This document shows positions 1-51,341 of a DNA stretch of 51,341 nucleotides, piece after piece. The DNA lies in contig JALOQK010000009.1 in NCBI GenBank assembly GCA_025453395.1, positions 1-51,341 of the forward strand. Reading direction: 5' to 3'. Source of the DNA: Candidatus Omnitrophota bacterium. GTDB lineage: Bacteria; Omnitrophota; Gorgyraeia; Gygaellales; Profunditerraquicolaceae. Made by a program: the position numbers and the translations under genes. Positions within the stretch are counted from its first letter, which is position 1. The number at the start of each line of letters is the position of its first letter. The notes under the pieces are model-generated. The model saw nothing but the letters and a program-made list of their open reading frames with translations. It was not told where the DNA came from and did no database searches.

Positions 1-98
1 TCTTTGTTGGTCTGATAACTTACAAAGTAACAGGTTTTCTTTGATCTGTGGAGCTTTTTTATTTATTCCCTTTGTCGCACTTTAGTTTACAATCTTCT

Positions 99-310
99 AG
101 CTGTAAGCTGTAAGCTATAAGCTATAAGCTAAATCATAAGAATGAGTAGTGAGGATGAGTAATGAGGTTAGCATGAGAATTAGGTTGAGGAAAAAATTTA
201 AAGATTTTTCCCATACCTGACCCTCACCCCAAACCCACAACCCATAACTCACAACTGACCCTTATAACTTATACTTTTACCTTTTGACTTTTTCCTTTTT
301 ACTTTTATAA
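99..310. repeat. heptamer-periodic composite palindromic element (~30 units of 7 nt)
   Basis: Tiles in one register: AGCTGTA x2, AGCTATA x2, ..., ATGAGNN units, an AT loop, AACCCAC/AACTCAC units, then CTTTTAC/CTTTTGA units. Confidence 0.9.
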
Positions 311-311
311 T
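284..311 (+). promoter_or_regulatory. sigma70-type promoter: TTGACT-16-TATAAT, ATG 7 nt downstream (leaderless)
   Basis: TTGACT at 284-289 and TATAAT at 306-311. The ATG is at 318 and no Shine-Dalgarno is present. Confidence 0.55.
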
Positions 312-317
312 ATATCC

Positions 318-1214
318 ATGCTTCCCAACCAAATGCGCACAGACACATTAACCGGCTTTTTCCTAAGAGAACACCTTGAGCCTTTCCTGCAAGAACAATT
401 CTTAACCACTAAGATTGCCAATACAACCTTTACCATCGCCTTAATTGACCTGGATCGCTTCAAAAGATTCAATGACCGCTATGGCCACCAATTCGGCGAT
501 GAAGTCTTAAAGTATTTCTCCGGCACAATAAAACTAACCCTGCGCGATACCATATTCTTTATTTTCCGCTATGGCGGAGACGAATTTATCGTTGTATTCC
601 CGGAGAAAACCCCTAAAGAAGTCCATTCTATACTTACAAAATTCCGGCATAACCTGCGTTACCGGCCATTCCTGGCTCAAAATCGGCTATACCACATAAG
701 AATGAGCTGCGGCATTGCCGCTGGAATGCATGACGCCAAAACTCCGGCAGAGCTTATCAAGAAAGCCGATGAAGCAATGTATTACGCGAAGCGCCACGGA
801 AGAAATTCCATTACCCACGCTGATCAAATCTTCTGTCTTCGCTTAGTCAACTTTATCGCGGCAATCATAAGCGGAACATTTATAGTTTTAAGCATCCTTA
901 TTGCTTCTAACATTTTCTCTGTAAACATTGAAAGCACGCTGACTTATATAGTAAATAAAATACAGTCCGTTGGAAAAACGCCTATTAAAAAGAATCCGCT
1001 TTCGCACAAAAATTCACCAACAGCTCGGCAAGAAACCTGTGATATCGTTATCTTAAAAAACGGCGGGATATTCGAAGGCAAAATCATCACCGAAACCCAA
1101 GAAAAAATTATCTTTAACCTCTATATGGCCAACGGCGAAGGCATGGCTACTTTTTATAAAAAAGAAATAGAACAGATAAAACACGACCAGCCCCGCATAT
1201 CCGGCTCTCCTTAA
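318..1214 (+). CDS. GGDEF-domain diguanylate cyclase with C-terminal membrane anchor and short beta-rich tail
   Basis: RYGGDEF active-site motif and DRFKRFNDRYGH. A hydrophobic helix (LVNFIAAIISGTFIVLSILIASNIF) follows the catalytic domain. No N-terminal sensor domain. Confidence 0.85.
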   Translation: MLPNQMRTDTLTGFFLREHLEPFLQEQFLTTKIANTTFTIALIDLDRFKRFNDRYGHQFGDEVLKYFSGTIKLTLRDTIFFIFRYGGDEFIVVFPEKTPKEVHSILTKFRHNLRYRPFLAQNRLYHIRMSCGIAAGMHDAKTPAELIKKADEAMYYAKRHGRNSITHADQIFCLRLVNFIAAIISGTFIVLSILIASNIFSVNIESTLTYIVNKIQSVGKTPIKKNPLSHKNSPTARQETCDIVILKNGGIFEGKIITETQEKIIFNLYMANGEGMATFYKKEIEQIKHDQPRISGSP

Positions 1215-1219
1215 GAATT

Positions 1220-2569
1220 TCATTTGCCATGTGGCTTTTGTTCAATATTGATATAATCATCAAAGGTGATTTTCTCCCCTAATTCTTCCTTAACCACGCG
1301 AATCCGATCAGGCACATAAGGGTGAGTTTTGTAATAGCTGTATTCTCGAGGCGGCCGGCGTTTATTTATGTCCTCCAGCTTACCCAAGAAGGCAATCATC
1401 CCTTTGGGGTCATACCCAGCTAATTTAGCGTAGCGCGCAGCTAACTGATCCGCTAAAAGTTCATCTTCGCGCGAATAACCAAGCATTAATTCTGTAAAGG
1501 CCTGGTCCGCGGCTACCCCGGAACCTTCAGCCGCAGCTTGTGCTAATAACACCCTGAACACAGTATAAATTTGGCTTCCCTGTAATTTCTTGATGCTGTG
1601 CCGGGCAACAATATGGCCGACTTCATGGGCGATAACTCCTGCCAGTTGATCATCATCGGTTGCTTTTTCTATCAGTCCGCGGAAAATATAAACATGCCCA
1701 CCAGGAAGGGAAACCGCGTTTACTTCATCTTCATCCAATACGATAAAATGATAGATTATATCTTTTCTGTCACAGACCGCGGCGATCTTCTCTCCAATAT
1801 CTTCAACCCTTTTTTGCATTAAAGGATCATTCACAGGTTTATATTCTTTCTCAATCTGCTTGGCAATAGAGTCGCCCATTGCCACTTCCTTGTCCGTAGA
1901 GTAAAAATAGGTTTCTTCCTGTTTGGTGGCGATGTTGTATTCGGTAGTGCAGCCTGCGATAAAAATACCCCCCAACAAAAGAAAAACAATCACGCCTGAC
2001 TTTCTCAACATTTGATAAAGTTTTCTTATGGGAAGCCCTACAACATTATAAAAACACCCTTCTATTTTACGGATAAAGAAAGCGCCTCTCCCCTGGATAT
2101 CAAAACTTCCTGCCTTGTCTAATGGCGAAGTATGAGTAAAATAATTCTTTATATCCTGGTCAGTTAATTTATCCATATAGACTTTTGTTTTCTCAACACC
2201 GACAAAAACCTTGGAATTATTCTCACTTTTATCAATAAGCGCCAGGCCGGTATAAACCCACTGCGGCTTTAAAGAAAGTTTTTTCAGCATCCTCTTTGCT
2301 GCAATGATATTTTTAGGCTTACCGAATATTTTACCATCTTGAACAGTAATAGTATCGGCTGCGATAATTACTGCGTTTTGCACTTTTTCTGCCGCGGCCC
2401 TGGCTTTTTTTAAGGCGTTGCGCTGGACAAGGCCTGAATAGGATTTACCGCGCGGTTTTTTGTCTTCCTTAACGTTTACCGGCAAGACCTTGAATTTCAG
2501 GCCAAAAATCTTTAACAACTTTTTTCTTGGCCTTGAATTAGAAGCTAAATATATATCTCTCATCTTCAT
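1220..2569 (-). CDS. Maf-like nucleotide pyrophosphatase fused in frame to an M48 zinc metalloprotease with an internal lipoprotein-type signal
   Basis: N-terminal half has Maf motifs (LASNSRPRKKLL, DKAGSFDIQG, VVGLP). An internal MLRKSGVIVFLLLGGIFIAGC signal/lipobox follows, then HEVGHIVARH (HExxH) and a YYKTHPYVPDRI M48 C-terminus. No stop codon separates the halves. Confidence 0.75.
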   Translation of the reverse strand: MKMRDIYLASNSRPRKKLLKIFGLKFKVLPVNVKEDKKPRGKSYSGLVQRNALKKARAAAEKVQNAVIIAADTITVQDGKIFGKPKNIIAAKRMLKKLSLKPQWVYTGLALIDKSENNSKVFVGVEKTKVYMDKLTDQDIKNYFTHTSPLDKAGSFDIQGRGAFFIRKIEGCFYNVVGLPIRKLYQMLRKSGVIVFLLLGGIFIAGCTTEYNIATKQEETYFYSTDKEVAMGDSIAKQIEKEYKPVNDPLMQKRVEDIGEKIAAVCDRKDIIYHFIVLDEDEVNAVSLPGGHVYIFRGLIEKATDDDQLAGVIAHEVGHIVARHSIKKLQGSQIYTVFRVLLAQAAAEGSGVAADQAFTELMLGYSREDELLADQLAARYAKLAGYDPKGMIAFLGKLEDINKRRPPREYSYYKTHPYVPDRIRVVKEELGEKITFDDYINIEQKPHGK

Positions 2570-2577
2570 ATAATATA

Positions 2578-2710
2578 GCGTAAAGTGTAAAACGCAAAGC
2601 GTAAAACTATAGCGTAAAATTAAAAGTTTTGAATTTTAAATTATGGTTTTACGTTTTTCGCTTTCAGTTTTTAGCTGACGGCTAATGGCTGACAGCTGAT
2701 AGCTGCTGAT
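2578..2710. repeat. heptamer-periodic palindromic element (GCGTAAA family plus GCTGACG family; 19 units)
   Basis: GCGTAAA GTGTAAA ACGCAAA GCGTAAA ... TTTTGAA TTTTAAA ... TGACGGC TAATGGC TGACAGC TGATAGC, all in one register. Confidence 0.9.
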
Positions 2711-3936
2711 TCTCCTGCTAAATATCCGGTAGAAAAAGCCGCCTGCAGGTTAAAGCCTCCTGTATCGGCATGCACATCCATGATTTCGCCGGCAAAATAT
2801 AATCCCTTAATAAGGCGCGATTCCATATTCTTAGGGTTGATATCCTTTAATGACACGCCCCCCCTTGTCACCATTGCCTCATCAAAAGTACCGGCAGAAG
2901 ACACTTCAAAAGAAAAATCTTTCAAAACCTGAACAATGCGCGCGCGCTCTTTTTGAGTAACGTAACTGGCCTTTTTAGAAGCATCAATGGAGTTCATCTC
3001 TAAGAACACATCCACTAATCTTAAAGGCAGCAACGATTTCATAATATTGCGTAAGCTGGTGCGATTATTCTGCCCTAATTCTCTTAACATGCGCTTATCC
3101 AGGATTTCATAACTTAAGGCTGGCTTTAAATCTATGTGCACAAAAACCGGCTCTTTTTTTTCCAGCCACAAAACAATCCTGTCGCTTAAGGTAACAACCA
3201 ATGGCCCGGAAATGCCTTTATGCGTAAAAAGCAAATCCCCGATTTCTGAAAGGATATTTTTTGCCCCTTGAGTGAATTTTATCCTGATATTCTCAAGGCT
3301 TAACCCCTGTAAAATAACAGGATACCCTTTTTTTAATTCTAACGGAACTAAACTTGGCCTTAGCGGCTCTATACGGTGAGCTAATTTTCCAGCTATGCGT
3401 ATGCCATCTCCAGTTGAGCCAGTAGCAGGATAGGAAACTCCCCCTGTAGCAAGAATTACCTTCTGCGCTGGCAGAAATTCTTTTCCGGAAAGAATCACTA
3501 ATTCTGGCCTGCCATCTTTAATCTGGATGCCTTCCACGGTCCTGTTCAGGATAAATCTTATTTTTCTATCGCATACCTGGCTTAAAAGAGTATCCCAGAT
3601 ACTTTTTGCAGAATTACTCCTTGGGAAAACACGTTCCTGACGCTCTACTTTTAGTTTTACCCCGAGTTTTTCAAAAAACTGCATTAGGTCTTGGTTGGAG
3701 AATTTCTTAAAGGCATCGCGCAGAAAATCCCCTCCATGAAAAAACTTAGGGATAAAATCTTCCATCGGGATAGAATTGGTAAGATTGCATCTTCCTTTGC
3801 CGCTTAAAAGTATTTTCTGGGCGGGATGCTTGTTTTTTTCTATTAAAATAACCTTGGCGCCAAGTTCGCTGGCGCGGATACTTGCCATAAGGCCTGCAGG
3901 CCCAGCGCCAATAACAATAATTTCTGAATTAGACAT
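2671..3936 (-). CDS. FAD-dependent oxidoreductase, HI0933/YhiN (BaiN-like) family
   Basis: N-terminal VIGAGPAGLMAS dinucleotide-binding motif and C-terminal GGFNLQAAFSTGYLAG typical of the family. ATG at 3936 preferred over the upstream GTG at 3948. The last ~13 codons lie in the heptamer repeat. Confidence 0.85.
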   Translation of the reverse strand: MSNSEIIVIGAGPAGLMASIRASELGAKVILIEKNKHPAQKILLSGKGRCNLTNSIPMEDFIPKFFHGGDFLRDAFKKFSNQDLMQFFEKLGVKLKVERQERVFPRSNSAKSIWDTLLSQVCDRKIRFILNRTVEGIQIKDGRPELVILSGKEFLPAQKVILATGGVSYPATGSTGDGIRIAGKLAHRIEPLRPSLVPLELKKGYPVILQGLSLENIRIKFTQGAKNILSEIGDLLFTHKGISGPLVVTLSDRIVLWLEKKEPVFVHIDLKPALSYEILDKRMLRELGQNNRTSLRNIMKSLLPLRLVDVFLEMNSIDASKKASYVTQKERARIVQVLKDFSFEVSSAGTFDEAMVTRGGVSLKDINPKNMESRLIKGLYFAGEIMDVHADTGGFNLQAAFSTGYLAGESAAISCQPLAVS

Positions 3937-3970
3937 ATAGGCAATCACTCAACTAACTAAGGACAAATAT

Positions 3971-4097
3971 GATAAGAATGAGAAGTTAGGATGAGCAATG
4001 AGTTTAGGGTGAGAATTAGGTTGAGGAAGAAATTTAAATATTTTTCTCACAACCCACCCTCATCCTATTCCCACAACTCACGCCCCACATCTGACCC
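3971..4097. repeat. second copy of the GA-rich arm / AT loop / C-rich arm element
   Basis: The left arm and loop are about 85% identical by eye to 135-210. The right arm shares the CCCACAAC, ACTCAC and CTGACCC blocks. Confidence 0.85.
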
Positions 4098-4112
4098 TAT
4101 TAATATGGAAAA

Positions 4113-4679
4113 TTACCTCAATAAATCTTCTATCGTAAAAATGGATTCTAATTTAATCCCCGCTTGTTTTAAGTTTTCAACAGCTCCTTCATTTCTGTCA
4201 ACAATAACAACCGCTTTTACGATTTCAATGCCTTCTTTATCCAAGGCCTCTTTAGCTTCAATAACCGCCTTGCCGGTTGTGGCCACATCATCAACTACGA
4301 TTACCCGGGCACCTTTTTTAAGGGCCGGACCCTCAATTTGACGCTTGGCGCCATGTTCTTTAGCCGCCTTACGCACGATAAAAGTTTTTATGGGGTGATC
4401 CTTTATATAGCTGAAGCATGCCAGAGCTCCGACAATCGGGTCTGCCCCTAAAGTCGGGCCTCCAACAGCATCAATATTTTGATCATGGATAAGTTCCATG
4501 ATGATACTTGCAACCAAATACGCGCCTTCTGGGGTAAGAGTAATCACCCTGCCGTCTAAATAATAGGTGCTGGTCTTACCGGAAGACAAAACAAAGTTCC
4601 CAGTCTTAAACGCCTCTTTCTTAAGAAGCGCGAGTAATTCTTTTTTCAATTGATTCATATCTTTCTCTGGTAAACACAT
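4113..4679 (-). CDS. pyrE: orotate phosphoribosyltransferase
   Basis: PRPP-binding motif VIVVDDVATTGKA. Length and overall pattern fit PyrE. GGGAGG lies 6 nt upstream of the ATG. Confidence 0.9.
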   Translation of the reverse strand: MCLPEKDMNQLKKELLALLKKEAFKTGNFVLSSGKTSTYYLDGRVITLTPEGAYLVASIIMELIHDQNIDAVGGPTLGADPIVGALACFSYIKDHPIKTFIVRKAAKEHGAKRQIEGPALKKGARVIVVDDVATTGKAVIEAKEALDKEGIEIVKAVVIVDRNEGAVENLKQAGIKLESIFTIEDLLR

Positions 4680-4715
4680 ATATGTCCTCCCATTAATAGT
4701 TATTAAGACGATTAG

Positions 4716-4744
4716 ATTGTAACATTAAATTTTAGAGGTGTCCA
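4716..4744 (-). promoter_or_regulatory. candidate pyrE promoter: TGGACA-17-TACAAT
   Basis: Minus-strand hexamers at 4744-4739 and 4721-4716. The ~35-nt leader contains GGGAGG. Confidence 0.45.
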
Positions 4745-4754
4745 CCCCATCTTT

Positions 4755-4806
4755 AGCTTAAAGCTTATAGCTTATAGCTTACAGCTTACAGCTTACAGCT
4801 GATAAG
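4755..4806. repeat. AGCTTAY heptamer array (7 units), inverse orientation of 99-130
   Basis: AGCTTAA AGCTTAT x2 AGCTTAC x3 AGCTGAT. Its reverse complement gives the AGCTGTA/AGCTATA units seen at 99-130. Confidence 0.9.
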
Positions 4807-4809
4807 TTT

Positions 4810-4838
4810 TTGACAAGTAGCCCTTTGATTGTTATGAT
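4810..4838 (+). promoter_or_regulatory. sigma70-type promoter: TTGACA-17-TATGAT, ATG 7 nt downstream (leaderless comF)
   Basis: TTGACA at 4810-4815 and TATGAT at 4833-4838. The ATG is at 4845 and no Shine-Dalgarno is present. Confidence 0.6.
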
Positions 4839-4844
4839 ATCTTC

Positions 4845-5573
4845 ATGCTTAAGAAAGCATTCAGCAACCTAGTGGATTTGATTTACCCCCGGGTATGCTT
4901 AGCTTGCGCCAAGAAACTGCCTGCCAGCGCAAAAGAAGAAACCTACCTATGCGGGCCTTGTACCAATAAAATCAAAAGAAACAGGCCTCCTTTCTGCCAT
5001 TGTTGCGGGAAACATTTAAATGAGAAAAGTTTGCATAAAAACCTCTGCGTTACCTGCCTTAAAATGCCTCTTTATTTTGACCGCGCTTTTAGCCCCTATA
5101 TCTATGAAGATATCTTAAAAACCTTAATCCATAAATTCAAATACCAGCGCAAAGACTATCTGGGCGGCTTTTTATCCAGTATGCTGCTTGACTTTATCCA
5201 AGATTATGACTTGCCAATTGCCTATTTAGACCTTATAATACCAATTCCGTTACATAAAGCTAAATTAAGAGAACGCGAGTTTAATCAAGCAGAAGTTTTG
5301 GCAAAAGGCATATCCCATAGGTTTAATAAGCCCATGGATACTTTTATCTTAACGCGCCGGACAAATACTAAAAGCCAAACCGCTCTTGATCATGAGAAAA
5401 GATTTCAGAACATCCGGGGGAACTTCGCTTTAGAAAGCCATTCCTCCGTAGAAGGAAAGAATATCCTTCTGGTGGATGATGTCCTAACAACCGGAGCGAC
5501 CTGTTCGGAAGCCGCGCGAATTTTAAAAGAAAAAGGCGCTGGAGTAGTCTTTGTTTTAACCTTGGCCAGCTAA
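4845..5573 (+). CDS. comF: ComF-family phosphoribosyltransferase-like protein
   Basis: N-terminal Cys clusters (CLAC..CGPC, CHCCG..CVTC) plus C-terminal PRT motif LLVDDVLTTGAT. Confidence 0.8.
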   Translation: MLKKAFSNLVDLIYPRVCLACAKKLPASAKEETYLCGPCTNKIKRNRPPFCHCCGKHLNEKSLHKNLCVTCLKMPLYFDRAFSPYIYEDILKTLIHKFKYQRKDYLGGFLSSMLLDFIQDYDLPIAYLDLIIPIPLHKAKLREREFNQAEVLAKGISHRFNKPMDTFILTRRTNTKSQTALDHEKRFQNIRGNFALESHSSVEGKNILLVDDVLTTGATCSEAARILKEKGAGVVFVLTLAS

Positions 5574-5579
5574 CTAAAA

Positions 5580-6674
5580 ATGAAAATACTGCGTAATTAT
5601 TTCCTCAAAGAATTCTTAGGCCCCCTGTTCTTATCGCTATTGGTACTTACCTTTATTATGCTTATCGGAAATCTGATCAAGATCACGGAACTAGTAATAA
5701 ATAAAGGTGTGGATATATTTACCGTATCCAAGCTCTTCTTGTTCATGATACCGTATCTTTTGACCTACACCCTTCCAATTTCAGCATTGACTGCTTCGCT
5801 TATGTCTTTAGGCAGGCTCTCTGGGGACAATGAGATTATCGCCATAAAAGCAAGCGGGATTAATATCTTCCGCTTGATCGTGCCGCAATTAATTGTCGGA
5901 GTGATCTTAAGCCTCTTTTTAGTCATCTTTAACGACCGGGTCATCCCTTACGCGCACTTTGCCTCTAGAAAAATGCTTGTGGAAGTCGGCATAAAAAATC
6001 CTGCCGCCGCCCTTGAGCCGGGAGTTTTCATTAATTCTTTCCAAAAATATGTGCTTTTTATTTATCGCATTGAAGAAAACAAGCTAATTAATATCCGTAT
6101 CTATGAGCCGCAGGAAGGAAAACCCACCCGCACCATTGTCGCTAAAAATGGGGAGTTTATAGTCCTGCCGGAAACTAACACCATAAAACTAAAACTTATT
6201 GACGGCACATCTGATGAGCCTGACCCGGAAAATCCGACCAATTTTTATAAACTTAATTTCAAAACTTATTTTATGAACCTTGATTTAGCGCAAATGCAAA
6301 AAAAATCTGATATCCAGAAGAAACCAAAGGACATGACCATCAAAGAACTGCAAAGTGAAATAGCAAGGCTTGAGAAAGAAAAAATAGACCCTGCGCCGCT
6401 TTTAACAGAGATAAATGAGAAAATCGCGCTTGCCTTTTCCTGCCTTGTGTTTATCCTGTTGGGTTCATCTACCGCGATCATTACCAGAAGAAGAGAGAAA
6501 AGCATAAATTTCGGGATTGCTTTTTTAATCGTGGGGCTGTATTACATTCTTTTGATCGGCTCCGAAGCGTTAAGCCTGCAAGGGTATATAAATCCCATGC
6601 TTGCCATGTGGTTACCCAATATCATACTTGGGACAGTTGGAGCTATCCTAACTTATAGGTTATGCGCATATTAG
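5580..6674 (+). CDS. lptF: LPS export ABC permease LptF (YjgP/YjgQ family)
   Basis: About 360 aa with three N-terminal and three C-terminal TM helices around a periplasmic domain. Paired with a paralogous downstream gene. Confidence 0.8.
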   Translation: MKILRNYFLKEFLGPLFLSLLVLTFIMLIGNLIKITELVINKGVDIFTVSKLFLFMIPYLLTYTLPISALTASLMSLGRLSGDNEIIAIKASGINIFRLIVPQLIVGVILSLFLVIFNDRVIPYAHFASRKMLVEVGIKNPAAALEPGVFINSFQKYVLFIYRIEENKLINIRIYEPQEGKPTRTIVAKNGEFIVLPETNTIKLKLIDGTSDEPDPENPTNFYKLNFKTYFMNLDLAQMQKKSDIQKKPKDMTIKELQSEIARLEKEKIDPAPLLTEINEKIALAFSCLVFILLGSSTAIITRRREKSINFGIAFLIVGLYYILLIGSEALSLQGYINPMLAMWLPNIILGTVGAILTYRLCAY

Positions 6675-7759
6675 ACCGCTATATCTTAAAATCCGTATTA
6701 AGCATGTTCGCGGGATGCATCCTTGCTTTTAGTTTTCTCTATGTGATCATTGATATTTTTACCATCCTTGAAGATATCTTAAAACAAAAAACCTCTATCA
6801 TCCTGCTTGTTAAATATTACCTGTCTTTTATGCCATATATTTTTGTGCAGGTTTCCCCCTTTGCCGGCCTATTAAGTACCCTCTATACTTTCGGAAAATT
6901 AAACCGTGACAATGAAGTTATCGCCATGCGCTCATCCGGGTTAAGCATTATTAGCATCACCAAGACCGTGCTTATTTTTGGGCTGATCTCAAGCTTGGCA
7001 GTATTTTTGATTAACGACCGGATTGTGCCGCACGCCTTGGCAGAAAAACAAAGCCTCAAAGAAAGTATCGAAAAGGGCTCTAATAAGAAAGTTGATGCCA
7101 ACCTGCCGCTATACAACTTCTCTATGTACGGGCTTAAAAACCGCCTCTTTTTCGTCAACAGCTTTTCTCTGGCAACAAATACCATGGAGGGAATCACCAT
7201 ACTTGAACATGACGAAAAGCAAAACATCACCCGCAAGATCATCGCCGAAAAAGGCGTGTTCCAGGACGGATTCTGGACATTTTATAAAAGTATCACCTAT
7301 GACTTTGACCAAAATGGACAAATCAAAAATGAACCCTCTTTTTTAAGCGAAGAAATTATGACCATCCCCGAGACCCCGAAGGATTTCATAAATCAAAGAC
7401 AGGTGCCGGAATTAATGACTTCCTCGCAATTATCCAGTTACCTCTGGAGGCTTTCTAAAAGTGGCGCCATAGGCGCAATACGAAACTTAAAGATAGACCT
7501 TTACGAAAGATACGCCTCAAGCCTGACGAATATAATTATAATTCTTCTGGGGATACCGTTTGCCTTAATCATGAGAAGAAAAGCAACCGGCTTGTCTTCT
7601 TTAGGATTATCTCTTGCGATGGGATTTTTATATTATGTAGTTAACGCGGTAAGTATTGCCCTGGGCAAAGGCGGGTTTTTGCCTGCCTTTGCGGCTGTAT
7701 CTCTAAGCCACATCTTAGCAGCGGCCTTTAGCATATATCTTATTTCAAAACTTCCTTAA
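6662..7759 (+). CDS. lptG: LPS export ABC permease LptG (YjgP/YjgQ family)
   Basis: Begins MRILDRYI, typical of the family. Same architecture as the upstream paralog and overlaps it by 13 nt. Confidence 0.8.
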   Translation: MRILDRYILKSVLSMFAGCILAFSFLYVIIDIFTILEDILKQKTSIILLVKYYLSFMPYIFVQVSPFAGLLSTLYTFGKLNRDNEVIAMRSSGLSIISITKTVLIFGLISSLAVFLINDRIVPHALAEKQSLKESIEKGSNKKVDANLPLYNFSMYGLKNRLFFVNSFSLATNTMEGITILEHDEKQNITRKIIAEKGVFQDGFWTFYKSITYDFDQNGQIKNEPSFLSEEIMTIPETPKDFINQRQVPELMTSSQLSSYLWRLSKSGAIGAIRNLKIDLYERYASSLTNIIIILLGIPFALIMRRKATGLSSLGLSLAMGFLYYVVNAVSIALGKGGFLPAFAAVSLSHILAAAFSIYLISKLP

Positions 7760-8871
7760 ATATACACTCTGGGGATGCGGCTTCCTAAACCACAAACAAT
7801 TTCATAGGGTATTGTGCCGGATAAATTTGCCAGCTCTTCGGTAGTAATAGTATTCTTACCTTGAGACCCGATAAAAACCACTTCCTCGCCGATCTTTACC
7901 GTAGCGTTACCGACATCCACCATAATCTGATCCATGCAGATCCTTCCGCTTATCTTAAACTTTCTGCCGCCGATTAATACCGGGGCCAGATTAGAAAGAT
8001 TGCGCGGATATCCATCACCATAACCAATAGGAAGATTAACAATAGTAGAATTCTTGTCGGTAACATAGGTATAACCATAACTTATGCCATATCCTTTGGG
8101 CACGCGCTTAGCATAGACTATTTTTGATTTTAAACTTAACACTGGTTTTAGATTAATGGATAAGTTTTCATCCGGATAAAGCCCGTAAAGGACTAAGCCG
8201 GGCCTGACCATGTTAAAATGGCTTTGCTTGTAGGCGGCAATGCCCATACTATTTGCCGCATGCACAAGCGGGATATTTATTTTACTATGCTCTAACCTTC
8301 GTATTAAAGCCTCAAAGGTTCTGGCCTGATGCAAGGTAAAATCACGGTTAACATCCGCAAGGGACAAATGCGTGAAAATACCCTCTATCTCAAGCTGTGA
8401 TAGCCTCTTTAACCTGCACACAAAATCATAGGCCTGTTTGCATAAAACACCGAGTCTGCCCATGCCGGTATCTACTTTTACGTGCACCTTTACTTTGCGC
8501 GATTTAAGAAAAGCAGCCTTATTTAATGCGCGGGCAAAATCATAATCACAAAGCGTCTGGCTTAAATTGTATTTTAAGATAGGTGCAATATCGCCTTTAA
8601 GCGGCACGCCTAAAATAAGTATAGGCGACTTTATGCCTTTTTCTCTTAACAAAATCCCCTCGTCAATAGAAGCCACGCTTAGATAATCAACTGCCGAAGC
8701 TTCCAATTTCTTGGCCACAGGAATAAGCCCATGGCCATAGGCATCTGCTTTAACGCAAGCCATGACCTTAACATATCCTGGTATAATACTTTTAATCTCA
8801 AGCAAATTATGCTTAAGATTATTAAGATTAATTTCCGCCCATGTAGGACGGTACCCTATAGAGTTATGCAT
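7756..8871 (-). CDS. alr: alanine racemase
   Basis: PLP-lysine motif VKADAYGHG and N-terminal RPTWAEINL. Length 371 aa. Confidence 0.9.
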   Translation of the reverse strand: MHNSIGYRPTWAEINLNNLKHNLLEIKSIIPGYVKVMACVKADAYGHGLIPVAKKLEASAVDYLSVASIDEGILLREKGIKSPILILGVPLKGDIAPILKYNLSQTLCDYDFARALNKAAFLKSRKVKVHVKVDTGMGRLGVLCKQAYDFVCRLKRLSQLEIEGIFTHLSLADVNRDFTLHQARTFEALIRRLEHSKINIPLVHAANSMGIAAYKQSHFNMVRPGLVLYGLYPDENLSINLKPVLSLKSKIVYAKRVPKGYGISYGYTYVTDKNSTIVNLPIGYGDGYPRNLSNLAPVLIGGRKFKISGRICMDQIMVDVGNATVKIGEEVVFIGSQGKNTITTEELANLSGTIPYEIVCGLGSRIPRVYI

Positions 8872-8876
8872 AATTT

Positions 8877-9010
8877 TCAGCTTTCAGCTATCAGCTTTCA
8901 GCTATCAGCAAAACTAAAACCAAAACTAAAACCAAAAAAATAAAACTAAAAGTTAGTTTCGGTTTAGTATTTAGTTTTTAGCTGACGGCTGATAGCTGAC
9001 AGCTGACGGC
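8877..9010. repeat. heptamer-periodic long imperfect palindrome (19 units) between alr and tsaB
   Basis: TCAGCTT/TCAGCTA x4, then AAAACTA-type units, centre near 8950, TTTAGTT-type units, then CTGACGG/CTGATAG x4, which complement the first arm. Confidence 0.9.
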
Positions 9011-9681
9011 TTTCTTATTTGGCATTCCTTGGGATACAAATAAATCGGCTTTATCCCAAATGAATCCGTGAATTGCTTACACTGCAATTTTTCCTGCGCT
9101 ACCTGGACAAGATAACGCGGCTTAATCCCCCACCAATCCTTATCCAGAAAAAAGCTCTTATGGACAGAGGCCTGAAATTGTTTTTGATACAGAGAAAGCC
9201 CGTCCCCCACAAACAAACTGGGGCCTTTTATTTTAAGGCATAACTCTTCCGGAGTAACAAGCATATAATTTGACGATCTCTTAAAAACTTTGTGGTTTTG
9301 ATAAATAGCTGCGTAGACCATGCCTCGCCTGGCATCCATAACCGGAACAATCTGGATATTTCTTTCTTTGTCCGCTGCGGCTTTTGCCAAGACATCCAGC
9401 CCGCAAAGCCCAATAACCGGCTTATCCAAAGAAAACGCGATGCCTTTTATAAACGACAAGCCAATGCGGATACCGGTAAAAGACCCGGGCCCCAGATTTG
9501 CCGCCAAATAATCCAAATCTTCCCATTCCCAATTAAGACTTGTCAGGATTTGTGACAAAATATGCGTAATATTCTCAGAAAGTTTTACCCCGGTATAAAG
9601 ACGGTATTCATAGATCTTTTCACCATCTAAAATACCCACAGAAAAAAAGTTAGTGCTTGTATCAATAGCAAGTATTTTCAT
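8971..9681 (-). CDS. tsaB: tRNA t6A37 threonylcarbamoyltransferase complex subunit TsaB
   Basis: ILAIDTS start and GPGSFTGIRIG motif. The last ~11 codons (PSAVSYQPSAKN) are encoded by the heptamer repeat. Confidence 0.85.
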   Translation of the reverse strand: MKILAIDTSTNFFSVGILDGEKIYEYRLYTGVKLSENITHILSQILTSLNWEWEDLDYLAANLGPGSFTGIRIGLSFIKGIAFSLDKPVIGLCGLDVLAKAAADKERNIQIVPVMDARRGMVYAAIYQNHKVFKRSSNYMLVTPEELCLKIKGPSLFVGDGLSLYQKQFQASVHKSFFLDKDWWGIKPRYLVQVAQEKLQCKQFTDSFGIKPIYLYPKECQIRKPSAVSYQPSAKN

Positions 9682-10175
9682 ATCTTAAATTCCCGTAGTA
9701 ATTCCTGATAGCGCGCGCCTTTTGCGCTAAATAAGATCTGCCGAGATGTGTTCCCTGTTATCTTTAATTCTACCAGAAGGCATTCTTTTGGAAAGATCTT
9801 TCCTAATCGTTCTGGCCATTCAATCAAAGTAACCGCATCATCATAAAAATACTCTTCATAGCCGATATCGGCTATATCTTTTATCTTATCCAAGCGGTAT
9901 AAATCAAAGTGATTAAGCGGTATTTTACCAGATAAATACTGCTGCATAATTACAAAGGTGGGGCTGGTGACAGCGTTTTTTATGCTTAAGCCTTTTGCCA
10001 CGCCTTTGGCAAAAACAGTCTTACCGGCTCCTAAATTTCCTTTCAAACAGATAATATCTGCTTTCTTCAAGAAACCCGCCAACCGCCCTGCGATAGAAAG
10101 TGTCTTCTTAAAGGAAGAGGAATTCAATTTAAACTTAGAAATGCCGATAGCCTTGTGGTTGTATATTTTTTTCAT
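9678..10175 (-). CDS. tsaE: tRNA t6A37 ATPase TsaE
   Basis: P-loop GNLGAGKTVFAKG, SPTF and DLYRL motifs. The start may lie downstream, because the ORF overlaps the thiL end by 41 nt. Confidence 0.8.
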   Translation of the reverse strand: MKKIYNHKAIGISKFKLNSSSFKKTLSIAGRLAGFLKKADIICLKGNLGAGKTVFAKGVAKGLSIKNAVTSPTFVIMQQYLSGKIPLNHFDLYRLDKIKDIADIGYEEYFYDDAVTLIEWPERLGKIFPKECLLVELKITGNTSRQILFSAKGARYQELLREFKI

Positions 10176-11031
10176 CTTGGTTATTTAAAATAAGCTTTAT
10201 TCTTTCCTTCAAACAATTTATTTCACCAATAGGGTAAAAACAAAATTTATCCTGACGCATAAGTTTCTTGGCGCAATCAGAGTCCACAGTAAACAATAGC
10301 TCAAAATCCTCTCCATCTGTCAAAGAAGCTTTAAAATCCTTGGCCTGACTGGATACGGGAACAAGGTCCTGATAAAGCACTGCCCCTTTTTTACTCTGCT
10401 TTAAGATGTGGCCTAAGTCCTGGAGAAGGCCGTCAGAAATATCAATCATGGAATGAACCTTAAAATTCTCGGCTAAAAACCTTGCCTCTTTTAAGCGCGG
10501 GATAAATTTAAGGTGCTTTCCCTTGATTGATCCGCCTAAACTGCCGGTAGTAAAAATAATGTCCTTGTCGCGCGCTGCGCTTCTTAAAACAAGGCTATTC
10601 TTTTCAACCCTGCCGATCATACTTACATCTATAACTACTTTTTGGCTTTTGCTGATATCGCCTCCGACAAGATTTACTCCATACTCTTTACATGCGGCAA
10701 TAATGCCTTTGGTCAAACGGTCAACTTTATCAAGCGAAAGATCTTTTGGCAGGCCTAAAGAAATAACACAATGCTGCGGGACACCACAACAAGAAGCAAT
10801 GTCGCTTATAGAAACACAAACCGCTTTTCTGCCTACCCAATAAAAATCTGTGCCTTTTAAGAAATCCACGCCCTCTACAAGCATGTCACAAGTAAAAAGC
10901 TGGTATGATTTTTTGTCAAACTCTAATACCGCGCAATCATCGCCAGAACCAACGATAACTGATGTATCGGTTTTAATAGATTTCCTGATCCTATCTATCA
11001 AACCAAACTCGCCCAGCTTACTTATCTGCAT
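10135..11031 (-). CDS. thiL: thiamine-monophosphate kinase
   Basis: AIR-synthase-like fold motifs: GEFGLIDRI, GDDCAVL, DISDGL. Confidence 0.85.
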   Translation of the reverse strand: MQISKLGEFGLIDRIRKSIKTDTSVIVGSGDDCAVLEFDKKSYQLFTCDMLVEGVDFLKGTDFYWVGRKAVCVSISDIASCCGVPQHCVISLGLPKDLSLDKVDRLTKGIIAACKEYGVNLVGGDISKSQKVVIDVSMIGRVEKNSLVLRSAARDKDIIFTTGSLGGSIKGKHLKFIPRLKEARFLAENFKVHSMIDISDGLLQDLGHILKQSKKGAVLYQDLVPVSSQAKDFKASLTDGEDFELLFTVDSDCAKKLMRQDKFCFYPIGEINCLKERIKLILNNQDEKNIQPQGYRHF

Positions 11032-12061
11032 ATTTTTCTATGTTAAGTTTATATAACGGCTTGATAATTCCCCTGTCGGTAATAATCGCGGTTATTAAGT
11101 TATTAGGGGTTACATCAAATGCCGGATTCCAGAATTTTATTCCCTTGGCGGTAACTTGATTCTTAAAAAACAGGCTAGATACTTCTTCATGGCTTCTTTC
11201 TTCAATCAATATATCCATACCGGTTTTTATATCCAGATCAAAAGTGGAAAACGGCGCGGCAGCATAAAATGGTATCTTGTGATACTTTGCCAAAACTGCC
11301 AAGCTGTAAGTGCCGATTTTATTAGCAGTGTCCCCATTTAGGGCAATTCTATCCGCCCCGACAATCACCTTATCCACCGAACCGCTTTTCATAAGACTTG
11401 CCGCCATACTATCGCAGATAAGCGTAACATCAATACCGCTTCGTTTTAATTCCCAAGTGGTAAGCCGCGCCCCTTGTAAAAGGGGACGGGTTTCACAGGC
11501 AAAGACTTTTATATTCTTCCCCTGCTCATGGCTTTTATAAATTACGCCTAAGGCAGTTCCATAATCAATGGTCGCTAAGATTCCGGTATTACAAATAGTA
11601 AGAATGCGCTCATTTTTCTTAACCAGACTTGCGCCATAAGCGCCTATCCTGCGGCAAGATGCTCTATCCTCTTCTATAACCTTGTTTGCTTCCTGAAAAA
11701 GCGTCTTCTTTATTTTTTCTACTGACAAATGTTTAGCTTTATCAGAGACGCAAAGCATTCTCTCTAAACCCCAGAAAAGATTGCGCGCAGTAGGCCGTGA
11801 AGAAGCTAAATAATTAACCACTGATTTTAATTCTTTGTAAAATTGCGCGTAATCCTTGGCTTTGGAATCTTTAATCCCTAAATATACGCCTAAACAGGCG
11901 CTTGCGCCCAAAGCCGGTGCCCCACGCACCTTTAATTCCTTAATCGCCTGCCAAAGGACTTTGATATTCTTAATATCAATATACTTAAACTCTCCCGGCA
12001 AAAGAGTCTGATCGATCATGCGAATCCGGTTATTCTTCCATTCAATCGTACGAATACCCAT
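11018..12061 (-). CDS. mtnA: S-methyl-5-thioribose-1-phosphate isomerase (eIF-2B alpha/beta/delta family)
   Basis: VRGAPALGA and GADRIALNGDTANKIGTY motifs. ATG at 12061 has GGAGG 7 nt upstream. The longer ORF to 12106 starts at a GTG inside the repeat region. Confidence 0.8.
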   Translation of the reverse strand: MGIRTIEWKNNRIRMIDQTLLPGEFKYIDIKNIKVLWQAIKELKVRGAPALGASACLGVYLGIKDSKAKDYAQFYKELKSVVNYLASSRPTARNLFWGLERMLCVSDKAKHLSVEKIKKTLFQEANKVIEEDRASCRRIGAYGASLVKKNERILTICNTGILATIDYGTALGVIYKSHEQGKNIKVFACETRPLLQGARLTTWELKRSGIDVTLICDSMAASLMKSGSVDKVIVGADRIALNGDTANKIGTYSLAVLAKYHKIPFYAAAPFSTFDLDIKTGMDILIEERSHEEVSSLFFKNQVTAKGIKFWNPAFDVTPNNLITAIITDRGIIKPLYKLNIEKYADK

Positions 12062-12101
12062 ATTAATACCTCCATAATCACATGTTGTCACAAAGTCACA
12101 G

Positions 12102-12350
12102 ATCACAGGACATAATAAAGCGTAAAGCTAAAAGCGCAAAACTAAAAACTATAGCGTAAAATTAAAAACTTTTAAATCTTGAATTATGGTTTTACCTGCC
12201 TACCGGCAGGCAGGCCAAATAAATTCCAAATTTTAAATCCCAAACAAATTCAAAATCCCAAATCCAAAACTAGCGCGCAAAATCACAGGACACAATAAAG
12301 CGTAAAGCTAAAAGCGCAAAACTAAAAACTATAGCGGAAAATTAAGAACT
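12102..12350. repeat. two 69-nt direct repeats (period 180 nt) of the GCGTAAA family, flanking a GC hairpin and AAATYCC heptamers
   Basis: 12102-12170 and 12282-12350 differ at 3 positions. CCTGCC-TACC-GGCAGG lies at 12195-12210. AAATTCC AAATTTT AAATCCC ... lies at 12221-12270. Confidence 0.9.
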
Positions 12351-12397
12351 TGCTTATCATATTTTTTAACGTTTGGCTTGGCTGTGTTTTTGTAAGC

Positions 12398-13525
12398 TCA
12401 AAGACCAATCAACCTAGCCAACAAACTCTTCTTTACCTTAACCGCGGCCTTGGGACAGACTTCCTGACAACAGAAACAAGCGATACATTTCTTATAATCA
12501 AAGCACATCTTAGTATTCTCAAAAATTATTACCTGCTTCGGACAGGCTTTAATGCAAGCAAAACACTGGATACACTTAGAAGCATCAATATAAGGACGAT
12601 ATTTTATAAAGCTCATAATGAATCTTGCCACAGGCTCTGGCAATTTCTGACTCATGGCAGTCTTAGGAAGAAGAAACTTCCTGCCAATAACTTTCTCTAA
12701 AGGCTCACCTAAGACTTGAATATCGCTTTTTACAAAATCAAGCATCCCGATTCTTTTTGCCTCTTTATTTACTGGAACCGACAACGGGTCAATACCCATA
12801 ATAAGCGCTAATATATAATCCACAGCCAAGGCATCAGATCCTGCAACAATAATTTTCTCTTGCCTTAATTTTCCGCTTGTTGCCGGGCCATCACCCTCCA
12901 TCGCCACAATCCCATCAACGATATTGATCACCGGATTTGCGCTTTTATAAATATCCAATAACATGGCGGCAAAATCACTGGGACGGAAATATTTCTTGTG
13001 TAATTCAGTTTTAAAGCTTCCGCAAACTAAACCAAAAAGATTTTTTACTGCCGCGGTCATCAGCATCATCCCATGCGTTTTAAATTTAGGAATGTTAATA
13101 ATATAATCGCAATCCCCAATCCAAGCAGTCAACGGTATATTATTATAAAAACGCTTGGGCCCAAATAACACAAGCTCTACGCCCTCTTCTTTACAAACAC
13201 GCGTTATCCCTGATTGAGCATAAACCTCATTCACATTATTAATATATTTTCCCCAGGCGCTTGGGCTATCCCCTGCTACTATCCGGCATTCAAGCGGCTT
13301 CAAGAGGCGGATCACCGCGCGCAATACTTCCGGGTGCGTGGTAATGCCGGATTCTGGGCTAGCGGACATTAAAACATTTGGTTTTAATAAGACCGTGGAT
13401 TTTGGCTTAATCAAAGATTCTATCCCGCCTAAAAGCTTCACGGATTTGTTAACCGCTTCTTGCACTAATTCAGGAGTATAATCTTTGCAAGAAACAATGG
13501 AAACTTTATGCTTTGTCATATTCAA
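12398..13525 (-). CDS. DUF362-domain protein with C-terminal 2x[4Fe-4S] ferredoxin domain
   Basis: Two CxxCxxCxxxCP motifs (CIQCFACIKACP, CIACFCCQEVCP) follow a DUF362-like body. Confidence 0.75.
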   Translation of the reverse strand: MNMTKHKVSIVSCKDYTPELVQEAVNKSVKLLGGIESLIKPKSTVLLKPNVLMSASPESGITTHPEVLRAVIRLLKPLECRIVAGDSPSAWGKYINNVNEVYAQSGITRVCKEEGVELVLFGPKRFYNNIPLTAWIGDCDYIINIPKFKTHGMMLMTAAVKNLFGLVCGSFKTELHKKYFRPSDFAAMLLDIYKSANPVINIVDGIVAMEGDGPATSGKLRQEKIIVAGSDALAVDYILALIMGIDPLSVPVNKEAKRIGMLDFVKSDIQVLGEPLEKVIGRKFLLPKTAMSQKLPEPVARFIMSFIKYRPYIDASKCIQCFACIKACPKQVIIFENTKMCFDYKKCIACFCCQEVCPKAAVKVKKSLLARLIGL

Positions 13526-14286
13526 CCTTTTATGCCAAAGAAATTCTTGGCTTGCCTTGTAGTTATTTCCCCTACTTCTTCAGGGCCAACGCCTTTAATC
13601 TTTGCGATTTCTTCTGCCACATAAACCACATTTGCTGGTTCGTTTCTTTTACCGCGCAAACCCTCTGGCGACAGATACGGCGCGTCAGTCTCCAAAAACA
13701 TTCTTTCTAAAGGGCAAAATTTCACCAAATCGCGCAGATCTTGCGCTTTCTTATAAGTAATATTGCAGGTAAAAGAAACATAAAACCCCAAATCCAAACA
13801 TTTATCCAAAAAATCTTTGCCTCCGGCAAAACAATGCACCACTGCCCTCAAGGGCATATACTTTTTTAATAAGGAAATTGTTTCCTCCTGCGCAGAACGA
13901 GAGTGGATAACTAACGGTAAATTTAATTCTTTGGATAGGTTAACTTGCGCGATAAAGGCTTCTTCTTGTTTTTTGGGATTAGATAAATTTCGGTAAAAAT
14001 CAAGGCCCGTTTCTCCGATAGCAACAACTTTATCATTTGATGCTAAAACCTTAAGTTCAGCCAAAGAAGAAGCGTCAAAGCTATTTGCATCGTGCGGATG
14101 CACGCCAACAGAAGCGTAAACAAAATCGTTTTTCTTGCAAAGCTCTACTGCTCTTTTAGAAGCATCTAAATCTGAACCAACATTAATAATATACTTAACA
14201 TCTCTTTCAAGCGCGCGCCTAATAACATCAAGCCTGTCACTATCAAAATCAGAAAAATCCAAATGCGCGTGCGTATCTATATACAT
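13522..14286 (-). CDS. tatD: TatD-family metal-dependent DNase/hydrolase
   Basis: IDTHAHLD start, HCF.GG and ETDAPYL motifs. Confidence 0.9.
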   Translation of the reverse strand: MYIDTHAHLDFSDFDSDRLDVIRRALERDVKYIINVGSDLDASKRAVELCKKNDFVYASVGVHPHDANSFDASSLAELKVLASNDKVVAIGETGLDFYRNLSNPKKQEEAFIAQVNLSKELNLPLVIHSRSAQEETISLLKKYMPLRAVVHCFAGGKDFLDKCLDLGFYVSFTCNITYKKAQDLRDLVKFCPLERMFLETDAPYLSPEGLRGKRNEPANVVYVAEEIAKIKGVGPEEVGEITTRQAKNFFGIKG

Positions 14287-15783
14287 TTATTTTTTCTTTA
14301 TATCTATTCTTGGGAAAAGCGGTTCGCCTTTTTTGATTTCCTTATCGCCAAACTGTTCCCTTATCAGGCTTGAAGTCTTTGGCATAAATGGATACAGGAC
14401 AACAGCCACCTTCTTGATCACATCAACCAACAGGCGGATAAAACCTTTTAGCTCTTCGGTCTTGTTTTCTTTAGCCAGATTCCAGGGCTGGGTTTCTTCC
14501 ACATACTTATTGGCCATATTGATCAATTCCCAAATCTCTTCCAAGGCACTGCTAAAATCATATTTACTTGATAAACTGACGGCAACTTTTTCATGCAAGA
14601 TCCCAATTTTATTACGGATCTCTACTGCCCTTTGGTCTTTGGCTTCTGCTTGGGGGATAGCAGCTTGAAAATATTTCTCTACCATAGTCAGCGTTCGGTA
14701 AACAAGATTCCCCAAATCATTGGCCAGATCGCTATTGAATCTTTTGATAATTGATCCCTCGGAGAAATTGCCGTCTAAGCCAAAGGGGACATCCCTTAAG
14801 AGAAAATAACGATAAGTATCAATGCCAAATTTCTCAACCATCTCAAGAGGATTGACTACATTGCCGCGCGACTTGGACATTTTTGTATCGTCAATAAGCC
14901 ACCAGCCATGGGCAAATACTGTCTTGGGAGGTTCTATCCCCAAAGATTTAAGCATAATCGGCCAATAAACCGCGTGCTGTCTTAAGATATCTTTTCCAAT
15001 TAACTGCATGTCCGCCGGCCACCACCGAGACTGATAAGTGCCATCTGCGGATATTTCTCCGCAGGCGCTAATATAATTTATCAAGGCATCAAACCATACA
15101 TAAGTAACATGTTCCGGGCTAAAAGGCAAAGGTATCCCCCAGCTAAGACGCTCCCTAGGACGCGAAATGCAAAGATCGTCCAGTTTATTAAGATTCAGGA
15201 AGCTTAAAACTTCGTTGCGCCTTATTTCAGGCTTAATAAAATCTGGATTCTTTTTTATGTAGTCAACCAGCCAATCCTGATATTTGGAGAGCCTAAAAAA
15301 GAAATTGGTTTCCTTGATCAATTCAAGCGGCCTTTTGCAATCCGGACAAAGATTATCTGCGGCCTGAAGATGCGTCCAAAAAGCTTCGCATGGCGTGCAA
15401 TAAAGCCCTTCGTATTTGTCCTCGTAGATATCGCCTTTATCATAAACAATCTGCAAAACCTTCTGCACGAATTCTACATGGTGCTTATCAGTCGTGCGGA
15501 TAAAATAATCGTAGGAAATATTTAAACTCTCCCACAACTTCTTAAAATGCTCTACAGTTTCATTGGCAAAATCCAACGGGGCCATTTTCTTGGCATCGGC
15601 TGCTTTTTGGATCTTCTGGCCATGCTCATCGGTTCCGGTTAAGAAAAACACATTTTCTTTGCCCAAAACAAGCCGCGCCTGGCGCGCCAAGGTATCGGCG
15701 GCAATGGTAGTATAAGAATGCCCGATGTGAGGCGCGGCATTCACATAATAAAGAGGAGTCGTAATATAAAATTTCTTAGGCAT
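14287..15783 (-). CDS. metG: methionine--tRNA ligase (short form)
   Basis: HIGH-type PHIGHSYT and KMSKS motifs, plus a CPDC zinc knuckle. The start is trimmed to MPKKFYITTP (ATG at 15783). The upstream extension overlaps the preceding gene. Confidence 0.92.
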   Translation of the reverse strand: MPKKFYITTPLYYVNAAPHIGHSYTTIAADTLARQARLVLGKENVFFLTGTDEHGQKIQKAADAKKMAPLDFANETVEHFKKLWESLNISYDYFIRTTDKHHVEFVQKVLQIVYDKGDIYEDKYEGLYCTPCEAFWTHLQAADNLCPDCKRPLELIKETNFFFRLSKYQDWLVDYIKKNPDFIKPEIRRNEVLSFLNLNKLDDLCISRPRERLSWGIPLPFSPEHVTYVWFDALINYISACGEISADGTYQSRWWPADMQLIGKDILRQHAVYWPIMLKSLGIEPPKTVFAHGWWLIDDTKMSKSRGNVVNPLEMVEKFGIDTYRYFLLRDVPFGLDGNFSEGSIIKRFNSDLANDLGNLVYRTLTMVEKYFQAAIPQAEAKDQRAVEIRNKIGILHEKVAVSLSSKYDFSSALEEIWELINMANKYVEETQPWNLAKENKTEELKGFIRLLVDVIKKVAVVLYPFMPKTSSLIREQFGDKEIKKGEPLFPRIDIKKK

Positions 15784-16594
15784 CTTTAATAGGATTTTTA
15801 TTTTCTTTGTTTTCGTTAAAATCAAGTTCCGCATATCCGCCCTCTTCAAGCTCAAGAGTGGCTTTGCGCTTAAAGACATTAACTGAAATAACTTTGCCCT
15901 TGCCTTGAGGACAAGTTAATTTCTCTCCCTCGCGAGGCAGGCCCTTAGAAAGCGCCTTATAAGTATCATATTCATAACTTAAGCAACACATAAGCCTTCC
16001 GCAAAGACCTGAGATCTTGGGCGGGTTTAAAGGCAAACCCTCTTCCTTTGCCATTTTAATGGTTACCGGCTCAAAATCTTTTAAGAATTTCCTGCAGCAA
16101 AGTTCCCTGCCGCAAGAGCCAATGCCTCCAAAAAGCCTGGCCTCATCGCGCACGCCAATTTGGCGCAATTCAATGCGCGCCTTAAAGACCTTTGCCAGGT
16201 CTTTTACCAGCTCACGAAAATCCACTCGGCCAGATGCGGTAAAATAGAAAATTATCTTGGTGCGGTCAAAAGAATACTCTGCTGCCACAAGCTTCATATC
16301 CAATTTATGCTCTTCTATTTTCTTAACGCATGAAGTAAACGCCTCTTTGGCTCTTATTTTGTTTTCCTCAATCTGCTTAACATCTGCTTCGGCTGCCTGG
16401 CGCACTATCTTTTTTATTATTTCTTTGGCGCTGTTGGCTACCGTGGGCTCATTAGGAGAAACTACTTTTCCGTAGTCAATGCCCCGGTCATGCTCAACTA
16501 TGACTAAACATCCTTCTTTAATATCTAAAGAGGCGCCCGAACAGGTACAAACCTGTCCGCAAGCCCTTAAACGCACCATTATTGTCTTTTCCAT
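15776..16594 (-). CDS. PSP1-domain protein (RicT/YaaT-like)
   Basis: PSP1 C-terminal domain pattern with Cys-rich CGRELCCRKF and CGRLMCCL. Shows the conserved tmk-holB-yaaT gene order. Confidence 0.8.
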   Translation of the reverse strand: MEKTIMVRLRACGQVCTCSGASLDIKEGCLVIVEHDRGIDYGKVVSPNEPTVANSAKEIIKKIVRQAAEADVKQIEENKIRAKEAFTSCVKKIEEHKLDMKLVAAEYSFDRTKIIFYFTASGRVDFRELVKDLAKVFKARIELRQIGVRDEARLFGGIGSCGRELCCRKFLKDFEPVTIKMAKEEGLPLNPPKISGLCGRLMCCLSYEYDTYKALSKGLPREGEKLTCPQGKGKVISVNVFKRKATLELEEGGYAELDFNENKENKNPIKDA

Positions 16595-16599
16595 GAGAT

Positions 16600-17568
16600 T
16601 TATCCTTTCAAAACATGCTGTAGATGTGAAAATAAAAGACGCGGATTGACATTTTGTTTTGTGTAATTCAAGGCATCCATTATTTCCTTTAAGAATGCCT
16701 CCAGATTAGCAATAGTATATTTCTTAGATAAGGCAATCAACTTATCCCTATAATCAAGGTTAATAACGCGGCAGGATGTGCCGGCAGTCTTTAAAAGATA
16801 CAAGTCCCTCAACCACAAAGAAAGAACATTTAAGATTAGATACATTTCATTCTTATCAAGGGCGTAGGTTTTCTCGGTAACCGCCTTACCCGAAGCAAAA
16901 AAATCTTCAAAGATCATGTTCTTCTTCTCTAATATATTAGAATCCTTGATCCGCAAGGCCAAACCAATTCTTCCTTCAGAGAAATATGACAAAAAATGCG
17001 CCTTTTCTTTATTAAGAAAATAACTTTCTTCTAATTGCGCGCTTAAGAAATCTCTTTTTAAAGGAAAAAACTTTACCACCCGGCAGCGCGAAACAATTGT
17101 CTTTAACATAAAAGAAGGTTTATGCGTAATAAGTATGATCAAACTTTTATCTGGCGGCTCTTCAAGAACTTTTAAAAGCGCGTTTCCCGCTTCAAGGGTT
17201 AAGTTATGGGCATTATCAATAATAAAAACTTTGTAATTGCCCTCGTAGGCCTTTAAATTTATTTCTTTTTGCAAAAGACGGATATCCTCTATCTTTACCG
17301 ACTCAAGCTGGTCGTTTTCTTCGGAAGTAAACAAATGCACGTCCGGGTGGACAAGCTTATCTATTTTTATGCAAGAACCACACAAGCCGCATGCCTGCGG
17401 ATTTGGCGCCTGACAATTAAGCTGTTTAGCCCAAGACAAAGCAGTAAGTTTTTTACCTACGGCTTCAGGGCCGGTAAAAAGATAGGAAGATGCCATGCGC
17501 TTGGCAAAAGAATATTTCTCAAGCTGCCCTATTGCCTTATCCTGCCCCTTAATCTCTGCAAAATCCAT
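16600..17568 (-). CDS. holB: DNA polymerase III subunit delta prime
   Basis: AAA+ P-loop-like GPEAVGKK, zinc module CGLCGSC and SRC motif VSRCR. The ATG at 17568 is preceded by GGAGAG. Confidence 0.85.
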   Translation of the reverse strand: MDFAEIKGQDKAIGQLEKYSFAKRMASSYLFTGPEAVGKKLTALSWAKQLNCQAPNPQACGLCGSCIKIDKLVHPDVHLFTSEENDQLESVKIEDIRLLQKEINLKAYEGNYKVFIIDNAHNLTLEAGNALLKVLEEPPDKSLIILITHKPSFMLKTIVSRCRVVKFFPLKRDFLSAQLEESYFLNKEKAHFLSYFSEGRIGLALRIKDSNILEKKNMIFEDFFASGKAVTEKTYALDKNEMYLILNVLSLWLRDLYLLKTAGTSCRVINLDYRDKLIALSKKYTIANLEAFLKEIMDALNYTKQNVNPRLLFSHLQHVLKG

Positions 17569-17591
17569 TGAGCCAACTCTCCCCCCGACAC

Positions 17592-18224
17592 TCACTTCGT
17601 TAGGTCGGGGCGTCGCAACCACAATCTATCTATTAACAATCTTATATTCTCTTGTGTTTTGTCCTTATTATCTTGCACATTCACAACCTTGATTCTTTTG
17701 GGTTCTAAGCGCGCCAATTTCAAATATCCCTGATGCACACGCGCGTGATAAGCAATATCACGGCTTTCAATGCGATCCTTGTTCTTCTGACGATGTTTCA
17801 GGCCATCTTTGACCGGCAGGTTCAGAAAAATAGTAAGATCGGGTTTAATCCCGCAAGTAGCAAACGCTCCCATGGATTTAATCGCCTTTATATCTATGCC
17901 TAAGCCATACCCCTGATAAGCAATTGTAGAATCCAAAAACCTGTCGCAGACAATAATATTTCCTTTTGATAAAGCCGGCTTGATAATTTCATCCACCACC
18001 TGCGCACGAGCGGCCATATAAAGAAGGGTTTCTGCTTCAGGAGAAATCTTGCTTTTAGGATCAAGAAGAAGCTTGCGAATTTGCTCGCTTAGCTTTACTC
18101 CCCCCGGCTCACGTAAAAAAATAACCTTATGACGCTTCTTTTTAAGATACTCAAAAAGAAGATGCGACTGCGTACTCTTCCCGCAGCCCTCAGAACCTTC
18201 AAATGTAATAAATCTACCCTTCAT
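17592..18224 (-). CDS. tmk: thymidylate kinase
   Basis: FITFEGSEGCGKST P-loop and DRF motif. The start is trimmed to MKGRF (AAGGAA Shine-Dalgarno upstream). Confidence 0.9.
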   Translation of the reverse strand: MKGRFITFEGSEGCGKSTQSHLLFEYLKKKRHKVIFLREPGGVKLSEQIRKLLLDPKSKISPEAETLLYMAARAQVVDEIIKPALSKGNIIVCDRFLDSTIAYQGYGLGIDIKAIKSMGAFATCGIKPDLTIFLNLPVKDGLKHRQKNKDRIESRDIAYHARVHQGYLKLARLEPKRIKVVNVQDNKDKTQENIRLLIDRLWLRRPDLTK

Positions 18225-18416
18225 AGTTTCCTTAAGTCTGCTTTCTGGTTTTTGCTTCCGGCACTGATCCCGACGTAACGTCGGGACTAATGTGCCTCCA
18301 GCAAAAACCATCAAGAAATAATTAAACGCTGACAAACTTCCAGGTGTAATCCTAAAATCTTTTTAAATCCCCCAATCATTGTTTTTACAAATACCGAGGC
18401 ATGTTTCTCTGCCTTA

Positions 18417-18500
18417 AAAGCGCAAAGCTAAAAGCGTAAAGCGAAAAACTATAGTGTAAAATTTAAAACGTTTTGAGCTTTAAATTATGGTTTTACCTGC
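18417..18500. repeat. GCGTAAA-family element, fourth copy
   Basis: AAAAGCGCAAAGCTAAAAGCGTAAAGCGAAAAACTATAGTGTAAAATTTAAAACGTTTTGAGCTTTAAATTATGGTTTTACCTGC aligns with 2578-2653 and 12117-12199. Confidence 0.85.
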
Positions 18501-18509
18501 TAAAAATAT

Positions 18510-19913
18510 CTATAATTTCCTACGCCAGGTGGTGCCGTTTTTGGTATCCTCTAAAATTACGCCTTTTGCTTCCAAATCTTTTCTAATTTGGTCTGCTTCA
18601 GAAAATTTCTTTTCTTTCTTAAGCGCAATTCTTTTATCAATCAAAACTTTAATCGCGTCAGCATCATCTTCTAGTCCTTGCGCAGTAAAATCAAGTTTTA
18701 AACCCAACAAACCTGACAAATCCTTTAAAAGACTTCTAGCATGAGAGACAAAATAAGGATCATTGATATTTTTATTGGTTAAATTCACTAATTCAAAGAT
18801 ACTCGCCAATGCTTGAGGAGTATTAAAGTCATCATCCATAGCCTTGACAAAATCATCCTTAACTTTTTCTATCTGCGGTATCTTTTCTGACTTCCGGCTT
18901 CTGATTTCTGACTTCTGGCTCTCTATTTTCCCAAACAGTATCGAAATCCGTTCCAACGCTTGTTTTGCTTCGCTTATTTTCTCATCAGTGTAATCCATGG
19001 GGCTAGAGTAATGCGCGGATAAGAAGAATAATTTCAGGAAATCTGCGTTCTTATACTTATCCATAAAATCTTTTATGGTAATAAAATTCCCTGATGACTT
19101 TGCCATCTTCTGGCCGTTGATAGTCAATAACCCCCCATGCATCCAATATTTGGCAAAAGGCTTTTCCGTCAAGGCTTCTGCTTGGGCGATTTCATTCTCA
19201 TGATGCGGGAAAATTAAATCTCTTCCCCCTGCGTGAATATCCAAGGTGTCCGTCTTTAGAAACTTCTGGCTCATCACCGAGCACTCTATGTGCCAACCTG
19301 GCCTGCCCTTTCCCCAAGGACTTTCCCAAAACGGCTCATTTTCTTTTGATCTCTTCCAGAGCGCAAAATCTAAAGGATCTTTTTTGTGTTCTGATGGATC
19401 AATCCGGGCGCCAGTTTCCATCTCTTCTATATTCTGCCCCGATAATTTTCCATAATCAGGGAAACTTCTCACATTAAAATATACATCGCCTCCTGCTTCA
19501 TAGGCATGGCCTTTTTCAATCAATGCCTCGATGTATTTTATCATCTCCGGAATATTTTCCGTTGCCCGCGGCTCAAAATCCCCTCGCAGAATACCCAGGC
19601 TGTCTAAATCCTCATGATAACTTTTGATATATTTATCAACCAGTTCTTTCCAATCAGTTTTTAGTTCATTGGCGCGCTTGATGATCTTATCGTCTATATC
19701 GGTAATATTGCGCACAAAATTGACCTTAAAACCTCTATACTTTAAATAACGGCGGATAACATCAAAAATATACAGGCTTCTGGCGTGTCCTATGTGGCTT
19801 TGATCATAAACCGTTACTCCGCAGGTATAGATATTAACATTAGGAGGGCTTAAAGGAACAAACTCTTCTTTTTTACGCTCTAAAGAATTATAAATATAAA
19901 TCATAGTAGTCAT
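18510..19913 (-). CDS. cysS: cysteine--tRNA ligase
   Basis: HIGHARS and KMAKSSGN class-I signatures and the DDDFNT anticodon-domain motif. Confidence 0.93.
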   Translation of the reverse strand: MTTMIYIYNSLERKKEEFVPLSPPNVNIYTCGVTVYDQSHIGHARSLYIFDVIRRYLKYRGFKVNFVRNITDIDDKIIKRANELKTDWKELVDKYIKSYHEDLDSLGILRGDFEPRATENIPEMIKYIEALIEKGHAYEAGGDVYFNVRSFPDYGKLSGQNIEEMETGARIDPSEHKKDPLDFALWKRSKENEPFWESPWGKGRPGWHIECSVMSQKFLKTDTLDIHAGGRDLIFPHHENEIAQAEALTEKPFAKYWMHGGLLTINGQKMAKSSGNFITIKDFMDKYKNADFLKLFFLSAHYSSPMDYTDEKISEAKQALERISILFGKIESQKSEIRSRKSEKIPQIEKVKDDFVKAMDDDFNTPQALASIFELVNLTNKNINDPYFVSHARSLLKDLSGLLGLKLDFTAQGLEDDADAIKVLIDKRIALKKEKKFSEADQIRKDLEAKGVILEDTKNGTTWRRKL

Positions 19914-19979
19914 ACTTTTATATTAGATTTTTGCGCATGGCTTGGCTTGATTTCGACAGAAGCAAAAATCTATTAATTA

Positions 19980-20657
19980 TTATTTCTCTAATTTCTTAAT
20001 TCTGTTTTCCAATTCTTCTATTGATTGCATGATCGGGTCAAGGGTATGAATATGATCAAGGTTTACTTCTATTTTCTTGCCGTCCTGCTTGGTAATCTTT
20101 CCCGGAACACCCACTACCGTGGAATTAGGCGGCACATCTTTTATTACAACCGCGTTTGCTCCAATGTAAGAGTTATCTCCAACAGTAATATTGCCCAAAA
20201 CTTTTGCTCCCGCTCCAACAACCACATTATTGCCAACAGTTGGATGGCGCTTGCCCTGCTGGATACCAGTTCCTCCTAAGGTAACCCCCTGATAAAGAAG
20301 CACATTATCTCCCACAACCGCAGTTTCACCGATAACTACTCCCAAGCCATGGTCAATAAAAAGCCCCCTGCCAATTCTTGAGCCGGGATGGATTTCAATG
20401 CCGGTAGTAAAACGCGCGAATTGGCTTATGCAGCGGGCAAAAAATACAAGATTTATTTTATAAAGAAAATGCGCGATGCGGTAGTAGATTATGGCGTGCA
20501 GCCCCGGGTAAAGCACAATAATCTCCAATAACCCCTTTGCCGCAGGATCCTTGGCCTTGGCGCAGCTGATCTCTTTATTAAAGATTAAAGCTATAAAAGC
20601 TATCTTTAGAATATACAAAACAAGCAAAATAAATATAATCTGGGAAATAATAGCCAT
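19980..20657 (-). CDS. cysE: serine O-acetyltransferase
   Basis: [15 protein letters not shown] and left-handed beta-helix hexapeptide repeats. Has an unusually hydrophobic first ~25 residues. Confidence 0.85.
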
Positions 20658-20662
20658 ATTGA

Positions 20663-21139
20663 TTATTCCTCCTTAGCCACCATTGCTACGGCATAACTGG
20701 CAACAGCTTCTTTCTTGCCTGTTTCCCCGCAACCCTCATTGGTTTTAGCCTTAATACTTATACAATCTGCGCGCAGGTCTAAAATCCGCGCCAGATTCTC
20801 TTGTATCTGTTTTTTATAAACACCCAGCTTAGGTTCCTCGGCGATAATAACTGTATCAATATTGATAAGCTTATAGCCTTTGTCACGGATTAATTCATAG
20901 ACTTTAATCAAAAGCTCGGTGCTGGCGATACCTTCAAAACGCGGCTCATTATCCGGAAACTGCTCTCCGATGTCCGCCTCACAAACCGCTCCCAAAAGCG
21001 CGTCACATATGGCGTGCAACAGGACATCCCCATCTGAATGCCCTAAAAGCCCTTTACTGTGGGGAATTTCCACTCCTCCGATAAAAAGCGGCCTGCCTTT
21101 AACTAATCTATGTAAATCATAACCTATACCAACGCGCAT
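20663..21139 (-). CDS. ispF: 2-C-methyl-D-erythritol 2,4-cyclodiphosphate synthase
   Basis: IGYDLHRL and [10 protein letters not shown] motifs. Length 158 aa. Confidence 0.92.
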
Positions 21140-21144
21140 AAAAA

Positions 21145-21870
21145 CTAATCCTTTCTTTTGATGATCTCTCCGGTGATAACCAAATCTTCGGCAGTTGTAA
21201 CTTTAATATTGCTATAAGCGCCTAAAACCATGCTGACCTTATGCCCTGTTTTCTCTACAAGCATAGCATCGTCGGTTACATCAAATTTACCGTACTTCTT
21301 GTACGCGCTTAAAATAATATCTTTCTTAAAGCCTTGCGGCGTCTGCGCCTCCCAAATGAGTTTTCTATCTAATGTTTTTTCTACGAGTATTTGATTCTGA
21401 ACTTTTGGATTTTTACTTATAATTTCTCCTTTTTCCTTTTTCCTTTTGACTTGTTTTATCGTCGCCTTAACCGGCACACCCGCCACTGCCGCCCCACTTT
21501 TTGAGACTTCTTTTAAGACCCGGCTTATAATTTCACCGGTTACAAAGGGCCTGCCGGCGTCATGAATTAAGACTATTTCTGAACAATTACTGACTTGACT
21601 CAATCCGCAAGCTACAGAATCCTGCCGCCTTAAACCGCCTAAAACTATTTTTCCCGCTTTATCTATCCGGTAACGACGAATAATCTTAAAAACTTCCTGA
21701 CAGATACGCTTATTGACTACGACAATAATTTCGTCTATGCACGGATGACGGTTAAATACTTCCAAAGAATAAGCCAATAGCGGCTTGCCGGATAATTTTA
21801 TTAAGGGTTTAGCTACGCGGGATTTCAGGCGCTTGCCTTTTCCCGCCGCGACAACTATTGCTGTTACCAT
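21145..21870 (-). CDS. ispD: 2-C-methyl-D-erythritol 4-phosphate cytidylyltransferase
   Basis: AAGKGKRL, HDAGRPF and AQTPQGF motifs. Carries a ~20-aa lysine-rich insertion encoded by a heptamer tract. Confidence 0.9.
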   Translation of the reverse strand: MVTAIVVAAGKGKRLKSRVAKPLIKLSGKPLLAYSLEVFNRHPCIDEIIVVVNKRICQEVFKIIRRYRIDKAGKIVLGGLRRQDSVACGLSQVSNCSEIVLIHDAGRPFVTGEIISRVLKEVSKSGAAVAGVPVKATIKQVKRKKEKGEIISKNPKVQNQILVEKTLDRKLIWEAQTPQGFKKDIILSAYKKYGKFDVTDDAMLVEKTGHKVSMVLGAYSNIKVTTAEDLVITGEIIKRKD

Positions 21871-22853
21871 TATTGGTGCTCTAACTTTGTAAAAATCATT
21901 CTGCCGGCCTGCGTCTGTAAAACAGAAGTAACCTCTACTCTTACTTCCTGACCGATTAATCTTCGGCCGTCTTCTACCACAACCATAGTGCCGTCGTCAA
22001 GATACCCTACTGCCTGATTATGCTCTTTGCCTTCTTTAATAAGCTTAACCTGCATTTTCTCCCCCGGGAAAACTACCGGCTTTAAGGCATTAGCCAACTC
22101 ATTAATATTAAGAACGCCTACCCCTTGTAAAACTGCCACCCGGTTTAAATTAAAATCCACGGTCATGACTTTCGCATCCAAAAGCTTTCCCAGTTTAATA
22201 AGCTTGGCATCCACCTCAACAGTTTCCGGGAATTCTTCTTCATTAAGGATAATATCCTGGCTTAATTCTTTTTGTATCGCGTGCAAAACCTCAAGGCCGC
22301 GCCTACCCCTTTGCCGTTTTATCGGGTCAGTAGAATCAGCGATCTGCTGCAGCTCTTTTAAAACAAACCTTGGAATAACAACCTTACCGTCTAAGAATTT
22401 GGTCTTTAAAATATCCTGGACTCTCCCGTCAATGATCACGCTTGTATCTAATATAACTAACTCTTCCCATTGATCTTGCCTTTTAAGGCGCACATAAGGG
22501 ATAATAATATTGAACTCATCTTTACCGCGCAAACCCAAAACCATTCCCAGATAACAAAAAATAAGAGTCAATATAAGCCGCACGATCGGAAGGGAATCCA
22601 CAGGGATAGGCGCCAAGACAAAGGCGTCTGTAACAAGCTTGGCCATGATCAAGCCTAAGATCAAGCCAAAAACAGAGCTGGACAGGCCCCTTACTGAAAC
22701 CGTACGCAAACCAATCTCCATAATAATAATTACTAATCCTCCTACGGCTCCGATAACCGCGCCCCAAATATTTGGGTTTCCAAATGGAAGGGCCTGATAA
22801 CCCGCGATCGAACTACCAACTATAAACAAAATACGAAGCAATAATAAATTCAT
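21870..22853 (-). CDS. membrane-anchored PIN/TRAM-domain protein (YacL-like)
   Basis: N-terminal TM helices, a PIN-like core ([10 protein letters not shown]) and a C-terminal TRAM-like beta domain. AGGAGG upstream. Confidence 0.75.
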
Positions 22854-22924
22854 AGAACCTCCTTGCGTAGAAAACGCACACTTTGCCTTCCGATAGGCAA
22901 AGGTGTTAGTATAAAATGTACCAC

Positions 22925-24292
22925 CTATTTCAATATAATATCCAAAACTTGTTTTAAACTTGAGACTGGGATTATCTCTAGACCAAATTTACCGCTATTT
23001 GTACCTTTTTTCATATTGCTTGATATAAAACAACGCTTAAATCCCAGCCTTGAAGCCTCATTAATTCTTGAAGCAACTTGCGCGATACTTCTTACTTCTC
23101 CGGATAAACCTACTTCACCTAAGAAAATAGCATCTTCCGGAACAACTTTATCTTTAAAAGACGAAGCGATTGCCACCGCAACTGCCAAATCCGCGGCAGC
23201 ATCATCTATCTCCATGCCGCCTGCCACATTAATAAAAATATCCTCCAGCTCTAAATGGAATCCTATCTTTTTCTCTAAAACCGCGATAATTATATTCAAG
23301 CGGTTAGCATCAAACCCCTGGCTTCTTCTTAACGCGTACCCAAAACTGGATTTACTAACCAAAGCCTGGATCTCAACTAACAATGGACGGGTTCCTTCTA
23401 AAACAGAAGTCACCACAGACCCCGCCACTGCTTTAGGTTTCTCTGCCAAGAATATCTCTGAAGGGTTAGCTACCTGTTTTAACCCCTCATTAGTCATCTC
23501 AAAAACACCGATCTCATTTGTTGAACCAAAACGGTTTTTTACCGCGCGCAAGATCCGGTACGCGGAAAACCTGTCGCCCTCAAAATATAAAACCGTATCC
23601 ACAATATGTTCCAATACGCGCGGGCCGGCGATAGAACCGTCTTTGGTAACATGGCCTATAATAAAAAGGGAAATTTCCTTTGCCTTGGCAATCTGAGTTA
23701 ACATCCCGGCGCATTCACGCACTTGAGCTACGCTTCCGGAAGCCGAACCGATATTGGGGTCAAAAATAACCTGAACCGAATCCACTACCACCACATCAGG
23801 CTTGATCTTATTTATATATTCAACAATTAAAGATAAATCCGTCTGGTTAACAATATAAAGCTTATCGGCTTTAAACTTCTCGCCTAACCGTGCGGCGCGT
23901 AAGCTGGATTGAACAACAGATTCTTCAGCGCTTACATAAAGGACTTTCTTATCTACGGCTAATCCGCAGCAGACCTGCAAAGCAATAGTAGATTTACCTA
24001 TTCCCGGGTCTCCGCCGATAAGCACAACTGATCCTGCGACTAGGCCTCCGCCTAACACGCGGTCAAATTCAGCGATCCCGGTTTTAATCCTTTTCTCTGT
24101 CCCCTTTTCAAGCTCTTTTAAAAGAACCGGCCCTTCTTTATACAGGCTTGACTTTTGTTTATCTTGAGACTGGCAGGCCTGGTAATCTTCCTCTATAAAG
24201 GAATTCCACTTTCCGCAATCCGGGCACTTGCCCAGCCACTTGGGAGACTGAAAACCGCAGGAGCTGCAGCTAAAAACAACGCTTTTTTTCAT
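22925..24292 (-). CDS. radA: DNA repair protein RadA
   Basis: N-terminal zinc ribbon [15 protein letters not shown], Walker [10 protein letters not shown], the KNRFG motif and a Lon-like C-terminal domain. Confidence 0.93.
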
Positions 24293-24299
24293 AAAAAAC

Positions 24300-24911
24300 C
24301 TATTTTACTTCTTTGGCGCGGAAGAAAAGTTTCCAGGGATTCTTACGTATATCAGCGACAAACGCTTCTAATTCATTATACAAAGTACCGTCATTTATAA
24401 ACATGCCTAAAGTGCCTTCTCCGCTTTCTACCTTATTTAATATTGCGCCTAAATTATTCCCAATACCCTTAAGAAGCTCCCCCATTTCTTGTGTTGCCAT
24501 AGGATCATTACCTACGATCTCCTGTTTATGCCCCAAACAAGAAGCATAATTCTTGCCCGGCATAATCTCAATATACTTTTCTCCCAGCAGGCCCAATGTA
24601 TTCACCCAAACCTGCGAATCAACCGGGATAAACACATCTTTTCTTAACCAACAAGTAATCTTTATTTTTTGCCTGCCTTCATGACAAGACATAAAATCTA
24701 TCTTTTTAACTACTCCTACATCTACTCCTGCCACACGTACCGGAGCGCCCAGCTTTACCCCATTTACAAAATTAAAAATACAATTTATTTTATAACCTGA
24801 AGACCAGGTCTTAAAACCTCCAATAGACAGGATAAACGTTGCTAAAATCACAAAACCGATAAAGACAAATATCCCCACCTTTAATTCTAATTTTGTTTTA
24901 CCGAATATCAT
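24300..24911 (-). CDS. mlaD: MCE-domain protein MlaD-like
   Basis: Single N-terminal TM helix followed by an MCE-type beta domain. Sits downstream of mlaE and mlaF. Confidence 0.7.
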   Translation of the reverse strand: MIFGKTKLELKVGIFVFIGFVILATFILSIGGFKTWSSGYKINCIFNFVNGVKLGAPVRVAGVDVGVVKKIDFMSCHEGRQKIKITCWLRKDVFIPVDSQVWVNTLGLLGEKYIEIMPGKNYASCLGHKQEIVGNDPMATQEMGELLKGIGNNLGAILNKVESGEGTLGMFINDGTLYNELEAFVADIRKNPWKLFFRAKEVK

Positions 24912-24924
24912 TTTTATCCTCCGT

Positions 24925-25686
24925 TTATCTTAGGCAACCCAAAGTCTCGGTTATAGGCCCGTTGGCAAGGCCGTTAACGAACTGATGCACCACCGGATGC
25001 GCTGTATTTTTTATTTCATCAGGTGATCCTTCAGCGATAATCTTGCCCTGATAGAGCATAGCAATCTTATCAGCTACCTTATAAGCACTTCTCATGTCAT
25101 GGGTAACTACAATTGAAGTGACCTTTAATTTATCATGCATGCTTATTATTAACTCATCAATACTATCTGCGGTAATTGGATCAACCCCGGTAGTGGGCTC
25201 ATCGTATAGAAGAATTTCTGGCCTAATGCAGACTGCGCGGGCCAAAGATACGCGCTTCTTCATACCACCGCTTAACTCCGCGGGCATCAAATTACCTATG
25301 CCACACAATCCCACAAGCGCTAAAGATTCTTCCACGCGCTCTAACAGCTCTTTTTGGGGAAGCTTATGATGCTCAATCAAACCAAACCCCACGTTCTCCG
25401 CCACAGTCATAGAATCAAAAAGTGCCCCGCCCTGAAACACAAGGCCAATCTTCATCCTGACTTTGTTTATTTCTTTTTCATTTAATTGAGAGACATCTCT
25501 ACCATCAACAACAATCTCGCCTTTATCCGGTTTGAGTATCCCTACTATATGTTTCAACAAGACACTCTTGCCGCAGCCAGACCTGCCGATAATAACACAA
25601 GTTTTTCCGGCTTCAACTCTAAGGTTTAAACCATCTAAAACCTTGCGCCCACCTAAAACTTTAGTCGCGTTTTTTATGTCTATCAT
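24925..25686 (-). CDS. mlaF: ABC transporter ATP-binding protein MlaF-like
   Basis: Walker A GRSGCGKS, signature LSGGMKKR and Walker B LLYDEP. The start is trimmed to MIDIKNAT, giving an ATGA overlap with mlaE. Confidence 0.85.
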   Translation of the reverse strand: MIDIKNATKVLGGRKVLDGLNLRVEAGKTCVIIGRSGCGKSVLLKHIVGILKPDKGEIVVDGRDVSQLNEKEINKVRMKIGLVFQGGALFDSMTVAENVGFGLIEHHKLPQKELLERVEESLALVGLCGIGNLMPAELSGGMKKRVSLARAVCIRPEILLYDEPTTGVDPITADSIDELIISMHDKLKVTSIVVTHDMRSAYKVADKIAMLYQGKIIAEGSPDEIKNTAHPVVHQFVNGLANGPITETLGCLR

Positions 25687-26492
25687 GGGAATATAAAGTA
25701 AAATAAAGCAGTAAAGAAACAATCTGCTACGATTATCATTATAAACGAAGTCACCACACAACGCGTAGTCGCCCTGCCCACGCCTTCGGCGCCTCCCTGC
25801 ACATTAAATGCCTCAAAACAGCTTACCCAAGCGATAATCATTCCAAAAAACGTCGTCTTAAATAATCCTGTAAAAAGATCTTTATACAGAAGAGAATCAA
25901 AAGTGACATTAAGGTACATGTCACTGGAAATACCTAACCTAAATACACAAATAATATAACTACCTAATATCCCGATAATATCCGCGTACAAAGTCAAAAG
26001 CGGTACCATGAAGGCAAGTGCTAAAAGACGCGGCACAACAAGATACTTTATGGGATTAGTAGCAAAGGTCTCAAGGGCATCTATCTGCTCGGTAACCTGC
26101 ATGGAGCCTAATTCCGCGGTAATAGACGCACCCACTCTTCCGGCAACTATCAGAGCAGTTAACACTGGGCCCAATTCCCTGACCAATGATAAAGCCACCA
26201 TACTGGAGATGTAAATCTCTGAACCCAGCCGTTGCATAAAATAAGCGGTCTGAAGCGCGAAGATAAACCCAATAAAAAGCGCTACCAATGAAACAATCGG
26301 CAGGCTATCAAACCCTGCTTTCTTTGCCTGCTCAAAGAATTTATCACGTTTAAAAGGAGGGACAAAAATAAGGTAAATAGACTGAAAGGCAAGGTTGGTC
26401 ATCCCGCCCAGGAAATACATCGTATCAACGACTGTTCTGCCGATGGTCAGGAAAAAATTAATCAACGCTTGTTTCAAATGCCAGATCGTCAT
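25683..26492 (-). CDS. mlaE: ABC transporter permease MlaE-like
   Basis: MlaE/YrbE family pattern with TEQIDALE-like [10 protein letters not shown]. The start may be at the internal MYFLGG, because the ORF overlaps the clpC end. Confidence 0.82.
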
Positions 26493-28890
26493 TTTTGCGG
26501 GTCACCTTTATTGTTTTGCCGTTGGTGAATCTCTTGGAAATTATCTCTGAAGCCAAGGGATCTTCTAAGAAGCGCTGGATCGTGCGCTTCAAAGGCCGCG
26601 CCCCAAACACCGGGTCAAAGCCTTTTTCTATAAGAAGGTCTTTTGCTTGCTTGGTAATTTCAATGTGCAGGCCCTGTTCTTTAAGTCTTGAGGAGAACAT
26701 ATTTATTTCAAGGTCAATAATCTTCTCCAGATCCTCTTTGATTAGCGGCCTGAACACTATAATATCGTCAATGCGATTTAAGAATTCCGGCTTAAATGTC
26801 TTTTTTACCTCTTCAAGAAGTTTATCTTTCATTTCCTGATAGGTAACCTCTTCTTTTTGGTTACGAAACCCCAAGGAACCGGCCTTACGGATAAGTTCCG
26901 CCCCCACATTTGAAGTCATAATCATAAGCGTATTTCTAAAATCCACTTTTCTGGCAAAGCTATCCGTGAGCCTGCCATCCTCAAAAACCTGCAACAATAA
27001 ATTAAAAACATCCGGATGCGCCTTTTCAATTTCATCAAGTAAAATCACTGAATACGGCCTTCTTCTTACCTTCTCGGTTAATTGCCCGCCTTCTTCATAA
27101 CCCACATATCCCGGAGGGGCGCCGATTAAACGAGAAACATTGAATTTTTCCATATATTCCGACATATCCAGCTGGATAAGCGCGTCTTCATCGCCGAACA
27201 TAAAATCAGCTAAGGCGCGCGCAAGAAGCGTCTTGCCCACGCCAGTGGGCCCTAAGAAAATAAAAGAGCCTATCGGGCGACGAGGGTCTTTGATCCCGGC
27301 GCGGGAACGCCTGATCGCATGAGCAATAGCGCTTATGGCTTCGTCTTGTCCGATAACCCGGCTATGCAATTCTTCTTCGATCTTTAAAAGCTTCTCGCTG
27401 TCTTTTTGTTCAAGGCGGATAATCGGGATACCCGTCCACTGCGCGACAATCTTAGCAATATCTTCTTCCGTGACCTCAGGACGGGTTTTATCTTTGGCCT
27501 GCGACCACTCTTTATTTAATTTCTCCAAATCCTGGCGCGCTACCCTTTCCTGGTCCCTTAAAGAAGCTGCTTTCTCAAAATCCTGGCTCTTGATAAACGC
27601 CTCTTTCTCCTTGCGGATAGATTCTACTTTTTCTTCAAGCTTTTTTATCTCCGGCGGAACAATCAGCACATTAAGCCTGGCGCGCGCGCCTGCCTCATCA
27701 ATAATATCAATGGCCTTATCCGGCATAAACCTGCCTGAAATATAACGGTCGGATAATTTTGCCGCCGCCTCCAGGGCATCATCGCGGAAAGTAACCCGGT
27801 GATGCGCTTCATATTTATCCCTTAAACCTTTTAATATCTCAACTGTCTGTTCAACCGAAGGCGGCTCAACCATTATCGTCTGAAACCTGCGCTCTAAGGC
27901 TGCGTCTTTTTCAATGTGTTTTCTGTATTCATCGATCGTAGTGGCTCCAATACACTGAATTTCCCCCCGGGAAAGCGCCGGCTTTAATATATTAGAGGCG
28001 TCGATAGCTCCTTCAGCAGCTCCAGCGCCAACCAAAGTATGTAATTCATCAATAAAGATAATCACGTCCTGCGAACGCTTGATTTCTTCCATTACCGCTT
28101 TTATTCTTTCTTCAAACTGGCCGCGGTATTTGGTGCCGGCGATCATCAGGGCAAGGTCTAGAACAATAAGCCTCTTATTACGCAAAACTTCCGGGACATT
28201 CCCGGAAACTATCGCCTGCGAAAGGCCTTCCACGATCGCGGTCTTGCCTACGCCAGCTTCACCCAAAAGCACCGGATTATTTTTTGTCCTGCGGCTTAAT
28301 ATCTGAATAACCCGTTCTATTTCCATATGCCTGTTGATAACCGGATCAAGTTTATTTTCTTTGGCTAAAGCAGTAAGATCTCTTCCAAAAGCATCTAAAG
28401 CAGGAGTTTTAGTCTTTGCCTGCTGTTGTTGCTGCTGCCCGAATCCCGGAAGCGCCGAACCTAAAAGCTCCATGATCTCACTTCTAACAGCATTTAAATC
28501 AAGGCCTAGATTTAACAACACCTGGGAAGCCACTCCTTCGCCTTCACGAATAAGGCCCAAAAGCAAGTGTTCCGTGCCGATATAATTATGCCCTAAGGCG
28601 CGCGCCTCTTCAGCAGCCAATTCTAATGCTTTCTTTGCCCGCGGGGTAAAGGGGATATCTCCAATGATCTGGGTTGCTGGACCGGGCTGAACCAGCTTCT
28701 CAATTTCAAGGCGGATATTCTCCAGAGATGTCCCCATTTTCTGTAAAACCGCAGCGGCTACTCCTTCACCCTCTCTTAAAAGCCCAAGCAAAATATGCTC
28801 GGTACCGATATAATCATGATTAAACCTTCTGGCTTCCTCTTTAGCTAAGATTACAACTTTTCTTGCTCTTTCGGTAAAGCGATTAAACAT
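26458..28890 (-). CDS. clpC: ATP-dependent Clp protease ATPase ClpC
   Basis: Two Clp_N repeats, two AAA+ modules ([16 protein letters not shown]) and a UVR-like linker. The start is trimmed to MFNRFTERA, which has GGAGG upstream. Confidence 0.93.
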
Positions 28891-28925
28891 TTCTCCTCCC
28901 ATAATCCACTCCTATAGAAAAATAA

Positions 28926-29978
28926 TTATATTTTGAGTTTATCCCTTATCAATTGCGCGCGCTTAATATCCCTTTCCTGTGAAGATAATTTCTTATTCTC
29001 AAGTTTTTGCAAATGCGCGGGCTGTGTAATAATAAATAACTCATTGATGACCCGCCTATCCATACATTTATCGATTAAACCCAAATCGCACCCCAGCCTG
29101 ACCATGGAAAGAAGTTCAATCGTTTCATTGCTTGAAATAATACGCGCGTTTTTGAGTATCCCAAAACTGCGATGCACGCGGTCAGCCAAAAATTCCTTAT
29201 TACGCTCAAATACCGCCTGACGCGCCTGATTCTCCTGGTCAATGATCTGCTTTATTAAGCCGTTTAAGTTCTCAATTATTTCTTCTTCTTTCACCCCCAA
29301 AGAAACCTGATTAGAAACTTGGAATAGATTTCCTGTCGCCTGGGTTCCTTCCCCGAAAAGCCCGCGGGTAGTAAAGCTCAACTTTGAGATCGCAGCCAAG
29401 ACCCGGTCAATTTGGCGGGTCATCACAAGTGCCGGCAGATGCAGCATCACAGAAGAACGCATGCCTGTGCCGGTGTTAGTGGGGCATGCCGTTAAATATC
29501 CCCATTCCGGCAAGAACGCGTAATCCAATACTTTAGATAATTCGTCATCAATGATATTTACGACCTGCCAAGCCTGATGCAGGTTAAAACCTGACTGCAT
29601 AACCTGTATCCTTAAATGATCCTCCTCATTGGCCATAATTGAGATTATTTCATCATGGTCAATGGCTACGGCGCGGCTTGTATCTTTTTGCGCATGCTCC
29701 AAAGACATCAAGTGCCGCTCTACCAAAAATTGCTTATCCACCGCATCCATAGAAGCTAAACGCAAAAAATGCACTTGCGCAAGCGAAGGGACAAGCTTAA
29801 TTTTCTCTTCAAGCAGGTCCAACACATCTTCGGATTGTTTTTTTGCTGCCCAATGCGGAAAAGAAAATTTATTCAAGTTTCGCGCCAAACGAATACGGCT
29901 TGAAATAACAATATCGGCATTGGGGCCGGTGCCTCGCAGCCATTCACTGGTATGGTTTAGAAAATCATTGATTTGCAT
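28926..29978 (-). CDS. mcsB: protein arginine kinase McsB
   Basis: ATP:guanido phosphotransferase signature CPTNTGTGMR. Sits immediately upstream of clpC. Confidence 0.9.
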   Translation of the reverse strand: MQINDFLNHTSEWLRGTGPNADIVISSRIRLARNLNKFSFPHWAAKKQSEDVLDLLEEKIKLVPSLAQVHFLRLASMDAVDKQFLVERHLMSLEHAQKDTSRAVAIDHDEIISIMANEEDHLRIQVMQSGFNLHQAWQVVNIIDDELSKVLDYAFLPEWGYLTACPTNTGTGMRSSVMLHLPALVMTRQIDRVLAAISKLSFTTRGLFGEGTQATGNLFQVSNQVSLGVKEEEIIENLNGLIKQIIDQENQARQAVFERNKEFLADRVHRSFGILKNARIISSNETIELLSMVRLGCDLGLIDKCMDRRVINELFIITQPAHLQKLENKKLSSQERDIKRAQLIRDKLKI

Positions 29979-30465
29979 TCTTCTCTTGCTGCCTTATCTG
30001 GTCCCTGATTCTTGCAGCCTCCTCAAATTCCTCATTCTCAATGGCTTTCTGCAACTTCGCGCGCAGGTCTTCCTGGGGTTTAAACGTTTCTTCTTTTTCT
30101 AGTTCCATAACAACTGCCTTTTTACCAATATGCTGGCTTGAACCATGGATCCTTTTTAATAACGGGGCGAGGTATTTCTTAAAAGTATGATAGCAATTGG
30201 CGCATCCTAAACGGCCTATTTTCTTAAACTCCCCGTAGCTTAATTTGCATACCGGACAACGCAAAACATCGGATTCTTTCTCTCCGGTTATTTTCTCCGG
30301 CTGCACAAGTCCGGCTAAAAGATCGCTTAAGCCAAATTTCTGCTCCATATCATGGCTTTTTTCCTGCGCGCAATGCTCGCAAAGATGCAGCTCCGACATC
30401 TGATCATTGATGATCTCGGTTAAATGCACCGTAGCCTGATTTTTCTTACAAATATCGCATAACAT
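29965..30465 (-). CDS. mcsA: McsA-like activator (zinc fingers plus UvrB/UvrC motif)
   Basis: CDIC..CEHC and CPVC..CANC pairs, plus a C-terminal UVR motif (LQKAIENEEFEEAARIRDQI). Confidence 0.8.
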   Translation of the reverse strand: MLCDICKKNQATVHLTEIINDQMSELHLCEHCAQEKSHDMEQKFGLSDLLAGLVQPEKITGEKESDVLRCPVCKLSYGEFKKIGRLGCANCYHTFKKYLAPLLKRIHGSSQHIGKKAVVMELEKEETFKPQEDLRAKLQKAIENEEFEEAARIRDQIRQQEKNANQ

Positions 30466-30523
30466 AAAACTTTTGCCCTTTACTTGTGATTCTTACTTTT
30501 AACTTTTATTAATATTTAACTTG

Positions 30524-30577
30524 AATCAGGCATGCCTCTGGCGCTTATGCCTGATTAACACTTGCCACTGGCAAGTG
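30524..30577 (-). terminator. two consecutive stem-loops after ilvE (possible terminator/attenuator before mcsA)
   Basis: 10-bp stem AATCAGGCAT/ATGCCTGATT and 8-bp stem CACTTGCC/GGCAAGTG. Neither has a clear U-tract. Confidence 0.35.
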
Positions 30578-30581
30578 CCAT

Positions 30582-31451
30582 CTAATATTTAACTCCGTCT
30601 ATTTTAGTCAATTTCTTAAACTCCTGCAATAATTTAAGTGTAATCGGCCCCGGCCTTCCAGACCCGATTAATCTGCCATCCACCTTAACAACCGGAATCA
30701 GTTCTGCGGCAGTGCCGGTTAAGAAACATTCATCAGAGATAAAAACTTCATGACGGGTGATTACGTGTTCATGCGCCAATATCTTATTAACCTTGGCTAA
30801 TTCAAGAATACTGTCCCGGGTAATCCCGCGTAACGTGCCCATGCATTGGGGAGGCGTGTATAAATGCTTATTCTTAACGATAAAAATATTGTCGCCTGTG
30901 CACTCGGCAACATACCCCAGCGAATCAAGCATAATCGCCTCGTCGCAACCGGAATTAGCGGCCTCTATTTTTGCCAGAATATTATTCAGATAATTAAGCG
31001 ATTTGATCTGCGGATTTAAAGCCTCAGGCAAATTGCGCACCGTAGGCACAGTAATAATGGAAAGCCCCTGTTTATAAAACCTATCCGGATAAAGCGCGAT
31101 CTTATCCGCGATAATAATGACGCTTGGCGTGCCATAACACTTACGCGGGTCAAGGCCCAGATCGCCTTCGCCACGAGTAACCACCAAGCGGATATAGCCA
31201 TCATCGAGCTTATTCTCTTTCAAGGTATTCACCACTGAGCGGATCATCTGCTCTTTGCTTAATGGGATATTAATCATTAGCGAATGCGCAGATTCATACA
31301 AACGCTCAACGTGTTCTTTTAACTTAAAAACCCTCCTGCCATAAGAGCGGATCCCCTCAAACACCCCGTCACCATATAAAAGCCCGTGGTCAAAAACCGA
31401 AACCTTGGCATTTTCCCTGTCGTAAAATTTACCATTAATATAGATCTTCAT
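30582..31451 (-). CDS. ilvE: branched-chain amino acid aminotransferase (class IV)
   Basis: Class IV aminotransferase pattern (DHGLLYGDGVFEG, TGTAAELIPV). Length 289 aa. Confidence 0.85.
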   Translation of the reverse strand: MKIYINGKFYDRENAKVSVFDHGLLYGDGVFEGIRSYGRRVFKLKEHVERLYESAHSLMINIPLSKEQMIRSVVNTLKENKLDDGYIRLVVTRGEGDLGLDPRKCYGTPSVIIIADKIALYPDRFYKQGLSIITVPTVRNLPEALNPQIKSLNYLNNILAKIEAANSGCDEAIMLDSLGYVAECTGDNIFIVKNKHLYTPPQCMGTLRGITRDSILELAKVNKILAHEHVITRHEVFISDECFLTGTAAELIPVVKVDGRLIGSGRPGPITLKLLQEFKKLTKIDGVKY

Positions 31452-31475
31452 CGCCTTCCCCCCTTGATTTCCAAA

Positions 31476-32156
31476 TTAATTTAATATGATACCGTCTTTT
31501 AACTGCACGCGTAAAGTAGCGCATTCGGCAATTTCTGTGTCATGGGTGACTAAAACTACCGTGACATCCTCTTCTTTATGCACCCTTTTTATGGCATCCA
31601 TTATTTTCTTGCCGTTTTCAGAGTCAAGGTTTCCCGTAGGCTCGTCGCAAAGCAAAACCGCCGGACGGTTAATAAGCGCGCGCATCACCGCCACGCGCTG
31701 CTGCTCGCCTCCGGAAAGGTGTTTCGGCTTATGCTGCATTCTTTTCTCTAAGCCGAATAAGCTAAACAGGGATTTAGCGTAAGAAAGCGATTTTTTCTTC
31801 TCCCACCATGAACGCAAAAAGCAGGGCATTAAAACATTTTCCAGGGCGCTTAATTCCGGCAAAAGGTGATAAAACTGAAAAACAAAACCTATCTTGCGAT
31901 TTCGCAAGAGCGCTCTTCTGTTATCGCTTATTTTATAAATATCATCGCCCTCAAAAATAACCTCTCCGGAAGAAGGCTTATCAAGCCCTCCCAAAATATG
32001 AAGCAGTGTGGACTTACCTGCCCCGGAAGGCCCCTGAATAGCCAAGAAATCATTACGCGCTATCTGACAGTTTATCCCTTTTAGCACATCTACCCGTGTT
32101 CCCGTATTAAGATAGCTGCGCGATAAATTATTGATTTTAAGAATATGCTCACTCAT
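31476..32156 (-). CDS. lolD: lipoprotein-releasing ABC ATPase LolD
   Basis: GPSGAGKST, LSGGEQQRVA and LLCDEPTGNLD motifs. Overlaps the upstream FtsX-type permease gene. Confidence 0.85.
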   Translation of the reverse strand: MSEHILKINNLSRSYLNTGTRVDVLKGINCQIARNDFLAIQGPSGAGKSTLLHILGGLDKPSSGEVIFEGDDIYKISDNRRALLRNRKIGFVFQFYHLLPELSALENVLMPCFLRSWWEKKKSLSYAKSLFSLFGLEKRMQHKPKHLSGGEQQRVAVMRALINRPAVLLCDEPTGNLDSENGKKIMDAIKRVHKEEDVTVVLVTHDTEIAECATLRVQLKDGIILN

Positions 32157-33360
32157 GCCTTAAGGCCTCACTGGTATTTATTTTAGACGCGTAATAAGCC
32201 GGATATATGCTCGCCGCCAGGCTTATTAATAAAGCCGCCACCCAAATAAAGTTGACATCCGACACGCCTAAATGCGTGGGGATACGGTCAAAATAATATA
32301 TATCCTGCGGGATCAGGCTTCTGCCGAGAAGGCGGGAGATAAAATCCACGATATTATTTAAAGATGAACTTAAAACTACTCCCAAGAAAGCCCCCAGGGC
32401 TATTCCCATTATCCCGATACTTAGACCCTGAAAAAGAAAGATCATTACAATGTCAGATGAACGCGCTCCCACAGAGCGCAATATCCCGATATCTTTGATC
32501 TTGGCCATCACCGACATGATCATCGCGCTTACTATCCCGAAGGCTGCCACAACCGTAGTCATGGTCACTACGATAAACATCACTATCTTCTCAAGCTTAA
32601 GCGCGTTTAAGAAATTCCTGTTGGCATCCGCCCAAGTCAAAACTTCAAAATTATTTTTTGACTTGATCTTCTGATAAATATCTTTCTTTATTTTCTCAAT
32701 ATATTTAATATCAGTTGCCCTGACGGCAAATCCGTTTACGCCCGAGGGCATATTATAAAACTGGCGAAGCCCCGCGATATTAGCCAAAACTAAACTTGCG
32801 TCATAAGTATACATGCCGGTGTTAAATACGCCCGCGATAATAAAGTCTGAAGGCTTCAATGTCACTGGTGAAATCAAACTTATCTTATCCCCTACAGATA
32901 AACCCACACGCAGCAGGAATTCCTTGCCCGCGGTAATCTCATTTTCTTTAGAAGGCAGGCTTCCAGAGGATAAATATTCTTTTATCCGGGAAACTTTTTC
33001 TTGGGCTTTTGAATCAATGCCTCTTATTTCAGTTCCTGTCACCTGGGTTCCGGTCTTAATAAAAGCTTGGCCCGAAATAAAAGGCGCTACCGCCTGGACA
33101 TCTTTGATCTTGATAAGCTGTTGGGCAAAGCCATCAATATCGCTCTCGGGGTCATAAAACTCCACCAAAAGATGCGAATTGGTGCCGATAATCTTATCTT
33201 CCAAATAACGGTCAAACCCGCTCATCACCGCGATAACCACGATCAGCACACAAACCCCTATGGCGATGCCTAACATCGAAATAAACGCGGTGAAAGATAT
33301 GATCCCTTCTTTTTTCTTGGCCCTCATATACCTAAAGGCCAGCCAAAGATTACAAAGCAT
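32149..33360 (-). CDS. lolE: lipoprotein-releasing ABC permease LolC/E family
   Basis: MacB-like periplasmic domain between TM1 and TM2, with a C-terminal FtsX domain. About 400 aa. Confidence 0.8.
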   Translation of the reverse strand: MLCNLWLAFRYMRAKKKEGIISFTAFISMLGIAIGVCVLIVVIAVMSGFDRYLEDKIIGTNSHLLVEFYDPESDIDGFAQQLIKIKDVQAVAPFISGQAFIKTGTQVTGTEIRGIDSKAQEKVSRIKEYLSSGSLPSKENEITAGKEFLLRVGLSVGDKISLISPVTLKPSDFIIAGVFNTGMYTYDASLVLANIAGLRQFYNMPSGVNGFAVRATDIKYIEKIKKDIYQKIKSKNNFEVLTWADANRNFLNALKLEKIVMFIVVTMTTVVAAFGIVSAMIMSVMAKIKDIGILRSVGARSSDIVMIFLFQGLSIGIMGIALGAFLGVVLSSSLNNIVDFISRLLGRSLIPQDIYYFDRIPTHLGVSDVNFIWVAALLISLAASIYPAYYASKINTSEALRHE

Positions 33361-33367
33361 AAAAAAA

Positions 33368-34813
33368 CTACCCCACCTCTCGCTTTTTCAAAAGAGGGAA
33401 TAAAATCACGTCTCTTATAGAAGTCTGCCCGGTTAAAAGCATGACCAACCTGTCAATGCCTACGCCTAATCCTCCTGCCGGAGGCATACCGTGCTCTAAG
33501 GCAAGGCAATAATCTTCATCTACGCTTTTGTTTTCCGCAGCTTCTTGCTCTTTTATCTCTTCCTCAAAACGCCTCTTTTGTTCTATCGGATCATTCAATT
33601 CTGAATAGGCATTACCTACTTCCATTCCCGCGATATAAAGTTCAAAACGCTCACATATATTTGGGTTATCTGTCTTACTTTGGGCAAGAGGCGAAAGATG
33701 CGTGAAATAATCCGTGACAAAAACCGGATTAAAACTCATATCCTTTTCTAAAACCTCTTCTATGACTTTGGCAATTTGCGAACGGGTCAATTTTGTGGAT
33801 TCCTTGCTTAAGTTATGCGCGTGTAATTTCTGAAGCATCTTTTCTGCGGTATCTTCAGGAAGTATGCCGAACTTTTCTTTAACCACTTGCGCAAATGATA
33901 CTACTTTCCAGGGAAGCGACAAATCGATTTCTTTACCGTCGTAATTTAATTTTAAACCGCCTAAAGTTTTTTCTGCTAAAGATACGACCAACTCTTCCAC
34001 AAGGCGCATCATCCCCTGGCAGCTGCTATAACTTTGATAAACTTCAAGCATGGTAAATTCCGGGTTGTGGCGCGTAGATATCCCCTCATTGCGAAAGCTC
34101 CTGTTTATTTCATACACCTTGTCCATCCCGCCAACCAATAAACGCTTCAAGTATAATTCCGGGGCAATGCGCATAAAAAGCTGCATGGAATATTCATTAT
34201 GAAAAGTCTTAAACGGCCTGCCAGCTGCGCCGCCGGGGATGCTATGCATCATGGGGGTTTCCACTTCCACAAATCCCTTTGTATCTAAGAAATCCCTGAT
34301 CGCCTTAACTATTTGCGAACGCGCCAGGAAGACTTTTTTTACCTCTTCATTAGAAACAAGGTCCAGGTATCTTTGGCGGTAACGCGTCTCTGTGTCCTTT
34401 AGGCCGTGCCATTTCTCCGGCAAAGGCCTCAATGCCTTGGCAAGAAGGGTAAAAGCCTCTAACTTAAGCGTTGGCTCCCCGGTATGAGTTTTAAAAAGTT
34501 CTCCGCTTGCGCTTATAAAGTCCGCTATATCCAAAGAATCAAAGGCAGAGAAATTATCCTTGCCCACAAAATCGCTCTTCACATACAGCTGGATCTTGCC
34601 GCTTGAATCTCTTAAGTCGGCAAAAACAACTTTACCATGCAGGCGCTTTGCCGTAAGCCTGCCGGCAAAAACCACTTTCTTGCCCTCCGGGAAATCCTTT
34701 AATAATGGGCCTATTTCTTCCCTGTCGCCAGGCGCACTCTGATAAGCCTTGCCTGTAGCTTCCCAAGCTGTAAGCTTATCCTTGCGTTGTTGAATAATTT
34801 CTTCCAGTTCCAT
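33368..34813 (-). CDS. lysS: lysine--tRNA ligase, class II
   Basis: N-terminal OB fold and class II motifs (FRNEGISTRHNPEFTMLE, GGLGVGIDRLVM). Confidence 0.93.
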   Translation of the reverse strand: MELEEIIQQRKDKLTAWEATGKAYQSAPGDREEIGPLLKDFPEGKKVVFAGRLTAKRLHGKVVFADLRDSSGKIQLYVKSDFVGKDNFSAFDSLDIADFISASGELFKTHTGEPTLKLEAFTLLAKALRPLPEKWHGLKDTETRYRQRYLDLVSNEEVKKVFLARSQIVKAIRDFLDTKGFVEVETPMMHSIPGGAAGRPFKTFHNEYSMQLFMRIAPELYLKRLLVGGMDKVYEINRSFRNEGISTRHNPEFTMLEVYQSYSSCQGMMRLVEELVVSLAEKTLGGLKLNYDGKEIDLSLPWKVVSFAQVVKEKFGILPEDTAEKMLQKLHAHNLSKESTKLTRSQIAKVIEEVLEKDMSFNPVFVTDYFTHLSPLAQSKTDNPNICERFELYIAGMEVGNAYSELNDPIEQKRRFEEEIKEQEAAENKSVDEDYCLALEHGMPPAGGLGVGIDRLVMLLTGQTSIRDVILFPLLKKREVG

Positions 34814-34865
34814 AATATTATATATTTAGTTATAATACACTAATAAGTCAAAATATTATATCCTA

Positions 34866-34987
34866 TGTTCCCGGCGGTGTCAACCAATTAAAAAGCCCGC
34901 TGCGACACCCCCGCTCCCGACGCTGGCTTCGCCAGGCCGGGACTTCTAGGATCGCAGCTTCGGCTTGACGAAGAAGCGTGGGAACCA
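34866..34987. ncRNA. GC-rich structured element (unclassified; candidate small RNA or lysS leader)
   Basis: Visibly GC-rich island in AT-rich surroundings. The closing stem GTTCCC/GGGAAC encloses three hairpins (34876-34909, 34915-34942, 34958-34973). Confidence 0.3.
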
Positions 34988-35021
34988 TAAAAAAAGACCT
35001 CCGTATTTTAATACGCAGGCC
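34988..35021 (-). terminator. intrinsic terminator after htpX
   Basis: The minus strand reads CCUGCGUAUU-AA-AAUACGGAGG (one mismatch) followed by UCUUUUUUUA. Confidence 0.6.
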
Positions 35022-35049
35022 TTCATCTATCCTATTGAAAAGCAACTCT

Positions 35050-36021
35050 TTATGATACTGCCATGCCCCTATAAGCGCTCAACTGCTTGATCCTTTTAAG
35101 CATGTTTGGATGAGTGCTAAAAAGCTCTAAGCATTTATCCCCCCAGCTCAATTTAATTTGTTTATTGAATAAAACACGCAGCTCATTCTGGTCAATGGTG
35201 CCGTCTTTATCTATATCCAGTTGGCTTAACTGCCTGACTTCATTAAGCGCGCGCGAAGGGTCATTGACAAAAAACGCTTTCAGGCCTTCTACCTCTTTCA
35301 AAGATTCCTTACTCATCCTAGCCGAACCATAGGCAAGCTTGTATAAGCTTGAAGCAAGGCTGGAGGGGCTATTCCCCAGCTCTATTGAGCCTTTATCCGC
35401 GAAGTACTCACGGATACGCGAGGCATAAAGCACAAGAAGGTTGGTAATAAAATAAAAAATAAACGCGGCTACTCCGATAAGAACAGTATTCCCGGAGCGC
35501 TGGTCCCTGCGCCGGCCAAAGAAAAGAAAGTTCCATGCCAGCCGGTATAAGATCATGGGAATTACTGAGAGAAGCGTAATAGTAAGAACATCGCGGTTTC
35601 TTAAATGGGTCATCTCATGGCCCAGCACAGCCCTTAATTCCTGCGGATTTAATAATTCCATAATCCCGCTTGTAACACAAATCCTTCCGTCTTTTATGCT
35701 GCGGCCAAAAGCAAAGGCGTTAGGAATAGGCATACTGGAGATGCCGATCTTTGGAGCAGGTATTTGGGCTTTCTTGGCTAAATCTTCTACCATACCAAAA
35801 AGCTCTTGATGTTGTTTGCGGTCAACATATTTTACCTGCATGGACCATTCCACGATCTTGGGGCCGATCATATACTGGATAAACATCATCACAAAAGATA
35901 CCCCGAGATAAAAATAAAAATCGCCAAAACCCAAATAAGTGCCTATGGCCACTATAATCCCATAGACAATAGCGAACAAAATTGCCGTCAAAATAAACAT
36001 ACGTAGCTTCAAGAAAAACAT
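35050..36021 (-). CDS. htpX: HtpX-like M48 membrane protease with an EF-hand-like loop
   Basis: HEMTHLRNRD (HExxH), four TM segments and a FSTHPNMLKRI C-terminus. The DIDKDGTIDQNE loop is inserted before the C-terminal helix. Confidence 0.85.
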   Translation of the reverse strand: MFFLKLRMFILTAILFAIVYGIIVAIGTYLGFGDFYFYLGVSFVMMFIQYMIGPKIVEWSMQVKYVDRKQHQELFGMVEDLAKKAQIPAPKIGISSMPIPNAFAFGRSIKDGRICVTSGIMELLNPQELRAVLGHEMTHLRNRDVLTITLLSVIPMILYRLAWNFLFFGRRRDQRSGNTVLIGVAAFIFYFITNLLVLYASRIREYFADKGSIELGNSPSSLASSLYKLAYGSARMSKESLKEVEGLKAFFVNDPSRALNEVRQLSQLDIDKDGTIDQNELRVLFNKQIKLSWGDKCLELFSTHPNMLKRIKQLSAYRGMAVS

Positions 36022-36036
36022 AGCGATATCTCCTTC

Positions 36037-36435
36037 TTATTTTTCTACTTCTGCCTTGATAGTAAATTTCACTGCGGACTTTTCCGGATTATCAGTAGCA
36101 ACAAACACAAACTGCTGCACAGCACCCTTATAACCTTTGCTATTAAATGCGACCTCTATATTGGTTTTCTCTTGGGGCTGAAGGGTTTTATTCTTAGCTT
36201 CAGACACGGTACAACCACAGGAAGTATTTACGTCGGTAATGACAAGCTGTTTAGAGGTATTATTGACAAAGACAAAAGAATGTTTTACAACCTGCCCCTC
36301 TTTAACCTTGCCAAAATCCCAAGTATCGCTTTCCTGCTCTTTCGCACCGCAAGAAACACCTTCTGCGTAAACATAAGAAAACCCGGCTAAAAGCAAAAAC
36401 AACCCCACCAACACCAGAACTTTTATTTTCATCAT
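36037..36435 (-). CDS. DUF1573-domain secreted protein
   Basis: Signal peptide and an Ig-like domain with the NTSCGCT motif typical of DUF1573. Confidence 0.7.
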   Translation of the reverse strand: MMKIKVLVLVGLFLLLAGFSYVYAEGVSCGAKEQESDTWDFGKVKEGQVVKHSFVFVNNTSKQLVITDVNTSCGCTVSEAKNKTLQPQEKTNIEVAFNSKGYKGAVQQFVFVATDNPEKSAVKFTIKAEVEK

Positions 36436-37610
36436 CCTCTCCAGATTAAAAATGCCCCCAACGCCAAAAACAAAAACGCCATCAATAACTTTACCACAGC
36501 GAAATTTTTCTTAAAGGTTAACGCAAATTTCTCTGAAGACACCCCCAGAAGCGCAAAACCAAAGACTACCAACAAGGGAAGTATAAACATAAGATTATAT
36601 AACAGAAGATATAAAAACGCCTGCATTTTAAATTCAGTGGTTTTCAAAACAAAACTGATAGTAGGAAGATACACCTGGCCCGTACAAACTGCTTCCAGAA
36701 GTGAAACAATAATCCCCGTAGTAAAAGCTGCGGCGATAAGTTTAAACATGCTCTTTGAAACAGCCTGATCATTTTTCCTGCGATAGGCGTTTCCTATGAC
36801 TTTATGAATTCTATTCTTGACGCTATCGGGCAGCTTCAAAAATGATTCTTGCGCATCCTTACTCTTTAAATAGCGCATCCAGTCTGCAAATGCCAATAAA
36901 CCCAAAATAACGCTTAAAAACCCGATAGCAAGGTTAGCGGCCTTTATAACAAGCCAGAAACCTTTAAGGCTGTAGAGAAAACCAAAGACCCCAACGCCTA
37001 AAAGTATGTAGGTTAAGAAAACCGCCGCGATAAAACCCATGCCGATAATAAAAAGTTCTCTCTTGCGGTAACCTTGAAGGACAAGAAAAGAAATAAAGAA
37101 TATAATTACACTGAAAGCGCAGGGGTTTATCCCGTCAATAAGCCCGGCCCCCACAATTGCCAAAGGATAGATACTTTTAAAGTTTTCAATTAAATCTACC
37201 GCCGGCAGATTAAATAAACCTGAAGGCCGGGATTTTACAAGCGCGCCATTTAAGAAAGCAAATATTTCTTTCTTAATATCGGAATCTCCGGTTAAGAATT
37301 CTCCGGAGATAAATAATACCGGGAGGTTTATCCTAAGTTCGGGCTTAAATTGCTTCTTTAACGAAAGAAGCAGCCTGTAATTATCAATATTGCCTACATC
37401 CAAATACTGGATAGCGATCTTGCCTTTAAAATCTTTCTCCACCTGCGGCATGACCTGCTGTTTAACAAAAACGCAATGTTTACAAGACGGAGAATGAAAA
37501 ACCATCAGTACCGGTTTTTCCGTTAAGCCTTGGGCACAAGTACTCCCGGATGCGCCCAATAAAAAAAATAGCCCTATAATATAAGGCATAAGATATTTTC
37601 TGATCATCAT
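36432..37610 (-). CDS. thioredoxin-like domain fused to a CcdA/DsbD-type membrane thiol-disulfide transporter
   Basis: Signal peptide, CKHC redox motif, then a multi-TM region with GINPCAF and a second membrane Cys (EAVCTGQ). Confidence 0.7.
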   Translation of the reverse strand: MMIRKYLMPYIIGLFFLLGASGSTCAQGLTEKPVLMVFHSPSCKHCVFVKQQVMPQVEKDFKGKIAIQYLDVGNIDNYRLLLSLKKQFKPELRINLPVLFISGEFLTGDSDIKKEIFAFLNGALVKSRPSGLFNLPAVDLIENFKSIYPLAIVGAGLIDGINPCAFSVIIFFISFLVLQGYRKRELFIIGMGFIAAVFLTYILLGVGVFGFLYSLKGFWLVIKAANLAIGFLSVILGLLAFADWMRYLKSKDAQESFLKLPDSVKNRIHKVIGNAYRRKNDQAVSKSMFKLIAAAFTTGIIVSLLEAVCTGQVYLPTISFVLKTTEFKMQAFLYLLLYNLMFILPLLVVFGFALLGVSSEKFALTFKKNFAVVKLLMAFLFLALGAFLIWRG

Positions 37611-37614
37611 ATTT

Positions 37615-38100
37615 TTATTTTGGAAATTGCTTCTCCATCGCGGTAATAATCTTTACCACTTCCTGGCAGGACTTGGCTTTCTTCAGCGATTCAACAGTGA
37701 ATTTATCTTTAACAAGGCGCGATATCTCGGAAAGAAGCTTTAAATGCACCCCCACGTCTTGCTGCGGAGAAGCAAGCGAGAAAAAAAGATATGTCTTTTC
37801 TCCATCTAGCGCCCCAAAATCTATGCCTTCGCTACAGCGGGCAAAAACCAAAACAAAACCCTTTACCACCTTTGATTTGGCATGCGGTATAGCTACGCCC
37901 TGCCCTAAACCTGTAGACCCGAGTTTCTCCCGGTCATGAATAGCTTTGCTAAAGGCCTTTTTGTCAGAAAGCTTCTTTGACTTGGCGATTAAATCCACCA
38001 ACTCAAGCAAAACGCTTTTCTTATCTTTAGATTGAAGCTCAAGAATGATCAGGCTACTCTTCAATAAATTTGATACTAAAATATTATTCTTCTGGCTCAT
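37615..38100 (-). CDS. ptsN: PTS EIIA (PtsN/fructose-type) regulatory protein
   Basis: EIIA-2 fold pattern with the phosphorylatable His in GVAIPHAK. Confidence 0.8.
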   Translation of the reverse strand: MSQKNNILVSNLLKSSLIILELQSKDKKSVLLELVDLIAKSKKLSDKKAFSKAIHDREKLGSTGLGQGVAIPHAKSKVVKGFVLVFARCSEGIDFGALDGEKTYLFFSLASPQQDVGVHLKLLSEISRLVKDKFTVESLKKAKSCQEVVKIITAMEKQFPK

Positions 38101-38108
38101 TTTTTGTT

Positions 38109-38138
38109 ATTGTACCCCCAAACAGGCGGGTTTGTCAA
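38109..38138 (-). promoter_or_regulatory. candidate ptsN promoter: TTGACA-18-TACAAT, ATG 9 nt downstream
   Basis: Minus-strand hexamers at 38138-38133 and 38114-38109. The ATG is at 38100 and no Shine-Dalgarno is present. Confidence 0.5.
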
Positions 38139-38144
38139 GGCCTA

Positions 38145-38471
38145 TCAAACAACCTGGGCGATCTTTACTGTTGTATGCTCTCCATCTTGCCATGGCCAGA
38201 GCATAGCAAAGATAGGAAAATCACTTTTACGGCTAAAATAAAGGGTTTGGCCGGGCATGATCCCGCCATATCCCTGGATCATCCTCTCAACAACCAAAGG
38301 CAGATGCTCGTTTGATGGCCAGACAGGCATGCCAAAAAGATTTTGCAGCCGGCCGACTACATCATTAAGCTTTTCTTTTACCACAACTGCTTCAAACAGA
38401 TTATCGCAATCGCAACGCAAACAATCCAGATTAACGCACTTGATTTCTTCTCTTATTTTCTGAAATTCCAT
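38145..38471 (-). CDS. hypothetical protein with an N-terminal Cys cluster
   Basis: ORF with GGGAGG upstream and a CVNLDCLRCDC cluster. No family recognised. Confidence 0.5.
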   Translation of the reverse strand: MEFQKIREEIKCVNLDCLRCDCDNLFEAVVVKEKLNDVVGRLQNLFGMPVWPSNEHLPLVVERMIQGYGGIMPGQTLYFSRKSDFPIFAMLWPWQDGEHTTVKIAQVV

Positions 38472-38621
38472 GGTTGCCTCCCTGATATTCCCTTTTATAG
38501 TATAGCATATCTTCTACATATTATCAATAATCTGTAATATATGTAGAAATAATCTACGAACAAAATATATGCATAACAAACTACATTATTGGCTGATTAT
38601 CATATTTAAGTAGAATTTATC

Positions 38622-38650
38622 TTGACAAGAGAAAAATCGCTAATTAAAAT
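38622..38650 (+). promoter_or_regulatory. promoter of the XRE-cupin regulator: TTGACA-17-TAAAAT
   Basis: Hexamers at 38622-38627 and 38645-38650. AAGGGGG lies before the ATG at 38670. Confidence 0.55.
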
Positions 38651-38669
38651 ATAAAATAAGGGGGCAAAA

Positions 38670-39251
38670 ATGGCAGAAGCCTTAAAAGAAAAACTGAAGA
38701 AATTGCGCCAAGAAAAGAAAATATCCCGCCAACAGCTTTATGAAAAACTAAAAGCCATCTTCGCGGATAAAGCCATTAAGCCTAACAGTATCTGGAGGAT
38801 AGAGCAAGGGCTTACCCGAGCCAGGATCTCCTCCCTTGAGCAACTCTGCGTGGGATTAGGGGTAAGCTTAAAAGACATCCTTCCTCCATTAAGCCAAGAA
38901 ACTAAATTAGCCCAGATCATCCGCAAGAAAGAACGCATAAACCGCTATAATTACAATAAAAATTCCCGCATTGATATGATAAGTTCCGATACTCTTGATT
39001 TCTTATGCCAAGAACTTACGCTCTCCAAGAAAGAATCAACCCCTGCCGAAGAAGACCCTCTGCAGTTAGGCAGATTTTTTAAATGGGTGTACTGCCTAAG
39101 AGGAAAAATAACCTGCGCGGTGGGGGCGGAAAAACATAATCTTGCAAAAGGGGACTGCCTGTCTTTTGAAAGCAATATCAAACATTATTTCCAGAACAAT
39201 TCCGATAAAACAAGCATGCTTCTTATTGTTCAATACCCCAAACATATCTAA
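38670..39251 (+). CDS. XRE-family HTH regulator with C-terminal cupin domain
   Basis: N-terminal HTH_3-like segment (ISRQQLYEKL..IWRIEQG) and a C-terminal cupin-like beta barrel. Has its own promoter and a GGGGG Shine-Dalgarno. Confidence 0.8.
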   Translation: MAEALKEKLKKLRQEKKISRQQLYEKLKAIFADKAIKPNSIWRIEQGLTRARISSLEQLCVGLGVSLKDILPPLSQETKLAQIIRKKERINRYNYNKNSRIDMISSDTLDFLCQELTLSKKESTPAEEDPLQLGRFFKWVYCLRGKITCAVGAEKHNLAKGDCLSFESNIKHYFQNNSDKTSMLLIVQYPKHI

Positions 39252-39255
39252 AGGC

Positions 39256-39621
39256 TTAAACTGAAAGTATCTTTTTTACCGCCTGGAAAACAACATCCAT
39301 GCTGGCGGGCTTGGTGATATAATCAATTGCTCCCACTTCCAATGCTTCCGCTGCCACTGACTGGCTATCCCATGCGCTTATAATAAGCACTTTCACAGAA
39401 GGGTAATTCGCCCGGGCAGCCTTTAAAACATCTATCCCTGATATCCCGGCCATTTTAATATCCAAAACCATTAAATCAAAATTTTCTTTATCTAATATCT
39501 CCAAGGCATCTCTTCCGTTTGAAGATTTCCTGATTTCGCATTCAATATGGCGCGATAAAAAATTACCTAAGTTATCCCTTGCCTCCTGTTCATCATCCAC
39601 GATAAGTATTCTCTTGGGCAT
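39256..39621 (-). CDS. single-domain response regulator (CheY-like receiver)
   Basis: DD pair (IVDDE), phosphoacceptor in MVLDIKM, S in IISAW and K in ITKP. Confidence 0.85.
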   Translation of the reverse strand: MPKRILIVDDEQEARDNLGNFLSRHIECEIRKSSNGRDALEILDKENFDLMVLDIKMAGISGIDVLKAARANYPSVKVLIISAWDSQSVAAEALEVGAIDYITKPASMDVVFQAVKKILSV

Positions 39622-39624
39622 ATA

Positions 39625-40185
39625 TTACCTGCCTCCTGCCACCGGAGCGGTCATTACTGGCTTTATGATTGAAGCTAGACTTTTCTCTAAATAATCTATA
39701 TATTTCTTCGCCTCTGGGAGGATACTGGCATAGGAAATGATAAGTTGTTGCTGCAGGTTTATATACACAACAAGCGCCTCGGAATAACGGGATTGCTGAA
39801 CAATAGACGCCTCCAGAGACTGTGCCTGCGAGGCCTTATCAACTTCCTGCCGTAAATATTCTTTGACCCTGGCCTGCTGGCTGATCTTAGAATATAATTC
39901 CTGGAATTGTGCGTTATAATTATTCATCAAACCGGAAAATAAAGCGCTTTTTTGGGAGAGGTCATTAGCTTGAAGCGAAAGATCCGGAACAACCCTCTGA
40001 GTCTTCTCTATTACTTTATATTCTACGCGCTCAGGCCCGGGTACCGGAACATTAACAAAAATTTTTTCCGGTTCCTGCGCCTTAGAGGTTTTATGTATAA
40101 TCACAGTTTCTCTTGAATCTGCAATATAATACCCCAGGCCAAATCCTATCAAGATACCAAAGACCAAGAAAATAAATTTACCCAT
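39625..40185 (-). CDS. hypothetical membrane-anchored coiled-coil protein
   Basis: One N-terminal TM helix and a Q-rich helical remainder. Tightly packed in the operon. Confidence 0.5.
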   Translation of the reverse strand: MGKFIFLVFGILIGFGLGYYIADSRETVIIHKTSKAQEPEKIFVNVPVPGPERVEYKVIEKTQRVVPDLSLQANDLSQKSALFSGLMNNYNAQFQELYSKISQQARVKEYLRQEVDKASQAQSLEASIVQQSRYSEALVVYINLQQQLIISYASILPEAKKYIDYLEKSLASIIKPVMTAPVAGGR

Positions 40186-40186
40186 T

Positions 40187-40864
40187 TTATTTAAGACCTA
40201 AACGCTTTTTATTATTTAGATACCCTTCTTCGCCAAGGATACTTTTTGCCATCAGGTCCTTATCTTGGCCATTATCAAAATCATATTCAATAACAGCCGC
40301 TATCTGGATTATTAATGGAAGCGGCTGCTCTAACATTTGAGGGGACTGGATAGACATATCGTCAATGAAATTAACATACATTGCCGGGGCGTTTTTAATC
40401 TTTACATTCTTTTCGCTGTATTCGGTAATAAAATAATAGACCAGAAGCTCCTTTACCTTTTGGTCAAGTATTTTAGCCCATTTTTGGCTTGAAGAACGCA
40501 TGGAATTTACTAAAAGGTAGAAATCTTCGCTGGGTTTCTGCTCTTGAGGAACAATAACTTGGCTTGATTGGGCATCAGCGGGAAACTGGGAGATCCCCAC
40601 AGAAGAAGCCGCTGGAGCCTGGCTTGCCCCGGGAGGATTTTGATTTATATTAGGAGTTGGCTGAATTACTGTCCCGCCTGCGGGAACACCGGGGACACTT
40701 CTGGATACTTCAGAAGGCTGGCCCTGCACCTGTATTTCTTCCTGAATAACTACTTTGCGTTTTTGCGGGATAGCAGCTGCCGCAAAGGCCGATTGGCTAG
40801 CAAAAAACAATAAAACAAGCACCCTGATAAAACAAAACAACGCGCCCTCTTTCTTTAAATACAA
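40187..40864 (-). CDS. hypothetical secreted protein with a P/Q/S-rich linker and a C-terminal globular domain
   Basis: Signal peptide ending SAFAAAA, a low-complexity linker and a ~115-aa C-terminal domain of unknown family. Confidence 0.5.
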   Translation of the reverse strand: MYLKKEGALFCFIRVLVLLFFASQSAFAAAAIPQKRKVVIQEEIQVQGQPSEVSRSVPGVPAGGTVIQPTPNINQNPPGASQAPAASSVGISQFPADAQSSQVIVPQEQKPSEDFYLLVNSMRSSSQKWAKILDQKVKELLVYYFITEYSEKNVKIKNAPAMYVNFIDDMSIQSPQMLEQPLPLIIQIAAVIEYDFDNGQDKDLMAKSILGEEGYLNNKKRLGLK

Positions 40865-41304
40865 TAATTCACGATATCGGTTGCCCCAATAATCCCGACT
40901 ACTTTATGGTTCTTTACTACAGGAATGGTATGAATATTATACCGGCACATCATAGCTAAAACCTCATCTACTGAATCATCTTCCTCTACGGTGTGGACAA
41001 CCTTAGTCATCTTAGCGCCGACTACGGCCTTATCTTTTTCTTTTAATAAAGCATCTTTGATATCTACACCCAATACGCCTGCCTGCGAATTATCACGAGC
41101 GCCGATCTCATCCCAAAAACATATATGCTTTAACATCCTCAACAGATCCGTCATGGTGATAACTCCGATCAAGGTGCCATCTATTTCATCCACCACCGGA
41201 GCGCCGTTTATTCTATTTGAATTTATTACTTTGGCTAATTCCTTAAGGGTTGTCTTTTGAGTAACGGTAATAACATCTCTTGTCATGATCTCTTTTACTA
41301 ACAT
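40855..41304 (-). CDS. CBS-pair domain protein
   Basis: Two CBS motifs (MTRDVITV..., HTIPVVKNHKVVGIIGATDI). Stand-alone, 149 aa. Confidence 0.85.
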   Translation of the reverse strand: MLVKEIMTRDVITVTQKTTLKELAKVINSNRINGAPVVDEIDGTLIGVITMTDLLRMLKHICFWDEIGARDNSQAGVLGVDIKDALLKEKDKAVVGAKMTKVVHTVEEDDSVDEVLAMMCRYNIHTIPVVKNHKVVGIIGATDIVNYCI

Positions 41305-41369
41305 GGTTTTCTCCCTTTTGTTATCTTAACTATATTTTATACCACGCAAACAGGCACTTTACAACAATA

Positions 41370-41744
41370 TTAATTCCCAGTCACCAGCCAGTTATCAAGC
41401 TTGTTATCCTTATTAAAAATAAGCTTAACCTGCGGCCCATTAAAATAAATATCAGGATGGTGGTAAATAAAAACCTCTCCCCCGTCGAGAAAAGACCTTC
41501 TCACTAAAAGCGGCTGTTTATACAAATACAGGATCTCTTCTTTAGGCTGCCCCTTATGTATGTTGCTTTTTCTTGCGTCATTAAAAAGCTTCTGGAAAAG
41601 CTTTTTTTGCTCATAAAGATCCCTTGCTAATTGGTTTTGGGAAGAAGAAAATTGCGCCATCCCGGAAAACTGCGAGTAGTTCCCGGCTACAGAACATCCG
41701 CATAACAATAAGACTAAAGTTACTAACATTAATATTGCGCGCAT
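41370..41744 (-). CDS. lipoprotein, possibly BamE/SmpA-OmlA-like
   Basis: Lipobox LLLCGC. The C-terminal half loosely resembles the SmpA/OmlA fold pattern. The family assignment is tentative. Confidence 0.55.
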   Translation of the reverse strand: MRAILMLVTLVLLLCGCSVAGNYSQFSGMAQFSSSQNQLARDLYEQKKLFQKLFNDARKSNIHKGQPKEEILYLYKQPLLVRRSFLDGGEVFIYHHPDIYFNGPQVKLIFNKDNKLDNWLVTGN

Positions 41745-41790
41745 GCATATATTTTACTTTAAAAAATACTTCCAGCAAATATATTTTTTC

Positions 41791-41799
41791 TGATATAAT
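41791..41799 (+). promoter_or_regulatory. extended -10 (TGATATAAT) with ATG 7 nt downstream (leaderless DJ-1 gene)
   Basis: TGnTATAAT at 41791-41799. The ATG is at 41806. There is no Shine-Dalgarno, and the -35 (TTCCAG) is weak. Confidence 0.45.
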
Positions 41800-41805
41800 G
41801 ATTTT

Positions 41806-42354
41806 ATGGGAAAGAAAGCATTGATAATTTTAGCTGACGGCTTTGAAGAAATAGAAGCGGTAAGCTGTATAGATATTTTGCGCAGATCCGGCGCAGAGGT
41901 AGTTGTAGCAGGTTTGCGCAATAAAGAAGTAAAAGCTTCCCGGGGGCTGGTAGTTGTTGCAGATACCACGCTTGATAAAGCAGGTAATTTATTTGACGCT
42001 TTGATACTGCCCGGGGGAAGCCTGGGAGCCAAGAATCTTTCTTCTTCAGAACGAGTAAAAAACCTCATACTCGAAGCGGCAGCTAAAAATAAAGTCATTG
42101 CCGCTATCTGCGCCTCCCCGGCGATAGTATTAGCCCCCTTGGGAATATTAAGAAATAGATCTGCCACTTGTTATCCGGGAATGGAGAATTATTTTGAGAA
42201 AAGCACTTCTTTTAAAAACGAACCCGTAGTTATTGATGGGAATATTATTACTTCTCGGGGCGCTGGGACAGCTTTTTTATTTGCGCTTGCAATAGCAGAA
42301 AAGATGGGCTCTCCTGAGAAAAGAAAACAGATAGAAAAAGATACCGCGCTATAG
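41806..42354 (+). CDS. DJ-1/PfpI-family protein
   Basis: Nucleophile-elbow AICASP and the conserved overall DJ-1/ThiJ pattern. Confidence 0.85.
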   Translation: MGKKALIILADGFEEIEAVSCIDILRRSGAEVVVAGLRNKEVKASRGLVVVADTTLDKAGNLFDALILPGGSLGAKNLSSSERVKNLILEAAAKNKVIAAICASPAIVLAPLGILRNRSATCYPGMENYFEKSTSFKNEPVVIDGNIITSRGAGTAFLFALAIAEKMGSPEKRKQIEKDTAL

Positions 42355-42365
42355 AACTTTTCCTG

Positions 42366-43337
42366 CTAGATCCAATTCTTACGCTTGAAATAACGCAACA
42401 TAACCGCCGCTATAGAAATCATAAGGATTATAACAAAAGGATAGCCGAATTTGCTGGAAAGTTCGGGCATGTATTTAAAATTCATCCCATAAAAACTGGC
42501 AATCAAAGTAAGAGGCATCATAATAGTAGCAATAACCGTAAGCGTCTTCATGATCTCATTTAAGCGGTTTGAAATTACCGATACATACGCTTCCATAGCG
42601 CCTGTAACAATATCGCGGGAGGTGCCCACGATATCATTAAGCCTGACCATATTATCATGCACATTGCGGAAATAAATCGTATTGTTAGCGCAGATCAAAG
42701 GAAAATCGCCTCTAGCCATAAGCGCCATCAGATCCGCCTGCGGCCCGATAGTGCGGCGCAAATACATAATGGAATTCTTAAGATTATAGATTTTATGAAG
42801 CGTGCTATTGGAAGGGTCGCGGAAAAGCTCATCGCTCATCTCATCAACCATATTATCAAATTCATTAATAATAGGAAAATAGCTGTCCACGACCGAATCC
42901 ACAAGCGAATAGAGCAGAAAATCCGCGCCGTGCATTATAATCGGAGACTGCTTCTTGATCCTTTCTTTGCTGACAGACAAGGGGCTGATGATATTATTGT
43001 GCGCGGTAATCAGGAAATTCTTTCCTAAACAAAAATCTATTTCCGCAGTGTTAACTTTTCCTTTGTCCTTATCATGAGAATCCATGGAAAGCATGATCAT
43101 AAAAAGGTAATCGCGGAAATTCTCAATCTTGGGCCGGGCGTTGACCATGATAAAATCTTCTATGGTCAACGAGTGCAGGCTAAAGACATCGGTTAGAATA
43201 TCAATATCAATATCGTCGATATCATTCATATCCACCCACAAAAGTCCTGATTCTTCTTTTAACACCTGGCGCATCTGTTCAGGGGCAAGCCCGGTCTGCA
43301 GGCCTGAATGGGAATGATAATAAAACGTTTCGTACAT
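42366..43337 (-). CDS. corA: magnesium/cobalt transporter CorA
   Basis: YGMNF signature before the last TM helix, plus two C-terminal TM helices. Confidence 0.88.
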   Translation of the reverse strand: MYETFYYHSHSGLQTGLAPEQMRQVLKEESGLLWVDMNDIDDIDIDILTDVFSLHSLTIEDFIMVNARPKIENFRDYLFMIMLSMDSHDKDKGKVNTAEIDFCLGKNFLITAHNNIISPLSVSKERIKKQSPIIMHGADFLLYSLVDSVVDSYFPIINEFDNMVDEMSDELFRDPSNSTLHKIYNLKNSIMYLRRTIGPQADLMALMARGDFPLICANNTIYFRNVHDNMVRLNDIVGTSRDIVTGAMEAYVSVISNRLNEIMKTLTVIATIMMPLTLIASFYGMNFKYMPELSSKFGYPFVIILMISIAAVMLRYFKRKNWI

Positions 43338-43381
43338 TATTAACCTCTTTTGTAAATCTATTCTTTTAAGACACCTTGATT

Positions 43382-43410
43382 ATTTTACTGTAAAAGAACT
43401 TACCAAGCAA
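43382..43410 (-). promoter_or_regulatory. candidate corA promoter: TTGCTT-17-TAAAAT with an overlapping palindrome
   Basis: Minus-strand hexamers at 43410-43405 and 43387-43382. TTTTAC-T-GTAAAA lies at 43383-43395. Confidence 0.45.
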
Positions 43411-43418
43411 CAGAATAA

Positions 43419-44096
43419 TCAGGAAACCTTCCCCTTGCCAGCACCAACCTCTAACCTCTTTTTTATATATTCAATAACCAAATCCACGCAGCCTAAAAGA
43501 AAAGCCGCCGCAATTAAGCTTACTATCCGCACATTAAGTTTTTCCTGCTCGTTTATAAACTCATCCTTCAAATGAAACACAATAACAAGCACAATAACCC
43601 AGATAAAAAGTTTATACTCCTGGCTTCTTATAAGCCGGCTGAAACTAAACGGCCATTTCTCGCCTTTTTTATAAGCACGCAACGCCGGGAAAAAAGCCGG
43701 GACATTCTTCTTATAATCAAGGTAATCTTCTTTAAACTTTTCCTGAAGCATCATTTCTTCTTTTCTGATTGTCCTGCGATATACCATCATAAATAAGAAT
43801 AAGAATAAAAACACAAGGTAAAAAACCTTAAGCATCACTAATACCCCTGTTAAAACAAGCGCTGACCCCAGATAAAGCGGATGCCTTATAAAAGCGTAAG
43901 GCCCGGAAGTAGTAAGCTTGTCCATTTTTATCGCATAGCCATTTGCCCAAACGCGCAGCAACAGCCCAGCGGAGATAAAACCAATACCGCGGATCAAAGA
44001 TTTATCATCGGGAACCGCAAAAATCAACAATAACGCCCCCAACGGATACATGATTAAAAACCTTAGTTTAAACCAGCGCTCCAATCTCTTAAGCAT
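43419..44096 (-). CDS. isoprenylcysteine carboxyl / phospholipid methyltransferase-family membrane protein
   Basis: Multi-TM protein with the FIRHPLYLGS motif typical of ICMT/PEMT-like enzymes. Confidence 0.7.
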   Translation of the reverse strand: MLKRLERWFKLRFLIMYPLGALLLIFAVPDDKSLIRGIGFISAGLLLRVWANGYAIKMDKLTTSGPYAFIRHPLYLGSALVLTGVLVMLKVFYLVFLFLFLFMMVYRRTIRKEEMMLQEKFKEDYLDYKKNVPAFFPALRAYKKGEKWPFSFSRLIRSQEYKLFIWVIVLVIVFHLKDEFINEQEKLNVRIVSLIAAAFLLGCVDLVIEYIKKRLEVGAGKGKVS

Positions 44097-44364
44097 AAAA
44101 ACTCCTTTAAGCTTTATTTTTCAGCTTCTTGCGCCTTTTTGATATTAAAACTACGGCTTAAGTAATTCTAAATTTTGTTTTACTAATACGAGGCCTATAA
44201 CCAATTGTATTGCCAAGACTAAAATCATCAAAATATTGAAGCCCAAAGAAAAATGCTATCTTTAACTTAGAGCTTAACAAAATCCATTCTTCCCCTATAC
44301 TTTTTAAAATACATTATCTAATTTTATCATCCTATCTAACAGGAACAAGTAATATTTACGCGCC

Positions 44365-44952
44365 TTACAGCTTTGCCTCTATTATACCGGCATTCTTGAT
44401 TTTATGCTTTAATAATTCACCCCTGAACATCTTCATCTGTTTTCCCGTAATACGCCTAAAATTATTGCGCATTAACCACAGGCAAGCGTTTATGAACTGT
44501 TCATGGGTAAAAACTACTATAAAGTTACCCTTAACCTTTTTTAACCTTTTTATTGCGCATCTGGCCCTGGAAATAAAATCATGAAAAGACTCTGCCCCAT
44601 ATCCATCACAATAAAATGGATCTGACTTTTTCCAATACTTTTTTGCTAAAGGCGTTCTTTGCGTAACATTGGTATTGCGGTATTTTTTCTCTGATAAATA
44701 GGTAAACTCATGCACATCCCATTGCTCACAAGGGACATTCTTAAATTTTACTCTTGTTTCTTGCGCTGTTTGTTTGGCGCGCAGGTATTTTGAGACTATG
44801 ATAAGAGACGGGGTTTCTTTAAAGTTTAAGGCTAACCCCTTAGCTTGCTTAAGCCCATTTTTAGTTAAGGGATTTTCCGACGGGGAGAAACCTTTCTTTC
44901 CGATATTGGCACAGCTTTCACCATGGCGGATAAACCAAATAGTCTTCTTCAC
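44365..44952 (-). CDS. histidine phosphatase superfamily protein
   Basis: RHGE catalytic motif (WFIRHGES) and a second His in FTHEQF. Confidence 0.75.
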   Translation of the reverse strand: MKKTIWFIRHGESCANIGKKGFSPSENPLTKNGLKQAKGLALNFKETPSLIIVSKYLRAKQTAQETRVKFKNVPCEQWDVHEFTYLSEKKYRNTNVTQRTPLAKKYWKKSDPFYCDGYGAESFHDFISRARCAIKRLKKVKGNFIVVFTHEQFINACLWLMRNNFRRITGKQMKMFRGELLKHKIKNAGIIEAKL

Positions 44953-45305
44953 TAAGATTGGGTTTTTACTTTATCTTTCTTTAAATGATTAATTCCTTTA
45001 ACTACCAGAAAAATACAGACAGCTACGATAAAAAAATCAATTACCGTATTTATAAATAACCCGTAATTAAGAGTAACTGCGGGAATTGAAGCAGCAGGCG
45101 GCGTATTAATAACCGCTTCCTTAAGTATTAATTTTAGGTTCTTAAAATCAACCCCTCCGAGCAATACTCCTATCGGAGGCATTATTACATCGCCTACCAA
45201 AGAAGTAACTATTTTACTAAACGAAGCTCCTATCACAATGCCTACCGCCATATCAACAGCATCGCCCTTGACTGCAAACTCTTTAAATTCTTTTATTATG
45301 GACAT
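44952..45305 (-). CDS. mscL: large-conductance mechanosensitive channel (copy 1)
   Basis: [24 protein letters not shown]1 signature. 117 aa. AAGGAGG upstream. Confidence 0.9.
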
Positions 45306-45377
45306 AAATGCCTCCTTTTTCTTATTTTACCACGCCCCAACACAAAGGCAATTGATAAAAATCAATCTTCCATTACA

Positions 45378-46151
45378 CTATATCTTTTTGAGAATATCCT
45401 TAGCGACTTTTTCACCTGACAATAACATCCCCCCAAAAATAGGTCCCATCCTGGGGCCCCCAATAACAGCGTTAGCGCACATCCCGCAGACATAAAAACC
45501 AGTGGCTGCCTTTTTAGAATTTCTTACAATTGCATCCTCTCCCGCATCCGCCCACATTGAATTCTCCCCCATAAGCTTGCCGGATTTTGTATTTAAACGG
45601 ATACCGGATTTCTTCTCAATTATCCGCGCCACCTGAGCAGGATGCCCCGTAGCATCAACTACAAACTTTGAGCGTATTGTTATAGGGTCAACATGTAAAC
45701 TTGCCATCTCAACCGCGGTCCAGTTTAACACCAAACCGCAGACTTTTTTCTTACGTATCATGACATCCTCGGCGCTAAAAAGGTTAAAGATCTTAAGGCC
45801 GGCTTTTACTGCCTTAGAGCAAATCGTGGATACTGCCTCAATAGAATCACAAAGATAATAGCCTTTTTCATATTCTCTTGTTTTAATCTGAAACTCGTCC
45901 AATATTTTCTTAGCCGACTCCTGAAAAACTATTTCATTAAACATTATCCCGCCGCCCCACATACCACCCCCAACCGAAAGTTTCTTCTCAAATAACACGA
46001 CCCTGCTTCCAGCTTTTGCTAAATAATACCCGCAAACCATGCCTGCTGGCCCCGCGCCAACAATCGCCACATCAACGTCCAGCGCCTTTAAAAGCTTCTG
46101 GCTGTATGATTCAATTATGGCCCGAGAAATCTTTATCTCATCCAGTTTCAC
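45378..46151 (-). CDS. thi4: thiazole synthase, Thi4 family
   Basis: VGAGPAG FAD/NAD motif and Thi4-type body ([13 protein letters not shown]). GTG start with AAGGGG upstream. A TPP riboswitch lies in the leader. Confidence 0.88.
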
Positions 46152-46170
46152 TTGTTTCCCCTTTCTTTGG

Positions 46171-46325
46171 GTGTTATCTTTATGTTTACGCCCCGCGCTT
46201 ATTTGAATTGCGCGGGCGCATTGCTTTCTGCAACTACACCCGGCGCAATCTGATGCGCCGGTGTGTTGTCTTTCTGTTTACGCCCCGCGCTTATTTGAAT
46301 TGCGCGGGCGCATTGCTTTCTGCAA
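46171..46325. repeat. two 63-nt direct repeats (period 92 nt), each containing a GC-rich hairpin, separated by a third hairpin
   Basis: 46171-46233 and 46263-46325 differ at 2 positions. Each holds CGCCCCGCGC-N11-GCGCGGGCG. CCGGCGCA-N6-TGCGCCGG lies between them. Confidence 0.9.
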
Positions 46326-46357
46326 TGAAAAACCCTTATGCCAGATGCATAAGGGTT
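46326..46357 (-). terminator. intrinsic terminator (riboswitch expression platform)
   Basis: The minus strand reads AACCCUUAUGC-AUCUG-GCAUAAGGGUU followed by UUUCAUU, directly after the aptamer. Confidence 0.6.
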
Positions 46358-46364
46358 GACTACT

Positions 46365-46507
46365 TGGTTTTCCCTACGCTGGCATTATCCAGATCCCGAC
46401 AAATTATAATTTGTCGGGATTTCGCCACTTGTCTTAAAGCAATGGCGAACAGGTTCATCGGGTAACTCCGTCTAACGGAGACTCTCAGGCTGCTTTACAG
46501 CCTCCCC
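46365..46507 (-). promoter_or_regulatory. TPP (THI-box) riboswitch in the thi4 leader, carrying a 55-nt insertion
   Basis: The minus strand reads GGGGAGGCUGUAAAGCAGCCUGAGAG...ACCCGAUGAACCUG[55 nt]AUCUGGAUAAUGCCAGCGUAGGGAA. This matches the universally conserved CUGAGA and ACCUGAUCUGGAUAAUGCCAGCGUAGGGAA cores. Confidence 0.8.
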
Positions 46508-46519
46508 TTATTTTTTCTC

Positions 46520-46864
46520 TTAACTTGCCTTTCCTTTCTTTAAACGGTTGATCCCTTTTACAACCATGAAAATGCAAAATGCGACAATAAAGAAATCAAT
46601 TACCTTATTTATAAATAACCCGTAATTAAGAGTAATTGCGGGAATTGAAGCAGCAGGCGGCGTGTTAATAATCGCTTCTTTGAGGACTATCTTTAGGTTC
46701 TTAAAATCAACCCCTCCGAGCAATACTCCTATCGGAGGCATTATCACATCGCCCACCAAAGAAGTAACGATCTTACTAAATGAAGCCCCTATCACAATGC
46801 CAACTGCCATATCAACGGCATCACCCTTGGCTGCAAACTCTTTGAATTCTTTTATTATGGACAT
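46520..46864 (-). CDS. mscL: large-conductance mechanosensitive channel (copy 2)
   Basis: Same signature as copy 1. By hand alignment, 10 substitutions over the first 111 residues. Confidence 0.9.
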
Positions 46865-46904
46865 AGGCGTCTTTTTTGCTCAGAATACCAAATTAATTTT
46901 ATGG

Positions 46905-47279
46905 CTATTTACTAAGCAACTCACTTATCTTTACCAACAGCTCTTCAAAACTGCAAGGCTTATTGATAAAATAACAATTCTCTAATTCGGACAGACGCTT
47001 TTCAACCCCCTCGCTATTAAAGTCTTTAGCAGTCATAAAAATAATAGGGATTGATTCTGAACCGCTCTGCTGCCTAATACTAGAAGCGACAGAAAATCCA
47101 TCTATATCACCCAACATGATATCAAGCACTGCCGCATCAGGAAGATGCTCCTTGCACTTTCTAAGGGCCTGATCGCCATTAAGAGCAGTAATTACTTCAA
47201 AGCCGCTCTGAATAAATTTCTTTTCCAATATCTCAACAACATCAATTTCATCATCTGCGATTAGGATCTTTTTCTTCAT
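46905..47279 (-). CDS. single-domain response regulator (CheY-like receiver)
   Basis: IADDE acidic pair, phosphoacceptor in AVLDIML, T in FMTAK and K in INKP. Confidence 0.85.
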   Translation of the reverse strand: MKKKILIADDEIDVVEILEKKFIQSGFEVITALNGDQALRKCKEHLPDAAVLDIMLGDIDGFSVASSIRQQSGSESIPIIFMTAKDFNSEGVEKRLSELENCYFINKPCSFEELLVKISELLSK

Positions 47280-47304
47280 TGCCTGCTCCTGTTAAGAATA
47301 AATT

Positions 47305-47637
47305 TTATGCCTTAATTCGGCTTCCGTCAGGAAGCAAATCTTCAGGCACAACTTCCCCGGATTGCCTAACCTTAAATCTTGCGCAATTAACATTATTGCT
47401 GGATAAACAATAGCGGTTCGCTATTTTTACAAAATTATCAAAATCACTTATGCCAAAATTCTTATAAGCAACGCACTTTTTAACGCAGTCACAATGAAAT
47501 CCTATGTTGTTTAAAGTCTTGAAAAATGGGCACTCTTTATGCTTATCGCTCTGGCAATAATAAAAAGTATCCTGAGGCAAGAACCCTATTTTATCAAGAC
47601 AATCCCTTGTGTAGTCAACAAACATTGGACAATCCAT
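47305..47637 (-). CDS. hypothetical Cys-rich protein (9 Cys in 110 aa)
   Basis: ORF with a GAGGTG Shine-Dalgarno and its own promoter. No family recognised. Confidence 0.5.
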   Translation of the reverse strand: MDCPMFVDYTRDCLDKIGFLPQDTFYYCQSDKHKECPFFKTLNNIGFHCDCVKKCVAYKNFGISDFDNFVKIANRYCLSSNNVNCARFKVRQSGEVVPEDLLPDGSRIKA

Positions 47638-47655
47638 ACTTGCACCTCTAATCTA

Positions 47656-47684
47656 ATTTTACCACTGGTAAAATACAAAGGCAA
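47656..47684 (-). promoter_or_regulatory. candidate promoter of the Cys-rich-protein operon: TTGCCT-17-TAAAAT with an overlapping palindrome
   Basis: Minus-strand hexamers at 47684-47679 and 47661-47656. The perfect palindrome TTTTACCA-C-TGGTAAAA lies at 47657-47673. Confidence 0.45.
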
Positions 47685-47957
47685 TGAAAGAATCTTCAAG
47701 CTGCTGGTAAACTCATTAAGAGAGTAAAAATAAACAAACATTAATTTCTAATGCCTGGATTTTGACTTATTGTCAACGCCAGAAATATAATACCGCGATA
47801 ATGACGATACCGACAAGATAAAGCAAAAACGTGCCTGAAATAAAATAAAGTCATCTGCCTGTGTTAAACCAATACCTGCCATAAAGAAATGATATAGCGC
47901 TAAATGCTATTGTTTAAATTACAAACTTGAATTTATCATTATATAGCGCGTCTATAT

Positions 47958-50900
47958 TCAAAGGCATCGCCTTAGTTTCTTAATATATTCCTGCGTGATT
48001 TTCATATATTTGTTACCGTATTTCCTGGATGGCTCAATATGGCTTGTTTCATGGTATTCATTAAAACTATCTATTAGAATTATTTCCGGAGAAGGTTTTA
48101 CTTCCAGGGCTTTTTTCCAAATATCCTTATACACTTTCCCCGCTTTTCTAGGGACGTGACGAAAAAGATGCGCTTTTCTATCCGGGTCATCAAGATGCCT
48201 ATCATCATACCCGGGAGAAACAGAAAATATTCTAATATTTGTTTTTCGGCCGCAGCTTGTCCTGTATTCTTTTTCCAGCTCATGAAAATTTTCGCTAACC
48301 CCGTTAAAGGTTAACGGGCTTGAAATATAATTTCCATTAAACAGGTTTACCATATGTTCTGGCATATTGCCTTCGATCGGAAAAAGACTGCCGGCAACCA
48401 GCCAAGTATCGGTGTTTTCTTGTTTAAATTTCTTTAAACATAAAAAAGGAGAATAAAATAAACTAGGCGTCATAAATACAAATAAAAGCTTTTTATCGGC
48501 AAAGCTAAAATAACTGCTGCTGGATGATATCTTAGAATAGGCTCCAAGCGCATCATTTATAGCCTGAGGATTTGCCGTGTAAATTGAGAGAAGGATACAG
48601 ATCTTAATATTCAAATTTTGTCGTTTTATTGATTCAAGTATTATCTTCGTGGCAAGCAGTTCATCCTTGGAAATGCCGCAAGCAGACACAGTCCAATTGA
48701 TGCTGATAAAATCCACTCCTATGGAATTCAAATCTTCCAAATGTTTGCTGATAATATTGCTATCAGCTGATGAATACAAGCCATCTTTAGGCTTATCGCA
48801 GATATTACCATACCTTGGATTATCGCCCCAGTGCGCATTAGTTTTAGAGTTATACCACGCGAAATAGAGAGCGCCCACAAAAAGCTTACAGTTTGTTTTA
48901 GGATGTTTCCTTTGTAAAACAGAATAATTTAAATATTCATCATGTGTTTTATGAAATAAATCCAAAAGATTTTCTGCTGTCTTCTGCCAGGTAAACTTCT
49001 TGGAAGCCTTCCATGCGATCTGCCCCATCTGCTTAGCTTTTTCAGGGTTTGCAATCAAAAAGTTAATTTTTTCAGCTATCAGAGACGGCTCAGGATCAAC
49101 CGATATGTAAGAGCCTTTCGGCAAAACTTCTTTATATCCGGCATCGTCTGTGGAAACAATAAGCGGCATAGCGTATGACATAGCCTCTACCGCGGCAATG
49201 CCAAATGGCTCTCTGATTGGTATATACAAAAAACAATAGGAAGATTTTAACAGCATTTTCTTCTTATCTGTTGATATCCCCGAATATATCTGAACCTTGC
49301 TTCCCAGCTTCAATTGATTAATCAATTCTTCCAATTCTTGTTTTAATGACCCCTGCCCAATAATAATTAACCGGGCGTTTGAGGTGTATTTCATTGCTTT
49401 AATGGCGATATCAGGCTGCTTATGCCTTTCAAGGCTGCCAATAAATAAGACATTTCTTATTTTGGTCTTGGGAAGGTGATACTTCTTGGGCACCATTTGT
49501 ATCCCGGGATAAATTGTTTTAGTCTGTGTTATCCCGCAGATACTTTTAAAATACTGCGCGGTAAAATTACTGTTAGTTACATATTTTCTAAAACATTCTT
49601 TGAAGTTTTCTTCTGACGGATTATGGATGGACCCAAGATAAGACAACAAGCGGCTATGATTTATTGAGATATAATCAGACGTACCATAAAGCTTTATAGC
49701 CGGAGCACCTATTTTTTGTTTAAATGGAATATATTTAAAATTCCTAAGGTCGTATATCGCCCTAAATGGTTCATGACAAATTACTACCGATGGCTCAAGT
49801 GAGATAGAAGGCAAAATCGCGCCATTTGTGCTATGTATAACATATATATCATGTTTTCCTATTTCATCTTCCCATGCCTTGGGTATAATAAAAAGCATAT
49901 TGAGCATATAAAAAGACTCAAATGAAACAGCCGAGCTTAAAACTTTTACCGGAATATCCTGAAGATCAAAATCCGTAAGAAGTTTCTTGTTAAAAAAAGG
50001 GGTGTATATCGTGACATTATTGTTCTTCTTCCATTCCTTTATGCACTCAAGCGCGTATACTTCTTTGCCTCCATAAGAACTTAAATTATCCACTAAGACA
50101 GCAATATCAAATAATTGCTTTCTCGCGCGGGAATAACCCGGCCTCTGCAAATCATGCTTCAGAGAAGGCTTGGATTTAAATCCTCTTAGCGATCGGGATA
50201 CATTATTAAAAGCCTTATAGATTTGAAGGTTTTGCTTTTTTTCGTTTTCTTTGCTGTTATAAAATGCCCTCAGATGAAATTTGATAAAATCTTCATTTTC
50301 CTTGAATGAACTATAAATATTATTTAAAAGCGGCATCGCCACTGACCCGGGATACGTCTTGAAAATTTTATCAATAATCGGAATAAAATATTTATCAAGC
50401 GCAGAAACATCATAACGGACTATTTCTTTTACCGGGAATACTTTTGAATTTATATATTCGGGATTATGCTTTATAAGCACGTAAATTCTATTTCTTAAGT
50501 TATAGTAGCCTATTTTCTCTGCGCCCTGATTCGATCCATGCAGCCTATGATAAACTTTACTTTTAGGGGAATAATACACTTTCCAGCCTTTTTTTCTCAT
50601 TCTAATTGCCATATCCACTTCTTCAAGGTACATCATAAAATCTTCATCAAAAAGCCCTGTCTCTTTAAGGGCCTGAGCCCTATACATCGCCGAGCAATTT
50701 GACACGCTCTCAACTTCTTCGACCTTCTCATACTGGCCTTGGTCTTTTTCATATAAACCACGATCAGCCCAGGTATAATCCGAAAAACGCAGATGGCCGG
50801 CGCTTTGAATCCTGCCGTCTTCGAACAAAATCTTACTTCCTACCATACCAATATCTTCTTTGCTATTTATTGTTGCCAGAAGCTGATTAAGCCATTCCCT

Positions 50901-51194
50901 GTCAACCCTGACGTCATTATTCAACAAAACAATAAATTTGCCTTTAGAATTCTTAATCCCGATATTGTTAGCCAAACAGCAATTATTTATTTTGTTCCTA
51001 ATTACGGTTATACCGGGTTTGTATTTTTCTAAAATACTCAAAGAATTATCCGTTGAGCCGTTATCCACAACAATAATCTGCATTCTCTCCGGAGGATAAT
51101 TGGCATTTTCAACGGAAGAAATACAGCCATCCAGAAAATTAGCCCCGTTATAGTTTAATATAATTATACTGATCAGCGGTTTTACGGTTTCCAT
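47958..51194 (-). CDS. three-domain glycan enzyme: GT2 + GT4 glycosyltransferases + GH99-like C-terminal domain
   Basis: aa 1-250 have the GT2 pattern (IIILNYNG, VVDNGSTDNS, EEVDM). aa ~560-745 have the GT4 EX7E region (EPFGIAAVEAMSYAMPLI). aa ~750-1078 resemble GH99 (YFAWY..HW, LYSSADSNII, SFNEYHETSHIE). Confidence 0.85.
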   Translation of the reverse strand: METVKPLISIIILNYNGANFLDGCISSVENANYPPERMQIIVVDNGSTDNSLSILEKYKPGITVIRNKINNCCLANNIGIKNSKGKFIVLLNNDVRVDREWLNQLLATINSKEDIGMVGSKILFEDGRIQSAGHLRFSDYTWADRGLYEKDQGQYEKVEEVESVSNCSAMYRAQALKETGLFDEDFMMYLEEVDMAIRMRKKGWKVYYSPKSKVYHRLHGSNQGAEKIGYYNLRNRIYVLIKHNPEYINSKVFPVKEIVRYDVSALDKYFIPIIDKIFKTYPGSVAMPLLNNIYSSFKENEDFIKFHLRAFYNSKENEKKQNLQIYKAFNNVSRSLRGFKSKPSLKHDLQRPGYSRARKQLFDIAVLVDNLSSYGGKEVYALECIKEWKKNNNVTIYTPFFNKKLLTDFDLQDIPVKVLSSAVSFESFYMLNMLFIIPKAWEDEIGKHDIYVIHSTNGAILPSISLEPSVVICHEPFRAIYDLRNFKYIPFKQKIGAPAIKLYGTSDYISINHSRLLSYLGSIHNPSEENFKECFRKYVTNSNFTAQYFKSICGITQTKTIYPGIQMVPKKYHLPKTKIRNVLFIGSLERHKQPDIAIKAMKYTSNARLIIIGQGSLKQELEELINQLKLGSKVQIYSGISTDKKKMLLKSSYCFLYIPIREPFGIAAVEAMSYAMPLIVSTDDAGYKEVLPKGSYISVDPEPSLIAEKINFLIANPEKAKQMGQIAWKASKKFTWQKTAENLLDLFHKTHDEYLNYSVLQRKHPKTNCKLFVGALYFAWYNSKTNAHWGDNPRYGNICDKPKDGLYSSADSNIISKHLEDLNSIGVDFISINWTVSACGISKDELLATKIILESIKRQNLNIKICILLSIYTANPQAINDALGAYSKISSSSSYFSFADKKLLFVFMTPSLFYSPFLCLKKFKQENTDTWLVAGSLFPIEGNMPEHMVNLFNGNYISSPLTFNGVSENFHELEKEYRTSCGRKTNIRIFSVSPGYDDRHLDDPDRKAHLFRHVPRKAGKVYKDIWKKALEVKPSPEIILIDSFNEYHETSHIEPSRKYGNKYMKITQEYIKKLRRCL

Positions 51195-51235
51195 AAATTT
51201 CCCTTTTGATTAATTATTCCTACACCAGTAAAAGT

Positions 51236-51340
51236 TCAAAATAAATAAAAATCATGCTTATCTTTTAAAAAAGACAGAAGAAGCGGAGTATCCCTTTTAT
51301 GATTAAAATCCTTCTTAAGTATAAAATCAGGCCCATAGAT
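51236..51340 (-). CDS. 3' end of an unidentified gene running off the window
   Basis: Open frame from the window edge (..IYGPDFILKKDFNHKRDTPLLLSFLKDKHDFYLF stop). Too short to classify. Confidence 0.25.
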   Translation of the reverse strand: MYGPDFILKKDFNHKRDTPLLLSFLKDKHDFYLF

Positions 51341-51341
51341 A

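Follow-up and report, generated by a model that had tools for sequence, protein, structure and literature searches.

Among the long simple sequence repeats (LSSR) of many bacterial genomes, those with heptanucleotide units are the most abundant class (Mrazek et al. 2007, as cited in PMC4679880; PMC4692102). A slippage model based on the polymerase footprint goes back to Mrazek et al. (2007, as cited in PMC4679880), and cyanobacterial STRR heptamers are known from Calothrix PCC 7601 (as cited in PMC4692102). Xanthomonas carries approximately 185 GGGAATC arrays, of which 70-75 are closely spaced inverted pairs that can fold into stem-loops or G-quadruplexes (Rehm et al. 2015, PMC4692102). Between Xcc and Xac, the repeat type (singular or inverted pair) is usually preserved and the repeat lengths differ (PMC4692102). 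GGGGAYT heptamer repeats occur in Nostoc (Rehm et al. 2015, PMC4692102). The 5'-UTRs of hmw1A and hmw2A in Haemophilus influenzae carry an (ATCTTTC)n repeat, and the one upstream of hmw1A is transcribed (Rapun-Araiz et al. 2025, PMC12721329). The resulting imperfect hairpin of 122 nt is located at -175 to -54 from the ATG and contains mismatches and bulges, with ten AUCUUUC units facing an arm of about 50% G that harbors a predicted G-quadruplex (PMC12721329). RNase III cuts the hmw hairpin, and the cleavage is required for expression and for changes in repeat number (PMC12721329). Direct repeats of TAACTGA are found in marine Beggiatoaceae, cyanobacteria and Bacteroidetes (MacGregor 2015, PMC4679880), and the arrays of Beggiatoaceae lie just upstream of starts lacking ribosome-binding sites (PMC4679880). 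Experiments on the preference of bacteria for 7-base repeats and on the role of these repeats have given insight at very few loci, such as hmw.

We analyzed a stretch of 51,341 nucleotides from a Candidatus Omnitrophota bacterium, hereafter the window, which covers nearly all of a 52.5-kb contig of the JGI metagenome 3300037461 and starts 19 bases in. The window has a G+C content of 41% and carries ordinary housekeeping genes, with no transposase or integrase among the annotated proteins of its 51 kb. The alanine racemase (alr) shares 59-68% identity with many metagenome-assembled Candidatus Omnitrophota genomes, and none is closer. The closest homologs in a search for closer strains were 48% identical for the GGDEF protein and 68% for Alr. 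The plus-strand GC skew is negative across the whole window (-0.10 to -0.22) and the minus strand holds nearly all genes, hence the minus strand is G-rich and probably the leading strand. Within its first 20 bases, the contig carries AGGAGG-ATCT-ATG on the minus strand, which marks the start of a leftward gene and makes the region at 99-311 a spacer between divergent genes. The main features of this spacer and of the gene to its right are as follows.

Positions 99-133, plus strand: array 1, with AGCTGTA x2, AGCTATA x2 and AGCTAAA (Tandem Repeats Finder; lag-7 identity 0.93).
Positions 134-265, minus strand: inner imperfect palindrome, the first of two copies of a dispersed repeat (nhmmer, alignments and covariance model).
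Positions 221-243, minus strand: four-tract G-quadruplex motif GGGTTGTGGGTTTGGGGTGAGGG made of GGGNNNN heptamers (motif scan).
Positions 260-273, plus strand: outer-stem partner units CCTTATA and ACTTATA (tiling and minus-strand fold).
Positions 274-311, plus strand: T-rich array of CTTTTAC, CTTTTGA, CTTTTTC, CTTTTTA and CTTTTAT-AAT (Tandem Repeats Finder at 261-307 and promoter scan).
Positions 318-1214, plus strand: GGDEF diguanylate cyclase gene (Pfam GGDEF).

The region is a local case of the heptamer repeats known from other bacteria and not a new type of element. Its tandem 7-base units exceed chance, and the arrays are intergenic and numerous within the 51 kb of genome covered, as in LSSR and STRR repeats. 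The original prediction recognized no known type in the region, which in fact belongs to the intergenic heptanucleotide repeats including inverted pairs (PMC4692102, PMC4679880). A full-text literature search retrieved no report of heptamer repeats in Omnitrophota. The locus hence represents a described kind of repeat in a phylum for which no earlier report was found.

The identity at lag 7 over positions 99-310 is 0.53 compared to 0.27 +/- 0.03 in 2000 dinucleotide-preserving shuffles (z 8.4), and no shuffle reached 0.53. The 7-base periodicity first noticed by eye therefore clearly exceeds composition-matched controls. The number and continuity of the units had been overestimated, with about 30 heptamers thought to tile the region without a register break. 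Lag-7 identity varies among blocks from 0.93 (99-133) to 0.43 (134-168), 0.25 (169-219), 0.73 (220-259) and 0.66 (260-310). The block at 134-168 has a lag-13 identity of 0.73, hence 6- and 7-base units alternate there, and the block at 169-219 is without period. Lags 6 and 13 are significant as well over the whole of 99-310. With Tandem Repeats Finder, arrays of period 7 were detected at 99-131 (AGCTATA, 4.7 copies, 96% matches), 141-166, 220-255 and 261-307, and the program needs 4-10% indels. The periodic part amounts to approximately 21 units in four arrays (99-133, 141-166, 220-259 and 260-310). A register shared between arrays of different units is uninformative, because unit boundaries are arbitrary. 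The proposed match of three units to two helical turns has as its sole support that the -35 and -10 hexamers start 22 bases apart.

Heptamer arrays are widespread on the contig and restricted to intergenic sequence. The lag-7 signal exceeds z 4 in 7 of 20 intergenic regions of the contig, and none of 120 coding chunks exceeds z 3. Intergenic regions with the signal include 1-317, 2570-2670, 4680-4844, 8872-8970, 12107-12397 and 30466-30581, with 18336-18509 at z 2.6. A sliding 42-base window identified 63 positions with at least 0.7 identity at lag 7, followed by lag 14 (17 positions), lag 6 (10) and lag 12 (2), and the remaining lags from 2 to 15 gave 0 positions. The unit families AGCTNNN, AAAGCGN, AAATCCN, AAAAGNN and GGGTTNN coexist. 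Arrays of (AAAAGNN)n akin to the T-rich array at 274-311 recur at 30475-30510 and 21423-21447, as well as in the related loci L042 and L065. Some arrays end a few bases before starts lacking a Shine-Dalgarno sequence, including alr at 8871, the maf-M48 gene at 2569 and a gene at 12106. The most structured arrays elsewhere in the window are the following.

Positions 2570-2712: TAAAGCG-type array, loop, CGCTTTN array, then an AGCTGAC array.
Positions 4753-4801: (AGCTTAN)x7 array (Tandem Repeats Finder, 94% matches).
Positions 8872-9015: near-perfect hairpin in the tsaB-alr spacer, with inverted TCAGCTT / AGCTGAC and CAAAACT / AGTTTTA arrays.

Several of the intergenic regions with the signal are palindromes built from arrays, among them 2570-2712, where TAAAGCG-type units pair with CGCTTTN-type units. 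The hairpin at 8872-9015 folds with a z of about -9 on both strands, and a 14-base super-period at 8875-8909 is mirrored at 8980-9011. The AGCTGAC array of 2570-2712 runs into the 3' end of an HI0933-like ORF. The array at 4753-4801 lies exactly between divergent promoter matches at 4744-4716 (minus strand) and 4810-4838 (plus strand).

Related genomes carry arrays of the same type. The sequences surrounding alr in 80 Omnitrophota genomes, 1.19 Mb in total, were analyzed. The commonest period of tandem repeats in these sequences is 7, with 104 rows versus 36 to 67 for periods 6, 8, 9, 10 and 12. Of the 80 related loci, 34 contain arrays with 2.8 or more units. The window is denser, with 12 arrays in 51 kb compared to 75 arrays in 1.19 Mb of the relatives (approximately 3.7x). 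Where two arrays of the relatives lie less than 200 bases apart, about 11 pairs consist of inverted complements and 1 pair is direct. The genes tsaB and alr abut in most of the 80 genomes, and a heptamer palindrome separates them in about 13. The units of the tsaB-alr palindromes differ and include AGCTGAN, ATCGCAT/TAAGCGA, TAGCGTA/ACGCTAA, ATAAGTC/AACTTAT and AAAGCGN, among others. Identical heptamer units are shared in 26 pairs between genomes compared to 5.3 +/- 2.5 for letter-shuffled units, a count inflated by orthologous arrays. The original prediction left the distribution of the units beyond this spot to a wider search, and both other intergenic regions of the contig and the related genomes carry such arrays. 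The region is hence no accident of a single locus. In the relatives too, heptamer arrays form inverted pairs, with units that differ, in particular between tsaB and alr. The strand folding better at the tsaB-alr junction is the sense strand in about 6 cases, the antisense strand in 4, with 3 cases equal. Given this mixed outcome, a wobble bias on the sense strand was rejected as a general test of RNA function at this junction.

The arrays at 99-310 are nested into one long palindrome, as originally proposed. The outer stem pairs TATAAGC units of 113-133 with CTTATAA units of 260-273 in the minus-strand fold, and the inner stem pairs 134-192 with 208-265. On the plus strand, the inner palindrome at 134-265 consists of a purine-rich arm (134-192), a loop (196-204) and a C-rich arm (208-265). 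The AT-rich loop is closed by GGAAAAA (189-195) and TTTTTCC (205-211), precisely as first read. The arms at 134-192 and 208-265 are complementary arrays in close convergent orientation and thus constitute an inverted pair. Folded as RNA, the minus strand forms a single hairpin of approximately 76 pairs at -72.1 kcal/mol (z -6.4), compared to -47.6 kcal/mol (z -3.5) for the plus strand. The two halves are hence roughly complementary, in agreement with the original prediction. The strands differ little if folded as single-stranded DNA (-26.3 vs -21.9 kcal/mol). A strand-neutral comparison, aligning the left arm to the reverse complement of the right arm, yielded 47 Watson-Crick pairs, 12 wobbles on the minus strand, 1 wobble on the plus strand, 11 transversion mismatches and 4 gaps. 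Watson-Crick complementarity of the arms is 64% at the DNA level. Mismatches of the G-U or A-C type had been anticipated correctly, and what had been missed is their one-sidedness (12 vs 1, binomial p 0.003), which favors the minus strand, antisense to the GGDEF gene. The wobble bias at 134-265 exceeds that of the other palindromes of the window, and the palindrome at 2570-2712 is biased in the opposite direction. A covariance model scores 153.9 bits on the minus strand vs 62.7 on the plus strand. The G-rich arm of the minus strand has 47% G and contains the motif GGGTTGTGGGTTTGGGGTGAGGG at 221-243, with at least four G3 tracts separated by short loops. The motif is the sole match to G3+N1-7 x4 on either strand of the 51-kb window, and as a sequence motif it predicts a quadruplex.

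The inner palindrome recurs once in the window, without flanking heptamer arrays.

Positions 3966-4100, minus strand: inner palindrome copy 2, between two minus-strand genes.

The nhmmer search aligned 134-265 with 3972-4098 (E 1e-21). Copy 2 begins 13 bases past the stop of a phosphoribosyltransferase gene and ends 18-30 bases ahead of the start of the HI0933-like gene, both on the minus strand. Such a position inside a row of minus-strand genes means that copy 2 is transcribed if those genes are. The RNA fold of copy 2 is again more stable on the minus strand (-52 vs -33 kcal/mol). The copies are most alike in the loop (94% identity), followed by the purine arm (87%) and the C-rich arm (71%). 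The minus-strand consensus fold has 45 pairs, of which 8 changed on one side, 1 changed on both sides and 0 were broken, and its energy is -31.7 on the minus strand vs -10.3 on the plus strand. The pair-preserving differences are weak evidence, as only two sequences are available and RNAalifold selects compatible pairs. The G-tracts of copy 2 follow a relaxed pattern only, with loops of up to 10 bases, and copy 2 has no neighboring promoter match of a quality comparable to that of copy 1. No homolog of 134-265 was found in the 80 related loci using nhmmer and the covariance model. A match in L072 is an unrelated perfect terminator-like hairpin, and a match in L028 is not significant. A metagenome scan with the 19-mer TGAGAATTAGGTTGAGGAA, common to both copies, retrieved 4 contig matches, all by chance and with no element around them. 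A small plus-strand ORF, MSNEVSMRIRLRKKFKDFSHT, recurs in copy 2, where it extends to 116 codons. It lacks a proper ribosome-binding site, and 4 of 9 codon differences are silent, which is too few to speak in favor of coding. Inspection by eye suggests a possible minus-strand promoter pair in the conserved arm, TTACTC-18-TATGAT (162-133) in copy 1 and TTGCTC-18-TATCAT in copy 2, which agrees with 8 of 12 consensus positions and was unflagged by the scan.

The last units of the region supply a predicted promoter for the GGDEF gene, as originally suggested. TTGACT (284-289) and TATAAT (306-311) are separated by a 16-base spacer and agree with 11 of 12 consensus positions of a sigma-70-type promoter, one of the two best matches in the first 5 kb (both 11/12). 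The -10 hexamer ends 6 bases before the ATG of the GGDEF gene at 318. The A of this ATG is the seventh base after the -10 hexamer, thus a leaderless GGDEF mRNA is predicted. The same geometry of promoter and ATG recurs at 4810-4838 with an ATG at 4845. One gene caller places the GGDEF start at Met6 (position 333, a 293-residue alternative call). The clearest function of the region appears to be this promoter embedded in the T-rich array. With one unit more between the -35 and -10 hexamers, the 16-base spacer would become 23 bases long, and with one unit less 9 bases, either of which would turn the GGDEF promoter off. Orthologs of the GGDEF gene in 4 other Omnitrophota contigs are preceded on their own strand by gltX and a small ORF. 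Their short, plain spacers follow a different upstream neighbor and carry no comparable upstream element, hence the palindrome is not a conserved regulator of the GGDEF gene. A promoter scan of 1-400 gave no minus-strand match, and none was found for the leftward gene in 1-98 or 262-317 at the scan threshold.

Other classes of repeats and structured elements fit the region poorly. REPs span 20-40 bases, are present in hundreds of copies and accompany a RAYT transposase, and MITEs create target-site duplications. The element here measures 130 bases in two copies with no Y1 transposase among the annotated proteins, which sets it apart from REPs and BIMEs. No flanking duplication is seen at either of the two copies, as would be typical of a MITE, and the inverted ends simply follow from the whole element being a palindrome. 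A CRISPR array, with repeats of 23-50 bases and unique spacers of similar length, is excluded by the 7-base, contiguous units without spacers. These outcomes agree with the initial view that the region is not REP-, CRISPR- or MITE-like. A terminator scan of 1-400 detected no intrinsic terminator on either strand. Rfam gave no match at the gathering threshold, and a permissive E-value retrieved plant microRNA-precursor models only, which represent generic long hairpins. Scans for tRNA and tmRNA found nothing. No core-site motifs, reverse transcriptase or integrase indicate an integron attC site or a retron.

We suggest slippage-derived heptanucleotide repeats, tolerated in a spacer and with a promoter embedded in the last array, as the most likely explanation, which we hold with roughly even confidence. 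Arrays would arise and change length by slipped-strand mispairing favoring 7-base units, as in the polymerase-footprint idea. The inverted partner might stem from inverted duplication or hairpin-templated copying, which would explain the mirrored 14-base super-period of the tsaB-alr hairpin. The element looks dispensable, since most relatives carry no element at the same junction, and its main cellular effect here may be the promoter that it carries. The one-sided G.T bias may follow the excess of G over C on the minus (leading) strand. The opposite bias at 2570-2712 implies that replication skew alone does not explain the ratio of 12 to 1. Some observations sit uneasily with slippage. The 26 shared units compared to 5.3 expected hint at constraint or common descent, and all 9 differing pairs between the copies still pair on the minus strand. 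One palindrome arm is much better kept than the other (87% vs 71%), and none of the other palindromes of the window shows a wobble bias as large as 12 to 1. The main alternative, which is tentative but which we consider possible, is a cis-acting hairpin of minus-strand RNA similar to hmw. In this hairpin, a G-rich arm would pair with a pyrimidine-rich, heptamer-like arm by way of many G-U pairs. RNase III cleavage, exonuclease block or termination would then set the level of the neighboring minus-strand gene, tuned by array length. The far more stable minus-strand folds of both copies (-72 vs -48 kcal/mol in copy 1, -52 vs -33 kcal/mol in copy 2) and the consensus fold (-31.7 vs -10.3), with all nine changes keeping pairs, are consistent with an RNA role, as is the strong one-sidedness of the wobbles. 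Copy 2 lies within a row of minus-strand genes between a stop and the next start, a minus-strand gene with AGGAGG-N4-ATG begins left of copy 1, and the size (about 130 vs 122 nt), G content, quadruplex motif and position resemble hmw. However, copy 1 is located between divergent genes with no minus-strand promoter match to its right and, therefore, may never be transcribed whole. The weak TTACTC-18-TATGAT pair would start transcription downstream of the hairpin. With two copies only, covariation is anecdotal as RNAalifold picks compatible pairs, and a sense-strand bias is lacking in the class's other palindromes. An extended reading, in which inverted pairs of heptamer arrays are a genome-wide class of long RNA hairpins in some Omnitrophota, is unlikely. 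Such hairpins would occupy 5'-UTRs and the space between housekeeping cistrons, act through RNase III-type processing or stability, and have arms kept complementary by hairpin-templated copying during unit turnover. If this were true, the differing tsaB-alr palindromes would be one evolving regulatory site and not repeated accidents.

The readings as a mobile element, a DNA structure or an artefact are less supported than slippage or an RNA hairpin. A MITE- or REP-like non-autonomous mobile element inserted in two spacers, with arrays growing around copy 1 later, could account for homology that ends sharply at two copies, which are separated by 3.8 kb and have unrelated surroundings. The terminal-inverted structure ATAAGAATGAG ... 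CTGACCCTTAT, the better folding of one strand as in movers using single-stranded hairpins, and the lack of flanking arrays at copy 2 point in the same direction. We consider mobility improbable nonetheless, given only two known copies without target-site duplication at either, no transposase, RAYT or integrase gene in 51 kb, nothing alike in 80 related genomes or the metagenome scan, and nearly equal folding of the single-stranded DNA strands (-26.3 vs -21.9 kcal/mol). Action at the DNA level appears quite improbable, be it a cruciform or a minus-strand G-quadruplex modulating the GGDEF promoter or insulating divergent promoters. The sole canonical quadruplex motif of the window is on the template strand approximately 40 bases upstream of the -35 hexamer, the AGCTTAN array at 4753-4801 is likewise located between divergent promoter matches, and G-rich heptamers of Xanthomonas and Nostoc form quadruplexes in vitro (PMC4692102). 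Arms with 64% Watson-Crick pairs are poor substrates for cruciform extrusion though, and copy 2 has a relaxed G-tract pattern with no comparable promoter match adjoining. The region starts 117 bases from the contig end, the palindrome lies less than 330 bases from it, and assemblers often break at repeats, which could raise suspicion of an assembly artefact. Yet, end palindromes of that sort are perfect, and the one at 134-265 has 64% Watson-Crick pairs with indels. Far from the contig end there are many further arrays and a second, diverged copy, and independent assemblies of relatives show the same array type. We reject an artefact as extremely improbable based on the imperfect palindrome and its internal paralog.

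The Omnitrophota lineage offers a comparative handle on heptamer repeats, with the tsaB-alr junction empty in most genomes and occupied by complementary array pairs of differing units in others. Arrays are found at promoters and just before starts lacking ribosome-binding sites, and two proteins have ends lengthened by them. If array length varies in populations, slippage at the GGDEF promoter would act as a switch of c-di-GMP signaling in an uncultured and probably host-dependent phylum. If array length does not vary, the region would be ordinary repeat-rich spacer DNA.

Among the described systems, hmw resembles the locus in having an imperfect hairpin of similar size (about 130 nt here), with a 47% G arm, a pyrimidine-rich arm and T-rich heptamers beside a promoter. 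Copy 2 occupies a similar place at about -165 to -30 from the start codon. In contrast to hmw, the arm order is reversed with the G-rich arm 5' on the minus strand, and the pyrimidine arm is loosely periodic with TGAG spacings of 7, 6, 7, 11 and 12. Copy 1 is flanked by divergent genes, and the neighboring genes have housekeeping or signaling functions instead of encoding an adhesin. Minus-strand GGGTTGT, GGGTTTG and GGGTGAG units, quadruplex potential and an inverted-pair arm recall the arrays of Xanthomonas and Nostoc. The partner arm differs from those as it is U/C-rich with 12 wobbles and not an exact C-rich complement, only four G-tracts are present, and the unit is not conserved genome-wide. 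TAACTGA repeats share arrays that end just before starts without a Shine-Dalgarno sequence, as well as the same units across distant genomes. One unit dominates there, with 169 direct sets vs one indirect, whereas many units in usually inverted pairs are found here. REPs and BIMEs are similar as dispersed intergenic imperfect palindromes, often located after stops within operons like copy 2. Compared to LSSR and STRR repeats, the locus differs in its Omnitrophota host and in nesting several unit families into one long palindrome. It shares with them head-to-tail 7-base units with degenerate variants, a strictly intergenic location, many arrays, a patchy occurrence across the phylogeny and the preference for a length of 7.

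The spacer between tsaB and alr, home in the window to a heptamer hairpin, is a hot spot for heptamer arrays, the tandem 7-base repeats found mostly between genes on this contig. This junction alone holds roughly one third of all arrays found in 20-kb loci, the segments around alr compared among related Omnitrophota genomes, and the array units there vary from genome to genome. Arrays lie just upstream of alr in the following loci.

Loci with arrays just upstream of alr
L004, L006, L008, L015, L021, L025, L028, L033, L044, L045, L065, L081

The window's own hairpin at this junction (8885-9005) matches the model of the plant microRNA precursor MIR9563 with an E value of 1.6e-07, below the gathering score. 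We rejected this identity as a false lead, as any long regular hairpin produces such a match.

Arrays also reach into genes or lie inside them. AGCTGAC arrays invade the 3' ends of two minus-strand genes, tsaB (8971-9011) and a gene for an HI0933-like protein (2671-2705). The TsaB protein thereby gains 13 residues (RKPSAVSYQPSAKN) beyond its conserved ...YLYPKECQI end, and the HI0933-like protein has a comparable C-terminal tail, AISCQPLAVS, likewise encoded by the array. Two period-7 arrays were found within coding sequence, one in the cysteinyl-tRNA synthetase gene (18885-18917) and one in ispD. The KRKKEKGE stretch of IspD is encoded in part by three in-frame AAAAGGA units spanning 21 bases.

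21423-21447, minus strand: AAAAGGA x3 array inside ispD

A second repeat family carries (TTTACGC)n and is present in the window as four minus-strand copies, all facing a downstream minus-strand gene.

Copies of the (TTTACGC)n repeat family
2570-2660, minus strand
12107-12200, minus strand
12282-12362, minus strand
18416-18500, minus strand

In each copy the layout is GGTAAAACCATAATT..., followed by a promoter-like pair (TTCAAA/TTTAAA, a spacer of 16/17, TATAGT) and then by the (TTTACGC)n heptamers, which in two of the four copies directly abut a start codon lacking a ribosome-binding site. The family resembles a portable promoter that carries a heptamer leader. A stretch of roughly 70 bases occurs twice, 180 bases apart (12100-12170 and 12280-12350). 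It covers the array together with the promoter-like part and extends into the first codons of the IF-2B-family gene lying downstream. A G+C-rich hairpin, CCTGCCTACCGGCAGGCAGG, is near-identical in two distant Omnitrophota genomes and is flanked by heptamer arrays at every one of its sites.

Sites of the CCTGCCTACCGGCAGGCAGG hairpin
window 12190-12215
L006 ~2180-2200
L025 ~9880-9900

After each of the two promoter matches with 11 of 12 consensus positions, ATG follows after exactly 6 bases.

306-318: promoter match to start codon, GGDEF gene, ATG at 318
4833-4845: promoter match to start codon, DZR/phosphoribosyltransferase gene, ATG at 4845

Both genes lack a Shine-Dalgarno sequence, and leaderless mRNAs are therefore predicted in this Omnitrophota genome.

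The stems of both copies of the imperfect palindrome start with GGGTCAG and end with CTGACCC, as does an unrelated terminator-like hairpin in locus L072, which may be coincidence.

GGGTCAG/CTGACCC stems
window 255-261
window 4093-4099
L072 2774-2812 (unrelated terminator-like hairpin)

A G+C-rich intergenic stretch at 34814-35049 (minus strand), downstream of an aspartyl/lysyl-type tRNA synthetase gene, is strongly structured (-83 kcal/mol, z -5.1), with a hairpin and then a T run at its end. No Rfam family matches this stretch, which may represent either an RNA that has escaped annotation or an extended terminator region.

Two mscL paralogs (44952-45305 and 46520-46864) bracket the region of thi4 and the putative riboswitch. 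The region upstream of thi4 (46152-46519, minus strand) folds with a z of about -9 to -10. A tandem set of three G+C-rich hairpin repeats, each of 46 bases (46178-46322), separates thi4, downstream at 45378-46151, from a minus-strand match to the TPP riboswitch (46354-46518), which is sub-threshold at 30.5 bits against a gathering threshold of 54.3.

Follow-up and report, generated by a model that had tools for sequence, protein, structure and literature searches.

A dispersed intergenic repeat with heptamer-phased arms in Candidatus Omnitrophota and other phyla, probably an ERIC- or MITE-like palindromic element

Introduction

Dispersed intergenic palindromes, which include REP sequences, ERIC elements and MITEs, are known mainly from cultured Proteobacteria and Firmicutes. 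ERIC elements (also called IRU) are imperfect palindromes of about 127 bp that reside in transcribed intergenic regions of Enterobacteriaceae and Vibrio. MITEs are non-autonomous, multi-copy intergenic sequences with terminal inverted repeats, whose transcripts form hairpins and which may carry weak promoters or processing sites.

Several related groups of sequences are relevant here. The Correia elements of Neisseria are an example of MITEs (Delihas, PMC3184786). REP and BIME (REPIN) elements are extragenic palindromes in dispersed positions (Di Nocera et al., PMC3733652); REPs are G+C-rich sequences of 20-40 bp with a GTAG or CGTC tag. Heptanucleotide simple repeats include the cyanobacterial STRR sequences and the TAACTGA repeats of Beggiatoaceae (PMC4679880).

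Here we describe a repeat that occurs four times in a 51,341 nt stretch of Candidatus Omnitrophota DNA (GCA_025453395.1 JALOQK010000009.1:1-51341, referred to as the window), and for whose family no description was found in the full-text literature searched. By analogy of architecture, ERIC elements and MITEs are its closest counterparts. Like ERIC, it is one long imperfect palindrome of about 110-125 nt that occurs in either orientation, lies between genes (including positions inside operons), is present or absent at orthologous sites of related species, has truncated copies and internal insertions, and has no known mobilising enzyme. Unlike ERIC, with which it shares no sequence similarity, it is very A+T-rich, its arms consist of A-rich and T-rich units phased at 7 nt, and its phylogenetic span (Atribacterota, Omnitrophota and Planctomycetota) is far wider. 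Like MITEs, it is short, non-coding, multi-copy DNA with terminal inverted repeats (at least 132 copies, with arms that are 86% paired). It differs in that the inverted repeat spans the whole element rather than its termini alone, and neither a target-site duplication nor a parent insertion sequence sharing its ends was found.

Resemblance to the other groups is more partial. The repeat is a dispersed extragenic palindrome as REPs are, and REP-like GC hairpins adjoin it in nine Atribacterota loci. A REP or REPIN identity was nevertheless rejected, as the element is about 110 nt long, A+T-rich and untagged, and the GTAG-tagged hairpins beside it are separate modules. With the STRR and TAACTGA repeats it shares a 7-nt unit, an intergenic location, a patchy spread across phyla and, in some cases, abutment on start codons that lack a Shine-Dalgarno sequence (PMC4679880). 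Those repeats are tandem direct copies of one exact unit, whereas here the units are degenerate, the arms are inverted and there is a unique conserved core; unlike in those repeats, copy number does not vary between near-identical strains. As in bidirectional intrinsic terminators, an A-tract, a hairpin and a T-tract can be read on both strands. Unlike in such terminators, the stem is long, A-U-rich and interrupted by a mismatch every 7 nt, no U-run follows a G+C-rich stem base, and the element is dispensable and invertible inside rpoBC.

Four copies of the repeat in the window

The window is a segment of a Candidatus Omnitrophota chromosome, with a CysRS that is 74-78% identical to those of the best-matching Omnitrophota MAGs and only 47-49% identical to those of Atribacterota. 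Housekeeping genes surround the repeat copies (encoding LptF/G, Alr, TsaB/E, an MtnA-like protein, MetRS, HolB, Tmk, CysRS and a Maf-M48 fusion). None of the 20 window ORFs covered by a Pfam scan (19 between 318 and 19913, plus 47958-51194) encodes a transposase, and the window contains no tRNA or tmRNA. An integron attC site (RYYYAAC ... GTTRRRY, with promoterless cassettes) was rejected because the ends CAAAAC / GTTTTGA do not fit and the flanks are syntenic housekeeping genes.

An earlier note, made from the sequence of the window, had described a heptamer-tiled element recurring in one orientation, and four such copies were indeed recovered. The 21-mer AACTATAGCGTAAAATTAAAA has four plus-strand matches with at most two mismatches (2605, 12147, 12327 and 18447), where none were expected from 100 shuffles. 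A 70-nt repeat family likewise has four members (2560-2629, 12102-12171, 12282-12351 and 18402-18471; identity 69-96%), and the second half of the element, ending AATTATGGTTTTAC, is present in three copies (2639, 12182 and 18483). A profile search of the window with nhmmer, which included the remaining 32 kb, found no fifth copy. The distances between successive copies are 9542, 180 and 6120 nt with genes intervening; this spacing is not regular, and a CRISPR array was rejected on these grounds. With the exception of one local duplication, the window copies are only 69-76% identical to one another, and there is thus no sign of recent bursts within the window.

A full element of about 110-125 nt is built on a 12-bp inner inverted repeat, AAAACCATAAyT ... 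AgTTATrGTTTT, around an A/T-rich centre whose length varies. The outer arms are degenerate 7-nt units, of the GCGAAAA type on the 5′ side and the TTTTCGC type on the 3′ side. As a consequence of the palindromic build, each strand reads as an A-rich arm, a centre and a T-rich arm.

Copy 1 (2572..2682, minus strand) is the sole full-length element in the window and comprises an A-rich arm CTAAAAACTGAAAGCGAAAAACGTAAAACCATAATTTAAAATTCAAAAC, a TTTT centre and a T-rich arm AATTTTACGCTATAGTTTTACGCTTTGCGTTTTACACTTTACGCT; on the minus strand its outer arms are heptamers of the GCGAAAA and TTTACGC types. One arm of the inner inverted repeat, AAAACTATAG (2603..2612, plus strand), reads CTATAGTTTT on the minus strand, where it holds the -10-like hexamer TATAGT. 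In the predicted fold it pairs with the partner arm TTATGGTTTT (2641..2650, plus strand; minus-strand reading AAAACCATAA), which is part of the module most abundant in Atribacterota. The note's view of the halves as imperfect complements is borne out for copy 1, an imperfect palindrome that folds as a hairpin on both strands.

The other three copies are shorter or altered. Copy 2 (12110..12207, minus strand; nhmmer E=1.8e-21) consists of the inner core and a T-rich arm that faces the mtnA-like gene, and has a GC-rich hairpin in place of the outer A-rich arm. This hairpin, CCTGCCTACCGGCAGGCAGG (12196..12215), is followed by no T-run on either strand; a similar CCTGCCTGCC... hairpin adjoins the module in Atribacterota locus L162. 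Copy 3 (12290..12350, minus strand; E=3.4e-12) is partial, with a T-rich arm and a degenerate core AACTATAGCGGAAAATTAAGA. It is a local 70-nt duplicate of copy 2, with 96% identity between 12282-12351 and 12102-12171, and the duplication takes in 15 nt of flank that is foreign to the family. Copy 4 (18415..18496, minus strand; E=4.2e-23) again has the inner core and the T-rich arm, and precedes the tmk ATG by about 190 nt. The outer upstream arm is missing from both copy 2 and copy 4.

Homology of the window copies to those of other phyla was assessed with a hidden Markov model trained on 27 palindromic copies from Atribacterota and Planctomycetota only. This profile aligned copy 1 over 2572-2682, corresponding to model positions 11-133 of 140, with E=2.5e-25, and copies 4, 2 and 3 with E=7.3e-14, 2.3e-13 and 1e-6 respectively. 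We regard the family as real and not a product of chance.

Each window copy lies in a gap between two minus-strand genes, and therefore precedes the next gene as much as it follows the one before. The downstream starts on the minus strand are the ATGs of maf-M48 (2569), the mtnA-like gene (12060) and tmk (18224). The maf ATG lies 8 nt from the heptamers and has no Shine-Dalgarno sequence; that of the mtnA-like gene is preceded by GGAGG. On the upstream side, the note's placement of every copy directly after a stop codon is correct for copies 1 and 4 only. In copy 1, the terminal CTAAAAAC of the element itself supplies the TAA at 2671-2673 that ends the HI0933-like ORF (2671-3948), and the cysS stop codon (18510) is 10 nt from copy 4. 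The nearest upstream stop is 48 nt from copy 3 and about 200 nt from copy 2.

Distribution of the family in other genomes

Further copies elsewhere, on which the earlier note had made its proposal depend, are plentiful: other genomes yielded at least 132 homologous copies. The left half AAAACCATAATTYAARNYTYAAAAS was found by exact-pattern scanning at 120 or more loci, mostly in Atribacterota MAGs and in one single-cell genome, and often at several loci per genome. Scans for the right half AAACTATAGYGTAAAATT, which is followed by T-rich heptamers, recovered it from another Omnitrophota MAG (L101, L131), from Phycisphaerae (L112), from several further MAGs and metagenome contigs, and from Sedimentisphaerales, where L106 is a full-length homologue. 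Matches on viral contigs were chance or coding matches only.

Copies are about 85% identical across phylum boundaries, and a non-repetitive core of 22-55 nt is almost identical between phyla. That copies in Omnitrophota and in Atribacterota are nearly identical implies that the family has moved horizontally. Errors in MAG binning could inflate the phylum range, but the element is carried both by the 51-kb window and by an Atribacteria single-cell genome. Conservation is uneven, with the inner 12-bp repeat and a 22-nt core far better kept than the arms, which suggests that some sequence-specific recognition or function is maintained.

Nearly all of the collected copies (131 of 132) are intergenic. 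The types of gap that they occupy (tandem, convergent or divergent) match the background (chi-square p=0.81). An excess of copies in convergent or divergent gaps, considered as a means to tell a terminator from a promoter, was uninformative because 88-90% of gaps of at least 120 nt in loci L139-L258, which are mostly from Atribacterota, are tandem with or without the element. Orientation is biased: relative to both neighbouring genes, the A-rich strand of the module is antisense in 63 collected cases and sense in 24, and all four window copies have the minority orientation. This bias resembles the strand-specific mobilisation, based on single-stranded DNA, of the REP/REPIN type.

The module also enters into combinations. 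Full palindromes account for 33 copies, 21 copies have a 130-nt central insert and nine lie beside GTAG-tagged REP-like hairpins; solo arms occur too. A short ORF in the central insert (MRDKKDETQ) was rejected as a gene since its ATG is not conserved. The REP-like hairpins form GTAG-tagged pairs, GTAGGGGTCGGATTTATCCGACCCG ... GGGCTTGATAAATCAAGCCCCTAC, directly beside the module (in Atribacterota loci L177, L179, L226 and L243, for example), and at several Atribacterota loci another repeat, resembling TTGTCATTGCGAGCGAAGCGAAGCAATCTC, follows the module.

Comparison of orthologous intergenic sites

The spacer between rpoB and rpoC was compared across 24 Atribacterota species. In Atribacteria RBG_19FT_COMBO_35_14 the element fills this spacer. 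It is present in one orientation in L271 and inverted in three sister species (L272, L273 and L279; rpoC 87-92% identical). Six species (L274-L278 and L280; 81-91% identical) lack it and have other heptamer arrays instead, and more distant Atribacterota have plain A+T-rich rpoB-rpoC spacers of 80-260 nt without the element. As it can be present, flipped or absent within the rpoBC operon, the element is not an essential terminator or promoter. A target-site duplication or empty site could not be defined at this position because the flanks are too diverged and too rich in repeats.

The cysS-tmk spacer that carries copy 4 in the window was compared with that of 12 related Omnitrophota, none of which has the element; the two genes range from overlapping to separated by about 200 nt of unrelated sequence. 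A look-up of the exact CysRS protein retrieved one other contig, from an independent assembly (L265, Logan SRR12684589, 21,649 nt), which stops at copy 4, 76 nt past cysS. The repeat thus seems to interrupt short-read assembly, as repeats do, and the element therefore bears on the quality of metagenome-assembled genomes. Separately, in the cysS-tmk spacer of four other Omnitrophota (L006, L013, L014 and L016) there is a conserved, G+C-rich, structured-looking sequence, GCGGGTGAC...CGCGCGCAACGnAAGTGAGCACGG...GGACCCGC.

Folding and pairing

Copy 1 is predicted to fold into a long imperfect hairpin on both strands, the minus strand giving -19.4 kcal/mol (z -2.5) and the plus strand -28.7 kcal/mol (z -3.9). 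Full palindromic copies as a group fold well below shuffled sequences (mean z -3.3 and -5.0 on the two strands), whereas copies 2 and 4 fold no better than shuffles.

The consensus that RNAalifold derived from 27 copies was a trivial 6-bp helix only, and pairing was then counted explicitly on the structure taken from one member. With the arms in register, 86% of alignment cells are paired, compared with 55-62% after a shift of one column. Compensatory changes in the hairpin are not above shuffles. Conserved pairing of the kind that the note had proposed to seek with a covariance model takes the form of arms that pair without covariation, as would be expected if the repeat is inverted DNA rather than an RNA whose structure is under selection. 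Rfam searches gave no match at gathering score in the window. In eight element-bearing loci searched at E<=0.1 the matches were tRNAs, an L10 leader and one sub-threshold Plastid-ycf2 match on a tRNA, with none at a repeat copy.

Heptamer phasing

The 7-nt phasing of the window is real and specific. Lag analysis gave 10 arrays at lag 7 compared with 0-1 at lags 3-13 and 15; three further arrays at lag 14 represent the double period of 7. Tandem Repeats Finder (TRF) reported period 7 or 14 at 2582-2619, 12117-12147, 12297-12327 and 18415-18447. Match levels of 70-96% show the units to be degenerate, and the conserved core is non-repetitive. The register of 19 heptamers that had been proposed for 2578-2710 is phased as described, except for its last five tiles (2676-2710, TGACGGC...TGATAGC), which are part of a distinct AGCTGAC array outside the element (2673..2705, plus strand; TRF, repeat family D3), which recurs at 8980-9011. 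The AGCTGAC array overlaps the last ~12 codons of the HI0933-like ORF 2671-3948, whose Pfam match ends at residue 413 of 425.

Heptamer arrays are also common in related loci. Atribacterota loci L139-L258 contain 328 arrays at lag 7, 86 at lag 8 (octamers) and 1-17 at other lags from 4 to 12. Eleven heptamer arrays were found in rpoBC loci of the JS1 type, and none in the rpoBC loci of other Atribacterota or of non-Atribacterota. The element sits inside a wider excess of heptamer arrays in these lineages. The arrays are not hypervariable: contigs L134, L135 and L138, at 97-99% identity, do not differ by any 7-nt indel in them.

Possible origin and function of the repeat

We consider it probable that the four stretches belong to a family of dispersed, non-coding repeats of about 110-125 nt, imperfectly palindromic and ERIC- or MITE-like in architecture. 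Copies occur in either orientation, with one-arm truncations or foreign inserts, and have been gained, lost or inverted at orthologous sites between sister species. The suggestion in the earlier note of a dispersed selfish element is borne out by the copies in other genomes and by the polymorphism of presence, absence and orientation at an orthologous site. Such copies may have been spread or shuffled by some transposition or recombination process, and would be tolerated only between genes. A transcript reading through an operon would then form a long, mismatch-punctuated A-U-rich hairpin, and effects on expression (weak insulation, a weak outward promoter or an unstructured U-rich leader) would be a by-product and not the reason for the element. 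As no transposase, target-site duplication or clean empty site was identified, mobility is a property that we infer. The orientation bias of 63 to 24 need not be displayed by a purely neutral element.

With this family, behaviour like that of REP, ERIC and MITE sequences extends to uncultured candidate phyla, and the identity of about 85% across phyla points to horizontal traffic of non-coding DNA among anaerobes of sediment and groundwater. The 7-nt phasing also ties the element to the old and unexplained excess of heptanucleotide repeats in prokaryotes, for which it offers a defined, alignable object on which the origin of such repeats and their effects on expression can be tested.

A broader proposal, which we hold tentatively and think rather unlikely, is that the element is one module of an undescribed system common to Atribacterota (JS1-type), Omnitrophota and some Planctomycetota. 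Intergenic DNA would in that case be made from 7-nt phased units and palindromes, written or moved by a dedicated, horizontally transferable machinery, and hairpins with A-rich and U-rich arms would serve as lineage-specific operon punctuation. Candidates for such a machinery could be a polymerase or primase that proceeds in 7-nt steps, or a single-strand-DNA transposase with the 12-bp inner repeat as its recognition site.

The terminator or insulator module that the earlier note had put forward is quite unlikely to be the basis of the family. In that reading the A-rich arm, hairpin and T-rich arm, which can be read on both strands, would constitute a factor-independent and possibly bidirectional terminator, with each stem CGC triplet followed by a U4-5 run, that punctuates long strings of same-strand genes. 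The strong predicted folding of full palindromes agrees with this, as do the abutment of copies 1 and 4 on stop codons and the fact that all five same-strand spacers of more than 90 nt in the first 19 kb contain such heptamer repeats or palindromes. However, simple terminator features are absent. Of 29 terminator-like sites in 1-20000 (a GC-rich stem and then a T-run) none is inside a copy, the nearest being a weak 5-bp stem (18414..18397) just outside copy 4. The absence of the upstream arm from copies 2 and 4, which fold no better than shuffles, and the lack of covariation also count against termination, and so do the genomic settings of the element: it resides between rpoB and rpoC in some species and is inverted or absent there in others, one copy lies between tRNA genes (L181), and another is located downstream of a canonical terminator (L142).

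It is distinctly unlikely that the element is instead an outward promoter, in which TATAGT (TATGGT on the other arm), with TTnAAA 16-17 nt upstream, would drive the gene faced by the T-rich arm and give it a U-rich heptamer leader. TATAGT is invariant in the four window copies, each of which faces a downstream gene start 38-220 nt away, and the promoter scan lists TTCAAA-16-TATAGT (2633..2606) and TTTAAA-17-TATAGT on the minus strand. Between tandem genes, the module's T-rich strand has the sense of the gene whose start it precedes in 63 instances against 24, and in L128 a related 17-mer lies within a perfect TTGACA-17-TAAAAT promoter. These matches score only 9/12, and promoter-like sites are not in excess (51, compared with 47.4 in shuffles). 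Moreover, the -10-like box is replaced by GTTTTGGTTTT (GTTTTGG) in about half of the 27 aligned Atribacterota and Planctomycetota copies, and the same organisms use canonical TTGACA-17-TATAAT promoters elsewhere; at L142, a canonical TTGACG-17-TATAAT promoter serves the tRNA genes. At many loci the arm points towards the 3′ end of a gene that is convergent or antisense, and in the rpoB-rpoC spacer the element is dispensable. Promoter effects, like those of a terminator or insulator, may be secondary features. A phage promoter of the T7 or SP6 type was rejected as well: ACACTATAG matches the SP6 core, but the motif varies (TATGG, TTTGG) and the viral contigs gave only the chance or coding matches noted above.

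Very unlikely, in our estimate, is a cis-acting leader or protein-binding array, in which the U-rich heptamers would bind an RNA-binding protein (S1, Csp or similar) or the 12-bp inverted repeat would bind a DNA-binding protein, for example a nucleoid protein. The better conservation of the inner repeat than of the arms is consistent with such binding, and heptamers reach an ATG without a Shine-Dalgarno sequence at maf (2569), alr (8871), L137 and L040, much as TAACTGA repeats lie upstream of start codons in Beggiatoaceae (PMC4679880). The start codon, however, may be as near as 8 nt or more than 200 nt away, a normal GGAGG is present at copy 2, some copies lie between tRNA genes or beside the 3′ ends of genes, and the unit sequences differ so widely between arrays that no single binding motif is apparent.

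That the copies are mere look-alikes produced by independent slippage of heptamers in situ is scarcely credible, even though arrays of many unrelated heptamer units are strongly over-represented in the window and related lineages and heptanucleotides are the commonest class of long simple repeat in prokaryotes (Mrazek et al. 2007, as cited in PMC4679880), because the 22-55-nt non-repetitive core is near-exact between phyla, the whole element aligns at the E-value given for copy 1, and 7-nt indels are absent between the 97-99% identical contigs.

Other repeats in the window

Several further repeats and promoter-like sequences were observed. A second palindromic family (133-282 and 3969-4118; 78% identity) is also phased at 7 nt, with an A/T centre between a purine-rich arm AATGAGTAGTGAGGATGAG...GGTTGAGG and a pyrimidine-rich arm CCTCACCCCAAACCCACAACCC; the predicted RNA folds of its two members have z -5.1 and -3.5. 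Between tsaB and alr, a nested heptamer palindrome at 8872-9011 (TTTCAGC/TATCAGC x5 ... GCTGACG/GCTGATA x4) is predicted to fold with -61 kcal/mol (z -10), reaches the alr ATG (8871) without a Shine-Dalgarno sequence, and matches the Atribacterota profile of the element weakly (E=3e-6). The 3′ ends of two ORFs, for the HI0933-like protein (2671-2705) and for TsaB (8971-9011), run into AGCTGAC arrays, so that their last ~12 codons are repeat-encoded.

The best two sigma-70-like promoters of the first 20 kb, TTGACT-16-TATAAT (284-311) and TTGACA-17-TATGAT (4810-4838, with TG before it), are both located at ends of heptamer arrays. They end 6 nt before the ATGs at 318 and 4845, which implies leaderless mRNAs. 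Farther along the window, a 236-nt G+C-rich intergenic gap (34814-35049) contains several stem-forming segments and has no Rfam match at gathering score. A 300-nt duplication (44966-45265 and 46525-46824; 87% identity) spans paralogous small ORFs (44952-45305 and 46520-46864), and at 46171-46325 a 63-nt G+C-rich unit that contains a hairpin is present in two copies, 97% identical and 92 nt apart.

Follow-up and report, generated by a model that had tools for sequence, protein, structure and literature searches.

We wondered how a run of 7-nt repeats could come to lie in frame in the middle of ispD, a single-copy gene of the MEP pathway within a housekeeping operon of a Candidatus Omnitrophota bacterium, given that non-triplet microsatellites are usually thought either to be purged from essential genes or to serve as on/off switches. 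The analysis covered 51 kb of this genome, a stretch of 51,341 nt that we refer to as the window, and 5-20 kb of each relative.

IspD has a long loop at a predicted arm tip

The open reading frame at 21145-21870 (minus strand) encodes 241 residues that we identified as 2-C-methyl-D-erythritol 4-phosphate cytidylyltransferase (IspD). Solved IspD structures matched residues 2-237 in a HMMER search of the PDB, the best being Arabidopsis 1w77 (E = 5e-43); the closest database homologues carry PF01128, those named by source are from Omnitrophota, and no homologue in the databases searched was more than 57% identical to the window protein. With the invariant positions G10, R14, K21, T137, K139, T166, R169 and Q176-T177-P178-Q179, the protein belongs to the IspD family by sequence, fold and conserved motifs alike. 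Its gene lies in the order radA, PIN-domain gene, ispD, ispF, cysE, cysS, which is repeated on the contigs of relatives.

The segment between ATIK and TLDR (T137-I-K139 and T166-L-D-R169), QVKRKKEKGEIISKNPKVQNQILVEK, is 26 residues long; the corresponding segment in Arabidopsis has 10, leaving a 16-residue gap in the HMMER alignment with 1w77 opposite R143-Q158, and these 16 codons beyond the 10-residue loop of characterised IspD occupy 21397-21444 on the minus strand. In an AlphaFold model built from a 50-sequence alignment (whole-protein mean pLDDT 93), the beta-arm hairpin consists of strands 139-143 and 161-166, with coil at residues 144-160, where pLDDT is roughly 55-68 and drops below 50 at 149-152; the extra residues are predicted to form a disordered coil at the hairpin tip, as a surface loop. 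In E. coli IspD the beta-arm interlocks the dimer, and the T-x-K and T-x-D-R motifs on either side have residues that contact the substrate; together with the modelled coil, this would place the insert at the one solvent-pointing spot of the arm. The original prediction, which had given the tract's sequence, assigned the gene to ispD and estimated a segment of about 25 residues against about 10, proved accurate on each count (26 here, 10 in Arabidopsis, 8-10 outside Omnitrophota), and its expectation of a surface loop agrees with the modelled coil, whose pLDDT is below 70.

The ispD tract is periodic as DNA

From the Val141 codon, the coding strand reads as eight phased units over 21395-21450 (minus strand), namely GTCAAAA, GGAAAAA, GGAAAAA, GGAGAAA, TTATAAG, TAAAAAT, CCAAAAG and TTCAGAA, with degenerate units reaching about 21459; the tract spans codons 141-159 of 241 and so lies mid-gene. 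Our period-7 scan delimited a segment at 21409-21459, and TRF found the best-kept core at 21423-21447, where the minus-strand array appears on the plus strand as 3.6 copies of TTTTTCC with 94% matches. The tract is, then, a heptanucleotide array of at least three 7-nt units arranged head to tail.

Over 35 nt its period-7 identity is 0.79, a value equalled by 0.055% of synonymous recodings that kept the same peptide and this genome's codon usage (P=5.5e-4) and attained by 0.005% of codon-order shuffles (P=5e-5). The periodicity thus resides in the DNA itself and does not follow from a Lys-rich peptide. No inverted repeat was found in 21360-21500, RNA structure at the tract did not exceed background (-3.2 kcal/mol, z = -0.2), and a search for a promoter or terminator inside ispD gave none at the tract.

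Among all 50-nt windows on both strands, the best partner of the tract by common 7-mers was an intergenic array at 261-310 (18, against 10 for the runner-up), which reads CTTATAA, CTTATA, CTTTTAC, CTTTTGA, CTTTTTC, CTTTTTA and CTTTTAT on the plus strand and was delimited by TRF and string matches. The units CTTATAA, CTTTTGA and CTTTTTC are common to both on the same strand, in a different order. Two longer strings, already pointed out in the original prediction, are exact in both places and occur nowhere else in the window: CTTTTTCCTTTTT (13 nt, at 288-300 and 21429-21441) and CCTTTTGACTT (11 nt, at 280-290 and 21442-21452; chance expectation 0.04). By itself the 13-mer is weak evidence once a mismatch is permitted, as three occurrences were then found against 0.96 expected and 10 of 100 shuffles reached three. 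The units in the gene nevertheless resemble those of the genome's own intergenic arrays, and both this best partner and the recoding null uphold the proposed membership of the tract among the heptamer arrays of the window.

Heptamer arrays populate the window and enter four genes

A sliding scan of the window, with which TRF agreed, returned 12 period-7 segments, against 0-2 for each of periods 5, 6 and 8-14. Coding sequence makes up about 93% of the window, yet eight of the 12 segments fall between genes. Within these 51 kb of genome, period-7 arrays are thus both in excess and biased towards spacers. Further intergenic arrays, with AGCTATA, AATGAGT and ACCCACA units, adjoin the 261-310 array at 86-261; others comprise 6.6 copies of AGCTTAC at 4747-4812, a TCAGCTT/TCAGCTA array at 8866-8919 that forms an inverted pair with 8970-9006, and AAAGCGC AAAGCTA AAAGCGT at 18415-18453. 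An array of AAAGCGT, AAAGCTA, AAAGCGC and AAAACTA is present in two copies, at 12115-12153 and 12295-12333 (all by TRF and scan).

Four coding segments were observed in the whole window where a codon-shuffle null expects 0.015, so that the search for period-7 tracts in other coding sequences added three cases to ispD: an internal site in cysS and the C-terminal tails of tsaB and of the ORF at 2671..3948. Both tails, found by the scan, lie on the minus strand: that of tsaB (8971-9016) is PSAVSYQPSAKN followed by the stop, read from an intergenic AGCTGAC array, and that of the ORF (2671-2708) is AISCQPLAVS followed by the stop, read from an AGCTGAC-type array. Within genes, array units in sense orientation are stop-free whichever of the three frames is read; several intergenic units are not. 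An 11-residue peptide of the PIN-domain protein that matches an array translation at 9/11 positions was set aside as a chance match, its DNA not being 7-periodic. Rfam and tRNA scans of the window gave no matches.

Arrays recur at one codon of Omnitrophota ispD

Related loci were retrieved with an alignment query, a single-protein query having yielded two distant loci, and loop limits were set by pattern, some loci being read by eye or with tighter patterns. Among 120 Omnitrophota-type homologues the loop spans 9-40 residues in quantised lengths (9-10, 17, 25-26, 33-35 and 40), with a mode of 17 (10+7) in 51 proteins; it exceeds 11 residues in 103 of the 120 (~86%), and the remaining 17 lack the insert. 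Outside Omnitrophota (Bacillota, Dehalococcoidia, Nitrospirota and others) the loop has 8-10 residues where it can be delimited, and period-7 arrays are nearly absent from the retrieved loci. The observation that would have spoken against an array origin, a homologous insertion of the same length in array-free lineages, was thus not made: their orthologues lack the insertion.

Many loops have a visible 7-residue periodicity (for example VHSSKFIVHSS, VTSYQLPVTSK and VIGYRLSVIGE), and loops of 18 residues with an 8-residue period fit octamer arrays. We compared 11-residue windows of the loops with the three-frame translation of a perfect heptamer array; at least 8 of 11 residues matched in 58 of 120 loops against 4 of 7560 control windows taken outside the loop in these proteins, and at least 9 of 11 in 40 of 120 against 0 of 7560. 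The peptides themselves are unrelated among orthologues, as in KRKKEKGE, VASCQLP, RGSGLGA and VHSSKFI. On a rough neighbour-joining (NJ) tree built from IspD after masking of the loop, 14 state changes are needed to account for the 17 insert-free homologues.

The DNA of orthologues confirmed what the loop peptides indicated. The ispD loops of relatives contain four perfect copies of GTTGCCA (L012), two copies each of GTTGCCA and GTCGTCA (L008), four AAAATCA-type units (L016), GTTCGGG GCTCGGG GCTCGGG GCTCATG (L084), four TCAGCTN units of a type also present in the window's spacers (L086), and five CAAATGN units in a locus labelled Margulisiibacteriota (L058). The array begins at one codon in the orthologues, a Val, Ile or Leu after ATIK-x, and one codon earlier in L058. 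In L001 the ispD loop consists of four copies of the octamer GTGCATAA and one of its spacers holds octamers of a similar kind, in an array that reads GTGTGTAA; the repeat period of the genome itself is thus mirrored in the insert. Arrays of 7-nt or 8-nt units therefore recur at one codon position in most Omnitrophota IspD homologues, and the tract belongs to a population of 7-nt (in some relatives 8-nt) arrays of this lineage that are mostly intergenic.

Arrays change among close relatives

In four relatives with the same gene order (L084-L087), whose CysS is ~76-79% identical to that of the window, the IspD loops measure 16, 16, 17 and 10 residues and their units are unrelated, L087 lacking the insert; loops of 10, 16, 17 and 26 residues thus occur among syntenic ispD loci. 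The ispD genes of L084 and L085 are 92% identical as DNA, and where L084 has GCTCGGG GCTCGGG, L085 has GCCCGGG GCCCGGG, a T-to-C difference repeated in two neighbouring units. This paired change reads as a signature of concerted evolution inside the array. The L084 gene is defective through a point nonsense codon that is located away from the array. Exact array flanks with a variable gap, sought in metagenome contigs as copy-number variants, gave 0 matches.

The second internal in-frame array lies at 18883-18921 (minus strand; TRF and scan) in cysS (18510..19913), where AGCCAGA, AGTCAGA, AATCAGA, AGCCGGA and AGTCAGA encode SQKSEIRSRKSE. It is exactly 21 nt (7 residues) longer than in L084 and L085, whose CysS is 77-79% identical, and among 120 CysS homologues this one site holds 46 of the 51 array-like peptide windows; cysS has a hot spot comparable to that of ispD. 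What had been presented as a single colonised gene is thus one of several, since the same ispD codon carries 7-nt or 8-nt arrays in most Omnitrophota homologues and cysS behaves likewise. Unit numbers have changed among the relatives, as seen in the 21-nt difference in cysS, the varied ispD loops and the concerted L084/L085 change, and what separates close relatives in their DNA is length steps of 21 nt, concerted change of units and complete replacement of the units. With the recoding null, the relatives' DNA sets the tract apart from ordinary codon evolution, so that the alternative of ordinary codon-position conservation does not describe it.

A probable slippage-driven array tolerated in a permissive loop

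We consider it likely that the tract is an in-frame heptanucleotide microsatellite, driven by slippage and tolerated in a permissive loop, and that it is most likely a functionless passenger. Arrays would lengthen, shorten and homogenise by slipped-strand mispairing or by unequal exchange between units, a process that we infer from four patterns: period 7 is in excess, lengths step by 21 nt, units change in concert, and the two periods in L001 match. With a unit of 7 (or 8) nt, only steps of three units preserve the frame: length changes in genes would be confined to three units, 21 nt or 7 residues for heptamers and 24 nt or 8 residues for octamers, and only units that are stop-free in all three frames would survive there. 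These two constraints suggest that selection filters arrays to structurally permissive places, which in IspD would be the hairpin tip of the beta-arm, flanked by the conserved T-I-K and T-L-D-R; an array there would be translated as a disordered loop with a 7-residue period. The array of the window would be an ageing example, with ~3.6 good GGAAAAA units and decayed units on the flanks, and the ispD site overall a long-lived hot spot with fast turnover across the phylum.

The encoded peptide is most likely a neutral passenger, to judge from the unrelated loop peptides of orthologues and from the low-confidence coil of the model. Of the original idea that a repeat element had colonised an essential gene, the in-frame position and the essential-pathway gene stand; the mobile element does not, as the tract has no defined ends and appears to grow and shrink in place as a microsatellite does.

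Alternative explanations

Neutrality leaves two features not fully explained, namely the left boundary and phase that are fixed across deep divergence and the high fraction of homologues with an enlarged loop, and for this reason we keep two rivals alive, a function of the DNA or RNA and a longer arm. Slippage, moreover, is a generic mechanism that leaves the preference for 7-8 nt in this phylum unexplained. In a bolder proposal, Omnitrophota may have an active process, perhaps peculiar to this lineage, by which 7-8-nt arrays are both made and homogenised, or else such arrays may serve a selected nucleic-acid function; in either case essential genes would have retained a non-triplet microsatellite at one codon (the beta-arm tip of IspD, the linker of CysS) from an early point in the phylum's history. 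We hold this proposal tentatively and think it rather unlikely; if it were true, the genes for IspD and CysS would host functional or self-renewing repeat modules, and Omnitrophota would be a natural system for the origin of disordered loops de novo from out-of-frame repeats.

The arrays could, in a second reading that seems unlikely to us, be selected nucleic-acid elements, for example sites bound by a protein whose domains each contact ~7 nt (of the cold-shock/OB-fold or S1 type), or structural or regulatory RNA modules; the copies in ispD and cysS would then be retained for that role, with the loop as a by-product. IspDs that are only ~50% identical have the periodicity at the same codon and in the same phase, so that the periodic DNA or RNA could itself be selected; intergenic arrays adjoin start and stop codons, long inverted pairs exist (8877-8913/8970-9006), a composite array is found three times in the window and also just upstream of ispF in L083, and regulators of this kind were suggested for the TAACTGA repeats (MacGregor 2015, PMC4679880). 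A common recognition sequence is nevertheless missing, since the ispD units of relatives are wholly different (GGAAAAA, GTTGCCA, G(T/C)TCGGG, TCAGCTN, AAAATCA) and some are 8 nt long. The tract in the window, moreover, has neither a partner arm nor predicted structure (z = -0.2) and coincides with no promoter- or terminator-like site, and the array is absent from L087 and from 17 of 120 homologues.

A selected protein feature is improbable to a greater degree. Here a longer beta-arm, Lys-rich in the window, would alter dimerisation, substrate access or partner binding, and the DNA periodicity would record its origin. An advantage of a longer arm could account for the enlarged loop of ~86% of homologues (103 of 120 above 11 residues, with a strong mode at 17), and the insert lies between conserved motifs that bind substrate in the E. 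coli enzyme. Yet the loop peptides of orthologues, which range from basic to Gly/Ser-rich to hydrophobic and Cys-containing, share no composition or motif, the model gives a coil of low confidence, and the loop has been lost and gained frequently (14 changes on the NJ tree).

We give still less credence to a contingency locus, in which gain or loss of a single heptamer would toggle ispD by phase variation. The model for such a switch is NeuO of E. coli K1, whose gene likewise has a heptanucleotide repeat (VNTR) within the coding sequence; slippage alters its unit number, and full-length protein is made only at unit numbers divisible by three (PMC13001214), an arithmetic that applies equally to ispD. 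The neuO repeat, however, has 3-53 units at the 5' end of a non-essential prophage gene, whereas the ispD array is short (3.6 copies), degenerate and mid-gene, and is thus not a long perfect repeat near the start of a dispensable gene. Since ispD is a single-copy housekeeping gene of the MEP pathway, its off state should be lethal, and cysS, which encodes an aminoacyl-tRNA synthetase, has the same feature; no frameshifted allele was seen, the protein databases holding in-frame alleles only, and the sole defective ispD, that of L084, is broken by a nonsense point mutation outside the array.

Chance deserves almost no belief. In this reading the loop would be an ordinary low-complexity Lys/Glu insertion of the lineage, in which A-rich codons look like a repeat and have short strings in common with a T-rich spacer. 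The tract is indeed purine-rich and of low complexity, and CTTTTTCCTTTTT with one mismatch is not rare in shuffles, but the recoding and codon-shuffle nulls, the 11-mer expectation, the peptide test (58/120 against 4/7560) and above all the orthologue DNA, with perfect heptamer arrays that are not A-rich at the same codon, refute it.

Relation to known repeats

Heptanucleotide arrays are reportedly long known from cyanobacteria as short tandemly repeated repetitive (STRR) sequences, said to have been described by Mazel in 1990; heptameric simple sequence repeats (SSRs) are likewise said, by Mrazek in 2007, to be in general excess in some bacteria (both works being cited within PMC4692102 and PMC4679880), and a 2008 study by Elhai reportedly belongs to the same literature. 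Like STRRs, the Omnitrophota arrays have 7-nt units repeated head to tail a few times, several families of units in one genome, a preference for spacers and the vicinity of gene ends, and slippage as their proposed origin; they differ in that they recur at one codon of a conserved enzyme and in some lineages have 8-nt units. In the literature we found no report of such heptamer arrays in Omnitrophota and no direct report of in-gene heptamer arrays in cyanobacteria.

Rickettsia palindromic elements (RPEs), to which the tract had been likened, are palindromic mobile elements of roughly 100-150 bp that lie in frame within conserved genes and are tolerated in surface-exposed segments. The tract shares with them the in-frame position in a conserved gene and the surface segment; it is 56 nt long, non-palindromic and unstructured. 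It does not form a hairpin and has neither discrete ends nor dispersed near-identical copies, as only the 11-nt and 13-nt strings are common with one locus, in a different unit order. We therefore exclude an RPE-like mobile palindrome here, as the tract lacks both an inverted repeat and RNA structure.

Surveys of bacterial SSRs have noted an excess of heptamers, according to a citation within PMC4692102. A close precedent is in marine Beggiatoaceae, where TAACTGA direct repeats are mainly intergenic and adjoin start codons, ~25 ORFs contain or overlap such arrays, many at stops or protein termini, and reading in three frames gives the 7-residue repeat LSVISYQ (MacGregor 2015, PMC4679880). Arrays that overlap termini parallel the tails of tsaB and of the ORF at 2671..3948; there, however, a single unit sequence is used in place of many unrelated ones, and the in-ORF cases are almost all peripheral or in hypothetical proteins, whereas here the arrays are internal to IspD and CysS at a site common to many species. 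With these ORFs (PMC4679880) and NeuO (PMC13001214) on record, heptamer repeats within genes have precedents, of which the original prediction was not aware. The tandem repeats of Borgs evolve fast, occur between and within ORFs and add intrinsically disordered segments, and homologous proteins bear repeats at the same place (PMC9879509). The Omnitrophota arrays likewise add disordered segments to existing proteins by fast tandem repetition; the units of Borg repeats within ORFs are all divisible by three (PMC9879509), in contrast to the 7-nt (or 8-nt) unit here, which is read in all three frames.

Novelty lies in the phylum, in how varied the units are, in their length of 7 or 8 nt according to genome and in the recurrent occupancy of one codon in essential enzymes. 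Where housekeeping enzymes throughout a phylum retain a 7-nt (or 8-nt) repeat in frame, each unit being read in three frames, they offer a clear natural example of repeat slippage writing disordered loops into conserved proteins in quantised 7-residue steps, and a marker of a repeat-generating process in Omnitrophota of which we found no description. Because such loops are not homologous residue by residue, caution is warranted in the annotation and phylogenetics of these genomes; the comparison with the translation of a perfect heptamer array finds such inserts in protein databases without recourse to DNA.

Small palindromic in-frame inserts were also seen in the ispD genes of some relatives: one follows the P-loop in L085 and is missing from L084, and others are nested within the loop arrays of L007 and L083. 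These hairpin mini-inserts resemble RPEs, and the window ispD has none.

In-frame arrays in cysS and in the ispD genes of relatives

The essential gene cysS (18510..19913) holds a second internal in-frame heptamer array, at 18883-18921, where the window is exactly 21 nt longer than relatives of 77-79% identity; across 120 CysS homologues, array-like peptides concentrate at this single site, some of them with a period of 8 aa.

Unit length also differs in L001, a related Omnitrophota locus, whose units at 3412-3460 and 6407-6455 are of 8 nt, of GTGTGTAA type in a spacer and of GTGCATAA type in ispD; the favoured repeat period therefore varies among lineages. A CAAATGN heptamer array occupies the IspD loop of L058, on a contig labelled Margulisiibacteriota, which has another heptamer array within a second coding sequence (the two arrays span 4382-4434 and 6632-6674). 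It may be that such arrays are not confined to Omnitrophota; alternatively, this ispD gene, or the bin itself, may have a mixed origin.

The ispD genes of other relatives contain hairpins. Directly after the IspD glycine-rich loop, the ispD of the syntenic relative L085 (1311-2096) carries a 24-aa in-frame insert that consists of two hairpins, TCCCGCC..GGCGGGA and CCCGACTC..GAGTCGGG, and that is absent from L084, a second syntenic relative 92% identical to L085. Hairpins are also nested in the ispD loop arrays, the in-frame tracts at the tip of the beta-arm, of L007, with the same TCCCGCC/GGCGGGA stem as the L085 insert, and of L083, with a similar CTCCC/GGGAG stem; the L085 insert and its likes in these two loci may be mini-elements resembling Rickettsia palindromic elements. 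In the ispD of L084 (1926-2640), an in-frame TAA replaces a conserved leucine codon (LVEK*GRKV), so that this copy is a pseudogene unless the TAA is an error of sequencing; the nonsense codon has no relation to the ispD array.

Arrays and hairpins in the spacers

All intergenic arrays of the window lie in its first 19 kb (1-19000, compared with 22000-51341), and spacers of the second half, such as 34814-35049, 44097-44364 and 47638-47957, are free of them. One composite array, AAAGCGT AAAGCTA AAAGCGC AAAACTA, forms part of a 70-nt direct repeat (12102-12171 and 12282-12351, 180 nt apart, 96% identity) that also includes the start codon of the gene at 11018..12106; the array recurs at 18417-18436, and a similar one lies at the 3′ end of ispD in L083 (10749-10793), immediately upstream of ispF.

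A 46-nt unit is repeated in tandem, in 3.2 copies, at 46178-46322, within a 370-nt spacer that holds additional hairpins. The unit includes a GC-rich hairpin, ACGCCCCGCGC...GCGCGGGCG, and had no match in Rfam.

The entire spacer that separates tsaB from the following gene (8872-9011) is made up of arrays in a nested inverted-repeat layout, with 37-nt outer arms (8877-8913 and 8970-9006) that are 81% complementary and CAAAAC-type inner arms (8910-8935 and 8953-8978). These nested arms could fold into a long hairpin.
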